A DNA stretch of 64,000 nt from Haliotis asinina. Lineage: Eukaryota. The DNA lies in contig NC_090280.1 in assembly GCF_037392515.1 (NCBI RefSeq), positions 54,301,037 to 54,365,036 on the forward strand. The letters run 5' to 3'. Positions 1 through 64,000 of the stretch are shown piece after piece; positions within the stretch are counted from its first letter, which is position 1, and each line of letters begins with the position of its first letter. A program made the translations under genes and the position numbers. The notes below the pieces were generated by a model. It worked only from the letters and a program-made list of their open reading frames with translations. It did not search any database and was not told where the DNA came from.

Positions 1-221
1 TTACTTATACATTATTTATACATGATTTTCCAAATTATTAATTGTTAGTTTTTCAAGTTATGTTTATATATTTTTGCATGTTGTGTGCATGCGTGTGATG
101 ATATTCTGGATTAGTGTCTTTTGGAAATATATAATTAGAACATTTATTAATGCAGTTATTTGTACTATTATGTTTTACAGATTGAATATATTACGTAGCA
201 AAGAGGGTTCGGGTTATCCTG

Positions 222-368
222 GGGGCGATGGGGTAGCCTAGTGGTTAAAGCGTTTGCCCGTCACACTGTAGGTTGGGGTTTGATTTTCCACGTGAGTACA
301 ATGTGTGGAGCCCAGTTCAGTCACTCTGAGTAAGCTCATCATCAGCTCAGGACTATTGCCCTTGCCCT
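222..368 (+). mobile_element. SINE family 1 copy, tRNA-derived head, 3'-truncated
   Basis: gggggcgatggggtagcctagtggttaaagcg... A-box (tagcctagtgg) and body shared with about 19 other copies in this window. Confidence 0.6.
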
Positions 369-505
369 CTTTACACAGAAAGATATGGCAAACTGAAAGA
401 GGTGTTTATTTAATTAAGCATGTAATTTGAATTCTGAAGTTTGACAGAAGTGGTTGGATGAACGGAAGAAGGTGGTTATGCTGGTAATTTTAGACAAAAA
501 ACGCG

Positions 506-744
506 TCAGGGCCGCGTTTCACAAAGCTCTCGTAAACCTTAGATCTCGTAACCTTTCTCGTTGCATCCGCATCTCCTATGCTACAGTATAGTAGGTACAA
601 TGGCTACGAGAAAACTTACGTGATCTTAGGCTTACGAGAGTTTTGTGAAACGGGGCCCTGGTATACTGTAACATAGGAGATGCATATGCTGCGAGAAAAG
701 TACGAGATCTTAGGCTTACGAGAGTTTTGTGAAACGGGCTCCTG
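506..744. mobile_element. MITE-like element, about 155 bp with about 45-bp terminal inverted repeats (506-660), plus an extra partial right-TIR copy (699-744)
   Basis: cagggccgcgtttcacaaagctctcgtaa at 506 matches the reverse complement of ttacgagagttttgtgaaacggggccctg at 632-660 with 2 mismatches in 29. A third TIR copy is at 699-744. Confidence 0.55.
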
Positions 745-899
745 TACATAATGGAAACAAAGCAACGTCAGGACCTGCCGGCAAAGAATACATACTCACA
801 GAACAAGAGTGATCAGTTACGACATAGAAGCATGCTACGTCTTAGAAATAGGGATTATGAAAGGTGTGTTAACAAATATCAAAAGCAGAATGTGCGTTT

Positions 900-1192
900 A
901 CATTATTATGTATCCAGAGTATGTCAAATTGTGTGTGTGCGGACGCGTGTGAGTGAGTGTGTGTCTCTGTGTGTCTCTCTGTCTGTGTGTGTGTGTGTGT
1001 GTATGTGTCTGTGTGTGTGCACAGTTCAATTTCATCCATTTCCGCCAGTTTCAGTGGTCATGCGGTGTGTGTGTGTGTGTGCGCGTGCGTGTGTGTGTGT
1101 GTGTGTGTGTCTGTGTGTGTGCATAGTTCAATTTCATCCATTTCCGCCAGAGTTTCAGTGGTCATGCGGTGTGTGTGTGTGTGTGTGTGCGC

Positions 1193-1243
<51 letters not shown>

Positions 1244-1250
1244 GTTTCAT
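900..1250. repeat. (GT)n/(TG)n microsatellite blocks interrupted by a duplicated about 55-bp unit (agttcaatttcatccatttccgccag..tttcagtggtcatgcggtg)
   Basis: Direct reading. The CVCVCV ORFs in the track are translation artefacts of this repeat. Confidence 0.9.
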
Positions 1251-3565
1251 ATAATTATGTGCAAGTGGATTATATAGGATTACGTGCGACCTAGAATGCC
1301 AGTTCCGATTAGAAATAGGGCCATGAAGATTTGGCTGTTTTAAGTGGACGTAGCAATGTCTGTATAGTGTTAGGTGTGTGTTTGTGTCCAGTGAACTCAG
1401 GACCATCATTCCGTGAAGTTTCTTGTGTGTGCAGTATAGTTGGACGTTCGGACGTTTCTGTCCCTACACATGATCTTTTGTCGAGAAAAATCCTTTTAGT
1501 TTCATTACTTCAGTCTATCAAACCGTTCCCTTTACAGTTCTACCTTCATTGGACCCTCCCATGTCTCAGCTCGGTTGGTCTCCCTTGCCCCCTCTACTGT
1601 GCTATCTGTGTATCCTGTACCAACGAGGGCAAGACAACGGGACAGTGGGAGATTTCTGAACATGGGCGACGGTATAAGGTAAAGCACTCTCACCTGGTCA
1701 GAATCCTCCCACGACCTCGCACTCTTGATTCCAGCTACAAGTTAGGCCTTCAAACATCTGCAACCTGTCCTCTCAGAGAAATGCGGCGACCAAACAAATT
1801 CTCTTAAAAGCGAACAAAGGTACTCGAAAGAGCCAATCAGACAGTATTAGGGTTCACTATAACAGCAGGAAAAGTGATTCAAGTGTTTCCCCTTTGTATT
1901 ACTGACAAACCGGACGGCAATAGTGACGAATAGATGTCATTGGATATGTAAATAGCACAAACCAGGAAGCAAGTCGGAAACTATTTTATACAAAGCAGAC
2001 GACTTAGTATTACGATACCCATTTATTTTAACGAAGAGGCACTTAGAGTTTGTTTTCTGAAAACGTCTTCTAACTGTCGAACTCCATTAGCGTTTGCGAG
2101 TGACCCTCTTGAGTATCAGTATGAAGCATTCCTCCGACACCAAAAATGCAAATCATGGCAGTGTCGGAAACAGGTCAAAAGGGCCAAAACTGCAAGAGTC
2201 AAAAGGGCCAAAGGGGAAGTCAAAAGGACCATAGATTAAAGCCAAAAGGGCTTAAGTTTAAGAAAATGGTAAGATTAGAAGAAATTCATTCCATGTTGTT
2301 GCAGTAGTTCTAATCCTATACATCTCAGAGTGGTTAAATGTTTATTTTATAAGTACAGTCAACCATGCAAATGTTTGTTTAATGACTACAGGTTTTACCA
2401 CAGTCACTGTGACAATAAACACTATTCAATAATTCAAACACGATTAACGATTTAATTAGATGTAAATGGTCTCATGACTCAGAATGTTGTAGAAAACAAG
2501 CAGTTCAACCACAATTCAGACTGGTAACCATACGTTTAAACTGAGTTGTTTATGACAAGACACTTAGGACGAACCAACATGCCCTCGAGTGGAACAGTTC
2601 TCAGAGATGGGCCCATCGTAGCTGTGACACCAACATGACCAGAGACCCTTGTCCTTTGGCCCTTTAGATTCTAACCCGGTAACAGACATCAAGACATTAC
2701 CTCGGGCAAGAATATAATTCGTGATATTGCAGGAATTCTCTGAAATGTGTATGCTACAACCTCCCGCAGTACGTGGCCGACACTACACGGCGGGTGTTTC
2801 AAACGGAAACCGTTTGTAAAAATGTGTTAGGTATTAAAGGCTGTTCATGGCCGGAGCTGATCGTGGTCGTGTTAGGTCGTCATCACTCGCCCCTTTCCGC
2901 AACCTGCAAGAAGACGCATTCCCCTATCAACGAAACAGTTGTGCGAAACCAAGATTGTAGTATGATTTCCAGTACTTTGGGCAAGGAATCCTTCAGAATA
3001 GTTTTCATATACGTTGTTGTATCTAGAATTCTATTATGACTTTAGTGAATACTGAATTGTGATTGGTTGACTAAGGTCATTGACAGGTATGTAATCATGT
3101 TAAAAAGGTCTATATTTTCAGTGCGCAATAATACATAGTTTACGGTAATTTACGTACGGTTTACTATAATTCAGTTTGCTTGCCAACATGGTGGTCACCA
3201 AACAAAATACCGATATACACATGTCTTTGAAAATGGATTCAGCGATGGTGATCTCGACACATTAATTGAGTAAATCGCAGAAATGTGTGATAATACAAGT
3301 ACAATTACATCACACGCACGGAAAAACAAATATTCAGCCGACAAGATCAAAACATCGTCTTTCTTTCGAGTTCAGCAAGCAGAATATGTTGCATATTCAT
3401 GCAATGTTATACCAAAATGACTGAACGATACTTTCTTACACGAGTTCCACATTAAATTCATCATGAGACTTCGTTGACATACTTAAATTAAATTTAAAGG
3501 TATTATAATGCCGTTATAATACCTATAATTTAAAAACAGCGTGCTAGTATGTTTTCTCTTTAATA

Positions 3566-3736
3566 TACCGCGGTCTTGCAGGTAAAGCGTTCAGTCGTCA
3601 AACCGAAGTTCGACGTTCGATTCCCAAGTTGCGTACAATGTGTGAAGCCCATTTGGTGTCCCCTGCCACGATATTGCTGGAACACTGCTAAAAGCGGCGT
3701 AAAACTAAACTCACTACCTAACCACAAGCCCAAGTG
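3566..3736 (+). mobile_element. SINE family 1 copy
   Basis: gcgttcagtcgtcaaaccgaagttcgacgttcgattccc...tgtgaagcccatttggtgtcccctgccacgatattgctggaacactgctaaaagcggcgtaaaactaaactcac. Confidence 0.7.
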
Positions 3737-6240
3737 TTCTTTCAATAACTTTATCTTTTCGAGTAAAAATTTGTTTTGAGAGATGGCAAACCTATACCCC
3801 AACTCAGCACTAAAGTACCTAGTCAGTCAGCCCCTGAACTGCATTATTGTCTCTTTAGTACCCAGTCCTGCCTGCCTGGTGTGCTAAAGCCATAATGACG
3901 TAAGTCTGAATCTCCCAAACCAGTGGAGTATAGTTTCAATTTATTTGTTTATTTGTTTCTGTCAATACTATACATATTCACAGACTATTATGACGATTAA
4001 TCTTGTCGTAAAGAAGTGTATGATCATAGGAACGAGCTTGGGGTCCGTTCAAACTTTATGGCTGAGGGTGGGAGAGAAAGCTAAGGCCACCTACTTTGTT
4101 CAGTGGAGATGTGTGTTCATCATTTCGAGCCCGCACGGACGCACACACGCACGCGTACGGTCCCTAGGTATTGTTGAGTATCCCCATAAGAACTCGTGTC
4201 ACTCTCATGCTGAAATCTAAGTAAGAGGGTAAATGGAAAAATCAGTTACACCCCATCGTCTCCTCCACCTCCCACCCCTCCCCGTCCATACTCAAGTCTT
4301 GTAACGGGTGGGGGCTCTTCGGAATCTCCGTATTGGTCGGTAAAATGGAAATATGCAGCCTGGTTTACAGGATTTAATTCCTAAACATCGCAAACAGCTA
4401 AGTCACCAACCGGAAGAGAGAACCAATGGGGTAAGATCTGATGGTAACTTACCCTGGTAACACAATGAACCCTAAGGATGTAATTGACACCCGAGATCAA
4501 CAGAGCAAGACAATGGTGTGCAAAGCAGCGTTGTTTTGTTGTTTTTTATCTTCAGCTTGATGAAACAGTGCGATAATTTGATTACAATAGCTAATTGTTA
4601 CACTTCAATGGCGAATACTTTGATTTTAGTACTGTAACAAACAGATCCGCCGGAGTGGATATCATAATATGTGTCTTTGAGGCGATCAAACTTTCAAAAG
4701 ACGATGACAGCCGTGGCAAGTCTAGATGGAGCAATTTGGTTGTCAAGGGAGGACAACTCTCGCTTTCGCGTGACGTCAAGCAGTCAACATGGTGAATTCA
4801 AGTTCCTGTTGGGCCTGAATTTATTGGCGACGGAAGAAACAGGCGGCACATCGACTGTGAACCGAAGACTGAATAGATATTGTTCGTAATATGTGTGATA
4901 TTTATTCTCGACGTAATGTTTAGAGGATGATATTATCCAGGCGGGAGTCGTAACTTTAGATGTTAGGCGAGACCCTGATTTTGACGATTGTCTTCGATTT
5001 TGACCAGTTTTATCATCGATTACTGATCATGTGATTATAATCACTCACTTGTCAAATAAATTATCACGGTGATCCAGCAAAATATACTAAATTATTCATG
5101 CACCATGAACTAGGTCAGTCTGTCAACATCTTGATACAAATGTTGATGAGATACCTACACCCAGCTGGTAGCTGATACTCGATAGTGATGAGAAAGGCAT
5201 GTCATTTGGCTGTGTATAGGGTCCTACTCCATGGACGACTCTTGGGTCAATAGCAGGGTGTTTCGACGTAGAGATAGTTAGGCAGGTGAAGTTGGTTCAC
5301 ATTTAGTGTCGCTGGTATTTAGTCCATATTACTTATCCTAGTGGTGTATACATTGGTACTGGTAGGAAAATGGTCCCCAGTTGGCTGAAGTATGTATATA
5401 TATGTTTATAATTTGTATTTATATTTTTATATTTGACTTTCTCTACCCTGATCAGGGTCATGTCTTGACTGTATAGGACCACATGACAGATCTGTCTGAT
5501 AGGGATAACCACAAACAGGTGTTCAATAGCTCACTAGCTAACTATTTTGTCAATACCAAGTATATGACATGATATGAATTGCACAAAAGCCGTCTTTTCG
5601 TATGAATGTATGTCTTTGATTGCCCTTTCCAATAACCGTTTCAAGGTATAAATGTATGTGGTTATAAAGTGTTAATGTGACGTTCTTAAATGATCATTTG
5701 TTAAGTGAGATGTTTTCATGGTAAATGTGTAGGTTCAAATTAGAGACTTGAATGTCAGGTGCTAAGAATGAGGTACTTTGCAACTACCCCAATAGATTTT
5801 GCTTTGAAATGTTTCCGGAATAAATTGTAGCAATTTAGTTGTCACTGTGCGTAACATGTGAGGTATACTCAGAGATTTAAAGATTTGCATTTTGTACTCT
5901 GTCCTGTCATAACTTTGTCCCAACATATACCACCCAGATACACTTGCTAAGTTAGTTAACAAAGTACATGTGTACAAAAACTTCTGCTTGAAAAACAGTT
6001 ATTAGGAACAGTTCGTGTGATGTGCGTCGGTTCCATTTACAATAACAGCCGATACCATCAGGACTTGTAATGTCTGCTTTCAGTCTGTGCCATAATTGCA
6101 CAATGCTTTGGTTCCTCATGTTGATACAATTGTTTCATCCCACAAAAAAATGTTACGTCAATACCACACATTCATCTCATAAGTCAGGGGAAAATATAAA
6201 ACTCCTTATATCATCCATTAGTTTTCTGTTATCATGTGGG

Positions 6241-6509
6241 GCCACTGGGCTAGCCAGGTGGTCAAAGCAATCACTTGTCATGCCAAAGACCTGGGATCTA
6301 TTCCACAAATGGGTACAATGTGTGATGCCCATTTCTGGTGTCCCCAAACGTGAGATTGCTGGAATATTGCCAAATGCTGAAGTGGCGTAAGACCAAACTC
6401 ACACACCTACTGTTATCATGTGTGACTCATTCCAGTCACAGTGTGGATACTATATTGCTGATGTGACTATAAATTTTCACTCACTCACTCACTCACTCAC
6501 TCACTCACT
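6241..6509 (+). mobile_element. SINE family 1 copy followed by a (CACT)n tract (6478-6509)
   Basis: ...gggtacaatgtgtgatgcccatttctggtgtcccc...attgctggaatattgccaaatgctgaagtggcgtaagaccaaactcac, then tcactcactcactcactcactcactcactg. Confidence 0.7.
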
Positions 6510-7139
6510 GTGGCAATAAGATATACTACACTTTTAAAATATGTATAAGAAGTATGTAACAAAAAGCTACTGAACTGAACTGCAATCTCTGCTCCTATTT
6601 GGCTGAAACTATGCTGCTGTTTAATGAGAACTCAGTCATTAGGATCCGAGCCGATGCTCAATTGTGTACAGCACAGACTCCATATTGTCATGCCAGCCAG
6701 TCAGCATGCAAACTACTGTTTGTCAGTATCAGGAAGTGAAGAATTCAAGGAAACGTATCTGATTTTCTATCTTAAAAATAATATAAACTGACAGTTCCTA
6801 ATAGGAAATAATGGTGACTGTGCTCATTCCATATACGTTTCATGTTTCTGGCCAAATCAAAGAATTGTGTTTCATTTCTACTACACTAAAATGTAGTAAG
6901 AACTGCCATGACATCATAGGCAAGAATGTCCATCAGATCATGAAGGCTCATGCTTAAATAACTTGCTCTGTCATTGGCTCAGAGACCTTTGCATCCTGTA
7001 TTTTGATTGGTCGAAGTTTTACTGAAGGTGTTCCTGAGTTACACCTTTGGGGTTTGCCAGATGTATATTCCTGTCATTATCTTTTCATTTGTTTGTCATA
7101 TGCAGGACTGGAGTGTTGACCTGTGGGCATTGATGCTTT

Positions 7140-7237
7140 GTGGGTGACTCGGGTGTGGTCGGATGGGGGCGGGAGCCGTGGGTGGCCAGCAACAGCAAGG
7201 GACAATTGTAACCAATCAGGAGATCTTGTCAAAAACC
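7140..7237 (+). promoter_or_regulatory. Putative core promoter of the RNF34/RFFL-like gene (GC box plus CCAAT box)
   Basis: gggggcggg at 7165-7173 and ccaat at 7212-7216 lie about 25-70 bp upstream of the ATG at 7238 (caaaaaccATGg). G-rich, CpG-containing. Confidence 0.4.
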
Positions 7238-7285
7238 ATGGCATGTGAGTCATGTGCTACGGAGTTCACAATCTTCAAACGGAAG
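7238..7285 (+). CDS. RNF34: RNF34/RFFL-family E3 ubiquitin ligase, coding exon 1 (MACESCATEFTIFKRK; start of the FYVE-like finger)
   Basis: ATG in A..ATGG context. Matches C-x2-C ..F.VFRKK of human RNF34/RFFL. Donor AAG|gtatgt at 7286. Confidence 0.6.
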
Positions 7286-8070
7286 GTATGTACACATTGT
7301 GTTTAAAGAACAACTGTGTGGTTATTTGACATACATTCAAACTATATAAAAATCTGTAAATAATCGAATCTGCACCTGACAATCCAGTGATTGACATCAT
7401 GACCAGTACTCTTCACAATTTGGATTGAGCGTGAACCCAGATGAAGATATCATACAGAAACTTGAAGGCCTTATGGTGCCAGTTAAGTTGGAACATTCCT
7501 CATAATTTATGTGTGACAAGAACAAAACTGTTAAACATAGTTTCTACTTAAATTTCAAACTGCACATTACCACCTGGTGTTGCTCTCAATTAGAAAGACA
7601 GAAACATAAACTCAGGTATTTCTTTTATTCAATGTAAATAATATAAATTAGAAATGATGTCTTGAAAGTTTCTCATTCTTGGCATATTCGCCTTTATCAA
7701 GATTTAACACTGATGACCTGACAAGATTCTTACATGTATGCTCTGTGTTCTTTCCAAAAGCTCAAGTAACCATATCTTAACTATTTTTTGAGCTGTAAGA
7801 ATTAATTTCTTTATGAACATTATTAAATACATGTATAAACAAACATGACACCTATCAACATCTAAGATGAACATGGTCATGCAAATAAATGTTACAGTAA
7901 ACTAGTTATAGGAAGCTCAAAGGGATCACTAGTTTTATTTGTCATATCTGAAGCTCATTATTGGTGCGTCTTCATAGTTTATATGATTGTTTGAACATCT
8001 TTGTGGAAGTTCATGAGTCAAAATTGAAGCATGCAACTGTATTGATGACAACGTCTTGTGTATTGCATCT

Positions 8071-8305
8071 ATTTGGTCAACGAAGATACTTGTACCATTA
8101 TTTGGTCAACGAAGATACTTGTACCATTATTTGGTCAACGAAGATACTTGTACCATTATTTGGTCAACGAAGATACTTGCACCATTATTTGGTCAACGAA
8201 GATACTTGTACCATTATTTGGTCAACGAAGATACTTGTACCATTGTTTGGTCAACGAAGATACTTGTACCATTATTTGGTCAGCGAAGATACTTGCACCA
8301 TTATT
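8071..8305. repeat. 29-bp minisatellite, about 8 copies (atttggtcaacgaagatacttgtaccatt), in intron 1 of the RNF34-like gene
   Basis: Direct reading. The ORFs at 7961-8378 in the track are artefacts of this array. Confidence 0.9.
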
Positions 8306-9163
8306 GATACTTGGTGTGACGATACAGAAAATTCTTGATACGATGCGTATTGTGATATCTTGGAACAATATAATGTGATTTGATGCACATCATGATATGC
8401 TATCTTTTGCTATTTCTTTCAAAAACGTATATTTTGATATCCAGTAAAAGTGTAATTTTTTACATCACCATCAGGTTTTAGTGAAGATGAGCAATTTTTA
8501 GGTCAACAATACATATCATGATACGGACAAAAGTATCGATATATTTATCGTCCAGCAAAGTATCATGATTATCGATACTACGATATATCTTCACAGCTTT
8601 AGTAAGAATCTACATTGAAACATCACTCTTTGCAACATACAAGAAGTTGTTTTCAATAAAGTTGTATGCGTCTGTACAAGCCATATGATTTCATTTTTGA
8701 GACCTATGAATCGCTCACTAATATAGAATCTAATAATTGCCACAAAACCAAATTTTGAACAGTCACATGAAATCAACAAACCAACAGTGATGATTTGTCT
8801 CATAATTTTGGACACCCTAATAAAAAAGTTGTTAAACAAATAATTCATGACTTTGTTGTCACGTTTTACTATTTTTTACGAGAGGAGACCACTTCCTAGT
8901 AGTACAACAACGAGGTGTGGGAGTTGCAAGTGTGGAATTGACATTTCACTACATGTGCTTGAGGATTGCCTGGCTGTTCTACCAGCAAGTGGTCCCTCCC
9001 CCATACAAAATAGCCAAAGTGACAACAAAATAGAGTTTTTTGATATTTCTTTTAATTTAGGTAATGGTGTGAATAGGTACACTGAGTGTAAAAAATTTGT
9101 TAGACACAAAACAGTCATTTACTTTTCTTATGTATTATGTTTGTTTTTTAATTTTTTTTTCAG

Positions 9164-9457
9164 AAAATGTGCAGAGATTGTAAACGTCAATTTTGCTCAA
9201 CTTGTCTGCCAAAAGAAGCAAATAAACGTGATAGACAATGTGAAAAGTGCCGAATTATTGTCTCTGGGAACTTTAGCCGCCAAATCTTGCAAGAGTGGAG
9301 GGTCAAGGACATGCGATGCTTCCTTGACAGCCACAACATTCCAACCAATATGTGCCGTGAAAAACATGACCTCATTGACCTTGTGATACTCCACTACAGC
9401 CGAGGATCTGTCTCAAACTCAGAGGTTGAGCATGAGAGACTGGTACAGCAGTTGGTG
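9164..9457 (+). CDS. RNF34: RNF34/RFFL-like exon 2 (KMCRDCKRQFCSTCL...NMCREKHDLIDLVILHY...ERLVQQLV)
   Basis: Acceptor tttttttttcag|AAAATG. Phase 0, 294 nt. Matches human CDCKKDFC..C.LC and TCREKEDLVDLVL. Donor TTGGTG|gtaagt at 9458. Confidence 0.8.
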
Positions 9458-9905
9458 GTAAGTCCTGCTTGTATTGGGTAGAGAAGGTGGGATTTATATC
9501 TGTCAGTCAACTCAGGGAGGCGCAACGTGAGAGACTGGTACAGCAGTTGGTGGTAAGTCCTGCTTGTATTGGGTAGAGAAGGTGGGATTTATATCTGTCA
9601 GTCAACTCAGGGAGGCGCAACGAGTGAGAGACTGGTACAGCAGTTGGTGGTAAGTCCTGCTTGTATTGGGTAGAGATGGAAGGATGTATATCTGTCAATC
9701 ATCGCAAGAAGGCGGAATGTGAGAGACTGGTACAGCAGTTGGTGGTAAGTCCTGCTTGTATTGGGTAGAGATGGAAGGATGTATATCTGTCAATCATCGC
9801 AAGAAGGCGGAATGTGAGAGACTGGTACAGCAGCTGGTGGTAAGTCCTGCTTGTATTGGGTAGAGATGGAAGGATGTATATCTGTCAATCATCTCAGAGA
9901 GGCAG
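9431..9905 (+). repeat. Tandem array of 5 units of about 95 bp. Each unit contains the last 23 nt of exon 2 plus its 5' splice site plus 72 nt of intron
   Basis: gagagactggtacagcagttggtg|gtaagtcctgcttgtattgggtagag... recurs at about 9434, 9529, 9626, 9721 and 9816. Confidence 0.9.
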
Positions 9906-9973
9906 TTGAGATAGCTATATTGCTGTTGTCATGTTTTTAAGATGAATTTTTCTGCATCCTTGTTTGTTTACAG

Positions 9974-10060
9974 GAGCGGATGAGAGAAGACAATGAGTCA
10001 GATGTGCCCCCAACAGATACACAGACAGATGTAGTCATTCCCCCAGAGGAACCCATGCAG
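9974..10060 (+). CDS. RNF34: RNF34/RFFL-like exon 3 (ERMREDNESDVPPTDTQTDVVIPPEEPMQ; acidic linker)
   Basis: Acceptor tttgtttacag|GAG, donor CAG|gtactt. 87 nt, phase 0-0. Confidence 0.65.
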
Positions 10061-11139
10061 GTACTTAGTTTACTCCAATCCATAGTGATTTGAACCTTAA
10101 TGACCAGGGGTTTGTTAAAAAGTGTTTCTCAACAACTAGATGAGATGGTTATTTATTTACCCAATTCAAGAGAAGTAGTAGTAGCAGTGGAGAGTATAAA
10201 ATATGTCGCTCAGGTGACAGATTTAGTAACACCTGCTTCATTTAATCTTTGAAGAGGATTACAGTGAAACAGTTTAGCTGTGGCAATGACCAGGGTTTGC
10301 AGGGGCTTGGAAAAGTCTGAAATTGGAACGTTGTAACAACAAATATGTCCTAAGTTCCTTTGAGCCGGGGAAATGTTCAGTTTGCCTGTGGTTTGTTCAG
10401 AAAAAGGCCTTATTTATCAAAATTTGTCAAATTATAGAACATCGAATATAGAATGGAAGTGTGTGTTGATTAATTTGCTATCATGAAACAAAACCATCCC
10501 AGTGCCATGATGTAGCTAAAAGTTACCTCCCTTTATAAACCCTACAATCAACCATGTGTTTCTTCAACTACTTATATGTTTTACATATGCATTTCTAAAC
10601 GAGCTTAAAGTTGTTGATTTGGCCTCAAAAGGTGCCTTAAGTTTGAAGACTGTAACAGTTGTGAATGAGATGGTGAGACAGTCAGCTTCACTTTTAACGT
10701 ACAGCATGCTTCAGTATTTTCCTGTGGAGACTAGCATTATCATGGACACTCATCACTGCTATAAATAGACACTGTGAACATGGACAAAACGTTTTAAAGA
10801 ATATATTGTGTCATTGTTTCTGTGAATATATTGAATAATATATTTCTGATGTGTAATTGTATTAGTTTCCCCAATCCAGTAATTGTTAAAACTGTCCGTA
10901 TCATAATCGTCTCGTAGTTGATTCACTGCAGTAAAAATCTAACTGGCTGACATCCGAAATAGTGAGAGGCTGATATCAAAGAACCTTGGATAATTGTTTC
11001 TGTTTTCTAAACGATACATTCATTGAAGACTTTAGTCATTCCTTCTTGACAGATTTAGGTCATAGAGGCCTACGGAATTATTTGATTTAAATGTAAGGTT
11101 CAAACACTACCATGAATCTCTTAACCTTGGGTATTGCAG

Positions 11140-11341
11140 GACTCACCTGTGTTAAATCAAGTTCCCCGTATGAGGCTTGATAATATTTCATCTGTGGAGG
11201 AGGTTGACACACTGACAGTCAGGCAGTTGAAAGAGGTCCTTGCAAATAACTTTGTGGATTACAAGGGGTGCTGTGAAAAGTCAGAACTCACTGACCGAGT
11301 GAAGCGGCTGTGGAATGAAGAACAGATAAACAGAGACAAAG
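11140..11341 (+). CDS. RNF34: RNF34/RFFL-like exon 4 ([67 protein letters not shown])
   Basis: Acceptor gtattgcag|G, donor AAAG|gtaact. Strong match to human [27 protein letters not shown].RLY. Confidence 0.8.
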
Positions 11342-12409
11342 GTAACTAGGCAGTACAGTGTATTTTGTCCACAGGACTGATGAGGTCACATTGTCGGTGA
11401 GGGATGGTCAGCGTTTCTTGGTCATGCTGAAGACCCAATTTAATTCCTCGTGTAAAACCCATTTGTTGTATCCTGTGATATTACAGGAATATTACTAAAA
11501 GTACATGCACAAACAGCATACCTGCCATGCTCACTCTCACTCACATCTGTGGTGAACAAAAGGACTTTGAAAGCTTGAATTGTAATGTTTGTCTTGAAAA
11601 GGTCATAATCAGCAGGGATTGGGAAAGAGAACTTTGACAAAACACCATTTACAGGATTATTAGCCATTTTCTGTATTTTGAATGGGCCATTGCCCTTGTG
11701 TCAATTGTAAACTTCAAAATTTTAATGGGTCATTTTTAATTCTAATGTGCAAAATGGCCCATGAACCCTGCCTTTCCCTGAATCAATATCGTTCTATGCT
11801 TTTAAATACTTGTTTTTAGAAGTCCTGGAATTATGCTCTTACTACACATCAAAATTCATTTATATGCAAAATACAATCTTTTTCGCTATTGTCCAACAAC
11901 TTATGTGATGATGCTGTACCAAACTGAGCTGATTTTGCATGCCTAGTTTGTATGATTGATAGGGCTGGATATAGCCCTGATTTTCATACTGCAATATTTT
12001 GCAATGATTTAAGAGATATTGGGACACGTATTGTGATACATCGACTGGAAGGTTTCTGTCCAGGTGTGTACCATAATTTCATAAAAGCTTTCTGTGTGCA
12101 ACACCATTACCTTAGTTGCTGTTACACCATACTTTCAGGCTACTCGTCCCAATTATGTATGGTGGCATGCCAATGCATTACAGATAAATAAAATGATATA
12201 GAGCCTTAATGTAGAATGTTTAATGGAAGTCCTGTATTGCAAGAAAGTTGCACGAACATAATGCTTAAGGTAATGTAACGATTTTCATGATCAGTGTTGC
12301 TTTCTTCTACATAATGCACTCCAATGCACCAATTGTGTAATTATTGTTACTGCATGTTAGTGATTCATCGGGAATCAATTCAGTATTAGAACTTGTATGC
12401 TTCTCTCGA

Positions 12410-12524
12410 GGGTAATACGGTCTGATGTACGCCTCTTTGTAGCAAATTTAAAGTTACCTGAGCCAGTAGATGGTAGAAGGGGATAACACTGCTACATAGA
12501 AGGGTACATCAGACCGTATTACCC
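12410..12524. mobile_element. Hairpin MITE, 115 bp, perfect 21-bp TIRs (gggtaatacggtctgatgtac ... gtacatcagaccgtattaccc)
   Basis: Direct reading of the inverted repeat. Confidence 0.6.
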
Positions 12525-14102
12525 AAGGGAGAAACATACAATTCATTTATTTATTTTACCACGATGTTAAATGTACAAAAGTAATTTTATTTTATTTGGA
12601 AAATCGCTACCAACTCTATGACACGATAAAAAAATGGCATCTGAGTCTCGACTGGATTTAGAATAGTGAAACATAATCTGACAACCTTGAAACTGCAATA
12701 AAAATGGTTCATTATGTTTAAATTGAGTGTTACCTCCAGTAACTAAGATCCTTGACTACAATGTCATTATAGTCCTACAAGGTTTATAAGACTTTGAACT
12801 TTATGATAAATTAATAACATATGTCCCATTATAACACAAAGTGGTCACCCAGCGCCAGAGGCTTTTCAAAGAAATCCAAGGAAAATATTGGTCAAACCTT
12901 TGGATGGTATTTAGAAGAAGAATGCAGACTAGTAGTACAAGATGCATGGATGTCAACTAGTTTACTATGAACAGCACGACATTTCAGAGTGTATGTTTGC
13001 TCCTTTACTACCTGAGAAAGGAGCAAGCATACACGCCAAAACATGTTATGTACAACAATCAGCTGACATCCATATATCTTGCTTTCCATAAAAGATTGGT
13101 CCACTTTAGGTCACTTAATGCTTCCAAAAGGTCACATCTGAAACCATTCAAACCCACAAAACTTAAAGCATTTGGTTGAATATACATTTTGGGCTTTTTA
13201 GCCATGGCAGTCAAGGACAGATAATCTAAAGGGAGCTAACTTGGGATGATCCGATATATTGCAGAATCTGCACCATATCATGATAATAGTGTTGCTAGAT
13301 ACTGTACGAGAATAATATTGCACAGCCCAAATGATGGACAGATGATGTTAGCTTCACTTACAGTGTTCTACCCGCAGAGTGCAACTATAATATTGGATTA
13401 GTTACTTCCCCTTTATATTACATCCTGGCACTGTATATTTACACCTTATTTGTGTTATTTATTTGCCTTGAAAATTTCAATGGAAAAGCTTTAATGTTGT
13501 TAGCGACAAATCTGTTGATATCACATCATCATGGGTGACATAATTCAGGACCAGTCACATGAAAATACATTTTAAATTGATAGTGATAACATGAGAACAT
13601 TATTCAAGTTAGTGTGGCCTCAGAGAATGGGTACCAGCTGGGATTGCATGTTGATGTGACTTGACCGAGCATCATCGACATCATCACACTAGTGGAGACA
13701 ACAGATATTGGGCAATGATAGTGGTGCTAGGGTAGCCTTGTGGTGGAAATTGTCTCATCATGCTCCAGGTTTGGGTTCACTTCCCCAAATGTAGTAGTAT
13801 AGGGAATAGGGCTTCTGGTTCTTTTTTAATACTGGACCCTTGGAGGGACCTGGTCCAGAACCCTCATTCCCTATACTACTAATGTGTTTCAGTTTCATGT
13901 GACCCAATGTGATACGTGGCTGGGTTTTTGTGTATTGTAACAGCACTCTTTTCAGCATAGAATGCATCTTGGAGAGGAAATTGTTCTGAATATTATTAGT
14001 GAAATTTTGGTAAACATGGAAGTATATTGAAACCAGCTTGTCAGTGGAGTTGTATTTTGGTTATTGTTTGCAACTTTCTCACACTTGTTCTTCAATTTTC
14101 AG

Positions 14103-14135
14103 CTGAGAAGATGAGGGAGAATGCAGATAAATTAG
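14103..14135 (+). CDS. RNF34: Candidate 33-nt in-frame micro-exon of the RNF34/RFFL-like gene (AEKMRENADKL)
   Basis: ttcaattttcag|CTGAGAAG...AAATTAG|gtaagt. Phase 1 in and out, so inclusion or skipping both keep the frame. The human linker is of similar length. Confidence 0.45.
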
Positions 14136-14162
14136 GTAAGTATAAAAAGTTTCCTTCAATCC

Positions 14163-14276
14163 CCATGGCTTGTGGTGTAGCCTCATGGGTAAAGCATTGG
14201 CTTCTCATGCTGGAGACCCTGGTTCGATTCCCCACATGGGTGCAATATGTGAAGCAAGGGGAAATTCAGTAAGATC
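14163..14276 (+). mobile_element. SINE family 1 copy (partial)
   Basis: tggtgtagcctcatgggtaaagcattggcttctcatgctggagaccctggttcgattccccacatgggtgcaatatgtgaagc. Confidence 0.65.
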
Positions 14277-14399
14277 AGTGATGTGCTAATGACAGGGAAG
14301 ATGTAAATAGAAAGCCATGTGATCACTACACTCCCTCAGAGTGCGGAAAGAAAAGTAGGGTTCATCCTCAAAAACTCCCACAAAATCCCTGGATGAGGA

Positions 14400-14645
14400 G
14401 AGCGATTTTTGAATGTCTGGGTAGCCTTGTAGTTAAAATTGATTGATTGGTTTGTTGTTTAACGTCACACTCAGCAATATTCCAGATATGTGGCGATGAT
14501 CTGTATATAATCAAGTCTGGACCAGACAGTATAATGATCAACAGCATGAGCATTGATATCCGCAGTTGGGATAGGATGACGTGTCAACCAAGTCAGCGAG
14601 GTTGACCACCTGGTCCTGTTAGTGACCTCATATGACAAGCATGAT
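14400..14645 (-). mobile_element. SINE family 2 copy (antisense relative to the inferred element sense)
   Basis: ttaacgtcacactcagcaatattccag...tctggaccagacagtataatgatcaacagcatgagcattgatatccgcag...caaccaagtcagcgaggttgacc. Confidence 0.65.
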
Positions 14646-14816
14646 AGCTAACGATCTAGGTTCCATTTCCCTCATGGGTAGAATGAACCTATTTCAGGTG
14701 TCTCCTGATATGATATTCCTGGAATATTGCTAAAACCATACTCACTCGCTCGCTCACTCACTCACTCACTCACTCACTCACTCACTCACTCACTCACTCA
14801 ATCACTCACTCATGTT
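14645..14816 (+). mobile_element. SINE family 1 copy (5'-truncated) with a (CTCA)n tail at 14743-14816. The tail ends 15 nt before the acceptor of the last RNF34-like exon
   Basis: ...ggttccatttccctcatgggtagaatgaacc...ctggaatattgctaaaaccatactcactcgctcgctcactcactcactca... Confidence 0.7.
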
Positions 14817-14832
14817 CCTTCTTCCATTTCAG

Positions 14833-15011
14833 CAGGGACAACGGCCAGCTCGGAGCTGGACCTGTGTAAGATATGCATGGACAATACTATTGACTGTGTT
14901 TTGCTGGAATGTGGTCACATGATCACATGCACCTCCTGCGGCAAGCGTCTTGCTGAATGCCCCATGTGCCGACAGTACGTGGTGCGTGTTGTCCACACGT
15001 TCCGGTCATAG
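14833..15011 (+). CDS. RNF34: RNF34/RFFL-like last coding exon: C3HC4 RING finger ([49 protein letters not shown])
   Basis: Acceptor ccatttcag|CAGGG, stop TAG at 15009-15011. Near-identical to the human RNF34/RFFL C-terminus ([49 protein letters not shown]). Confidence 0.85.
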
Positions 15012-16289
15012 CCCTAATGATGGTTCCGGTGACAACCCTCGACATCAGACAGTCATAACTCCTAGACCATCATCAACTATTTTTATAATGTGTGACAAGA
15101 TTTCCTGTCATCACATTGACAAACAAATCTATTTGTATGAACTGAGTCATCAAAGTTTTTGTTATTATGAAGATGCATGGCATTTAAGTATTTTAAAAAT
15201 TTGTATGAGAAAGTATGTTGCTTCTTCAATATTTTGAAAATATATTTATTTTTTGTTTTTGCGAGCCAAGGTATAAATCATTCTTGTCGCCAAACATGCT
15301 CCATCCATTATGTACATATGCTGCAACTAAGTGCAATCTTCATCTTTAGAGCTAAGATGATAGGGTGTCCACAGCACCAAGGTGCCGGGTCGTGCCTAAA
15401 CACTGTGATTGTTAGTTTAGTCCAAGATATATCCTTACAAGGCTTGTAAGTCTTGCAAGGCGCAACTTACACTACCAGGCTGGACCCTTATTCCCGAAAC
15501 GGGCTTAACCCTAAGAATTGTTAACTTTGATCATGTCCAGTTTAAGAATGGGCTTAAGAAGTTTGTAGGGCTACAAAAGTTTCAAGAATAGGTCTGCTGG
15601 TTCACAGCTCCCTTTGCATTCACCAACTTACTTCCGGTACCAGATTTTTAGTGACAATACATTCAAGAACCAGTTCTGGTTCCAAATTACACAACCTCCA
15701 AATGTTACTTTATTAGATGCTTGGCTGCCAAAGCTTTTGACAGTCATAATATTTGCCTATTTGGGGATGGATTGGAAAATTTGTTATTCCTGCAAGGATT
15801 ATCAGTGCCTTACAGACAGCTGACAGTCCTTTTGAAAAGGTATGGAACGTTTGTTATTGGAAGTACCAAGGTCTCTCGAAGTACTCTGACCTACTTCTGG
15901 CCCTATCGTTTACCAGGTCTGTCTACAGCAGTTGTCAGGCCTTCCTGATGTGTGCTAGTGCTGTTTAACAGAAATATCGTTGAAATTAATGCTGAACTCA
16001 GCCCAAGGTGTATATTGTGTACAATGTATCCGAGAGCCTACATATTCAAGTTTAGATGTCTGAAGTTACCAATGCTTAGAAATGTGTTCTTGGGAAAATT
16101 AGAAATTTTTAGATTTTGAAAACCACACATAATTGTTGTTGCAATATTTAGATGTACACAAAAACTTATGCAGCAGATAACTAGCTATTTTGCATAAAAC
16201 CTAGATACGCAAAAAGAACAGCTCAACTGGATATTAAATGGCGTGTTTCAGAAAGTGAAATGGTGGTGTATTTATGTAACGCTGCGTCA

Positions 16290-17140
16290 GACTTATAGTT
16301 TAGGGGTACTACTACAGATGGGTCAGTTACCTGAGATGAGATATGACTGACTGGGGTGCTACAAGAGATGGAGTGTTACTGACGATAGGGTTATTGCTGA
16401 AGATGGTGGTGTTACTGGATAATGCAGAGCACAGGGGTGCTACAAGAGATGAAGTTTTACTGAAGATAAAGGTATTACTGAAGATGGGGACTTGTTACTG
16501 GGTGTAGGGGTGTAATGAGAGACAGGGTGTTCCTGGAGATAGGAGTTCAAGAGATGGAGTGTTACAGGGTGTAGGGGTGTTATCAGAGACAGGGTGTTAC
16601 AGTATGTTCTAAGAGATAGGGTGTTACTAGGCATGGGGGTGTTATCAGAGACAGGGTGTTACTGGAGATAGGGAGTTCTACGAGATGGGGTGTTACAGGG
16701 AATAAGGGTGTTATGAGAGACTGGGTGTTCCTGGAGATAGGGAGTTCTAGGACATACGGTAGGGTGTTACAGGGCATAGGGGTGTTATCAGAGACAGGGT
16801 ATTCTTGGAGACGGGGAGTTCTAAGAGTTGGGGTGTTACAGGGCGTAGGGTTGTTATGAGAAACATGTGTTAATGAAGATGGGGAGTTACTAGAGATGGG
16901 GAGTTACTAGAGATGGGGAGTTACTAGAGATGGGAAGTTACTAGAGATGGGGAGTTACTAGAGATGGGGAGTTACTAGAGATGGGAAGTTACTAGAGATG
17001 GGGAGTTACTAGAGATGGGGAGTTACTAGAGATGGGGAGTTACTAGAGATGGGGAGTTACTAGAGATGGGAAGTTACTAGAGATGGGGAGTTACTAGAGA
17101 TGGGAAGTTACTAGAGATGGGAAGTTACTAGAGATGCTGA
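16290..17140. repeat. Compound minisatellite: degenerate about 60-bp units (gggtgttac.g..ataggg..) at 16290-16870, then about 15 near-perfect copies of a 17-bp unit (atggggagttactagag) at 16876-17140
   Basis: Direct reading. The ORFs at 16440-16859 are artefacts of this array. Confidence 0.9.
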
Positions 17141-20100
17141 AGATGTTTTAAGAGATGGGTGTATTAACACTAGAAAACAGGCTGCTATGGGGCTGTTATC
17201 ACATAACTACCAAATATTGGAACAGCAAATTAATCAAAAGGAATTGTCTAAATCTAAATCAATCCAAATGAATTCTTTTTCTTGAGACTTGCCTAGGCAA
17301 CTGCATGAATTTCTAAATTGCTTCACAGGTGAAAACTGGTTAATATTGTTTACTATGAGTCGATCTAAACAAATATATGCAATATATAAACTTTATTTGT
17401 TTGATTTATCACCTACTACACATCACACATTATTCTGTTGTTTTTAGCCATGCCACTGGTATAGGAACCCATGAAATATATAGTGTTTCATATGTATATG
17501 TGATATTTTGATAGATTTTGATAGATATGTGATAGATTTTGTTGAGTTTATGTTGTCAGTTTGCATGTCCTGGCCGTTAATGAACATGTGAAGGCTCTTA
17601 ATGTTCAGATATTCGACCAAGTTCCCAATCCACTAAATATTTGTAATGTTACAACCTGTTGTAACTCTGTATTTTATCATAGGCTTGCAAATCTCCTACC
17701 CTTACAAATATTTTGTGCATTGGGACCCTGGTCCAGTTGCTCAATCAAGACTATGATGTATAAAACATTGTATTGTATGTGTGGAATCCAAATTCATGGG
17801 TTTCCAAAAATATTCAGATGATATAGTCCTTATCTTTCTTGTTGAGGATGCTGTTCAAAGCATTCCAATTTGAAGAAAACATATTTTTAAGAATTATGCA
17901 AAGTCCTTGTTTGTCCTTTAATAAAATTTAAAGAGAAATATGTTAGAATCAGTTTTGTTTGACGTTCATTGAGAAATAATTAATGATGTTAATGAGCCCT
18001 ATGTTCAGTATTGTAGTTTACTATTAGAGTATGCAAGAGGCCACCTTTAAGTCAAATACAATGGTAGATGTTCTTGATCTTTGTGGTCAGGCTGCTTTGA
18101 AGCAATGAGTTGGACTGACGTAATTTGTGACAATCTACTCGTTCTTGATCTGATAACTTGCTCTATGGTGCTGTTGAAACTATTTTGCTGTTGGACAGTT
18201 TTCATGAACCACAGTTCGAATTATGATGCTCACATTGGCGCCTAATGAGTATGGAAGATGTAAAAGTTTGATCAAGATAAAGCTGCTCAGATTTCAGTGT
18301 TTGTATATGTTCAGATCTCAGAAAGATTTTTTTATACAAGTGATCTACTGTAAGTTAATGTTATGAATGATATTATTGTACAAATCAGTCTGATGTGTCA
18401 ATTACATAACTTTGCAAAGGAACTACTTATTTTGTTTCTTGTTTTTCAGATCCGCCAGTCAGTTTTTTAAGAAAAACAATAAAAATATATGTAAGTTTTC
18501 CCTGCTCAAGGACAAAAATCCTTATGATTTTATTGGACAAAAATGTAGAATTATAAGGAAATTTTTTTTAGATTGTATTTTGCCCCACATACGCTTCATA
18601 AGATGCCAAAAGTAAAATATTTTAGACATTTAGAAGAAATGTTGCTTTGACCGTTTATTTTATTCATATTTTTTCCCTCCTGCCTTTAGGAGGACAAAAA
18701 TCTGTAAAACAAGAAATGAAATTGATTGGGTCAAACCAAAGTTTATCGTACATATTTCGACTGTTATACAGGGCTATTGTAACACTACTTTATGTCTATT
18801 AGTCCATGCTGTATGAAAATTAAGCATGTTCATTATAAACATATTTTACGGTACACCCATGTATAAATTAGGCACCATCATATTTTGAAAATAAGATGTG
18901 ATGCTACAGAAAAGTTAGGGTTTAGTCATCAGTTCAATCAACCTACAGTTGAAGAACCTTTATCCACTGACAGTTTTACAAATACCATAACCTTTTCAAT
19001 CATTTATGAAAGAATATGTTGATGAAAATGTGATGGAAACTGAATTTTACCCAAAACAACTATTCGTCTCCTGCTGAAACTACTCAATAAAATTCAGCTT
19101 TGACCCAAATTATCAACTCGGTGTACAGTCAGATCTCATTTATCCAAACACTTTCATTTTTTATTGTATTTATGGGATAAATTATTCAGATTCTGAATCC
19201 GGACCTAGGCAGTTGGCTACACACAAAACATCTAAAAATAACATTGAAACATAACTACATCTTTATTTAACATAACATGCATAACATAGCGAAGGCTTGC
19301 AAAATTCCTTGATTGATGATTGTTGCTATGGCCGAAAGTCGTTAAAATTGTCTTTGATACAGCATTCGAAATAAGCACTAGCCCAGTAGCCTGATGCTAG
19401 GTGAAACTTCCCAGGGCTAGTTATAATAGAATGACTGTAAAATTTTCAATTGCAAATGGTGCCATGGTCTTGTCTCCACCCCGATTGAGTGACAGAGTGC
19501 ATAGCTGGACTGTCACTGTTTGAATAGTTATAAACCTGAAATTTGTGCTGCATCATCTGGTCCTGACAATCTGTAACGTTCATGTTTACTTTGAAAGAAA
19601 CTTTATGAAAGAAATAATAAGTAACTACTTTTGAGAGTTTAATTTCTTTGTTTAAGTTTGGCTTGTCAATTTTCATTTGGGCTTCAAAAATTTCCTAGCC
19701 CGGTTTACTAGTAATCCTGAAAAATAATTTCATACACTACTTTTATTTTGTCCAAACTAGCTTGGGGATTAGACTTTTCAAACATGTAAATTTCTTTCTT
19801 TTCCTTGGTTGTAATGACAGATGACATTTACACATCAAATAAGCTTTAATTATGCATTTTCAGGAAGAGCCTGAATGTCATAGAGTCACACCTGTTTGCA
19901 ACAATTCAGTCTGCTAACTGACACATTATCACATTAATAAGATTTTGGAATAGATCTTTTATGATTTTGAGTTTATTACAATGAATATATACTTCTTGTG
20001 ATAATAACTGCTCAAAATTACTTTTTTTGTGCAAAGAAGCTTACTGCATTTTAAAATTTTATGTTTTTTCAGTTTAACTGAAACTTTTCCTATAAACTTT

Positions 20101-22629
20101 CATCCATTCACAATAAATAACAAATTTATAGGCCACTTAACAATCAGTAATTACTTTCACTTTTCAAAATAAGGTAACTTGTTTTAGGACGGAAAAACGC
20201 CAGTTTTAAATACAGATAATGATCCTGATTAAAGTACAAGTTAATTTCAATGATGTTTTCATTTTTGATATGTTAAAAGAGTTTAGAATTTATTTCAGGC
20301 AAAATAATTGTTAAAAATACAAAGAGTTGCTTATATATGTACATGTTACCTGAAATTTCTTGAGTGCGTAAATTTTCAATTGTAAAGATATAAACTGATT
20401 ATTTGGTACAGTTGTAGTTAGACAACAATACTGACATTGCAAGTCAAATTTGTCAACACTTTGATGTAAAGAGAATCTCTACTGTCTGTGTGTGTTCATA
20501 TATTTAATATCAAAGGCCTCAAGGATGAGATTCTTTCATCACCTATTTTGTAAACAATAATAAGCAGTGTCTTCAGGAAATGTACGGCTGATATGCGTCA
20601 ATAGCAAAGATATTATTGATGTCATTTGATTGTGATGTCATAGTATATGATGTCATAGTGGTCAGCAAAGCATTTTGATGCAGCTCATTTTATCAATATT
20701 TCCTGTGGAAGATTCATTTCAAAGATGAAAGATCCACCTTATTCAAGACCAAGAACTGAAAAAGAAAGCTGTGATCTTATTGAGGAATTTACATCACTCT
20801 CAGTTTGTTGCCAGTATTAGTAGAATGTTATGTGAATTATCCTTAGCAAAAAGCATAATAGTACTTTTGTATTTTTCAGTCCATTTGTAAACAATGTAGT
20901 TTCCTAATCATATGTTTTTTGCAGTTAGTTTCATTTGTTTCAACGTTTCCTTGTTTCCTGTATTGGATTGTTCGCTTCATTATGTATCCCAGTGTTATGG
21001 ATGATTTAAAGTTAGTAGCTTTAACTCACCAGAATCTTTGCAGGGGTTCCCAGGGTTAGTTTAATGTAGGGCCAAGTAGTTGATTACCTCAGAATGGGTG
21101 GGTTGGGGGTTGGGTTGTGGTGGCAAGGTAGAGTGTTTTCTTTTTTGTTTTTTTCTTGTTTTCTTCAGGTTTTTTCTTGTTTTCTTCAGGGTTTTTTTTT
21201 GTTAATGTGTTTGTTTTTTGTTCGGTTGGGTTTTTTTTACTTTTGGGTTTCTTTCTTTTTAAAAGAACTGAGAATAATAGAAAATGTGATTGGACCCCTC
21301 TCTACATGACAAATTGTCAACCTCAAGAGAAGAGACATAAAACAAAATTGGACCTAATTTAGTATCTTCATGGATATTTGATGTTGTGGGTGCAGTTATT
21401 CCAAACAACTTTAGTGCCAACACTAACACTAACTCTTAAGATATAGGAATTACAGTCACCTTTGTGCTAAGATTGCTTTGCATATTGGCTCCATCTTTAG
21501 TTGGAATCACATTTGTACTGAGACAGACAAACTACTGGCATCTGTGGCTCTGACTACCTTAAGTCTGTGTTAAGGTATTGAATGGTCACCTGAGAGCTAA
21601 GACTACATTTAGTCTATGCTAAAATATTTAATGGTCACCCTAGCACTGAGATTGCTTAATACAGTAGCACTGCGGGCTTTAGTGGGAATCACATTTGTAA
21701 ATTACTGGCATCTGAGGCTTCAAAACATCATTTGTATTCTGACATATAGAGGAATTCTGAACGTTTTCACTGTTCTGGTTACAGTGAAACCCTGAACTTC
21801 CAAAACTTCCGATATGGCTCCAAAATGTAGAGTAGTAGAGGTCATGGATGTTTGGAGAATGAAAATAAAATGTTCGGGTTATCTAGTTGTTTTAGAATGG
21901 TAATACTGAGAAGATAGTCTAACATGGTCTTTGCCTAATGGCTGAATGTTCTGTAAACGGTAATTAAGTACAATTCCATCCATCAGCAGTTATCAAAGCT
22001 GCTGCATCAGCAATTATTTATCTGTGTGTGCAATCATTTGTTTGTGTCTGTTTCTGTTGGTGTGTCTATGTCTTTGTGTGAGAAAGAGTAAGTTTTGCAC
22101 AACATTTTGCAATATTCCGGCCATGACAGGGGATACCTTGTTGGGAATCAAACATTGGTCCTATTTGTGATGAGCCAACACTTTCAACGCATGACCACCC
22201 ACCTCCCATTGTCTGGCGGAAAGAGGTCTTTCACACATAAGCTTCCTTGGCCCAGATTTTCAAAGCTCTCTAAGCGATAAGATAAGTAAATGTTAATGTT
22301 AACTTATGACTACCTTAGTGCTAAGAGAGCTTCGGAAATCTAGGCCTAGGTTGTTTTGACATGGGGAATTTTCTTTTTATTCAGTAGGAAGAATGTTCAA
22401 GGCGATTAACATTTTTAAAGATATGTAAAAGCAGGGATCATCACTTTGGGGATTTATTTTATCACATGCTCATGATCATGTTGAATATCTACAAACTGCT
22501 GTGTTATCGTAGGTACACATGATGGCAGTAGTGACAGTCTGTATTATATGAAAATGTCTAGAAGAATAACTTAAACAGAGGGTTGTACAAGCAGAGTGTA
22601 ATATGGGTTGTTTGTGTACTCTGATCACA

Positions 22630-22770
22630 TTGGTGATCACATGGGTGATAACTGAATGAATATCACAATTACATTCAAGATCACATTGATGTCTCATTGA
22701 AGATCACATTGATGATCCCAGTGATCATGACATTGAGGATCACATCTCAGATTAAAATCGCATTGACGAT
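22630..22770. repeat. Degenerate about 14-bp tandem repeat (gatcacattgatg)n
   Basis: Direct reading. Confidence 0.6.
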
Positions 22771-23683
22771 CTGACAGGTAACTGGATTATATTGAATAAG
22801 GAGATCAATGAAATAGACTGCACAGTGATGCACTCACCGGGTTTTATGATACTGTCTTTCGACCATGCTGACATTTGTATTATTGACTGAAACAATGTTC
22901 ACACTCTTCTGCTACATGAGTGTTAAACCAAACGTGGTGATCCCTGCTTTATTTGTTCACCTGTTATCCTTTCCACAACACCTAATGAAACAAGGCAAGA
23001 TTTGTACTTTCAATCTCATTAGAGATGCCCTTAAACTTAAATGGCATTTCCTTTATAATATTCATAGTCATAATTTTAATTCTATATTTTCAGAGACTAA
23101 GCATTGTCAAGTTCTTTAATACATTGAGATGGTTACACTGTGTTTCTGCATGCAAATAAGTGTAAGTTCTGACTTGCAGAAAGATTGTGATTGCTGGGAT
23201 AAACAAAATGATGGGTTTTCTCTGTACAAAGCTAATGTATCATGTGGATGTATTTTGCAGTGCTGAAGTATTATATTGACCAGATTTATGAATGTATGTT
23301 TTGTAACTGTCACAATAAAATATGTGTTCATCACATGGCAAGAGTAGAAATGTTCTTCAGGAGATGTGTTTGTATACTTTTCAAAATTAGTAGGGGATAT
23401 TTGATTTACAAGATTGACAGAATGCAAATGTTGAAGCCAAGGAGGGTATAAGATGAAGAAAAGTTAAGGAAAAATGTGACAATTTATTCCATTCTTTTTG
23501 AATCTGTATGGATGTATAGTACTTTTGTCATATGCATTGGCAGTGGTTTGTGGTATGCTCCCAAACTGGAATATCCCCTACATTATTTGACTGGTATATT
23601 TTAGTGTTTCCTCAGCTCAGGACAGCTGTCCACAGGGAAATCAGTGCCTGACCAGCCAAGTCACTGTGTGGTCTGTTGTGACC

Positions 23684-24194
23684 CATCCTCGATATCTCCA
23701 GGGTATACGTTCCGATAAGTCTCCACTATACGCTGGACGCGTCTACGGCTCTGCCAGATAAATTTATTACCTCCCTTGACTGTCTTTTGATCCCGTCAGG
23801 TGTCTACGCTGGAAAATTGAGCAAACCAATCACAACTCACTTTCGTTTTTTGAATTATCTAACCGATTATACTTGTCGACAGAAACCATGCAGAGGTTCT
23901 CTGGAAGAGGTCGTAGGCATTCTTGCATGTGTTGTTTTTAAAGTTTCGGACCTGTCAGTTTGTTTGTATGATTTCCCTAAAATCCGGGACGTACTGCGAG
24001 CAAACCTTCGCAGTTCCGACCGCTACCTTTGTTGACACTGGCAAGCTCTGTTATAACGGCGGCCTAGCTGATTGGCTACTGTGAGAAGGCGGAGCCAGCA
24101 AAGGGAGGTAATAAATTTATCGGGCAGAGCCGTAGATGCGTCCAGGGTATAGTGGAGACTTATTGGAACGTATACCCTGGAGATATCGAGGATG
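23684..24194. mobile_element. Non-autonomous DNA transposon, 511 bp, with about 100-bp TIRs and a 9-bp target-site duplication GTTGTGACC (23675-23683 and 24195-24203). Mutator-like (MULE-type) or hAT-type
   Basis: catcctcgatatctccagggtatacgttccgataagtctccactatacgctggacgcgtctacggctctgccagataaatttattacctccc at the left end matches the reverse complement of the right end. Identical gttgtgacc flanks. CpG-rich interior. Confidence 0.6.
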
Positions 24195-24404
24195 GTTGTG
24201 ACCAGAACCAATAACTAGTTACCAAGACTCTGCTCTCAATAATAGGTTCTTTAAAAAAAAGTATGGGGACTTCATTTTTAATTTATGATTAAAAAAATGG
24301 CAGATATATCTGAGTGAATCAATGTTGATATGATAATAATGAATGTTGAGATCTCATTAATGGGAGAGACGTTATCTACACTATACAGGGAATTTCCACT
24401 TCAA

Positions 24405-24520
24405 GTGGATTGATGTTCATGCAGTTAGTCACTGGATTGTTTGATCCAGACTTAATCATTTACCTTCTGCTGCCATATAGCTTGAATATTCTTGAATGTG
24501 GCATGAAATACCAACCGATT
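24405..24520 (+). mobile_element. SINE family 2 fragment
   Basis: cactggattgtttgatccagacttaatcatttacc...ccatatagcttgaatattcttgaatgtggcatgaaa. Confidence 0.5.
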
Positions 24521-25962
24521 AATGCACTGTTTGTGTTAGGTGTAGTGAAGGTCATAATGGCCTACATCAAAGTCCCTGTTCAGCTTCTTTGTGTTTCATT
24601 CCACAAGCAACCTTGCACAAGCACTTTAACTGTCAAAACCCTTTGTTGACTACACCATCTTCTAAAAGATGAGTGAATATCTTTTAACAAATTTCCACCC
24701 ATAGGGGCTTGTAGCACTCAACATCAAGGTATGTACCGGTACTGTCACTAACAGGGTCTGAGCACTAAAGAAAAGGAAAGGGATATACATTACACCAAGT
24801 TCGTTTCAGAGCGAATTCAACAATGTCCATTGTACGTATCCCATTAAAAGTACCTGGGTATGCACAAATTTCAAGCCATCAGATTTACCAACAAAATTAG
24901 ACAAACAGCACAAAAATAGAAGCATTACTTTGTGAGCTAGGGACTTGTGATTTCCCGATCAGAAACCATTCATGTCAGGTCATGCCTTGATAGCAGTTTT
25001 CAGCATTACAAGCCCCTGTGATTCAACAATATCCTATCAGGTGCTTATGTGGGCAATCAAACACTTGTCTTTACTGTGACTAGCAAACACTTAAAACACT
25101 ACACTACCCCAAGGCACTATATTCCATAAGGTAAAATGAAAGATATTCTTCATTTATGATGCACAACATATTGCCACATCTCAAAGTATAAGCTCTGAAA
25201 CAATACATGAGAAATGTCCTACATGTTTTTGATTGCTCTAACATGCATTTTCCAAGTTCCTTTCTTTCATTTTAAACAGAACATTAGACAAATGACAAAG
25301 AGTGTTGCTTTATTCCATTAAGTAACAACACTTCAGTGTAAACAGACTAACATACAAATCATTGTTCTTTACAATTTCTTCTGCAAACACCACAAAGCAC
25401 ATACTTACAAAACGGGAAATTCCACAGTATGTGAAAAAACAATGATGCATAAACTATTATGCTGGTCCTACTCTACAAAAAAAACCGATTGCAGAGCCTT
25501 GTGAAAGATATGTAGCAGTTATCTCCCCTTCACACACTCAATCAGGCACGGCCTTATATATCACAGCTGGTTGTTTATTGTCTCTGATGGGTGCAAACAG
25601 AATCATATTGCAAAAAAACAAAATTTCAATGTTAAAAGTGAGTTATCACTTTCTGTAACAAAATGATGACAAAGCAGAAATTCAGGTATGTAGGTCCTTG
25701 TCATGAATCTTGTCATGATGGTCTGTTACAGTGAGCATATGTAGTGTCATTCAGTCAAATAATAACAATAATGTCAGTAGTATGTACACCATGAGCACTT
25801 CAGTCATTCTCAGGGATACGTCATTGCTAGAAGCTTTACACAGATCGACATTCTCAATTATATCATTCTGATACTCGAACACAAGGACACACAAGTGTCC
25901 CCGCCAACATCAATAGACCAATCAATTTCATTTCTTTGTGTTAACCAATCAAAATGCACTGT

Positions 25963-26307
25963 TTATGCTTCATCTTCCTCATCGCTTTCCCCAGTTCTGC
26001 GCTTCTTGTATGGCACCACTCCACCAATGAGGCCATTGGCTGTGTTGAACAGGTTGATTGGTGTGCTGCCATCTGTTATGAGCGTGGACTTCAATCCCAG
26101 CGACTGCAGCAACTTCACCTGCAACTCCGGCCCTGCGGCAGCCATCGTACGCAGAGTGTCTGCACCCACTGCATTGACCATCTCCTTGAACTTCTGGGTC
26201 TCAATGCTTGATATCTCACGAGATTTCTCAAGTTCAAGGTCATTTTGTTCCTTGACATACCTCAGTTCAGCATCACGTGCTTGGGTGAGACGTTCTAGTT
26301 CGGACTC
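25963..26307 (-). CDS. MVP: Major vault protein, last coding exon 14 ([18 protein letters not shown]...[49 protein letters not shown])
   Basis: Acceptor gaatgcag|GAG on the - strand, stop TAA at 25965-25963. Matches the human MVP C-terminus ([36 protein letters not shown]). Confidence 0.9.
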
Positions 26308-26627
26308 CTGCATTCAAAATATCGAAACCAAAATGTCAATAGCGATACTAATAAAGACCGCAACAACATGTAATATATCATTCGATGTAACTTATGATCC
26401 AGAAAGAAAGTATAAATCATTTCAGTCCAATCATTAGAATGATTTCTGTCAACCATGTCATTAATGTAATCAAAGCCTTCATGCTAGTAATAAGTTGACA
26501 GATTCCATCAGGAAAGATGACTGCCCATATTACAGAAATAAAGGACACGGAGACCAATAGACATTGCAGATATGTTGGAGTACCTTTGGCAATCAGGCAC
26601 TGAATAGCAGAAACTAGTCAAACTTAC

Positions 26628-26871
26628 AGCTTCAATCTTCATGGCCTGTGCCTTGAGCTTAGCCTGGTCTACAGCAGCCTCTCCCTCGATCTTGGCAGCT
26701 TCAGCACGGGACTGAGCCTCTGCCTTGGCCTGTCCAGTACTCTCCACAGCAGCACTGTTGGCCTGCAACTCAAGGAGCTCCTTGCGGGACCTCTCAGCCT
26801 CTGCCTCATCGCTGATCTTCTGACGCTCCAGACGACCCTTGGCTTCCTGCTCTAAACGCTCAGCTTCATGT
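26628..26871 (-). CDS. MVP: MVP coding exon 13 ([82 protein letters not shown])
   Basis: Acceptor cttcccag|A, donor GCT|gtaagt. Matches human [66 protein letters not shown]. Confidence 0.9.
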
Positions 26872-26882
26872 CTGGGAAGTCG

Positions 26883-27068
26883 AAGTAGTAGTGAGTGAGT
26901 GAGCGAGTAAGCAGGTGGTTTTACACCACTTTTAGCAATATTCCAGCAATATTACAGCGGTGGACACCAGAAATGAGCTTTACACATAGTACCCATGAGA
27001 GGAATCAAACCAGAGTGTTTGGCATAACAAGCAATTGCTTTAACCACTATGCTACCCTACCGCCCCCA
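26883..27068 (-). mobile_element. SINE family 1 copy in MVP intron 12. Its (CTCA)n tail lies directly upstream of the exon 13 acceptor
   Basis: agtgagtgagtgagcgagtaagcaggtggttttacaccacttttagcaatattccagcaatattacagcggtggacaccagaaatgagc...accactatgctaccctaccgcccc. Confidence 0.7.
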
Positions 27069-27369
27069 CAAAGATAAGCAACAAATGATTGTAGAACTGT
27101 TCTGTGATGGAGTAGGATTAATCAAACACCTAATGCTGGTATTTAAGTATATTGCAAAAAGCACTGTCCCTTACATTCTCCAACTTTAAAGCATTTTAAG
27201 CATTGACCATTGATAAACACTAACAATTCAATGTAAGTTGTTAAATGAAACGACTTCCATAAAACGAGTGGTTTTATCTGCACATCACCCCTCCCTTTCT
27301 AAAAACTGTGTAACAATAGTTTCTTGTCTCAATTAGCCATTTTATGGAAAACATGGTTGCCATAGTTAC

Positions 27370-27581
27370 CTGGCAGCAGCTTCCTGTGAGTTGGTGGTGA
27401 TTTCAATGGCGAGCTGCACAGACTTCATCAGAGAATCCCGTGTTCGCTGATCAACAGGCTCCACAGACTGAATGTCAATACTGGTGATGAAGAGGTTGTT
27501 CTGGGGGAAGGTGAACTTCTCCTTCACTTTGTTCTTGTCATCAAGACCAAAAACAGATGCACGGATGATCTTGGCAGAGTT
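27370..27581 (-). CDS. MVP: MVP coding exon 12 ([70 protein letters not shown])
   Basis: Acceptor attttacag|AAC, donor CCAG|gtaact. Matches human NSARIIRTAVFGF...[47 protein letters not shown]. Confidence 0.9.
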
Positions 27582-27956
27582 CTGTAAAATATAGTAGATA
27601 GATAAACATATTTGTTAAAATAATTAAAATTACATAACAACATTAAATTATGTTTCTTATCACTGACAGCTCAAGGATGATGGCTGAAATTTCTGTAAGA
27701 TTTTCAAACCAGGGATTGGCAGTATGAACAGACAGCTCAGCAACTCTTTCAGTCCTCCATTGCGACATTCTACAATCTCAGCAAGACTTTGACCTTAACT
27801 TGCCAAGAATACCGAAGAGCTGTCCAACATTATATGTCTTAAATATTCACTTGACAACTGGAACTGACGGAGCTTGGTCGGGTTTTGATGTTGCAGTTAA
27901 AGAACTTGCAAAAAACATGAGAAATAACACATCTATTATGGACTATAATGGACACA

Positions 27957-27971
27957 GAGACACACACACAC

Positions 27972-28004
<33 letters not shown>

Positions 28005-28030
28005 TGCACGCACACACACACACACAAAAA
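27957..28030. repeat. (CA)n/(CACG)n alternating purine-pyrimidine microsatellite followed by A8, in MVP intron 11
   Basis: cacacacacacgcgcacgcacgcacgcacgcacgcacgcacgcatgcacgcacacacacacacacaaaaaaaa. Confidence 0.9.
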
Positions 28031-28090
28031 AAAGAATGGAATAGCATAACATCTATAATCCATATCTCTATTGTAGTGTATAAAACTCAC

Positions 28091-28232
28091 TTTATGGAAA
28101 TCATCGAACTGGACCTGCGCGACAGCTCCTCGGACACGTGAAGCAATGGCCTTGCAGGCATCACCTGTGAAGTCTGGAACGCTAAACAGTTTAGCTGCCT
28201 CCCCTTCAGACTTCTCAGACACTTCAAAATGC
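28091..28232 (-). CDS. MVP: MVP coding exon 11 ([47 protein letters not shown])
   Basis: Acceptor cctgtgcag|G, donor AAA|gtgagt. Matches human [35 protein letters not shown]. Confidence 0.9.
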
Positions 28233-28755
28233 CTGCACAGGAAAACATGATGTCAGAAATGGTTCTTTGTCTGACTTAATTCACAAGTTAGGAAATGGAC
28301 ATTACCAAGTACCATCTGAAGATGCTGTGATTAAGCAATTAATTGTGGCCCTATGCACAGAGTCCAGGTCACTAATCAGTTGGAAGTTAAGCAACAGTGG
28401 TCACAGAAAGTCTTTGAACGTGTGACAGTGTTTCGTAACATGACTCCTGAGAGTTTTTAAGACTTCTGTCTCATACGTGTCTCTTCTAAGGCAAGTGAGT
28501 TTTTTCAAACTTGCCTCTGTTTACAGAGCAGTGAATGGGTACTCGGTGGGATAAGTCAAATGACTGTTCCCCTTCTCTTCACTTCACTGACAGCTTGAGA
28601 TTAAAAATTATGGCTCAGCATTTAGGGAAAGCATAAGTGTGGGGGTGCATGTGCTATATAAATGGCCCTTACTATAATGTGAACTTTGCTCCAACCAATC
28701 ACTATCACTAAACAGCTTCCATCCTTGCATGTATTGCTCCTAGGAGCCAACTCAC

Positions 28756-28953
28756 CAGTTGTATGACAGCTGAAGAGACAGACGGGCGTGGTCAGCTGTC
28801 TCCACAATGATGATATCAGTACAGAAATCTGGTCCCAGAAGCAAGCACAGACTCTTGATGACGTTGGGTTTCTTTGGCTTGCCACCAGACAGACTGAGCT
28901 GTGTGAACTGCTCGTCAGGTCCCAACATCACCAGTTCAGGTCCAAACACAACC
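28756..28953 (-). CDS. MVP: MVP coding exon 10 ([66 protein letters not shown])
   Basis: Acceptor gttgcag|G, donor ACTG|gtgagt. Matches human [66 protein letters not shown]. Confidence 0.9.
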
Positions 28954-29805
28954 CTGCAACACAACATGACCTTCTTGTAAACTGTCCATCAGGTTAAACA
29001 AAACTATACGTAAATGCATTTTACGATCAAAGACTTGATGACACGACTGAGAAACAAACATGATAATGAAGATTCAAATACTGGACGTGGAAATCAAATT
29101 TTTTCTGTAACAAACAATCTCTTCCTACAGAGGTTACACCTGTCATATCTTCCTTCCTAACCTCTGTTCTAATATGGCCCTTTCATGGTGCGACTGTTCT
29201 GGATTCTGTTGCAATCAGATTTAGGTGTGCAATCATCGACCTTGTTTCAAAATTGATCATTTGAAAAGCTTTGACGATAAAACTAGAAGCAATTCCCAAG
29301 CACAATGCGCCAACATTTCATTTAGACAGAACCCACTCATATATCTCAATGGTATCTCCACACCTTTTGTTGACAACAAACAAGCTATCCATTAAATGTC
29401 TTAAGTGTCACATCAACAAAAACATGTTGTTGATTGATTCCTGCACTCTCAACTGCCTTAATTTCTCCTTCTAAGTTAAACATGAAATACCAAATATATC
29501 CTTGGCACGTTGATCAACAAACTCCATGGCCGCCACCATATATATTGGATCTGAGTCGATATAACATGTGAGCAGAATGGATAGGAAGAAGAGAGATACT
29601 TTGTGTTGTGATTTTTGGCCACTAAGGGATTTTACGAGAAAACGGAAAATGTAGCCGTATCAGAACAGTGGTTACATAGGAACATATGACAGGAGTAACC
29701 TCTAAGGGAAGAGAGTGCCATAAGGATGTACTGGCTAAATTCTTTGACACAAGGGGTGTGGGTAGCCTTTAGTGAAAGCATTCCCTTGTCACACCAAAGA
29801 ATCAC

Positions 29806-29968
29806 TTGTTTGTTTGTTGTTAAACACTGTACTAAGCAATCTTTCAGCTATATGGTAGCTGTCTGGACCAGACAATCCAGTGATCAACAGCATGAGCATC
29901 AACCTACACATTTGGGAGACAATGACCTGTCAACCATGTCACCGACCCTGATCTTCTGATTCCAGTAG
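29806..29968 (-). mobile_element. SINE family 2 fragment in MVP intron 9
   Basis: agcaatctttcagctatatggtagctgtctggaccagacaatccagtgatcaacagcatgagcatcaacctacacatttggg. Confidence 0.6.
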
Positions 29969-30151
29969 TCGGCGCCAAGTGAACCCAAAACATCATTAAT
30001 CAATTTGCATTATATCAAATGGTTCTGCAAACATCTCATTATCACCTGAATCAGAGAGCAGTAATTGTGTGGAATCACAAATTTTTCCATCTGATTGAGT
30101 GTCTGTTTCAGAAAATCCCAAATTTTTGTCTGGCATTGAAGGGCAACTCAC

Positions 30152-30387
30152 CTAGCCTTCTTCTCCTTGTAGTCGTAGATCTGGACTGCTGCATTGTGGG
30201 GTACTCTGAAGGTCACAACACGTGTCTTGTCCCGTGCCTTAGCTGCAACTTCTCGTCCCCTGTCACCACGGTCAGCAAGAGGGTCCTTGCCCTGGGCGAT
30301 GAGATTCTCTACGATTGGAGGAAGTGTCTTTTCCCACAATTCCTCATCCTGATTCAACATGTAGGTCTCTCCCGTGATGGCACGCAC
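30152..30387 (-). CDS. MVP: MVP coding exon 9 ([78 protein letters not shown])
   Basis: Acceptor gatctcag|GTG, donor GCTAG|gtgagt. Matches human [41 protein letters not shown]...[24 protein letters not shown]. Confidence 0.9.
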
Positions 30388-30605
30388 CTGAGATCAGGTA
30401 CAATAGAGGAAGGTCATGTTGCGATCTGGGTATCATTCATTCTTTAGCAATATTCCTATATGAGGGCAATTTGTAAATATCTGGGTCTGGGCAAGAAAAT
30501 CCAGTAACTGACATGGTGAACATCGACCTATAACTTTTGGATGTCATGCAGCCAACAAGCTGTTGGTTTCACTTTTTAAAAATGAACAAATCAATTTTCA
30601 TGTAC

Positions 30606-30755
30606 CTTGCCAGATTTGATGTCCCGGACATATATACCCTCATTCTCGTCCAGTGGGATGGCTTGGCGCTTCATCACCACCTCCACCTCTACAGGAGGAA
30701 CATACTCTGTGGGCCCTCGGATCATCCATCGATCGCCAGGGTTGCGCTCACTTCC
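30606..30755 (-). CDS. MVP: MVP coding exon 8 ([50 protein letters not shown])
   Basis: Acceptor ttctgaag|G, donor AAG|gtacat. Matches human [44 protein letters not shown]. Confidence 0.9.
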
Positions 30756-31164
30756 CTTCAGAAAACAAAAACCACATTAATCTGCGTCCACGAACTTCAA
30801 CCATTCTTATTCTTTTCAATATTTTGTATGTCACTATTATATGCAATGACAGTGTGGCTGAATAAAGGCTAGATACTCATACTAGTCCACTTCTCTGACA
30901 TTTTTACAAGTACTGAGGACAACTATAACTAGAACGACAATAGTTCTTTATGACTGGTAACACTTGTTGGTATAATTCTCATACAGTTACATTTAGGTAA
31001 GATCGCACTGGACCTGTGAATAGTGTTAAAAAGGTCAATTTCACATCAGTATTTTTGACATATCACCAATGGTACACAGAAAATGAAATTGCTGTTGGGG
31101 TTCCAGTGTGGAAAAATGATGTTACTGTGTTGTCAGTTGTGTAGAAAATAGTTTTACTACTTAC

Positions 31165-31290
31165 TGCATCCTTGTCCTTGAAGCACTCATTAGCCCTGAG
31201 AATGAGACCTTCATCTTCTCCCAGGATGTACACGTTCTGAATTCCCTTCTCAAGACGCTCTCCAGGCAACAAGAAGAATGATTTCTCTCC
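31165..31290 (-). CDS. MVP: MVP coding exon 7 ([42 protein letters not shown])
   Basis: Acceptor ctttcag|G, donor GCA|gtaagt. Matches human [35 protein letters not shown]. Confidence 0.9.
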
Positions 31291-31468
31291 CTGAAAGAAG
31301 GAAAAAAAATTTCATTTTGAACATGCTCAATCCAATCAGACACAGACCGCAAAAAGATGGTTTTTAGAATACATTAAAAATGAAAATGTAATTTTCTTGA
31401 AGTTTATGCCTTTACAAGATGGGTAAGAGACAATTTGGGTGTGTGTAATGTTATGGAAAGAGAGTCAC

Positions 31469-31579
31469 CTTGATGAGCTTCTTTCTTCCAAGCTGTGGTT
31501 TTCCACTCTCGTCCGTTGGGTCCAGGATCACACAGTACTGGCGGTTGGTTAGAGTGGTGATGTTCACCACACCCACAAC
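31469..31579 (-). CDS. MVP: MVP coding exon 6 ([37 protein letters not shown])
   Basis: Acceptor tgtttcag|G, donor AAG|gtgact. Matches human [37 protein letters not shown]. Confidence 0.9.
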
Positions 31580-31773
31580 CTGAAACACATACACACTGGT
31601 AACAGCAGGTACAATAGTTGTATGATCCCCAGGGAGTTGAGATTGATAACAAAATGTGCCATCTGAGATTGACCTCCAGTCATTGAGGGAAAGACAAAGA
31701 GCCTTTGACCAACTGAACTGGATATTGATGTTATACAAATATTAGAATACACTGTAATACATCAAGTGCTGGG

Positions 31774-31926
31774 TAACTGGGATTAGCCCAGTGTTTAAAG
31801 TGTTTGCCCTGAAGACCCAGGTTTGATTCCCTTCATGGGTACAATGTTTGAAGCCAATTTCTGGTGTCCCTGCTGTGATGTGCTGGAATATTGCAAAAAG
31901 TGCCATCAAAACAAACTCATTCGTTC
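31774..31926 (+). mobile_element. SINE family 1 copy in MVP intron 5 (antisense to the gene)
   Basis: gggattagcccagtgtttaaagtgtttgccctgaagacccaggtttgattcccttcatgggtacaatgtttgaagccaatttctggtgtccctgctgtgatgtgctggaatattgcaaaaagtgcc. Confidence 0.7.
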
Positions 31927-32284
31927 AGAGCTCAAAACACTGAAAAATGACCTATTAGGAACACATTTTGACATGAATCTATTTTATGGGTAGACCCTGA
32001 AAGTATCACAGCTGTATGGCTGACAGCCGAACCACTTGACCAGATAGGGCCATACTCACATGCACAGGACTGACATAAGATTTACTAACAAATGTGCTTC
32101 TAAATGCCCATCAGCCACATATTTCCCATACATATTTTTCCCTCAGGATCAACAACATTTTTAAAAATCTTTTAGCATTCCTGAGAAGTTAAAAAAAAAA
32201 ATTACACTTTTTATCATTTTGGGGGAAAGTGCATGGAATGTCAAGGGAGAACAATGTAGTATTGTGTGTATGTTTCAGCATTAC

Positions 32285-32410
32285 CTCCTCGTACACGCCG
32301 GGGATGTGGGTCTCGGTGTCCTTCATGGTGATCAACCATTCTTCACCATTTTTCCTCACGATGGAGAAGTCATCTTTGAATGTCTTCAGTGAACGCATGT
32401 GAAGGGCTTT
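32285..32410 (-). CDS. MVP: MVP coding exon 5 (KALHMRSLKTFKDDFSIVRKNGEEWLITMKDTETHIPGVYEE)
   Basis: Acceptor gtttgcag|A, donor GAG|gtaatg. Matches human [42 protein letters not shown]. Confidence 0.9.
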
Positions 32411-32794
32411 CTGCAAACACAAATCAATACAACAGTGATAATCATGATCTCCCCACATGGAATTTCTTCCACACATCTGCCAAAATATTCAATGATCAAC
32501 AGTAACTGACACTTGCATTAAGGCAAAAACATCATTTTGCACAAAAAAGTATATATCTTTGAAATAACCCTTCAGTTGAACACAATGTAAGTCCTACTCA
32601 GATGAAACAACCATAAATCTTTTATGAAATGGCATAATATTGTCCTCCCATACCACAGAAACTCATACTACACGGAGTCATGATATCAGAACTTGAGTTG
32701 AAAACATTTCACAGTGTATACATACTATGGCACGTTTCTTTCATTGTTAGTCAGTAATACTTAAATCTATGACGGTCTGATAGAAATAATTTAA

Positions 32795-33035
32795 TCTGGA
32801 CCAGACAATCCAGTGATTCATATTGTGAAGAACAAGTCATGGTGTCTGTCAATGATGGAGGGGGAAGGGATGTTGCTGAATGCCCCACCCAGCAATATTC
32901 CAGCTGATGGGGGTCTGTAAATAATTAAGTCTGGACCAGCCAATCCAGTGATCAACATGAGCATCGATCTACGCAACTGGTATACGATGATATCAGTCAA
33001 CAAGTCAGTCTACCCGATCCTGGAAGCTGCCTCTT
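32795..33035 (+). mobile_element. SINE family 2 copy in MVP intron 4
   Basis: ccacccagcaatattccagctgatgggggtctgtaaataattaagtctggaccagccaatccagtgatcaacatgagcatcgatctacgcaactgg...caacaagtcagtc. Confidence 0.65.
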
Positions 33036-33116
33036 ACAACAAGCATGATATGCTGAAAATCAGTTCTAACCCGTATATTCACAAGTTTATAAATAAGCAA
33101 AATGCAGACAACTTAC

Positions 33117-33343
33117 CTTCTCTGTGAGGACATAAGCATTGACAACATCGACAACCTCCTCATATGCTCCTGGGAGATAAGCTCCGGTCTTCTTAACCAG
33201 CCATTCCTCCCCTGTGACCCGGGCACTGCCGTCACGGTCAAGGCATTCTTTGCGAGCCCTGAGGCGGATAGCCTGATTTGGCTTGATGACAGTGGCTCTG
33301 ATTGTCTCCTCAACCACTACTTCTTTGCGAGGGATGTATGTGC
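33117..33343 (-). CDS. MVP: MVP coding exon 4 ([75 protein letters not shown])
   Basis: Acceptor tttttcag|GC, donor AAG|gtaagt. Matches human [49 protein letters not shown]. Confidence 0.9.
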
Positions 33344-33413
33344 CTGAAAAATTATGTTAGATTTAAATTCATAATCCAATCAAAATGGATTTGACAAATA
33401 GCAGCTCTGACTC

Positions 33414-33545
33414 TCAACTTAACAGTTAAAGCATGCCAGTTCAATCCACACATGGCCACAATGTATGAAGTCCATTTCTGGTGTCCCCCGCCATGAGATA
33501 TTGTTGGAATATCTCTAAAAGTAGAATAAAACTAAACACACTATC
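33414..33545 (+). mobile_element. SINE family 1 copy (partial) in MVP intron 3
   Basis: cagttaaagcatgccagttcaatccacacatggccacaatgtatgaagtccatttctggtgtcccccgccatgagatattgttggaatatctctaaaagtagaataaaactaaacac. Confidence 0.6.
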
Positions 33546-34624
33546 ATGTAGATATGCATTTTAAATGGATGAAAACAACCTTGTTCTCTGAACTGATATA
33601 TAACCACTCCAAGTTTCCAATTATATCACATGATGTAATATTTATCACATAAATGTAATAATTTTCACATTATCTGGGTTTTTTTAAGGATCAATGCCAA
33701 AGTATCCATTTTCTTCAGTCCCCATAATTTGTTCCCACAGACACTGCAGCAAGTGAATAAAACTCATTCATATGTGGTTGAATGAACAATGTCATCTTTG
33801 TTTTAAATGTAATCCATTATACACAAGCTTAACCAAAATGTGTAACTGTTGTAAGATGTGACATCACTTTTGTCAATATGTTTTACATTTTCACAAACAT
33901 GCAAATAAAACCCAGTTGGAGTATATCAGGAATATACATCCCTTGGTTCTGTTTATTGTGTACCATATCTAACTGGCTGCCTACACTGTTGAAAAATGAC
34001 ACTAATTTATGTCACTGTACAAGAATAAGCCTTAGTCATGTAGAATCAGATTTCCCAGAGTTTCATCATGCCTTGCACCACCATCTGCCAACACTCTGTC
34101 TAGGCTTGTTACCTCCCCTGGCACCTGTCATGAATGCCTTTATCAAAATCTATTTTAAGAGACTGATTCAGGGTCTGCTTGAGCTACAGTTCTGGTGCTG
34201 TACACATGACCAAATATGTAAACCTGCTTGTGAATTAACATAATATGGTTCGTTCAATTCTCAGGCTGGCAAAACCAAACAGTATACATGATTTACATAA
34301 TGTAATATATTTCAATAGAACTGAATACAACACTTTTTAAGCTTAATTCAACCTTCAATTTCTTCAGCTGTTTTTATCTGATTTGTACTTTTGTCATTAA
34401 ATTGCTAACATCAAACAACACTACATGCCCAAATGCACAAAACGATTATAGTACTAGTATCAGTAGCATAAAGTATGTTAAAGTATGGGCATTATTCTGA
34501 CTAGCAATGCTAAAAATCTGGCAAGTAGATTTGTTTTGATGTCCCAAAGGTGTCTCTGCTTTACATATCATTTTGTTAACACTTTTAATGAAAGACCTGA
34601 GGTCATTTTAACTGCTGTACACAC

Positions 34625-34748
34625 CTGGTCCCTCAAACAACCACTCGTCACCAGCTGTCCTCTTCTCCCCAGTCTCATCTTCAAAGTCCAAGATGGACCT
34701 CAGACGGAGTGCCGAGTTTGCAGGAACTACTTTAAGTGGTGTGACAGG
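34625..34748 (-). CDS. MVP: MVP coding exon 3 ([42 protein letters not shown])
   Basis: Acceptor cattgcag|C, donor CCAG|gtgtgt. Matches human [41 protein letters not shown]. Confidence 0.9.
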
Positions 34749-35076
34749 CTGCAATGCAGATTTAAGTATCACATAAAGAGTATATACCATAGAATACACA
34801 TACTACTCAGATAGCCAGATATGGATTGTATGGATTAACAAAAAACATCCATATCAAAGGTTGTGCAGCATATTCCAAATTCTATCAACTAATTAGTTCA
34901 TTTGAGTTATTTTGAAGGATAAAGCACTTTTTTTCTTTTCATAAATGAGCTATTAGCCTCTGTTAATATAAATCTCAAGTTGGGTTATAAATCGTTTATA
35001 GAATATTCTTCCATGTCAGTACCAAATGTAAACAAACAGACAGATTGGTCCTGCTGATATCAGTATGCATTCCTAC

Positions 35077-35272
35077 CTGTTTAAGCACCTCTCCAGGGTA
35101 CAGGGGGAAGGGGTCCTGGGCAAGACGGATCTCCTGATCAGCGTGGAACAGTTTGGCCTGTCCACTCTCATTGCACACAATTTGGTCGTCCTTGTTACGG
35201 ACAACAGGGTTCTCAACGACGCAGTAGTGCCGAGGAGGCACCACAATCATCTTTTCAGGACCAAGGACAATC
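35077..35272 (-). CDS. MVP: MVP coding exon 2 ([65 protein letters not shown])
   Basis: Acceptor ctcattccag|G, donor CAG|gtagga. Matches human [23 protein letters not shown]...[25 protein letters not shown]. Confidence 0.9.
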
Positions 35273-35684
35273 CTGGAATGAGTATTTACAGTCAAGAAAT
35301 GCCCCCATACTTAGTATATAATACAATACATCCACAGTGTAATATCTGAAGGAAATAACATTTCATATCAATCACTTACTCCCTGACTTTCAAGACAATG
35401 TTTATCATCACTAACTGACCATGTACCAACATTTTAAATGTTACAATGTTTACTTCACAGAAAACAAAGCTACCAAGCACTCTTCTGACATATTGATATG
35501 CTTTTCTCCAAATTCCTCTCCATGTATTTTGATACGTATCGAACCAAAATGAAGCTTGAAAATATTGGTATTTTTGTTCAAATTATGTTGTTGGCATCTG
35601 AAAAATGTTCTTTCCTGATTCAACTTTCTTCAGTCTTTCCTGCAAATACCAAAAATCCCATCTCTTTTCTACCGAACTTCTCTA

Positions 35685-35824
35685 AGACTCACCTCTCATT
35701 GTCTTGTCTGATGTATGTCTTTGGCCCAATCTCCAGCCGTGTGACATTGGTGTTCTGGTCCAAGCAGTGTATGTAGTAGTATGGAGGGATCCTGTACAAG
35801 GACTCCTCCACTGATCGTCTGGGT
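35685..35824 (-). CDS. MVP: MVP first coding exon ([46 protein letters not shown]..). The exon itself extends to 35850
   Basis: ATG at 35824-35822 (- strand). Matches human [34 protein letters not shown]. Donor GAGAG|gtgagt. Upstream acceptor tttgtttag|CTGAGG at 35850 implies a 5'UTR intron. Confidence 0.85.
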
Positions 35825-36123
35825 GCCGACATGGTGACTGTCTATAGGGTAACCTCAGCTAAACAAACAACTCTGAGTCAACATACTGGTCTGGCCACTG
35901 TGAATGTAGACAAAGGGACTGAACTCATGGTCATCCTCGTTATTTAACTGATGTGGTATATGTGCACACACAAACAGTTAAGAACATGTTCTAAGTGTGC
36001 ATAATTTCAACACAATGTCATTTATTTATCTCAGCTTTCACTCAAAACATTTTAATGAGGAATAGATAGAATTACTGGTGAAACAATATTAATATTCCTT
36101 GAGAAAGATGTGGTTCCATCTTC

Positions 36124-36350
36124 ATATATGAAGTGAGTGAATTTAGTTTTACGCCACACTCAGCAATCTTCCAGCTATATGGAGGCGGTCTGTAAATAAT
36201 TGAGCCTGGACCAGTCAATCCAGTAATCAAGAGCATGAGCATCAATCTGTGAACTTGGGAGGCGATAACATGTGTCAACCAAGTCAGCGAGTCTGATCAC
36301 TCGATCCCGTTAGTCGCCTCTTATGACAAGTATAGTCGCCTTTCATTGCT
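36124..36350 (-). mobile_element. SINE family 2 copy in the MVP 5'UTR intron
   Basis: gtgagtgaatttagttttacgccacactcagcaatcttccagctatatggaggcggtctgtaaataattgagcctggaccagtcaatccagtaatcaagagcatgagcatcaatctgtg...caaccaagtcagcgagtctg. Confidence 0.7.
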
Positions 36351-36401
36351 GAAGTCCTATTCTACCCTGGACATTCATGGGTCTCTTCCTGTATGAGTGT
36401 G

Positions 36402-36562
36402 AGTGAGTTTAGTTTCACGCCGCTTTTAGCAATATTCCAGCGATATCACGGCAGGGGACACCAGAAAATGGGCCTCACACATTGTACCCATGTGGGGAAT
36501 CGAACCCGAGTCTTCGGCGTGACGAGCGAACGCTTTAACCACTAGGCTACCCCACCGCCCCT
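36402..36562 (-). mobile_element. SINE family 1 copy, near full length (tRNA-like head with A and B boxes at the right end)
   Basis: Reverse complement reads ggggcggtggggtagcctagtggttaaagcgttcgctcgtcacgccgaagactcgggttcgattccccacatgggtacaatgtgtgaggcccattttctggtgtcccctgccgtgatatcgctggaatattgctaaaagcggcgtgaaactaaactcactcac. Confidence 0.8.
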
Positions 36563-36941
36563 CTTCCTGTATGAAGACACACTGGAACAAATGCCCATTA
36601 TGGTCACCACAAGCCCAAAGCTAAAGCTAACCCCTAACCCTAACTATGTTGGAAGGGACACTGGTATATTAACCCACACTCATAGGCTAAAGGTATAGCG
36701 ATCTGCAGATCGAAGCTATCAACGTAATTGGATGAGTCCAGTACCACTTCGGCTCAAATTATACATTCTGATACTTCATTTCATGCCTCAAATACCTCGT
36801 AAAATTCAAAGGATATATGCTATAAACATTTAGGAGAATAACACATAGGATGAAAGTCAAAATCTTACAACAATCTTAGTGGCTGAATAAGTGGCGATAA
36901 TAATGTTTATTAAATCTGCTAAAAGTTGGAGATAAACTTAC

Positions 36942-37065
36942 CTAATAAAACAACTCGTCCCTGCCGTAAACTGCAACAAGGAAAAAACCTGATATGAACA
37001 AAAGCCTTCACATGTTTCAGCTCAGAAGCAGCGGAGACAAGTTTCACACATACACTACTAACTCA
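36942..37065 (-). other. MVP: Putative non-coding first exon (5'UTR) of MVP
   Basis: Perfect donor TTATTAG|gtaagt (revcomp of acttacctaataaa at 36936-36949), 1.1 kb upstream of the acceptor at 35850. The 5' end is set by the TATA position. Confidence 0.45.
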
Positions 37066-37135
37066 CTTCTGCGTAGAACGAGAAGTCCGGGGTTTATATG
37101 ACGTCTGTTTTGCTGCGCTGGCTCTATCAGTCGGG
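37066..37135 (-). promoter_or_regulatory. MVP: Putative MVP core promoter: TATA box CATATAAA (revcomp of tttatatg at 37093-37100) preceded by an ACGTCA CRE half-site
   Basis: The - strand reads ...agcaaaacagacgtcatataaaccccggacttctcg... Confidence 0.45.
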
Positions 37136-39057
37136 AGAAATGACGCAGTTTACAAGACACAAAACCCGTGACCACTGAACCGAAGAGACAGGCTATCACT
37201 GTGTAAGTACCTGACAACGCCCCAAATCAGCCTCGTCAGCGATTTCGACGACCACTGAGTACAGTATTTCACAATGTTTACTTCATGTTTCTACGAGTCG
37301 GCGCATGCGTAGCATATTCCGTACAACTGACATCAATGCGGATAACCTCAAGGCCGTCTGTTGCAATATCAACAGCTTCGTTGAACATAACCGAGTCGAT
37401 CGTATTTCAGAGTACGTCAGTAATAAATGCCATTCTATACACGGCACCTTTTGAAAATTTATGAGGGGAATGCCATATAACAGAACGGATAGAAATGGTA
37501 TAATACAGTTCATTTTGTTACATTCAATGTTGTTCCTGGTAGTAGTTGTTCTAACGGTGCTTTCTTGTGATAGACCTAAGCTTGCAAGCGTGATACTGTG
37601 TAAACGGGATTTGACGCATCATTCGGTCATGGGCCATTGCATCTGATTCGTTTATACATGTGAAAGTAATACTGGATTGTCTGTTAACAAAGAGCCCCTA
37701 TAAACATTACATTTAACAAAAAAGTTAAACGCAATGGAGTGTTTGTTATTATGTATGTTATCATTCCTACTGACAATACGGAGAAAGAAACATATTTGGA
37801 GAAAGGACTATTGTTTTGAGCAGTCGATACTACAGTGCACACTCTTGTGGAAACAAGACACGGTTATTGTGATAATCATGCATTTCATGGCAAGGCGCAT
37901 ACTTATAATCACGTAATGTGAAAGATGCATCAAGGACTGACGATGTTATTCATGCATAATTGCATACCATCCAATCTGACAGTCTATATCGACCGAGAGG
38001 TCAAGCAATGCCTAGCAACCCACACACGTATGCCTGTTCAGCAGATATCGAGGCGCTCTAGGCCACACCATCCGTCACATGCCGCTGAACAAAATATCTA
38101 TACCCGGAAGTTCATGGCATTTTCATATGCTTTAGTGGCGGAAATTTATTTCCAAGCAACTGGATTCTAGGAGGTTTCATCTGCCTTATGTTGGTGAACG
38201 CATTATATGTCTGATGATATGTTATCACGATAAATGCATGTTCAAAGTGGGCGTGTCCATTTAGCGTGCTCAGTCGACTTAAGACTTAATTGCATGCCCC
38301 CATTTCAATAACCAACAACCATGCAAGTGAATTCACACAACTTTAATTACAGTTTCATATTTTGTATATTTTCACATTCAAAGTTGTGTAATGTATATTA
38401 TCAACCTGAACATGTTTCACAAGAACAAAGGTTTGTACGAAGAAGAAAGACGAGCTGACCCGCTTTACAAAATTAAGTATCCGGGTCGGTTTTGATAGCA
38501 TGACATGTATATTCGGAACTGTCATCACATTTTGTCAAGCTCAACGTGATCTTGATTACTTATGGAACGAAAATCATATGATGAAACGGAAGTTTAAATG
38601 CCAGTATTATCAAATAGCAGGACAAATTGGACCGACAGTCCGCCACTTACCTTGTGTATTGTGGTGTGTGGTGCAAGACCGGCTGTGGTGATCAACCAAT
38701 CAAATCGCTGGAGCCTGAGTATTATCTAAAATTAGCTGTGACATCACTTCCCCAACACATTCCAAGCGGGGTTAACCTCTAACTTAAAGTAAACACTACT
38801 AGTTCGAACTTGCAACGCTTACGCACGTGTTCGAATATCAGCTCACGCACTATTTAAGACATACATTCGTTGTATGTATATATATTCTTGTGATGCGATT
38901 AAATATACCTACATATATAAATATCCTGAATGGTTTGTTTTATTAGTATTTACATGTAATGGTGTTATCGGATTAGTTTTATTCAGGTCGTTCTGACCTG
39001 CCCAATAGAGAGGATAACGCAAGGGGCTGAACGTTGTTTCATACCGGGTTAGTTTCC

Positions 39058-39186
39058 ATGAATTAGTGAGTATGGTTTAGGCCATACTGAAGCAATATCA
39101 GCACATTGCTCATGTGGAGATTCGAACCCGTGTCTTTGGCGTGACGAGCGAATGTTTTTACTACTGGGCTACACCATCGGCCTTGC
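39058..39186 (-). mobile_element. SINE family 1 copy (partial)
   Basis: ...gcaatatcagcacattgctcatgtggagattcgaacccgtgtctttggcgtgacgagcgaatgtttttactactgggctacaccatcggcc. Confidence 0.65.
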
Positions 39187-40211
39187 TTTGGATTCTTGAA
39201 TCAAATATGCCAATTTGAAGTTAAGTACATTTATATGATGGATCTAACTGCACATGTTCTTGTGTTTTGTAGGTCCCTAGTTACTGGAGAAAACATATTC
39301 TCTGTGGGATAACTTTCATCTGTACAGTTATGACGTGCAGTGAAAACATGTTAAGAATCTTGCATTGTAATGAATTGACAGACAGGCGAAAATGGAACAG
39401 ACACCCTAGTTGTTGTTATTTATTTCGCAGTCAGAATCCAGGATTATCGATTGTCACATTCCAGTCAAGTCCTTAAGTGACGTATGCAGGTGTATTGACA
39501 GAAAGAAAGAGTATTTATAGAAAGTACTAATTTCCCATGGGGCATTTCATTTACCTATAATCCGGCTTCCTTTGCTGGACGAAACAATGAACGATCTGGG
39601 ACCAGATTATTCGAGATACCCCTACATTCGGTGCTGCCTGGTTCCTTCAAGTACTACCGGAAAGTGTACGCGATGGTGTACACCCACTTAAATAAATCAA
39701 CATTTGCAAAAACTGTAAATGTATCGATAGATTATTTAGCCTTGACAGTATATAATGTTGACACAAATGCATATCTCTAATTACACTGACGTGAGGTGGA
39801 TACCAATTTGCTTGAACACAGGGATAATCTAAACGTTTTTCATTCAAAGCTGTTGCGTTAGACATTTTATGGCGATGTCTATCTTTCTGTTCCTGAACCA
39901 TTTTCGCACCGTTATTCTTCCTTCCTTCCAGCTCTGTAATGCTGAAGCCTTTATTGAATCCCCTTCTCATAAGGACTCGTTATCAATATACAAGCACATG
40001 AATTTGTTTCTATCACACACGCACGCATGCACACACGATGTTTCATTTTTGGCGAGTCAGCACATTTAAGTAAACTCTTGTAATGTACTGGTTAACCTTC
40101 ATTGGCCAAAAATAAAACTAGCGAGAGAGCTGGTGATACGATAATTATGATGTTACGTACCGACCCGTGAAGAATTGATTCTCAGAAACCGAATCTTAAT
40201 TGTCATCAGAG

Positions 40212-40325
40212 ACTATTGTTACGGGATGGCTGGTCAAGCTCGCTGACCTGGTTGGCATGTTCTACTTGGGTAGCTGGATGCTCATGCTGTTGAACACTGG
40301 ATTGTTTACTGGGGGCCGTCATATA
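40212..40325 (+). mobile_element. SINE family 2 fragment
   Basis: ggctggtcaagctcgctgacctggttggcatgttctacttgggtagctggatgctcatgctgttgaacactggattgtttactggg. Confidence 0.6.
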
Positions 40326-41456
40326 GTTTGAAATTATGATGAGTGCCTGCATGGTGGAGATTACACTGGATATCGACCGCAGTAGAGGGTTGTAAATAAC
40401 CCGAATCCGTTTATCATGTTTTACTTCAATTTTAGTATCGTTTGTTTCAATTAGGAACAAATCTGTACGCCATGCGGCGTTCGAAATAATTGCTGACCCG
40501 GAGGTCCGTCGCCGGTTGTTATTGTATCGGTACGCGGTTTCAGATACTATCTGTGATGTGTCTGTTCAGCTGGAATCTTTCTCATATTGTTTTCTTTATT
40601 AACATTCTGGAATCATCAATGATCCAGCATGTTACGATTACTTACAGTTTCACTTCCTGGTATTTCAGGGCTTTGGGACGTCTACACAGGTCTTCAACAA
40701 ACAAGACTTTTATCAGCGCCACAGGCTTCGCTAACTGAAACTGTGAAACGGTGTACAGTGTAGTCTATTTTGTTTTTATTGGTTTGGTCTTAATGCATTT
40801 GGCCTGCAGATTTCCCTGGGTCACATGCAAGCAAAAAGTAAAATATAATTATAACTCACTTATCACTTATTCGTGATATATAAAATGCATTTCTGATGAA
40901 GAAAAAAACAAAACAAATAAACACCAATTATAAGCTTGCGAGAATGCAAAAATGCAATATTTTGTACTTGGGTATACCTCACGCGAAACGAAGCAGTGTG
41001 CACTCAAGTGTGACGAAGCCTTTTCATTGGACATTGGTTCATTTGCATAGCCGGTTCTTTGTTTATGGCTTATATACCCGATATATGGTGTTAATTTCAA
41101 ATTGCATGTTGTTAGTGTTTGAAGTTTGCAATGCATATTGTCATTCGCAGACAGAAATCCTCACGACCTCATACTCCGAGCAGGCATACTGTTTCAAGCT
41201 TCGAGAACCTATTCACTGCACATGCGTTATGAGCTAGCGCAGCATAGCTGTTGAAACCACTTGGGGTTCATCGCTTTTTTCAACTTTATAGGTTGAACTG
41301 GCATCTGTGATGATTTGTTTCGGTACGTATATACCGAGGGGTATCAGAATCTGCAAAGTTGTGTTTTACGTTGCATGTGACCATGAGTGTTGTCATGTTA
41401 ATATAGAACCAGGAAACAGTCAGGGTTAGGGCAACAACATCGTCGCCGAAACAACT

Positions 41457-41562
41457 GTATTTCCTGTAACAGTGAGTGAGTTTAGTTTTATGCCGCTTAC
41501 AGCAATATTCCAGGAACATCACGGTGGTGGACACCAGAAATGGGCTTCACACATGTATTGCA
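41457..41562 (-). mobile_element. SINE family 1 fragment
   Basis: agtgagtgagtttagttttatgccgcttacagcaatattccaggaacatcacggtggtggacaccagaaatgggcttcacacatg. Confidence 0.65.
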
Positions 41563-41700
41563 GTACTTTTGCAACATATGTCATATTTGGGATTTCACTT
41601 TCTTAGTAAAGTACAAATTCTAGTACTTTTTTCGGTTGAGTCCCATCCGGGATTCGAACCCGCACCCTCAGAGTCAGGCACCTAATCGCCAGCACACAAA
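41563..41700. repeat. Partial copy of the foldback element family (one arm plus the central Pol III B-box-like motif)
   Basis: gcaacatatgtcatatttgggatttcactttcttagtaaagtacaaattctagtacttttttcggttgagtcccatccgggattcgaacccgcaccctcagagtc, identical to the arm at 41868-41945. Confidence 0.6.
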
Positions 41701-41831
41701 GTCAGCCGCCTAGCCTGCTCAGCCACCGCGACTTCCACAAAATGAAAGTCGGACAACTGGTAGTCTAGACTGCGTACTTTGTGTACCCCTCTGATGAGTG
41801 TAAATTGGCACGGCTCACACGGCCGAAAGCT

Positions 41832-42087
41832 ATGATTACACGATGCCATTTAGAAAGTGGTCAAATGCAACATATGTCATATTTGGGATTTCACTTTCTT
41901 AGTAAAGTACAAATTCTAGTACTTTTTTCGGTTGAGTCCCATCCAGGACTCTGAGGGTGCGGGTTCGAATCCCGGATGGGACTCAACCGAAAAAAGTACT
42001 AGAATTTGTACTTTACTAAGAAAGTGAAATCCCAAATATGACATATGTTGCATTTGACCACTTTCTAAATGGCATCGTGTAATCATG
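41832..42087. mobile_element. Foldback (long palindromic) element, about 256 bp with about 110-bp near-perfect inverted arms. The centre carries gggttcgaatccc (a tRNA T-arm / Pol III B-box-like motif)
   Basis: atgattacacgatgccatttagaaagtggtcaaatgcaacatatgtcat...gagtcccatcc [aggactctgagggtgcgggttcgaatccc] ggatgggactc...ggcatcgtgtaatcat. Confidence 0.7.
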
Positions 42088-42094
42088 CAGTACT

Positions 42095-42180
42095 TTTACC
42101 AACTTAAATTAAGGAATCGAACCCGGGTCTTTGGTGTGACGAGCGAACGCTTTAACCACTAGACTATCCGTCCTGTAACA
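42095..42180 (-). mobile_element. SINE family 1 fragment (head)
   Basis: aggaatcgaacccgggtctttggtgtgacgagcgaacgctttaaccactagactatccgtcc. Confidence 0.6.
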
Positions 42181-42242
42181 GACGCCCAGGTATGTGTGAA
42201 TGATCTTGCTAATATTAGACTTCAAGCCTGTCTGTATCTGAC

Positions 42243-42372
42243 ATGTGGTGGAGTGTCCTAGTGTTCAATGCGTTCGCTCGTCACCACGAAGATCGGGATT
42301 TGATTTCCCCACATAAGAACAATGTGTAGTGTCCGGCTGGTGATATTGCAGAATAATGCTGTAAATGGGCGA
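42243..42372 (+). mobile_element. SINE family 1 copy
   Basis: ggagtgtcctagtgttcaatgcgttcgctcgtcaccacgaagatcgggatttgatttccccacataagaacaatgtgtagtgtccggctggtgatattgcagaataatgctgtaaatgggcgaaaac. Confidence 0.6.
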
Positions 42373-42424
42373 AAACAATAACCTCACTCATTCTTTATAC
42401 GGTACATAGTACTGATGGTGATGT

Positions 42425-42592
42425 GAGCAGTGGGGTTGAATAGTGTTTCAAGCGTTCACTCGTCACTCCGAAGACCCGGGTTCGATTCCACACAAGGGTA
42501 CAATGTGTGAAACCCATTTCTGGTGATATTGCCGGAATATTGCTTAAAGTGGCGTTAAACATGACCCACTCACTCTGACTGTAATGGCAATG
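42425..42592 (+). mobile_element. SINE family 1 copy
   Basis: gcagtggggttgaatagtgtttcaagcgttcactcgtcactccgaagacccgggttcgattccacacaagggtacaatgtgtgaaacccatttctggtgatattgccggaatattgcttaaagtggcgttaaacatgacccactcactc. Confidence 0.7.
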
Positions 42593-43087
42593 ATTTAGAG
42601 ATTTTACGCGCGCTTTCCGACATGGATGTGTATGTTTCCCGTACCGAGTTCTGATCGATTTTAGACGATCATTTGAGCCCACTGGACGAGGATATTTAAT
42701 TCACTTCACTGGTCATTACAGACTTTATTTTAAAAAGCAGGTAAATATCCCAAGTTTGTGGGAGATAAAGAAATGTCACTGCTCTAACCCTACGTGTCGT
42801 ACTATGTGAGCACAGTTATATTACATGTATATTTTCACATATAACACTTTTCTCAAAAACATAAAATCTCGAGGATGAAACTTTAGCTTTAGAATATACG
42901 TATACAATTTCTTAAGTTGAATGTCCAGGCTATTTTCTATCTGCTTTGACGTCTAGTGTTAAACATAAACGCAAGATGCGCCTAGAGTCTGATGTGTATA
43001 GCTTCAGGGGTATTTATCTTCGACCGTTTATATCTTTAATGAGTGATGTATTTGCAAGTACATCGGATGGAAACATGAAAATGGTAG

Positions 43088-43248
43088 CGTAGGTAAGGTT
43101 CTACGTTACTTTTGGCAATAGTCCAGAATTATCAAGACGGGAACACCATTGAAATGTGCTTCACACAATTTACCCGTGTGGGGAATCGAACCCAGTTCTT
43201 CGGTGTCACCGTGTGAACGCTTTAACCACTAAGCTATCCCTAAATGGC
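43088..43248 (-). mobile_element. SINE family 1 copy
   Basis: gttactttggcaatagtccagaattatcaagacgggaacaccattgaaatgtgcttcacacaatttacccgtgtggggaatcgaacccagttcttcggtgtcaccgtgtgaacgctttaaccactaagctatccc. Confidence 0.7.
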
Positions 43249-43371
43249 AGACACTAAACATTTGTGAAAAAGTCGGGACCGTATATGATCCCATAGCTCA
43301 AGGAGGGACAAAAAAAATGCTTTCAGGTTTTGCTGTCTCTTATGCTTCACTTAGTTTTGTCTGCTGTTTAA

Positions 43372-43458
43372 CGGTGGTGTGTGTGTGCGTGTGTGCGTGC
43401 GTGTGTGTGCGCGCGCGCATGTGTGTGTGCGTGTGTGCGCGTGTGTGCGTGCGTAAAT
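43372..43458. repeat. (GT)n/(GC)n compound microsatellite
   Basis: ggtgtgtgtgtgcgtgtgtgcgtgcgtgtgtgtgcgcgcgcgcatgtgtgtgtgcgtgtgtgcgcgtgtgtgcgtgcg. Confidence 0.9.
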
Positions 43459-44029
43459 AAAAAGGTATCAGCAGAGTTTTTAGTGATTGACTTAAGTTGC
43501 GTATAATAGGAACACGATGACATGTGTCACCCAAAACACCAGGCCTGACCAGCTGACACCGTTAGTCATCTCTTTGGACAAGATTTCTATCCCGGACCTT
43601 CACTGGTCTTGCTGTCTCTAATCAGGTTTGGAACGTGCGCAGCGCAGTAGCCACATATACATTGGGTGTCATTCCTGATTTTGGCGGTATTCAAGAAGGT
43701 CGATAACTGAATAACTGTAGGCCATTGAGTTTGACAACCACCTTGCATCACATAGTTGTTATAGTGCTTGTTTCTCACATTTTTAAAGTGAATATCGCAC
43801 GTATGCAACTTGTCCTAAGAACGACATTTTCATGACATATTTTGGTCCAATGTTAGTGAAACGATACTTCGTTGCATGTCGTGCATCAAATACTGTGGAA
43901 ATACTCCTCATAACGCTGTTCTTGAAATACTTATTTCACATTATACCAATCGCATGTTAGGTGTGAACCATATGATCATACCCCAAAACATTAACTGAAA
44001 AGGTACAAAATGATGTCATCTAAGTGAGA

Positions 44030-44225
44030 ACTCGTCATATGACCCGTGTATCCCCACTTCATTATTCACGTTGTATAAGGTGAGATGAAAGTGGGTGTAA
44101 TGTCACACTTAAAAATATCTCTCTCATATGACCTGTGTATCCCCACTTCATTATTCACGTTGTATAAGGTGAGATGAAAGTGGGTGTAATGTCACACTTA
44201 AGAATATCTCTCTCATATGACGTAT
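44030..44225. repeat. Two tandem copies of a 93-bp unit that contains an internal hairpin
   Basis: tcatatgacc.gtgtatccccacttcattattcacgttgtataaggtgagatgaaagtgggtgtaatgtcacacttaa.aatatctctc occurs twice. Confidence 0.85.
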
Positions 44226-45099
44226 GAGCACATCTGCATGTGTATGAGCCTATGTGTACGTGTGGCCGTTTGTACTACCCCAGCCTAAAGCTGGTTTTAT
44301 AGAGCCAGCTCTCGGAGATACCACGCCGCAGTTTAGCATGTATACCCTACTTAGACACATTCATTGCGACTCACTGCGGGCAGATCAGTCCTTGTTTTAC
44401 GCATTAATGCCGAGCACGTGACAGCAGAGACCATATAATATTATATGGTCTCTGGTGACAGGAAACAGAATTTTTTTATTATTTTTTTTGCTTTTTTTGT
44501 GATTTATTTATTTATTTTTTTCGTATAGACTGCCTGTTGGTTGTTAATTTGATCTACGTTGATTCATAACGTAGCTCAGTATTTTGGTTCATACCTCAGT
44601 GAACCGAAAATACGCATTCGCATTCAATCAAAATATGAAAGCCAACTTAGAAATTAAAACGAAAACAAACAAAGTGATAAAACATTGCTTTTTTAAAATC
44701 AGACACAAGCATATCTTTTTTATTAATTGTTGTACAACACTGAGCTACGATGGGATTTAACTGAAACTGCTCAGATTAATTGAAGAAAGAACATGCTTTA
44801 AACAGAACAGAATGAAATCAAAATAAATACTTCAAGCGCAATCTTTATTAATGTACGTACACACTACACAAAATGGTACCTGAGAAATACCGACAACTGT
44901 CTAAAACTTCGGGAACCATTTCCGTGCATGTACACGTGTATGGTTTGCTATAAACTCTTGTATGAATGAAATAATGCCGCTGAGACGCGAAATCATAACT
45001 CACACACTCACATTTATAAACTTCAAGTCGAGATTTCAGATCAAATAAATCCACAGCAAGTCTAGATTTATTCCTGCTTGTTTACTTCCGGGTTACGAA

Positions 45100-45489
45100 G
45101 GTTAAGGACAAGTAAATTGTGGATGTCAAGGCGAAACGTGAGTTAGTTACATGACGCTGCATTTTGGTGTGAAACGTCGAGGTTTGCAGCTTTAGCCGCC
45201 ACTGGCGTGTCGAATGAGTCATATTAAAGGACATAAGAGCTTGTCACGTCGCTATAATAGCTTGTCATCAACGTAAACATAGCCCTCTCTCCGCGCTGTG
45301 CGCCTGTGTTCGTGTGAGTGCCGATAAGGGCTAACGGCTGGGCCAAGTAACGTTGACTCGTCTACCATCTAACCTAGGTATACTTTGTTCCAATAGATGC
45401 CAACCGACAGATATAGACCCACAAACTAACTACAGTGGATCTCACCTGAAGAACAGATTGTAAACCCGGGAGACAGGCATAGAAAGGTG
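45100..45489 (+). promoter_or_regulatory. CpG-rich candidate promoter plus a short non-coding exon ending at donor AAAG|gtgagt (45485/45486). It could be the untranslated first exon of ASL
   Basis: CpG-dense relative to its AT-rich flanks. TATA-like cgctataatagc near 45250. AP-1-like tgagtca near 45213. Consensus donor gaaag|gtgagtagc. Confidence 0.3.
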
Positions 45490-45902
45490 AGTAGCGCTTT
45501 CTTTTCAGCAATATTGGCAGTGTGGGGATGGGGGAAGAGGGAGGGGGAACTTCATTTGGGTGAGACAGTTACGTCATGACCTGTGATCATTGATGATGAA
45601 AGACTTCGGTCGTGTCGCCACTGTATTTACACATTCGAGGTAACTCCCGACCTGAGGTGACAGAGGTCAGTCAGGTCGTTGGCTATCAAGTATTGTTAAA
45701 ACAGATGTGATTTATTTCAGCACGCCGATCTTCAGTGGACATAACCAAAATTGTCACACCACACATAAACACATAAATAGCTGTACTTTGGACAATGCTA
45801 TTCACTTTGGACCCTCAACAGTGACATAATACCTCTCAACATGGAGATTTATGGACACCTGGGTTTCATGGGATGAGGTGGTCAGTTTTTCTGACTTAGT
45901 TG

Positions 45903-45995
45903 ACACATCATCTTATCCCACTTGCACCCATGCTCATGCTGTTGATCACTGGACTGTCTGGTCCAGGCTCAGTTATACAGATTGCTGAGAGCGGC
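45903..45995 (+). mobile_element. SINE family 2 fragment
   Basis: cacccatgctcatgctgttgatcactggactgtctggtccaggctcagttatacagattgctgagagcggcgtataac. Confidence 0.6.
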
Positions 45996-47809
45996 GTATA
46001 ACAAGAAACAAACCAGAGGTCCAGATAAGCCCAGAGCAGATATCTGGGTAAAATATAAATAGAAAATTTCCAATTATGCATTGAAAAATAATTGTTGCAT
46101 ACCAATTACACATTTAAAATGTGAGATACGCAAACAGTTCAAAACGTGTGAAGAACAAATTATGAAAATCTGTTGCGTTATGAAAAAGACACTGTTGCTT
46201 TTAAGGTGTACTGATTTTTATAGCATGATGATGTGTTTCTGATAGAATAAGTCAGTATGGTATTTATTTAGATAGAATAAGTCATTATGTTATTTGATGT
46301 TAATGTTTAGTGGTGTGTTTATCGAGAAGTGATAAATAGCAAAGAAAGATAACTCAACTTTGTTAACATTGTGAAAATAAATAGCTACATTTTGAGCAGA
46401 TATGAGAGGAAATACAAGTTTATTTGCAGTTTGAAACTGAAAGCAGCAGTTATCTAGTATCCAGTGAACAAGTAAGAAACCATTCATTATTTGATTGCCC
46501 AAAATGAAAACTGACTTGTTCCGTGTGTCAGGCAGTTTTTTAACCCCAGGTTAGACTGACATATCCAACCTCATGTAGTAAGTCATATATTGCCGTCACT
46601 CTCAGTTGGGAAATACAAGACACTGGATACTTCATTGTGAAATTGATATGACACACTTGTGAGTGATAACCTTTATAACAGCAATCATCATATCACCTAG
46701 CTGTCACTCATATATAGAGATTGATAACTGAGTGTGGATTTGTATTATTATCATATATTAGGAATAAAATGCAAGCCTTGGCAAGTATAGGACAGTTTTG
46801 TTCCTAATGTATATGATATTAAATGTATGGAAAGACACAAGTGTAATGCTCTCTTTATCTTGTAATGGCATTCTTTAAATTACTCAAAAAAGCAGCCAAT
46901 CGTACGTGATGTTTTGTGAAAAGAATCCAACATTTGCCTAAGAATACTTACCAATGCACCAAGGTGAAGGTCATTCGCACGCCATTTTTGGCAATGCTAG
47001 GGAAACCCCCCTGTAACTTGTGACTGCGTCTTCAATGAAATGTAACTTTTTAGGATTCACATGGCTCGTATGCACTTTTGAGAAAGTAGTTCATGTATTG
47101 ACCCAATTTGCATATTTATCAGATTTGGATACCAAGTTTATAAGATTGCTTTACTGCACTGATAACATCCTCCATAATATGATCAATTCAGTTGTGAACA
47201 CACAGCTGATGGATCCAAGTTGTGAGTTATTAAACAACAGATGCTGACAAAAACGATCAACAAACTGTTTTGTGTGAGTCATCATGGGCAACAGAGTCTG
47301 AATATCCTGTACGTACAAAGCAGATGTACATTTTTTGATGCAGAATGGGAAGAGTGAGTGAGTGAGTTTGTTTCCTATACTGTTCCTGCTTTTGAACCTC
47401 CATTCCTGATTTTGTATTAAACATGCGGTCTTACCATGTCTGCATCAAAGCAAAGTTGGGTTTAAAAGCTACTTATCTAGACAAAGCTTTAAACACAAAT
47501 GTAATTTACAAGTGAAACAGTGCATGAAACATACACCACATTATGTTCACAATTAGAGCATAGCTTTTCCATTACATACTTTACGGGTGAGTCTGATGTC
47601 TCATAAGGTCAAAGCTGCGATGCAAACGTCACATGCAACACGTGTGACGAGTGTGTGTTGATTACTACAGTAGTGTTTATGTAGAGGTGATAACTGCATT
47701 GTATGTGTAAAGAAAGAGTACAGAATATTCCCCTTGGATGATTAGTGTTGGAACTTATGTTCAGTCACTCATGCATGTCATCAGTGACTAAGAGGATAGG
47801 TTGTTCAGA

Positions 47810-48065
47810 CTCGATAACTCAGTGACTCATTGTGTGAAAAATTGGTGACTTGGTGATTCAAAAATTGAAGACTCGGTGACACAAAAATTGGTGACATGGT
47901 GACTCAAAAATTGAAGACTCAGTGACTCAAAAATTTGTGACATGGTGTCTCAAAACTTTGTGACATTGTGACTCAAAAATTTGAGACAAGGTGACTCAAA
48001 AATTTGTGAATTGGTGACTAAAAAATTGCTGACTTGCTGACTTAAATATTGGTGACTCAGTGACT
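47810..48065. repeat. About 19-bp satellite, about 13 copies (ggtgactcaaaaatttgtga and variants)
   Basis: Direct reading. Confidence 0.85.
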
Positions 48066-48365
48066 TGGGGATTTGTTTGTCAGAGTTGGCAAATGTATTA
48101 ACTTTAGTTGTTTCAATCATCAATTTTGCTTATCAGTGAATCAAACCACTATGAGACAGTGAGTTGACAATGGCAAGTTTGGTTCACTGGTTTCTTTGGT
48201 TTCTAAAATGTTGGCTTCATATCCAGGTTAGCTACAGTGAAATGCACTGTTTTTTGTTAGCTGCCACATGTTTGCATATTGTTATACAAATTTATAAAGA
48301 CCTACATCAATATATAAAGTATGGTTTGAATTACACGTAATGTATTCGCCATAGTGAACGTCCTT

Positions 48366-48535
48366 GCTAGTGGGGGCGGTGGGGTAGCCTAGTGGTTAAA
48401 GCGTTCGCTCGTCACGCAGAAGATGGGTACAATGTGTAAGGCTCATTTTCTGGTGTCCCCTGCCGTGATATAGCTGGAATATTGCTAAAAGCGGCGTAAA
48501 ACCAAATTCACTCACTCACTCACTCCTTGCTAATG
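48366..48535 (+). mobile_element. SINE family 1 copy with a (CACT)n tail
   Basis: ggggcggtggggtagcctagtggttaaagcgttcgctcgtcacgcagaagatgggtacaatgtgtaaggctcattttctggtgtcccctgccgtgatatagctggaatattgctaaaagcggcgtaaaaccaaattcactcactcactcactcc. Confidence 0.8.
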
Positions 48536-49883
48536 CCCACAATTATAGGTCCTAAGCCTAAAGGCTGATTTCTGGAACATGCGAAAGAAGTTCACCAGAT
48601 AGGTATAAATAATGATTGTTTCGAGCAGACAATGTACCTGTGTAAAGTAGTATTTCACCCAGGACAAGCTGACTAGTGTAGAATCAAACACTGTTGCATG
48701 TGCTGTTTTCAGTGCAGGTTCACACAGGTTAATATTAGTGATGCCATAAATTCAAAGGAAGGTTACTGGTGTGGATGTTAGTGCATGGGGATGGTCCCAC
48801 TTACTGGTAAAATCATGCATTGATTATTTCCTGTTGTAATATGATTGTATTTACATAGTTGGCAGAAACAGATCTGTTCGCTGATTTATCCTTCATTCCT
48901 GCTCGTATAAAGTCACATCACACAGTTACAGCCAATATCGGCTATTGATTTTCAGTCAGACATATTGACCCTCCACATACAGAAAGGGGCACTTGCTTCT
49001 GTCAGAGGTTTACAACAGGCAGCAAGGACTTAGGTACAAAGTATCTTCTGTAAGTGTCAGCATTTTTCTGTTTGATTTGTTTGTTTTAGGTTGATGTTTA
49101 GAAAATATTATGACAAGAAATGTCTAAGCTCATTTCTGCTAATATTTATGTGTTTTCATTATATACTTAGATTTTGATTTGAGAATTGTATATTTGTTGT
49201 ACATACTGTACACAGCAAAATGTACCAAATTAATGTAATCTAACTCGAATGAAATCAAAGGCAGGAAGTTCCATTTAAGTTGTATCAGCTGAAACAGGTC
49301 ACTGCAATATTGGGCAGGTTCCATGTGTTTGGTAAGAGAGTTAGCATGCCCCTTTGCATGTAAATCAACATGGTGATGTTATCGTTGTTTCATTGATTCT
49401 TGTTTAACCCTGCGCTCATCAATATTCCAGTTGTATGGCATTGTGCTGTTATCACCATGACAGCTGTTACTGTACATGGCCAAGATTTTCTAAACTCTCT
49501 CAGAACTAAGATAGTTATGTACGTTAATGTTAATGCATGGTTTAAATATGTCTTAACACAAGGTGAGCTTGAAAAATCTTGGTCCTGGATACTTAAGAGT
49601 GAAGAGAATATTTGTCACTGTGTTGACAACTCTGTCATGTTGACTTGACACAGCAGTTGAAGACATGTCTATATCTATAACCCGATTCTATTGTTTTTAT
49701 TAGCTAGGACACCCTTTTCACAACCACGTGGTGTTGTCACATATTTTTCTCAGATCCACCTGTAGTTTTCAGTGTTGTTTTGCCATTATGCCCAACAATT
49801 ACATTTTAGGAGAAAATTTCATATTTTTTATGGAATTGACTTTTTATATTTGTGGTTATTATTATTATTTATTTTTTTATTGA

Positions 49884-50056
49884 GGTAGTAGAGCAGCCTA
49901 GTGGTTAAAGCATTTGCTCGTCATGCCTAAGACGCATGTTCAATTCCCTACATGGGCACATTTCTGGTATTCCCACTGTGATATTCAGTGTGATATTGCT
50001 GGGATATTGCTAAAAGTAACATAAAACCTCACTCACTCACTCACTCACTCACTCAC
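49884..50056 (+). mobile_element. SINE family 1 copy with a (CTCA)n tail
   Basis: gtagagcagcctagtggttaaagcatttgctcgtcatgcctaagacgcatgttcaattccctacatgggcacatttctggtattcccactgtgat...attgctgggatattgctaaaagtaacataaaacctcactcactcactcactcactcactg. Confidence 0.75.
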
Positions 50057-50327
50057 TGTTATTTTTCTGGCTACACAGGCTTCTGACCATGTATCCTGAT
50101 AAGTTCGAACAGAAATATGTCACTGTATCAACATGAACTGGAACAGTTGTGTTAATGAGAAGCAAAAACATGCTCACATTAATATCATGATCTACAATAC
50201 ATGACATATCAATACATACTTTTATACTTAGAGATCAAACCTGTGAACATCCAGTTATAACTGATCTTCTGCAAACCATGCTTGTTGTAAGAGACAACTA
50301 ACGGAATCAGGTGATGAGACTCGTATC

Positions 50328-50440
50328 CCAGTTGTGTAAGATAGATACTTGAGCCGTGAATCACTGGATTGTCTGGTCAAAACTCAGTTATATGCCATAT
50401 AGCTGGAATATTGCTGAATGCTGCATAAAAGAAAGAACGA
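50328..50440 (+). mobile_element. SINE family 2 fragment (3' part with the shared tail module)
   Basis: gagccgtgaatcactggattgtctggtcaaaactcagttatatgccatatagctggaatattgctgaatgctgcataaaag. Confidence 0.6.
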
Positions 50441-51005
50441 AGAAAGATATATATCCACAACTCCCAAATTATTATCAAGATAAACAAAATATGCTTGTCT
50501 GAATTCTTGGCTCACTGTTTCCAGGAATTTATGTATTAAACATTGTCATTACACGGAAGGGTCATGCTGTTTGTCACAGGATTGTCTCAGTTAACCAGCC
50601 TTGATAATTTATGAGTGCCGCCATATTGCAGGGATATTGCTGACTGTGGCGTTAAACAACAAGTCATATAAGAGGTCAAATACATGATTTACAAAACGCC
50701 TCATCAGATATTGTTACGCTTACAGATGTGATACAGTTCAGTGCAAATATAGTTCATTGTGGGCTGGTTATCTGACTGTTCTCAGAAAGCTGTTTGCTAC
50801 AGAATAGTTTGTGGTGTTACACTCAGGGCTGGTTTATTTTGCTTTCTTTAAAAATATTAGCAAATGATTTATCATTTTGTTTCAGGACAGTGAAATATGA
50901 TACACATGGCCTGACGCATTGACTTGGTAATCATTTTCGTCCTTGAATATAAACCTTATCATCTCCATATGGTGTGTTCTGTTTTCCAGAAACTGCAGAA
51001 CGTCC

Positions 51006-51041
51006 ATGATGTCGGACTCAAAGCAAGAAGGAGCTGGGGAG
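51006..51041 (+). CDS. ASL: Argininosuccinate lyase, candidate start-codon exon (MMSDSKQEGAGE). The exon itself starts near 50990
   Basis: Acceptor ctgttttccag|AAACTG. ATG at 51006 (ccATGATGt). Donor GGGGAG|gtgtgt. In phase with the next exon (GSKLWGGRF). The N-terminus is not conserved enough to be sure. Confidence 0.5.
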
Positions 51042-51997
51042 GTGTGTATTGTCTGATGTTGGCTCAAAATAGATAAATAGTGTATTAGGTGGTGCATATG
51101 GTCAGATGCAATACGTGCTGAACACACCCTTGCCATGTTTTAGGTGGACAGTTAAGGTATGAATGAAAGTCAAGGTATGATCTCATTTCAGAGGTGATAT
51201 CTGAGGACTGTCAAAGGATGGCCGGTTGCATGAGCGAGTAAATGAGTGAGCAGGTGGGCGAGAAAGTAGTGAGTGAGTGGATGAGTGAGTGAGTGAGTGA
51301 GGTTTTGTGCCACTTTTATCTCGTGTGCAGTATCACTTCACACATTGTGTGCAAAGCTTATGTGGCATTATCGCATTTAGTCATGTTACTGACTTCATAT
51401 TGTCTACATGCCTGTCTTAATGACTTAATAAATCAGAAGTATGTGAAGAGGTGTGTTTCTTGATAATTAAAAATTTGTAGAAATAGACTTCTTATTAAAT
51501 TTCATTTGTGGAACTAAAAATGTTAAATGCAAAACAACACATATCCATGCAATCAGTCATCTCAACGGCGCATTTTATTATCAATCTCAGCTCCCTGGGG
51601 AATATCCCAACTCTTACAGCCACAAGGTACACCGACTAGTGTGTCGGCTTTACAAGGTACCCATTCAGAGCTGGGTGGACTGGGACACATAGTCACAGTA
51701 CTTTGTTAGAATATACTGCAAGATGCTGTACCCACAACTCTGTGTTAGTGTCCATGGATTTGTGGGTTCTTTTAATAAGTACACAGGCATGTGAACTGTA
51801 CTCTAGGGATTGTGACAACTTTGAAAGAGTATGCTCACAAGGTTGACTTAAGGGATGCGACTTCATGGATAAGAACTTGCTTTTTTATTGCACAGAGAGA
51901 CAATTCAACAATTACATTGCTGTCAAGCTAAAAGGTCTTGAGAATTAGAGTTGCACATTGTTTATCATATCTATCAACTTTATGTTTGAACCATCAG

Positions 51998-52105
51998 GGG
52001 AGTAAGCTGTGGGGTGGCCGCTTTACCGGAGCAACGGACCCGATCATGGAGAAGTTCAATGCCTCTATCTCCTATGACAAGAGGATGTGGAAGGCAGACA
52101 TTGAG
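51998..52105 (+). CDS. ASL: ASL exon ([36 protein letters not shown])
   Basis: Acceptor aaccatcag|GGG, donor ATTGAG|gtactt. Matches human [36 protein letters not shown]. Confidence 0.9.
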
Positions 52106-52642
52106 GTACTTCCTGTTTTAACACAGTCTTGATCATGGCGCCAGTTTGACTATAAAATTGTAGACCATTGTCCCAAAGTTTCAGGTGTTCAGATTATATC
52201 TATTTCAAAGTAAAGGTTTGATACCTGTGTATTTATCATATATATTCATCATTTTGTGGTTGTTCTGACCCACTGATGACTCTACACAGAGAATCAGTGT
52301 AGATCCTTTAAACTTTGACACATGTGGTTTGGCTCTGTTTACAATTATTTTGATATGTTACCCTAACGACTGCACTTGTTGCAGAGGTCCATTTTGCTTT
52401 CCTTACCTAGCTAAATGGCTTAGGAGGGTGACTTGAAGACAGGAAATTATGACTCCTGGATGCAGAGTGTGTCCCATAGATGACATTTTTTCCTTATTAA
52501 CCTAAAGCTGCTTACAGTTTTTAAAATGGTCACGTAGACAGATTGTACAGCAATGGATCAAGTCCATGTGTGAATCCCATAACAGGATATTGGTAATGTC
52601 ACAGGTGATTTTGGTCTTTACAAGATGTTGCCTTTGTTTCAG

Positions 52643-52729
52643 GGAAGTCAGGCATACGTGAAGGCACTGGAGAAGGTGGGAATTGTGACAGCAGCAGAGA
52701 GGGACTCCATCCTGGATGGCTTGCAAAAG
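52643..52729 (+). CDS. ASL: ASL exon (GSQAYVKALEKVGIVTAAERDSILDGLQK)
   Basis: Acceptor ctttgtttcag|GGA, donor AAAAG|gtgacg. Matches human [29 protein letters not shown]. Confidence 0.9.
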
Positions 52730-54013
52730 GTGACGTTTACACACATAAGGATGATTGCTGGTGTGTCACAGAGAGGTGATATGTAGTATAAGAGTACTAA
52801 AAACAAAAGTTTATTCATTCTTTACCAAAAATATTAGTACATACACATTGAGAATTATTACATTTAAAGACTCCATGGCAGACAGCTTGTGTCAAACTGT
52901 CCAATACGTGTCAGTATAAGAAAGTGCAGACAAGAAGGTTTGATTACAGTGCTAATCCTATCCTAGAAGCAGAGATACCATGAGCAGCCTTCCAACATTC
53001 ATCTATCAAAGGTTTTGTTATCTTGTGTGATGGCATAGCACTATTACTGTATATTTACCACCATCAGAAGTATTGCTGTCTAAGGCATTTAACAAAAGAT
53101 AAACAAACTTGTTGCATATTAGTGCATTATCACTGAGTACATTTGATTGAAATACCAAAATCATTGTTAAAAGTTTCCACCCACATGGTAAAAGAAAAGC
53201 AACAACGATCAGAAAACAGCGTGTATTTCAACCAGTTCAACCCAGGTGAAGTACAATATTGAAAGTATGTTTTCTCTGGGTCTGGCTACAAAGATTGAAA
53301 ATTGGGAATATCATTGATGGGAAGAGTTACTCACAATTATTCCTTTTGAAAACTGAGTCATTCATATTATCTATAATAAGTTGTTGTTTAGTGCCTGCAC
53401 TTAGCTTGGAATCTCACATAAATCCTGAGGCGTGAGCACCTGATCCTGAATGCCTGTACCTGGATGAGTACCTGCGATTGCCTGCGAACCATCCTCATCG
53501 CCAAGCAAACAAAGATGGCGACCTTGTTTAAAGGAAAAAAAAATTCAGATCATCATCATTAGTTAGTATCCTCCTGATGAAAGCGAAAGGAATAGCCAAG
53601 AAACATTGTGTAAACAATTAAGAAGAAGTTGACTTCAATAATATTTTGTCTTATATGTGTTAAATGTCATTTGTCACCACTCACCCCCTTCCATAACCTC
53701 CAACAAGAAGACGAAAAGCTATTCTGCTAGTCATGGAATAATACAAGTTGGTCATGAATGGTTTAATGTAACCAAGCGCTCACATCCATTCAGGACCCAT
53801 GCCAGCGCTCACGGGAAGCAATCACGCTCGTGGCACTCATTGGTCTGAACACACCTCTGGTTTGACTGTGAATGCTTAAATATATTGAATATTGCTCAAA
53901 CTATCAACTGGTGGTTTGCCTGCTTTTATCTGATTTTAAATATATGATAGTATTATGATGCTGTAAAATCTTTACTCCCACACTCATGAATTTACAATGT
54001 GTTGTATTTTCAG

Positions 54014-54097
54014 GTGAAAGAGGAGTGGCAGAAAAATGTGTTCGAGTTGAAACCAGGGGATGAAGATATCCACACTGCCAATGAGAGAAGGCTCAAG
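54014..54097 (+). CDS. ASL: ASL exon ([28 protein letters not shown])
   Basis: Acceptor gtattttcag|GTG, donor CTCAAG|gtcatt. Matches human [28 protein letters not shown]. Confidence 0.9.
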
Positions 54098-54250
54098 GTC
54101 ATTAACCAGTTTTGATTCACAGACAGAAAACTGTTTGAAAGATTAAATTGAAGATGTTCAGGGATTTTTACTACATGTATATTAGTAGCTTCAGGATTCA
54201 CTGAAATGTCAGTGTAGTCGACGATGTCCATGGTTGTGTCAATGTTCCAG

Positions 54251-54405
54251 GAGTTGATCGGTGCAGCAGGGGGCAAGCTTCACACCGGTCGGAGCCGGAA
54301 TGATCAGGTAGCGACCGACATGAGGCTATGGATGAGAGACGCCCAGCTGGAGCTCCGCACCTACCTTACCAATTTCATCAGCGTCATCCTCGACAGAGCC
54401 AAGTC
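54251..54405 (+). CDS. ASL: ASL exon ([52 protein letters not shown])
   Basis: Acceptor aatgttccag|GAG, donor AAGTC|gtgagt. Matches human [30 protein letters not shown]...MVDRAEA. Confidence 0.9.
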
Positions 54406-55124
54406 GTGAGTATGTTGATGTGTAGCATGTGAGGTTAATTTGAGGCATGTACCAGGTTAGAAGAGAGGTCAGCAGAAGAAATAGGCATGTTTTGTGTTTC
54501 CTGGTCCCATGAACGTATGCTAGTTGTGGGATCTCAAGTTGCAGTCCGTTTGGCTCAAAATTGGACCAGTGAAATGCAGTCTAACTCAAAAACTAATAAA
54601 CATAACATTGGCCAGGTCTGTGGAGATGGCACAGCACAGGTTAATGAATCAAATACATTGTCAGCAAGTGTGCATATGCTTCTTGAACACCTGGCTGTCC
54701 CTTTCTCTGCACTCCTCCCTCATAACAAACAGTGATCTGTGTCAGTATTTAAATTTGTTTGTTAAAAATCATTTTAGGACATAAATTTTGCAAAAGAAAA
54801 AAATACATTATTGGCCTGATGTTTTGATTATGTTCAGCCTTTTATTGAGGATATTTATGTTTATTAGTTTTCAAGCCGCTTGCAATTGCATTTCATTGCT
54901 CTGCTTTTGAGCCAGACCATAGAAGGCGTTACAAACTGCAGTTTTCATTTCAAAATGGAACTTGTATGCTGGTCATGGAGGAGACTGCATGTCAGATTTG
55001 TTGACTTTGTTGAATCACTTAGTGCCTTCAAATTCCTGTACACTCTTGCTTTTATTATCGATTACTGGTTTGTCTGTTCTGTTAACTCATTAAGGCCGAG
55101 AGCCGCATATATGCGGCAAATTAA

Positions 55125-55250
55125 TTAGCTTCTCACAGCGAGAGCCGCGTATTGGGGGTAATAAAAAGCACCTCTTATTCAGCGAGAGCCGCATATTGGG
55201 GGTTATGAAAAGCACCTCTCATTCAGCGAGAGCCGCGTATTGGGGGTTTT
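55125..55250. repeat. About 44-bp tandem repeat, 3 copies (cagcgagagccgcgtattgggggt..aaaagcacctct.att) in ASL intron 5
   Basis: Direct reading. Confidence 0.8.
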
Positions 55251-57087
55251 ACATTTTATATTCGTACATTACCTTTAATTTCAATCAATTTAGCAGTAAT
55301 GATCAAAGATTAGCCTTTCTTACTAGAGAGATTACTTTCTGTGTTAATCAGAAGAACTATTAATGTGTTTTGATAACAATTGCTTGCAATGTCGGGGGCT
55401 TATACAGGCAAATGAACACATGTCTGCGAGAAAAGGGATTATGAGATGTTGTTACAGGAGGTACATGTTTGTTACTCGTCATTGGGAGTGAATACTAAGA
55501 TACTATGTTTGCACATTGATTGAATTAACGGTGACAAGGTTACGAAACCTTCTTCTAAATTAAATCATTCATTCATGCATTGTAATAGTTCATATAATGA
55601 ATCGTAGACATAAATAGCAATACTGTATTACACTCATGTTCGTGTAGATTTGAAATAAACCAAGTTACTAATTTAGACCTAATTCATTTGCGACTATTGA
55701 TTTTGAAAGTTGACAATAATACATAATCGAATATGAAGTGATAACTCTTGCATCTACTCATAATATACATATATAGTACACATAAACCATACAAAGGTAA
55801 CTGGGGTATTTTGTTCAAGCTGTTTCATGCTTATTTGAAATGTGATTTTTCAATGCAATTTACATAAGCATTGTGTAAGAAACGTTTGTATTTGATCTCT
55901 GTAATTATCTTATCCTGTGTAATGAACACGTGTATCAGATCTATGGTCAATAAAAGGAGGAGAATATATCAGTTACAGAATTGATGCGTATAATCATTCA
56001 ATCAGACAACACTAAATATATGAACACCTCTTTCAACCTCAAAATAACAGCCTCTGGTCGAATGCATGTCCAGGTAAACTTGTCCTGTGACAAGTGTAAA
56101 ACAAACTTATGCGCTGTTACATCATTGGACAACCTGTTTTGTGGAGTCACGCCCATTGCCAATCTTCTGAACCTCGTTTGCTTTCAAAACAAATATAAGT
56201 ATGCCCATCTTCATAAATATTTGGGGAGATTCAACTACAAGTGTATACATCACAATAAATCAGTATCGTGTTACTTTTTTTAATTCTATAATACATGTAC
56301 TTGAATTATGATATTTATTCATAACAATGACCGCGTATGTGTTGATAAAAATACAGCACACACTGGCAAAGGGGTATGAGAGACACAGGTAATAAATTAC
56401 ATGAAATGCTGTAATATATGTATTCACATCGGCCTCTTTCCCATTTACATCTTTACGAGACAATTAAATAATCAGTACTTGTTTGTGAGACTAGACAGTT
56501 TCCTGTCATATCCGAGACCTGCCAGGGAAATCAGGCATGATTATCACTAATTAGCCTCGTCGCAGCAATCAGGCAGTCAGCGAGGGGTGCCAGGTGTTGG
56601 GCAGTGGAGCGGCTCCAGGGCTTAATGAGTTAAGGAAGAGTAGGGGATATTCATTTTGTGAGCATACCACAAGCTAATGCCAATGCATATGAGAATGTGT
56701 AATATACATATCAATGCAGATGAAGCCTTTCCAAAGGAATGGAATAAATTGTCACATTTTCCCATAATTTCTCTTCATCATGTTTCCTTCTTGACTTCAT
56801 GACATGCATTTCTACTTTATCAGTTTTGTAAATCCCCTACTTTTTTAATGGTAAATATGCAGACTGCCATCATACAGATGGAATATTGCTGAGTGAGGAC
56901 CAACACTGTGCATGAAGTTGTAATTTGTGTGAACTGATGTGCAACTAAATACAGAGAATTAATGCTGTTTTTGTATTGTGAACAGTCACTGTTGTATTCT
57001 TGCTTGAATCATGCTATGTCATGTGTTACAGAGCATGAAGTGACAGCATTATCTGATGTTTTACTTTGCTGCATGTATTACTCCATG

Positions 57088-57135
57088 CTTGTGGCGTTGA
57101 TCACTTGGTTGTCTGGTCCAGACTTGATTATTGTT
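57088..57135 (+). mobile_element. SINE family 2 short fragment
   Basis: gttgatcacttggttgtctggtccagacttgattattg. Confidence 0.45.
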
Positions 57136-57219
57136 TATGTTGATACGAAGCAGAAAAAAAATGATGCCTGCTTTTCTTTCTCTGAATTTTGCCAGTGACT
57201 GGATTGAAATATATTTCAG

Positions 57220-57297
57220 AGAAATTGACATCTTACTCCCTGGTTACACACACTTGCAGAGAGCACAGCCAATCAGATGGAGCCATTGGTTGCTAAG
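57220..57297 (+). CDS. ASL: ASL exon ([25 protein letters not shown])
   Basis: Acceptor atatttcag|A, donor CTAAG|gtaaca. Matches human [25 protein letters not shown]. Confidence 0.9.
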
Positions 57298-58202
57298 GTA
57301 ACACTCTTTAATCTGATTATGGGCTAGGATTGTAGTTTCTGATAACAATGGAAAAACAGTCATAAAGAAAATACATTTGTTTAGAAAATAATTGTTATGC
57401 AATGAAATATTTAACAAAATAGTTGCATTATTAGAAACTATATTTTCCTTGTAGTGAATGTCTTCTTGGTGCACCTCTTTTGTTTCTTTGCTACAATCAT
57501 GGTCAACGTATTACAGTGTATGAAACTCCTAAAAAAGCCAGGAAGCCCACAGGGCTGATAAGTAAATAATGTTGCAGGCTCTGTTGACATATATTAAAAA
57601 TAGGAAATTGAGATATGGTGTTAAAATGATGTAATTCATGGATTACTTATAGTGAGGTAAGCTTTAAACATGTGGAAAAGCAAATAATAATAAAACCATA
57701 ACTTACTGGTCAATGTTGATTCATTTAGTGTCACTGCCATCTGAATCAGAAAAGTGGAAAAGAACGATATTGTTCCTTGGCCAAAAGGATTATCTAGATC
57801 AGTCACATTTAGTGTTAGATAAATGTGTTGGCTGATCTGTGGAAGTTACGGTTTGATTGAACATGAACTATACAGATGTTGTCAAGCTACGACAATTGTA
57901 AATTATTTTCGAAATATTTCGCGAAGTCAGTGGCATAGTCAGATATATACTCTTTGAAAATGTATTGGTTATAAAATAAAATTGCAGCTGGCCGCCGGGC
58001 AGGTGCTGTTTCATACACTGCATATTATGACAGTACCATATCCATGATAATGTTTTTCATGGTGAAGGAAATGTTCCTTAATCGCAGTCCTGTTCATTAA
58101 ATTGGCAAACCATGACTTTAGTGAAAAAATGTTTAAAGTGTCATTCAATCCAACCGATATAATAAATGTTTACATCTCCTTCTTCATCCATGTTCTGCTC
58201 AG

Positions 58203-58280
58203 CTATGGATGGATGCTGCAGCGAGATCTGAAGAGACTAGACCAGCTGAGAGAGAGAACAGCAGTGTTGCCCCTTGGCAG
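58203..58280 (+). CDS. ASL: ASL exon (SYGWMLQRDLKRLDQLRERTAVLPLGS)
   Basis: Acceptor tgttctgctcag|C, donor GGCAG|gtcagt. Matches human [27 protein letters not shown]. Confidence 0.85.
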
Positions 58281-59023
58281 GTCAGTACAGAGTTGTCTCC
58301 CTCTGTAATGGGCCTGTCACATGAAATAGGCAACAGTATGTTTCAGAGTGCGAATAGTTTTCAAATTTGCTAGCCAGTTGGCCTAGCTATGCTTGAAAGT
58401 AATTCACACGTCAAAAATTTGAATCTAGGTGCAGGTTTCATCATTAATATACACAGTAAATGTGTGTTATAACTAAAGAAGTCGTGAGAGTGACGTATTT
58501 ACAAAATGATCCAATGAAAATTCTCAAGCCAGTTTGGCCATTGACTGCTGAAATGTACAGCAGAGTCTAGGTCAGGCAATCTGATGATCAACACACTGAC
58601 CAAATGATCCCATTAATGGACTTTACTGACACGCATGGTAGCTTTAGACTATCAAGGGATGCTTATGTACTAAATCATTTTGATTTTACCTGTGTTTGGT
58701 GTTGGGTTGTATTTTCAAAAGTCTTTAAATATTTTTCAAAGAGCCCATTAAAATATTGTGCGTGTATGATTTTCATTGACTCTGAGAATGGAAACTGAAA
58801 ATACACTGGTCCAATTCCTTGGGTAATAATTGTCTGCCTACAACTTGACATTGTTTTATCTTCATAAAGTACATGTTAATTATGAGTTAAGTTATGCATT
58901 CTTGTGAAAACAATGAACAAACTTTTTGTGTTCTTTACACATTACTCAGCCGTTTGGAGAACGAAAAAAGCCTTCACTGATCATAGTGATGTACCAATCT
59001 GATTCACTTCTTATTGTTGTTTA

Positions 59024-59076
59024 GTGGGGCCCTAGCTGGTAATCCATTTGGTGTGGACAGAGACTTCCTTGCTAAA
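59024..59076 (+). CDS. ASL: ASL exon (GALAGNPFGVDRDFLAK)
   Basis: Acceptor ttgttgtttag|T, donor AAAG|gtaaaa. Matches human GAIAGNPLGVDRELLRAE. Confidence 0.85.
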
Positions 59077-59315
59077 GGTAAAACAAGCTTTCAGATTTCT
59101 TGGTCACCCTCAAAGATATTGTTTAAGCAAGAAGACACATCTTAAATAAAACTGAAAATAATTCAGTGGTATATCCATTTCCATTTGTTTCCAACAAGGG
59201 AAACAAGAGATACCTCACTCGTACCCAAAATACTCTGATTGGCTGACAATACAGACAGCAGGTCATGTGTTCCATTATTGCAGTCAGTGACATCATCGAT
59301 GTTACATTGTTTCAG

Positions 59316-59378
59316 AACTTGGTCTAGGGGGAGTGACAGGAAACAGCTTGGATGCCGTCAGTGACCGAGACTTTGTTG
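59316..59378 (+). CDS. ASL: ASL exon (ELGLGGVTGNSLDAVSDRDFV)
   Basis: Acceptor cattgtttcag|AA, donor GTTG|gttagt (weaker donor). Matches human [21 protein letters not shown]. Confidence 0.8.
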
Positions 59379-59779
59379 GTTAGTTGTTCTTGTTTCTACA
59401 ATGAAATAAATGTACAGCTTTCACATAGCTCAGACCCAGAAAATGATTCTTCGTACAGTTTCCTTTCTACTGAACAGATTTACATCAGATGCGTCTCATG
59501 AAAATAAAAGGAGCATGGAAAATATTTGGAAAGGACATTGTTTTTCTTTTCATTAAGAAGATACATTAGAAGGTGTATAGACACATAGGCGTTTAGTAAC
59601 ATAATTCAGTTTTGATAAGGGCTTGTCATGTACCTAAAATTTGTGATGCATAAATTAAAGAAATTAAATCATTCCAAAAAATCATGAATATTTATCAAGT
59701 TTACTGATTTAGAAGCAAGAAATCCCAAATACATAAAGTTAGGGTATCTATTCTTGAGTTTGTGTCTGCCATGTTCCAG

Positions 59780-59894
59780 TGGAGTTCCTGTTCTGGGCCT
59801 CACTGCTCAGCACGCACCTCAGCCGCTGGGCAGAAGACCTCATCCTTTACTCTACCAAGGAGTTCAACTTTGTCACACTCTCAGACGCATACAG
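59780..59894 (+). CDS. ASL: ASL exon ([39 protein letters not shown])
   Basis: Acceptor catgttccag|TG, donor TACAG|gttagt. Matches human [39 protein letters not shown]. Confidence 0.9.
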
Positions 59895-60445
59895 GTTAGT
59901 GAGAAGAGAATGATTCAGTGGGTGGCCATTTTTTTAACCGAATTAATCAGTTTGGAGGTATGTGTGTGGAAGCAAGTGGGGAGAAGGAAGGAGAAGGATG
60001 TGGATGAGTGTCAGAATAGAGAGCAATCCTGTCGTGGAGATTTTCAGAATGCAAGAATTCAATCAGTGGAGTGGGTTTATTTCAGACTAGAGTAATTCAT
60101 TTCAGAGTTGTCAATAGATACCATATAGATTACATTCCCAGAGCATTGTGAGGACCATTCCTTCACGTCTTGTCACACATTTCTTAGCCTTGTACCCAAT
60201 ACTGGGATGTCATGCTAGTTAGTCAAAATTTGACTTTTTGGAAAGACCCTGAATCTTCTTTTGTATCAAAAATATACTTCACTTAACAACTTTTACCACA
60301 GAATAAGTTGTGTTTCCAATCCACAAATTTGTAGAGGTAGGTTATGTTTCAATATTCAGGATTTCAAGGCAGTAGTTTGGAAATGTTTTGTTAATCCGTG
60401 AAGTCGGTAAGATGATGTAGGATATATGTATTGTTAACATGGTGA

Positions 60446-60601
<156 letters not shown>

Positions 60602-61359
60602 TGACGTGTTATGTATGATTTTTTATCATTAAATATGATTATACACTGACATAGCAGATTGTAGACCAGAAGAGTTATATTGGTAAAAAAATAGTTTCAC
60701 TCTACTCCCTAGTTCAACTTTTAGTGTTAACCATCATTGTCTGTTCTTCCAATATAGTTTATCAATGTCATCAACACGCATACCCGAGTCCTACCGATAT
60801 ATTCTGATTGCTTACAAATGGCAACATCATGGCTGACCAAGCCATTGACAAACTCCCGGATATGGAAATCCAAAATGATCATTTGATCAAACGTTTATTG
60901 AGAAATACACTTCCATCCCCGGAATAAGCAGGTCAGCTGAAAGAGCCAAGTATGTGTATCGTATGTATTGCCGTGGAGTCATTAATATTGTGTATTCAGG
61001 AAACATGCTGGGAGGAGCCAGATTATATTCCTATGAGATTGTACACTTTTACACTTCAAAATACATGTTTTCGCCACCATGAATACACCTTAAAGGCAAG
61101 AGGGGTAGGCAGGTCTGCCATGGTGTCAGATCCTGCATGCCTGTGTTTATTGAGATGTTGAAAAACGATTTGGATGTCCAGATACGAGATATTGTTGATC
61201 ATATCTCATGGTAGTCTCTAACTGGATTACTCTCAGTTCACAATGATATAGGTGGATCACTGGTGTGTGGCGTAAATCAACACTCACTCATCATTTCCAG
61301 AACCACTTCTGTTCATGAATCCCTTGGAAATATGTTAAAATGAAATTTTGAAATGATTA

Positions 61360-61532
61360 TTGCATGAGAATGAAGATTTTTATGGATATCAACTTCTTTA
61401 TGAGAGAACACAACGTTTCGGAGTTAATGCTTACTCCTTCATCACCTGATGAAGGAGTAAGCATTAACTCCGAAACGTTGTGTTCTCTCATAAAGAAGTT
61501 GATATCCATAAAAATCTTCATTCTTATGTATT
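61360..61532. mobile_element. Near-perfect palindrome / hairpin element (about 80-bp arms, 2-nt centre) in an ASL intron
   Basis: gaatgaagatttttatggatatcaacttctttatgagagaacacaacgtttcggagttaatgcttactccttcatca|cc|tgatgaaggagtaagcattaactccgaaacgttgtgttctctcataaagaagttgatatccataaaaatcttcattc. Confidence 0.8.
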
Positions 61533-61721
61533 TTCACTTCTAAATGACATTGAAAGACTTGATTATTGCATGAGGCAAATCGCAAGGATCAACATGATAC
61601 TTTCCTATTCTGTCGGTGATCCAAGATTAGCGTCGAAACAATTTCTCCTTTTGCGAATAAAGATAGGTTTCAACCTGTTTACATGAGTTCCATTTCTGAT
61701 GTATTTTTGATGGCGTTGCAG

Positions 61722-61781
61722 TGTTCTGGGTTTATGATGTCCCTGAAGGGGATCCCCAGCACCTACAACAAGGACCTGCAG
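61722..61781 (+). CDS. ASL: ASL exon ([20 protein letters not shown])
   Basis: Acceptor ggcgttgcag|TGT, donor CTGCAG|gtaatg. Matches human [20 protein letters not shown]. Confidence 0.9.
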
Positions 61782-61960
61782 GTAATGGACAGGACAGTCA
61801 CATCACACTACAAAGGGAAGAGGAAATGAGTCTGTGGCCACCTATCAGTTACAACTCTTGGTGACCAGTAGGGAGGTCCACGGTGGTACTGAGCATGTGC
61901 TTATTAACACCTTCAAGCCTGTCAAACTCACCTGTCTTCCTCATATAAATCAGGGGCTTT

Positions 61961-62142
61961 AGGGTAGATAGCGGTTAAAGTGTAGGCTCATCGTGCCGAA
62001 GACCCGGGTTCGATTCGCCATGTGGGTACAATGTGTGAAGCCCATTTCTGGTGTCCCCTGCTGTGATATTGCTGGAATATTGCAAAAATATTGCTAAACT
62101 GCTATTGCGTATCACCATACTCACTCACTCACTCAAATCATG
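61961..62142 (+). mobile_element. SINE family 1 copy with a (CACT)n tail, in an ASL intron
   Basis: ggctttagggtagatagcggttaaagtgtaggctcatcgtgccgaagacccgggttcgattcgccatgtgggtacaatgtgtgaagcccatttctggtgtcccctgctgtgatattgctggaatattgc...ctcactcactcactc. Confidence 0.75.
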
Positions 62143-62551
62143 TACAGCACAAGTGCTTATCATATAAGATATGAAATTTTAAGCAGTATGAAAACATTTG
62201 TGTGTTAGACTTTCAGTGATATCTATCAGGATTGCAATGTATACTGTGATATATTGGTAGATAAAGTGTTTGAAATTGATTGTTATGCAAATAATACATT
62301 CTACATATAAATTAAAAAATACTGTGTCATATTAATCGTTGTCACTTGCTCCCAATTTCTAGGCATGGATACAGGGGAGATAAATCATGTCAGACATAGT
62401 CACTGATCCAGAATAATGGCATGTCTGCAGGGGCAGCTGGGGAGGGGATGAAATCGGGGGTGAAGGTGCCAGGCTATGAGGTAACTTAGCTGTTTGCCCA
62501 CTGAAAATATTCATATATATATTACACTGAAAATTTTTGTATTTGCTGTAG

Positions 62552-62635
62552 GAGGACAAGGAGGCCATGTTCGACACTTATGACACCCTGGCTGGCATTC
62601 TGCAGGTGGCAACTGGTGTCCTGTCTACGCTTAAG
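62552..62635 (+). CDS. ASL: ASL exon ([28 protein letters not shown])
   Basis: Acceptor atttgctgtag|GAG, donor TTAAG|gtacgt. Matches human [28 protein letters not shown]. Confidence 0.9.
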
Positions 62636-62797
62636 GTACGTTACACAGTTTAATTTAGTCTGTCGTACAGACCCTAAAGCAAATATATCCAAGAAAGCCC
62701 ATGCAAGTCTAGAAAATGTGGCAAATCTAGATTCCCTTAGCTTCTGAAAAATAACTTCTTTAATACTTCTTTAATGGGCATTCTAGAAGTTGGTGAG

Positions 62798-63050
62798 TCA
62801 AAAATGAAACATACAGCTTTATGGATTACAACTTCTTGTTTATTACGTTGAGCGACGAAGCTATCGAAGTCCAATGCCACAAACCTTTGATTCGCTGTAT
62901 GTCGCAACATACCATGTATATAAGCTTCTCACTATTTGGTTGTATTCACATTTAGCTTGAAAACGATGTAAGAATCTACATCGAAACTTCGCTCAACATA
63001 ATGAACAAGAAGTTGTAATCCAAAAAGCTGTATGTTTCATTTCTGAAAAT
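62798..63050. mobile_element. MITE, about 253 bp with about 70-bp TIRs
   Basis: tcaaaaatgaaacatacagctttatggattacaacttcttgtttattacgttgagcgacgaagc at the left matches the reverse complement of gcgaagtttcgatg...ttacaacttcttgttcattatgttgagcga...gctgtatgtttcatttctgaaaat at the right. Confidence 0.65.
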
Positions 63051-63411
63051 TAAAGCTATTTTTTAACTATGAACTTTTTTCAGTAAAATATGTTCATTTC
63101 AGAGACTAGTTGTTAGTCTAAGTTTAACTGCCCCTTGAGAGAAAAGGCAGTAATACTGCTGACAATAGCAGATGAAGCTAAACATGGCTATGATATTTGG
63201 AGCAAAATAAAACTACAGTGGAAGGAAACCCTAAACCTAAAAGTGAAAACTGCAATAAACCAATATATGACTGGAATATTGCATGAAAATAGCTCCAGAA
63301 CAAACTCTGTCGGAGGACCAAGTGTATTTCAGCTTTCAGAGTGGTAGAATTCTGTCCATCCTTGCTCATCTTTCTGAAGATATGGGCTAGCTCACTGTTG
63401 ACATGTTGCAG

Positions 63412-63492
63412 ATCTACCCAGATGCCATGAGTGCAGCTCTCAGCTCCGACATGCTGGCGACAGATGTGGCATACTACCTTGTTAGGAAAGGG
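63412..63492 (+). CDS. ASL: ASL exon ([27 protein letters not shown]). The gene continues beyond the window end
   Basis: Acceptor catgttgcag|ATC, donor AAAGGG|gtaatt. Matches human [27 protein letters not shown]. Confidence 0.85.
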
Positions 63493-63765
63493 GTAATTAT
63501 TGTCCATGTTTTTTCCAAGATTTTGTGATTGATATTAATCGGAGAAAATATTGCCATTTCTTACAATGGAATTACCATATCGGATTCCACGTAGGGTAAG
63601 GTGATAGGGGATGGGTACCCAGATAGAAGATTTGGACCCATCCCATCCCTAAACTGGACTATGATGTGTGATAAATTCAGTTTTATCATCTGAAACTGGC
63701 TTCAACTGGCGATATCCTAGTAGATGACACTCCTATGAAATTAATCACAGTGTTTTGCATTAGAG

Positions 63766-63915
63766 GGTAGACTCATGGTTAAAGCATTTGCTCAGCACAC
63801 CAAAGGCATGGGTTCAGTTCCCAACGTTGGTGCAATCAGCTCATTTCTGGTGTCCACCACCATGATATTTCTGGAATATTGCTAAAAGTGGAGTATCACT
63901 AAACTCAATAAGTCA
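63766..63915 (+). mobile_element. SINE family 1 copy
   Basis: gagggtagactcatggttaaagcatttgctcagcacaccaaaggcatgggttcagttcccaacgttggtgcaatcagctcatttctggtgtccaccaccatgatatttctggaatattgctaaaagtggagtatcactaaactc. Confidence 0.7.
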
Positions 63916-64000
63916 ACTTCATAGTAGTGTTATCACAATGAAAATAATCATTAAGCTCTCCCTTTTCAAAGATGGTGACAGCCAGTGTTAACTGGAATCT

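Follow-up and report, generated by a model that had tools for sequence, protein, structure and literature searches.

A tandem array of five units in an RNF34-like gene of Haliotis asinina reiterates the end of coding exon 2 together with its 5' splice site, and it belongs to the already known class of minisatellites that span an exon-intron boundary. We consider it probable that the array is an intronic minisatellite whose first unit lies across the exon 2/intron 2 boundary and whose first donor yields the main mRNA, that it has no adaptive role, and that a second annotated isoform, X2, is splicing noise. All positions refer to the window, that is, the whole stretch of 64,000 nt that was analyzed, and the features are collected in Table 1.

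The host gene is the RefSeq RNF34-like gene of H. asinina; the initial annotation had named it as such, and both the Pfam domains and the RefSeq name agreed. Word-index protein searches did not return the H. asinina protein; an exhaustive search of representatives retrieved XP_067668264.1 (E3 ubiquitin-protein ligase RNF34-like isoform X1, 305 aa), which was 100% identical over exon 2, and the X1 coding sequence was rebuilt exactly from the exons in the window. On the RNF34-like protein, the Pfam models SAP_RNF34_RFFL (49.8 bits), RNF34L-like_3rd (72.1) and zf-C3HC4_3 (48.7) all scored above the cut-off, FYVE reached 23.8 bits, slightly under the Pfam cut-off, and exon 2 matched the solved FYVE-RING protein SAKURA (PDB 1y02). 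With its FYVE-like finger, SAP/HeH, RNF34L-like third domain and C-terminal C3HC4 RING, the protein falls among the RNF34/RFFL (CARP) E3 ligases.

Table 1. Features of the RNF34-like gene and of the tandem array, in window positions.
Feature	Position	Strand	Description	Basis
Coding exon 1	7163..7285	+	MGAGAV...FTIFKRK; donor AAG/GTATGT	Peptide mapping and exact rebuild of XP_067668264.1
Coding exon 2	9164..9457	+	98 codons; second half of FYVE-like finger and SAP; ends ...EVEHERLVQQLV; phase 0 at both ends	
Internal 5' splice site in exon 2	9425..9430	+	Weak, GAG/GTTGAG; implied by X2	
Tandem array	9433..9903	+	4.9 copies of a 95-nt unit	TRF
Unit 1	9433..9527	+	Type A; last 25 nt of exon 2, authentic donor (GT 9458) and 70 nt of intron	
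Candidate mini-exon A1	9520..9552	+	33 nt (gggag/GCGCAACG...GTG/gtaagt); open; would encode AQRERLVQQLV	
Unit 2	9528..9624	+	Type A; 97 nt; extra AG at 9623-9624; pseudo-donor GT 9553	
Unit 2/unit 3 junction segment	9615..9649	+	35 nt, through the AG insertion; would shift the frame	
Unit 3	9625..9719	+	Type B; pseudo-donor GT 9650	
Mini-exon B1	9712..9744	+	33 nt (aagaag/GCGGAATG...GTG/gtaagt); AECERLVQQLV; possible source of X2	
Unit 4	9720..9814	+	Type B; identical to unit 3; pseudo-donor GT 9745	
Mini-exon B2	9807..9839	+	33 nt; same peptide as B1; second possible source of X2	
Unit 5	9815..9909 (end approximate)	+	Type B head and mid part; pseudo-donor GT 9840	
Coding exon 3	9974..10060	+	ERMREDNE...EEPMQ; strong acceptor ttgtttgtttacag/	
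Coding exon 4	11140..11341	+	RNF34L-like third domain	
Coding exon 5	14103..14135	+	33 nt	
Coding exon 6	14833..15011	+	C3HC4 RING finger and stop codon; acceptor is a CAGCAG tandem	

In the TRF output the copies of the 95-nt unit run head-to-tail with 94% matches and a score of 756, and a repeat search gave start-to-start spacings of 95, 95, 97 and 95 nt. A 30-nt junction probe, made of the last 15 nt of the exon and the first 15 nt of the intron, recurred downstream with z = 19 relative to shuffles. Weak periodicity reached left into the exon to ~9404 and right to ~9915. The head of each unit, TGAGAGACTGGTACAGCAGTTGGTG, is the final 25 nt of exon 2 and is followed by GTAAGTCC; the tail of unit 5 is distinct and runs into unique intron. 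Unit alignment and TRF bore out the earlier description of an array built from repeated copies of the exon 2 end and its donor. Its figure of a ~95-bp unit repeated five times was right as to period and copy number (4.9), save that unit 2 has 97 nt, and the exon share of 23 nt had to be corrected to 25, with the exon ending at 9457, a position on which the exactly rebuilt RefSeq protein and the conserved boundary in homologs agree. The period of 95 lies within the tandem unit size of roughly 10-100 bp of boundary-spanning minisatellites, the first monomer holds the exon-intron junction, and the donor is reiterated identically within the intron.

No other copy of the unit occurs in the window, so the array stems from local duplication rather than from a dispersed element. 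The search for other copies in the 64-kb window or 17 related loci gave no match longer than 12 nt, which at this scale argues against a dispersed repeat or transposon-borne satellite. A coding array or an antisense gene was likewise ruled out, as the six frames show stops in every unit or only short open stretches. Rfam at gathering thresholds returned 0 hits to known RNA families across the whole window.

Along the array the units follow the order A, A, B, B, B'. Unit 1 equals unit 2 and unit 3 equals unit 4, and types A and B differ at 11/95 positions (six transversions and five transitions, not CpG-driven), so the claim that units are 95-100% alike throughout did not hold, whereas the variant subtype that it had noted as common to units 3-5 was recovered in the unit alignment. 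All 11 differences fall within unit positions 53-94. Over unit positions 1-52 the five units do not differ, apart from one T>C in unit 5 that is synonymous (Leu) when read in the frame of the exon. The contrast between head and tail (0/52 vs 11/43) corresponds to Fisher p = 1.4e-5 for a cut chosen after seeing the data. The youth ascribed to the array therefore applies to the last duplications and not to the subtypes, which are 26% diverged in the tail half of the unit (11/43). Uniform neutral decay cannot yield this pattern of invariant head and divergent tail. Candidate causes are gene conversion that starts from the exon copy, which is under selection, and does not reach beyond the perfectly matching head; selection on the reiterated donor block; and mutagenic repair near the duplication junctions. 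Read in the exon frame, the type-A tail gives ISVSQLREAQRERLVQQLV, to be compared with GSVSNSE-VEHERLVQQLV in the exon. Given this likeness of the peptides, the weak leftward DNA homology is therefore real, and the duplicated segment appears to have first included ~50 nt of exon.

Between -25 and +27 all five donors share one sequence (GTG/GTAAGTCC), save for the T>C of unit 5, which lies at -6; this agrees with the five near-identical donors of the initial annotation, which had already given the last one as CTGGTG. The predicted U1 duplex is the same for all of them (7 bp, -9.1 kcal/mol) and is weaker for the exon 3 donor (-7.1). That the first donor gives the productive frame is supported by its use in the annotated main isoform X1, a RefSeq gene model, and by the exact rebuild. 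The added length, formerly given as 95n nt, was miscounted by overlooking the 97-nt unit: donors 2, 3, 4 and 5 add 95, 192, 287 and 382 nt, respectively. Donor 3 would keep the frame, yet its product would still be cut short, because direct use of each of donors 2-5 reaches an in-frame TAG seven codons past the exon end (VSPACIG, then stop). The expectation that these four donors would give only frameshifted or NMD isoforms is accordingly sound with respect to the premature stops from direct use, but it overlooked an in-frame route through mini-exons, namely the one modeled in X2. With donor 1, intron 2 is 516 nt long; with donor 5 it would measure 134 nt, presumably the ancestral length.

RNA structure shielding donors 2-5 was ruled out, since the partition function showed the opposite trend, with a paired probability of 0.96 for donor 1 vs 0.27-0.75 for donors 2-5. 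A shielding secondary structure was not found by the authors of the study of human boundary-spanning arrays either (PMC1557585). A recursive splice site (YAG/GTAAGT) was also ruled out, each reiterated donor being preceded by GGTG and not by AG.

Two substitutions, V129A and H131C, are all that separates isoform X2 (XP_067668268.1, 305 aa; ...SNSE-AEC-ERLVQQLV...) from X1. The peptide AECERLVQQLV is encoded at just two places in the window, 9712-9744 and 9807-9839, and X2 was rebuilt exactly from exon 2a (9164-9424), either of these two segments and exon 3. It can be encoded only by way of an internal cut of exon 2 (9424/9425) and a 33-nt piece of a downstream unit, which swaps in frame for the homologous last 33 nt of exon 2 (9425-9457). 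B1 is composed of the last 8 nt of unit 3 and the head of unit 4, and B2 of the last 8 nt of unit 4 and the head of unit 5; the acceptor of the X2 segment is ...tcatcgcaagaag/GCGG and its donor GTAAGT. In all, 3/4 unit junctions form open 33-nt segments between AG and GTAAGT, and the acceptor AG/G of the units is the homolog of the internal-donor AG/GT of the exon. Mini-exon A1 is absent from both RefSeq isoforms recovered. The X1 and X2 gene models each include exactly one copy of the 33-nt segment. On its 5' side, the first copy (9425-9457) has only the internal GT; the other copies are bracketed by AG/ and /GTAAGT. Reasoning from how gene models are built, we regard it as fairly likely that X2 is a real minor transcript; X1 and X2 are both Gnomon models.

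Somewhat doubtful, in our estimate, is the view that the array is wholly silent, with donor 1 alone used and X2 an annotation artefact produced by ambiguous overhangs of <=25 nt and by the predictor's insertion of an unsupported frame-preserving intron (9425-9711). The 25 nt 5' of donors 1-4 are identical, and junction reads with an overhang of <=25 nt map equally to these four donors. The sites specific to X2 are weak (a GTTGAG donor and an AAG/G acceptor with a poor pyrimidine tract), and in human LMNB2 and PDGFA, as summarized in PMC1557585, the authentic donor alone is used. Multi-mapped junction reads combined with ab initio completion could in principle give rise to X2, which counts against the favored explanation. 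Evidence against a silent array is that only type B is modeled in the two RefSeq isoforms recovered, because ambiguous mapping would back A and B equally, and type A is equally open and bracketed. Moreover, full-length Iso-Seq from five tissues exists for this genome, and the 8 diagnostic nucleotides GCGGAATG cannot derive from X1 transcripts. The alternatives can be told apart by their junctions: AGCAGTTGGTG/GAGCGGATG with >=26 nt of left context for X1, AACTCAGAG/GCGGAATGTGAGAG (also CTCAGAG/GCGGAATGTGAGAG) for X2, AACTCAGAG/GCGCAACGTGAGAG for a type-A substitution, TTGGTG/GCGGAATG or TTGGTG/GCGCAACG for an 11-aa insertion, and TTGGTGGTAAGTCC running into exon 3 after a later unit for plain use of a pseudo-donor.

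The reading that we favor, an intronic minisatellite with X2 as a minor by-product, would account for the locus as follows. Slippage or unequal exchange may have copied, in a tandem duplication, ~50 nt of the exon end, the donor and ~40 nt of an intron formerly ~134 nt long, and later rounds would have multiplied two subtypes that had diverged, giving the order A, A, B, B, B'. The pre-mRNA would then carry five identical strong donors, among which the most upstream, alone continuous with the exon, makes the main mRNA according to the annotation and probably does so in the cell. The remaining four would act as pseudo-sites whose direct use leads to a truncated or NMD-prone product. Each unit would have inherited AG/G from the exon, creating the 33-nt AG...GTAAGT segments homologous to the last 33 nt of the exon, and the minor X2 would arise when the weak internal donor at 9425 is joined to one type-B segment and this to exon 3, with VEH swapped for AEC. 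X2 is best read as tolerated splicing noise born of the duplication.

The array is most likely without an adaptive role, because the unit copies have lost a His that is kept in all natural sequences aligned: His131, in the motif EH.R.V, was present in 13/13, but type-B units carry Cys and type-A units Arg in its place. The frameshifting AG insertion at one junction, together with the weak internal donor and the AAG/G acceptor, further supports neutrality. Further points speak against the favored explanation. Pure neutrality does not readily fit positions 1-52 being invariant and 53-94 diverged, nor does it account for the donor hexamer being conserved best of all blocks in a second, independent and older array, described below. 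Donor 5 might restore the ancestral 134-nt intron, which intron-definition splicing could favor, and the most-upstream-site rule rests on mammalian cells, not molluscs (PMC1557585).

We consider it unlikely that the array represents selected alternative exon ends, a nascent mutually exclusive cluster that would provide RNF34 variants with VEH, AQR or AEC and in which selection would keep the exon-end/donor block. Such a cluster would agree with the three open 33-nt AG...GTAAGT segments, which share length and phase and are homologous to the exon end: the four copies at 9425-9457, 9520-9552, 9712-9744 and 9807-9839 are all phase 0 and of equal length, as in mutually exclusive exons. It would also agree with the use of one segment by the annotated X2, with the head/tail contrast and its sole, synonymous head change, with the 62-nt spacing from donor to next acceptor within the array, which could enforce exclusivity, and with tandem exon duplication being an established origin of mutually exclusive exons (PMC9013439, PMC9741552). 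The conservation or purifying selection expected of such copies was contradicted, however, because the His is replaced, one copy is frameshifted and the array is absent in 9/10 other lineages. The replacement falls in the variable coding part, at the residue found in 13/13 aligned sequences; the splice signals specific to X2 are weak, and the second array is without a comparable in-frame AG...GT architecture.

A regulatory role is similarly improbable. In this proposal the reiterated donors would form a cluster of U1 snRNP sites that tunes the expression or splicing of exon 2, and copy number would act in cis as a quantitative regulatory allele, an idea put forward for the CBS 31-bp VNTR. Five consensus-strength U1 sites do lie within 400 nt, and conservation favors the donor block in each of the two independent arrays. 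The CBS VNTR has been linked to lower enzyme activity (Lievers et al. 2001, as cited in PMC1557585), and tandem repeats are widely tied to splicing variation in humans (PMC10078293). The authentic donor is nevertheless strong already and does not need help, and folding gave no sign of a special unit structure: single units plus the 52-nt head folded no better than shuffles (z -0.6 to +0.75).

An expansion artefact of the assembly, with a single copy at the true locus, is very improbable. The identical pairs (units 1 and 2, units 3 and 4) mean that the copy number could in principle be off by one. The assembly was, however, produced by hifiasm from PacBio HiFi reads, and Iso-Seq data cover five tissues (PMC11393055); an artefact is unlikely because the 475-bp array fits within single reads of such an assembly and the units are distinguishable. 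They differ by substitutions and an indel, distinct variants that would not arise from stutter, and an annotated isoform depends on the type-B unit sequence.

Minisatellites that reiterate donors at exon-intron boundaries have been described in several human genes (Borensztajn et al. 2006, PMC1557585). In such arrays the authentic site is used, and the pseudo-sites are functional but silent or the proximal ones are used too (PMC1557585). In F7 IVS7, a 37-bp unit is present in 5-9 copies and the first functional site in the 5'-to-3' direction wins (PMC1557585). The abalone array resembles this VNTR of F7 intron 7 in that the first monomer spans the boundary and the authentic donor is followed by identical pseudo-donors. 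The most upstream site, which gives the normal mRNA in F7, is also the one taken in the abalone X1 gene model, and splicing at a pseudo-site alone, aberrant in F7, is predicted to be so in abalone. It differs in its unit of 95 nt, with >=25 nt of exon and a near-consensus donor, from the 37 bp, 4 bp of exon and weak donor (UGG/gugggu) of F7. Copy-number polymorphism and pseudo-site competence were demonstrated by experiment for F7, whereas the abalone array is known from sequence and gene models; for F7 no in-frame substitution isoform is described, whereas abalone has the annotated X2.

In the accounts cited in PMC1557585, IFI6/6-16 intron 2 has 25 pseudo-sites, of which the two proximal ones are also used (Turri et al. 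1995), and CBS IVS13 has 15-20 repeats with two pseudo-sites used (Yang et al. 2000). According to these accounts, both share with abalone a reiterated junction of which some downstream copies appear in transcripts (in abalone, in the annotated X2 model). There, the extra isoforms come from the choice of the next one or two donors, whereas in abalone simple donor choice hits a stop; unlike the isoforms so described, X2 uses an internal donor and an acceptor inside a unit, and the result is a substitution and not an extension. From the same source, LMNB2 has 10-15 repeats of 100 bp (de Stanchina et al. 1997) and PDGFA 16-18 repeats of 81 bp (Bonthron et al. 1999), with the authentic site alone used in each. 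As cited there, these two are close to abalone in unit length (~100 bp and 81 bp), in a repeat that fills most of the intron and in the authentic donor of the main mRNA. They have 10-18 copies as opposed to five in abalone, and mini-exon use is not among the features reported for them in that source.

The abalone locus is also comparable to mutually exclusive duplicated exons (PMC9013439, PMC9741552), as X1 and X2 swap a homologous, equal-length, same-phase segment that was duplicated in tandem. Unlike in those genes, the first abalone copy is the end of exon 2 and not a separate exon, and an internal donor is needed. The abalone copies are young, minisatellite-like and have lost a conserved residue, whereas classical mutually exclusive exons are ancient, highly expressed and under selection.

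Outside vertebrates, the array offers a clean natural instance of a strong 5' splice site repeated by a minisatellite, and it could serve to test in a mollusc the human F7 rule that the most upstream donor wins, and it may catch the earliest stage at which a tandem duplication becomes a set of alternative homologous exon segments (X1 vs X2). For annotators it is a warning that junction reads are ambiguous across such arrays. The general understanding of splicing or of RNF34 biology would stay unchanged.

Homologous exons with the same phase-0 end were identified in ~10 other lophotrochozoan lineages, from genomic read-through ORFs or annotated proteins. The single copy that the initial annotation proposed to look for in the orthologous intron of related species was found in most of these lineages, which have a single donor at the exon 2 boundary, and no array was present in 9/10. 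The exception is L001, a Logan contig from SRR30870367 with ~60% protein identity and the motif EHDRLVGELA, as in the caenogastropods Batillaria and Pomacea. Here the exon end and donor (cttggt..agagctagct/gtgagc) are repeated at least seven more times with a unit of ~57 nt until the array runs off the contig, and the junction probe gave z = 10.6. The L001 array is independent of the H. asinina array, and it is older, because its units are only 65-80% alike. The GT/GC...GAG donor is kept in 6/7 downstream copies, and of the six-column blocks the one with the donor hexamer is conserved best (0.92-0.94, rank 1-2 of 44). By inspection, L001 has no in-frame AG...GT architecture comparable to that of H. 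asinina.

The recurrence of an array at the same gastropod junction is suggestive. As proof of a hot spot it was rejected: ~3.2% of the window lies in tandem repeats of period >=10, and the chance of an array covering a given point in >=1/10 other lineages is ~0.27, so that the recurrence is notable and not significant. There is only a small probability, in our view, that the exon-end/donor block is actively kept by selection, for alternative exon ends or for U1 binding, and that the gastropod RNF34 junction is a recurrent site of arrays (H. asinina and the caenogastropod-like L001). If this were true, the locus would be a natural evolving system of minisatellite-encoded splice choice and not neutral junk. 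A third independent array, in L007-L009, was not counted, the uniform junction probe giving z = 1.7 only.

Further searches for the array in other material turned up no second H. asinina sequence. An exact 32-nt scan of metagenome contigs for the array gave 0 hits, a protein-pattern scan for other individuals or copy-number variants found nothing, an exact look-up of the read-through ORF had no match on record, and a DNA record sought for the Batillaria gene was not found. By eye, L007-L009 show repeated GTAAGC...TCATCTTATT.TATGG.TAA segments, and ~318 nt are missing from their close relative L010.

The RNF34 ortholog of a gastropod-like species, sampled in a Logan contig (L001, SRR30870367), carries an array of its own, in which the homologous exon end and its donor are reiterated. 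The best-conserved block of this array is the donor hexamer. The L001 array is older than the 95-nt array of H. asinina and independent of it. Its coordinates are listed in the table below together with those of the other tandem repeats in the RNF34-like gene and the rest of the window.

Tandem repeats in the RNF34 ortholog of L001 and in the H. asinina window
Feature	Coordinates	Location	Unit or period	Copies	Matches
Independent array	L001 471-906	RNF34 ortholog	~57 nt	at least 8, continuing past contig end	
Second RNF34-like minisatellite	window 8070-8305	intron 1	29 nt, TATTTGGTCAACGAAGATACTTGTACCAT	8.1	97%
Pair of adjoining arrays	window 16575-17136		17 nt	~31 + ~15	97% (second array)
Minisatellite, GT runs inside	window 987-1229		102		
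Minisatellite	window 44035-44221		89		
Minisatellite	window 47837-48065		23		
Minisatellite	window 55136-55248		44		

Tandem repeats with a period of at least 10 make up ~3.9% of the 64-kb window. The adjoining 17-nt arrays are located ~1.6 kb past the stop codon of the RNF34-like gene, either within its 3' UTR or in intergenic sequence. For the window as a whole, the GC content was 38.8% and the CpG observed/expected ratio was 0.50, fitting the expectation for a methylated invertebrate genome. Across the same 64 kb, an Rfam scan at gathering thresholds gave 0 matches, and no ORFs longer than 180 aa were found.

The homologous intron also differs in length between two species closely related to each other, represented by loci L007 and L010. 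Compared with L010, L007 contains ~318 nt of extra DNA (704-1021), inserted 34 nt into the intron, and the sequence flanking this difference is ~95% identical. The extra DNA includes loosely repeated GTAAGC...TCATCTTATT.TATGG.TAA segments; a test for statistical support of their repetition found none. At a further related locus, L003, tRNA-like sequences were seen by eye as an inverted pair (...gctcgctatcaactgagctatacag / ctgtatagctcatttgatagcgagc..., ~3340-3480), ~1.1 kb 3' of the homologous exon. This may be a pair of tRNA-derived SINEs.

Within the 95-nt array, a T>C change in unit 5 yields GCTGGTGG (window 9833-9840), where units 1-4 carry GTTGGTGG. The former is the E. coli Chi octamer. 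A connection between minisatellite cores and Chi-like motifs has been proposed in the past; the octamer in unit 5 is probably meaningless here.

The acceptor of RNF34-like exon 6 is a tandem CAGCAG of the NAGNAG type (window 14827-14835). The upstream AG is required for the RefSeq protein, and use of the downstream AG would remove one alanine (KL-A-GTT).

Follow-up and report, generated by a model that had tools for sequence, protein, structure and literature searches.

Tails of two sense-oriented SINE copies as a putative branch-point region at 3' splice sites of Haliotis asinina

Two copies of one SINE family lie in gene sense immediately upstream of coding exons in a 64,000-nucleotide window of Haliotis asinina DNA (the window being the whole stretch analyzed here, to which all coordinates refer unless another sequence is named). 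One is found in an RNF34-like gene and the other in MVP. We consider it fairly probable that both are old, tolerated insertions, with the SINE tail acting as an AG-free branch region and the adjacent tract, which is non-SINE or derived from a duplication, being available to U2AF. The tail would then supply the branch-point region of both introns and not their proximal polypyrimidine tract.

The conceptual product of the RNF34-like gene contains FYVE, SAP_RNF34_RFFL, RNF34L-like_3rd and zf-C3HC4_3 (RING) domains, and homologues of its RING exon show 66-82% identity, with 79% for the best relative. The last intron and its flanking exons are organized as follows (a slash marks an exon boundary).

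11162..11343, plus strand: preceding RNF34-like exon; donor GACAAAG/gtaac, phase 1, which fits the acceptor of the RING exon
14419..14438, plus strand: SINE head fragment (tRNA-like A-box region), aligning to other heads (gggtagcc.tagtggttaaa)
14439..14646, plus strand: family-2 repeat (~210 nt, unrelated to family-1) nested in the SINE head; 11 further window copies are 70-89% identical to it
14647..14739, plus strand: SINE B-box region and 3' body with the 3' module cctggaatattgctaaaa; 14659-14770 is 71% identical to the MVP copy (blastn)
14740..14812, plus strand: (ACTC)18 SINE tail, predicted branch-point region; AG-free, TRF score 125, 18.2 copies
14813..14832, plus strand: non-SINE pyrimidine tract and acceptor AG tgttccttcttccatttcag; pyrimidine fraction 0.89, absent from other copies
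14833..15011, plus strand: last RNF34-like coding exon (RING finger and stop); open frame, Pfam zf-C3HC4_3 (4.2e-13)

The initial annotation placed the start of this SINE at 14618, a position within the nested family-2 repeat; the element actually begins at about 14419. The family-2 repeat interrupts the SINE head and so must have arrived after the SINE. In another species (L002), the RNF34 donor position and the intron phase are the same as in the window, but the window has a linker before the RING that is shorter than that of L002 by 14 codons. With the linker length differing between species, the position of the RNF34 acceptor is not demonstrably ancient on these alignments. We dropped the possibility that the SINE insertion had shortened the RNF34 exon, because the linker varies between 10 and 25 residues among homologues while the donor position and the phase are conserved. 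The RNF34 acceptor in two other species (L002/L003 and L129) showed nothing comparable to the window SINE.

The RING exon has a NAGNAG acceptor (cagcag, 14830-14835), whose second AG lies at 14834-14835. Either AG is in frame, and the resulting products would differ by one codon (Ala-Gly versus Gly). The same gene contains a 95-bp unit repeated 4.9 times (9433-9903, plus strand), each unit consisting of the last 24 nt of the SAP exon, the donor GTAAGT and 65 nt of intron. The SAP-exon 5' splice site is thereby present in five tandem copies, and splicing from a downstream copy would lengthen the exon by 95 nt and cause a frameshift. Minisatellites are located in the first RNF34 intron (8070-8305, 29 bp x 8.1) and downstream of the RNF34-like gene (16575-17136, 17 bp x ~31).

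MVP is encoded on the minus strand by 14 coding exons, running from 35829 to 25966. The region of its intron 12 is composed of the following parts.

27371..27581, minus strand: MVP coding exon 12; donor GCCAG/gtaac, phase 2
26911..27067, minus strand: sense-oriented family-1 SINE of MVP intron 12, head and body, delimited by alignment to window copies
26891..26910, minus strand: MVP SINE tail ttactcgctcactcactcac; adenosines of its CTCAC motifs at -21, -25 and -29 relative to the exon
26872..26890, minus strand: non-SINE tract and acceptor AG tactacttcgacttcccag; pyrimidine fraction 0.78, AG-free zone of 55 nt
26628..26871, minus strand: MVP coding exon 13 (HEAERLE...KIEA), delimited by frame, phase 2 junction and protein homology

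When spliced, MVP exons 12-14 align without gaps to residues 594-850 of mammalian MVP across the junction (E=1.8e-94). The break R-HEAERLE recurs in ~96/103 homologous ORFs from other animals, and the MVP intron position is therefore ancient. Both acceptors had been described as conserved 3' splice sites of ancient exons, which holds for the intron position in MVP but, given the shorter linker, not demonstrably for the position in RNF34. Exon 13 of MVP is 244 nt long, and its skipping would shift the frame. The phase 1 and phase 2 junctions, together with the contiguous MVP homology, fix both acceptors by their reading frames, and the RNF34 and MVP acceptors are presumably used as annotated. 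An exact look-up of the window ORFs spanning the RING exon and MVP exon 13 gave no match on record.

Judged by its structure and dispersal, the family-1 repeat is a real SINE, very probably derived from a tRNA. Its copies and fragments, about 17 in number, lack coding capacity, are 150-190 nt long and 70-94% identical, and are spread over both strands of the 64 kb. The A- and B-box features GTAGCCTAGTGG and GGTTCGATTCC are visible in the SINE head sequence, and the Rfam tRNA model matches a young copy at its head (36492-36550, minus strand) with 26.1 bits (E=0.0016), which is below the gathering score of 29. ARAGORN made no tRNA call on this head, and Rfam at the gathering threshold returned no match in the whole window. 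At the 3' end of the SINE, a conserved module (...gatattgctggaatattgctaaaagtggcgtaaaacc) is followed by the (ACTC)n tail. This module of ~45 nt is common to family-1 and to a second SINE family in other contigs. Two copies, at 6237 and 36561, are bordered by perfect target-site duplications of 13 and 14 nt (shuffle p=0), and those of the copies at 48371 and 61953 are shorter; the five clear duplications in the window are ctgttatcatgtg, tcatacaggaagag, tccttgcta, aaatca and tgttattttt. The tail has 18 units in the RNF34 copy versus 2-8 in the other copies, and since the former is an expanded perfect array, length polymorphism is likely. A metagenome scan with the 17-mer CTGGAATATTGCTAAAA yielded 120 stretches, nearly all of them chance matches in unrelated contigs; related SINEs were recovered from ~10 contigs, a number too small for statistics.

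Excerpts of published accounts of mollusc tRNA-derived SINEs describe simple-repeat tails, 3' regions shared between families and accumulation in introns (PMC4758252, PMC4824008, PMC11481361), and the MESC SINEs of Bathymodiolus are reported to carry tails of (CACT)n, a repeat identical to (ACTC)n (PMC4758252). In these excerpts, the mollusc elements share with family-1 the succession of tRNA-like head, body, shared 3' module and tandem-repeat tail, but their tails are not tied to splice sites, unlike those in the window (PMC4758252, PMC4824008, PMC11481361). Elsewhere in the window, ARAGORN called a tRNA-Thr(tgt)-like sequence of 95 nt (41638-41732, minus strand) at which Rfam gave no match at the gathering threshold. 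This sequence possibly represents the head of a further SINE family.

The RNF34 and MVP copies are only 71% identical to each other and their flanks are unrelated, and they thus represent independent insertions. In this respect the initial annotation, which had noted two independent sense-oriented copies just upstream of conserved exons, was correct, and the sequences that it quoted at both acceptors are indeed present there. Relative to the window consensus, the RNF34 copy shows 75.4% identity with 0/4 consensus CpGs kept, and the MVP copy 82.8% identity with 0/8 kept, versus 93-94% identity and 5/6 and 8/8 CpGs for young window copies. A search for target-site duplications at the two focal copies found nothing above shuffles (p=0.97 and 0.79). 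The loss of CpGs, the identities of 75-83%, the nested repeat and the lack of a recoverable duplication together indicate that the focal copies are old and have long been tolerated.

In both genes, the tail begins at -21 from the exon and the 19-20 nt next to the AG are non-SINE. Other copies of the SINE end at the tail and continue directly into the target-site duplication; the proximal tract of 19-20 nt is thus probably native, judged by its absence from these other copies. The tails had been proposed to occupy the interval between branch point and acceptor, which agrees with their position from -21 upstream in both genes. The further proposal that the tail is itself the polypyrimidine tract does not fit, since the proximal 19-20 nt are non-SINE and are themselves 78-89% pyrimidine. 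The RNF34 tail does adjoin the acceptor as described, but at a distance of 20 nt from the exon and 18 from the AG instead of the 15 nt initially given.

Branch points usually lie at a distance from the exon that covers about -21. Their consensus, yUnAy, is loose and may not be that of this animal. The tail units CTCAC and CTCAT match this consensus, and the tail contains no AG. The last yTnAy adenosine is located at -21 in both genes (CTCAT at 14812 and CTCAC at 26892), and adenosines of yTnAy motifs occur across the RNF34 tail at -21, -25 and -37 to -57. Between -15 and -60, such motifs are found only in the tail or in the adjoining 3' end of the SINE (CTTAC at -37 in MVP). CTCAY also occurs at plausible branch positions of ordinary introns in the window (RNF34_e3 at -17, ASL_c at -28 and ASL_m at -18).

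The AG-free zone at the RNF34 acceptor measures 133 nt, the largest among 28 acceptors, and is SINE-derived from -21 to -135; the 55-nt zone at MVP exon 13 is SINE except for its last 19 nt. Normally, an AG that follows a branch point at a distance of more than ~8-12 nt serves as the acceptor, and transposed elements can add or remove branch points (PMC7969005). Given this AG exclusion, the branch points should fall inside the 133- and 55-nt zones. The sole adenosine of the non-SINE stretch in RNF34 lies at -8, and the RNF34 branch point is consequently expected in SINE-derived sequence. The non-SINE tract of MVP has adenosines at -18 and -15, which may serve as branch sites although neither fits yUnAy. 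In both introns, an adenosine of the tail would be the preferred candidate branch point.

We located 28 acceptors in three genes, namely the RNF34-like gene, MVP and argininosuccinate lyase. A repeat within 20 nt of the exon was found at 2/28, exclusively at the RNF34 RING exon and MVP exon 13; the next nearest repeats upstream of acceptors end at -47, -59, -88 and -102. We simulated 4-6 intronic copies placed randomly over 24.7 kb of intron and scored tail ends in sense at <=20-30 nt from an acceptor. The simulated P(>=2) was 0.002-0.007, a post hoc statistic for one 64-kb window, and the excess of SINE tails at acceptors is accordingly suggestive. The argininosuccinate lyase gene (51995-63480, plus strand, at least 13 exons) is situated at the right end of the window. 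Sense SINE copies in this gene (61953-62135 and 63838-63895) are more than 400 nt away from the next acceptor.

Within the three gene bodies, all (ACTC)n arrays of at least 10 nt are in sense (4/4, with 0 in antisense), a sample too small for proof. The arrays and the antisense copies in MVP are the following.

14740-14812, 26891-26910, 61281-61290 and 62119-62135, gene sense: (ACTC)n arrays in gene bodies
31812-31902 and 33445-33532, antisense: SINE copies in MVP introns with a tail of at most one unit

Read in antisense, (ACTC)n becomes (GTGA GT)n, which forms arrays of the consensus donor (GTGAGT) with an AG every four bases. The 4/4 sense arrays are consistent with an antisense tail spelling donors and AGs, and selection has probably filtered the orientation of the SINE.

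No close relative of this animal turned up in the protein and contig collections that we searched. We inspected the MVP exon-13 acceptor in four other species and the RNF34 acceptor in two. Ordinary intron ends precede MVP exon 13 in L001 and L128. In L125-L127 (one species, three samples), a case noticed incidentally, a sense 5'-truncated SINE is present at the MVP exon-13 acceptor (L125:3316-3516), which reads ...ctgaaatattattgaaagtggtgttaaacacaataaccctaaccct ACATTCTTATTCCA g/ACATGAAG. This SINE belongs to a different family (79-83% identity to three copies in L107), has the same 3' module of ~45 nt as the window family-1 and ends in a tail with CTAAC, the A being at -20. It is flanked by a 14-nt duplication, ACATT(A/C)TTATTCCA, found as ACATTATTATTCCA upstream and as ACATTCTTATTCCA downstream. 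The duplication places the insertion at the AG itself, the pyrimidine tract having been rebuilt by the duplication. L125 shows how a SINE insertion at an acceptor can be survivable, and this younger case, with a SINE at the AG and a tract rebuilt by duplication, lends support to the alternative offered in the initial annotation, that insertion remodelled the acceptor.

We rejected a common origin of the window and L125 SINEs in a single orthologous insertion, because only the 3' module aligns and each element is ~80% identical to its own family. The MVP acceptor has evidently been struck independently in another lineage, and the L125 element that struck it presumably uses the same LINE as family-1. 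In L124 (10010-10125), a C/A-rich AG-free microsatellite of ~110 nt (cacacccacacac...), which may be a decayed SINE tail, abuts the same MVP acceptor. Two further leads for SINE tails, P0096/L128 and P0139/L129, came from N-terminal extensions of ORFs and both turned out to be ordinary intron ends.

Two cases in one window, and the recurrence in another species of this 3' module in a SINE at the MVP exon-13 acceptor, also speak for targeted integration, which we regard as rather unlikely and which is compatible with a branch region provided by the tail. Under such targeting, the LINE would nick T/C-rich tracts and may prime on (ACUC)n homology; the 3' ends of introns would be hotspots for sense insertion, and the juxtaposition would reflect landing and not survival. 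The duplications of young copies start with TCA, TC or CT, in phase with the tail, and in human NF1 four of 14 de novo Alus hit an acceptor AG or tract, one acceptor being hit twice (PMC3219598). However, the five clear duplications in the window have no obvious common target motif, and most window copies are far from any exon.

It is unlikely that the (CUCA)n tail itself forms a long polypyrimidine tract (U2AF/PTB-like) whose branch point lies where the tail starts or within the body of the SINE. In favour of such a tract, pyrimidines make up 75% of the AG-free tail, the 133-nt zone in RNF34 takes in a CTGAT located at about -124 within the SINE body, and distant branch points with very long pyrimidine tracts are documented (PMC7969005). 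Against this stands the proximal tract of 18 nt (89% and 78% pyrimidine) that is already present between the tail and the AG, as do the consensus-like branch motifs at the usual distance (-21 to -29) and the length of the MVP tail, which has only ~5 units. A tract interrupted by a purine every four bases would also be expected to bind U2AF65 poorly.

Improbable, in our view, is a neutral coincidence, in which SINEs would have come to lie near acceptors by chance and contribute nothing, with the branch point in non-SINE bases or splicing being robust. A genome with many thousands of intronic SINEs yields such cases, the simulation statistic is post hoc, and the two adenosines at -18 and -15 are available in the non-SINE tract of MVP. 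Yet these two do not match yUnAy, and in RNF34 the whole stretch from -21 to -135 is SINE-derived and AG-free, leaving -8 as the sole non-SINE adenosine. YCAY is the motif bound by splicing regulators of the Nova/Pasilla type, and a role of (CUCA)n as a dense UCAC (YCAY) array for tissue-specific repression or modulation of the acceptor is very improbable: 18 consecutive UCAC units do stand directly upstream of the RNF34 acceptor, an argument from sequence alone, but the target there is a terminal exon, skipping of MVP exon 13 (244 nt) would shift the frame, and any array of this repeat unit matches the motif by necessity.

If the tail provides the branch region, as we prefer to think, the two cases could have arisen as follows. 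Two independent retropositions would have landed in sense at ~20 nt from 3' splice sites and would then have been kept. The pyrimidine tract next to the AG would have stayed intact, possibly regenerated by the target-site duplication as in L125, and the AG-less (ACTC)n tail would preserve or lengthen the AG-free zone upstream of the acceptor. The CTCAC/CTCAT repeats would offer a usable branch adenosine at about -21 to -29, with the ancestral branch site being displaced 190-420 nt upstream by the insertion. An intact tract, an AG-free tail and branch-like repeats would together explain why the insertions were tolerated.

Among known systems, the canine Merle allele is the closest analogue. It consists of a SINEC_Cf element at the boundary of PMEL intron 10 and exon 11 with a duplication of ~15 bp, and its tail is a microsatellite between the branch point and the AG whose length switches splicing to a cryptic site (PMC7349775). 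Merle resembles the window cases as a SINE of tRNA type at an acceptor, with a duplication (putative in the window cases) that contains or regenerates the acceptor context and a slippage-prone tail between branch site and AG. Unlike Merle, which is antisense and presents a poly(T) tract, the two window elements run in the direction of their genes and end in (ACTC)n. Merle is also recent, deleterious and phenotype-causing, whereas the window copies are old, in genes that are intact and conserved, with no sign of exonization.

A SINE at -15/-16 of an acceptor causes exon skipping in canine FAM161A (PMC3976383), and Alu insertions into acceptors of human NF1 lead to exon skipping and disease (PMC3219598). 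These cases share with ours a LINE-mediated SINE in the last ~20 nt of the intron or in the AG, as well as repeated strikes on one acceptor. In contrast to the exon skipping and disease seen there, the insertions of the window and of L125 are retained at essential-looking exon junctions. This retention is presumably due to an AG-free, branch-like tail in place of poly(A)/poly(T). In the exonization of antisense Alus, as summarized in PMC7349775, the poly(A) tail is read as poly(U) and forms the polypyrimidine tract. There, too, a SINE tail supplies a 3' splice-site signal, but Alu exonization concerns antisense elements and new, mostly alternative exons, whereas the sense copies of the window serve or spare pre-existing constitutive exons, and the signal in the window copies is more likely the branch region than the pyrimidine tract. 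Mobile elements at splice sites are thus known already; new are the sense orientation, the G-free, branch-like tetranucleotide tail and the apparent long retention at constitutive exons of conserved genes.

In mammals, SINE insertions into the final 20-50 nt of introns rank among the classic pathogenic mutations, and SINE-poor zones flank exons. A type of insertion that is hazardous in mammals seems to be harmless or co-opted here, and the likely reason is that the tail is AG-free and spells the branch-point consensus. The present basis consists of two window loci and one parallel case. A more far-reaching reading, which we consider quite unlikely, is that SINEs with this 3' module and their LINE prefer the 3' ends of introns in sense, where G-free tails and a tract-regenerating duplication would make them splice-neutral. 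With (ACTC)n in the window and a TAACCC-like repeat in the L125 species, these tails would then be branch-point mimics, the acceptor of MVP exon 13 would have been colonized independently in mollusc lineages, and many constitutive branch points would be SINE tails. If the preferred reading, in which the tail provides the branch region, were true genome-wide, the tail repeat of a retroposon would decide whether intron ends are hazardous or permissive, and a sizeable share of mollusc branch points could be recent and repeat-derived.
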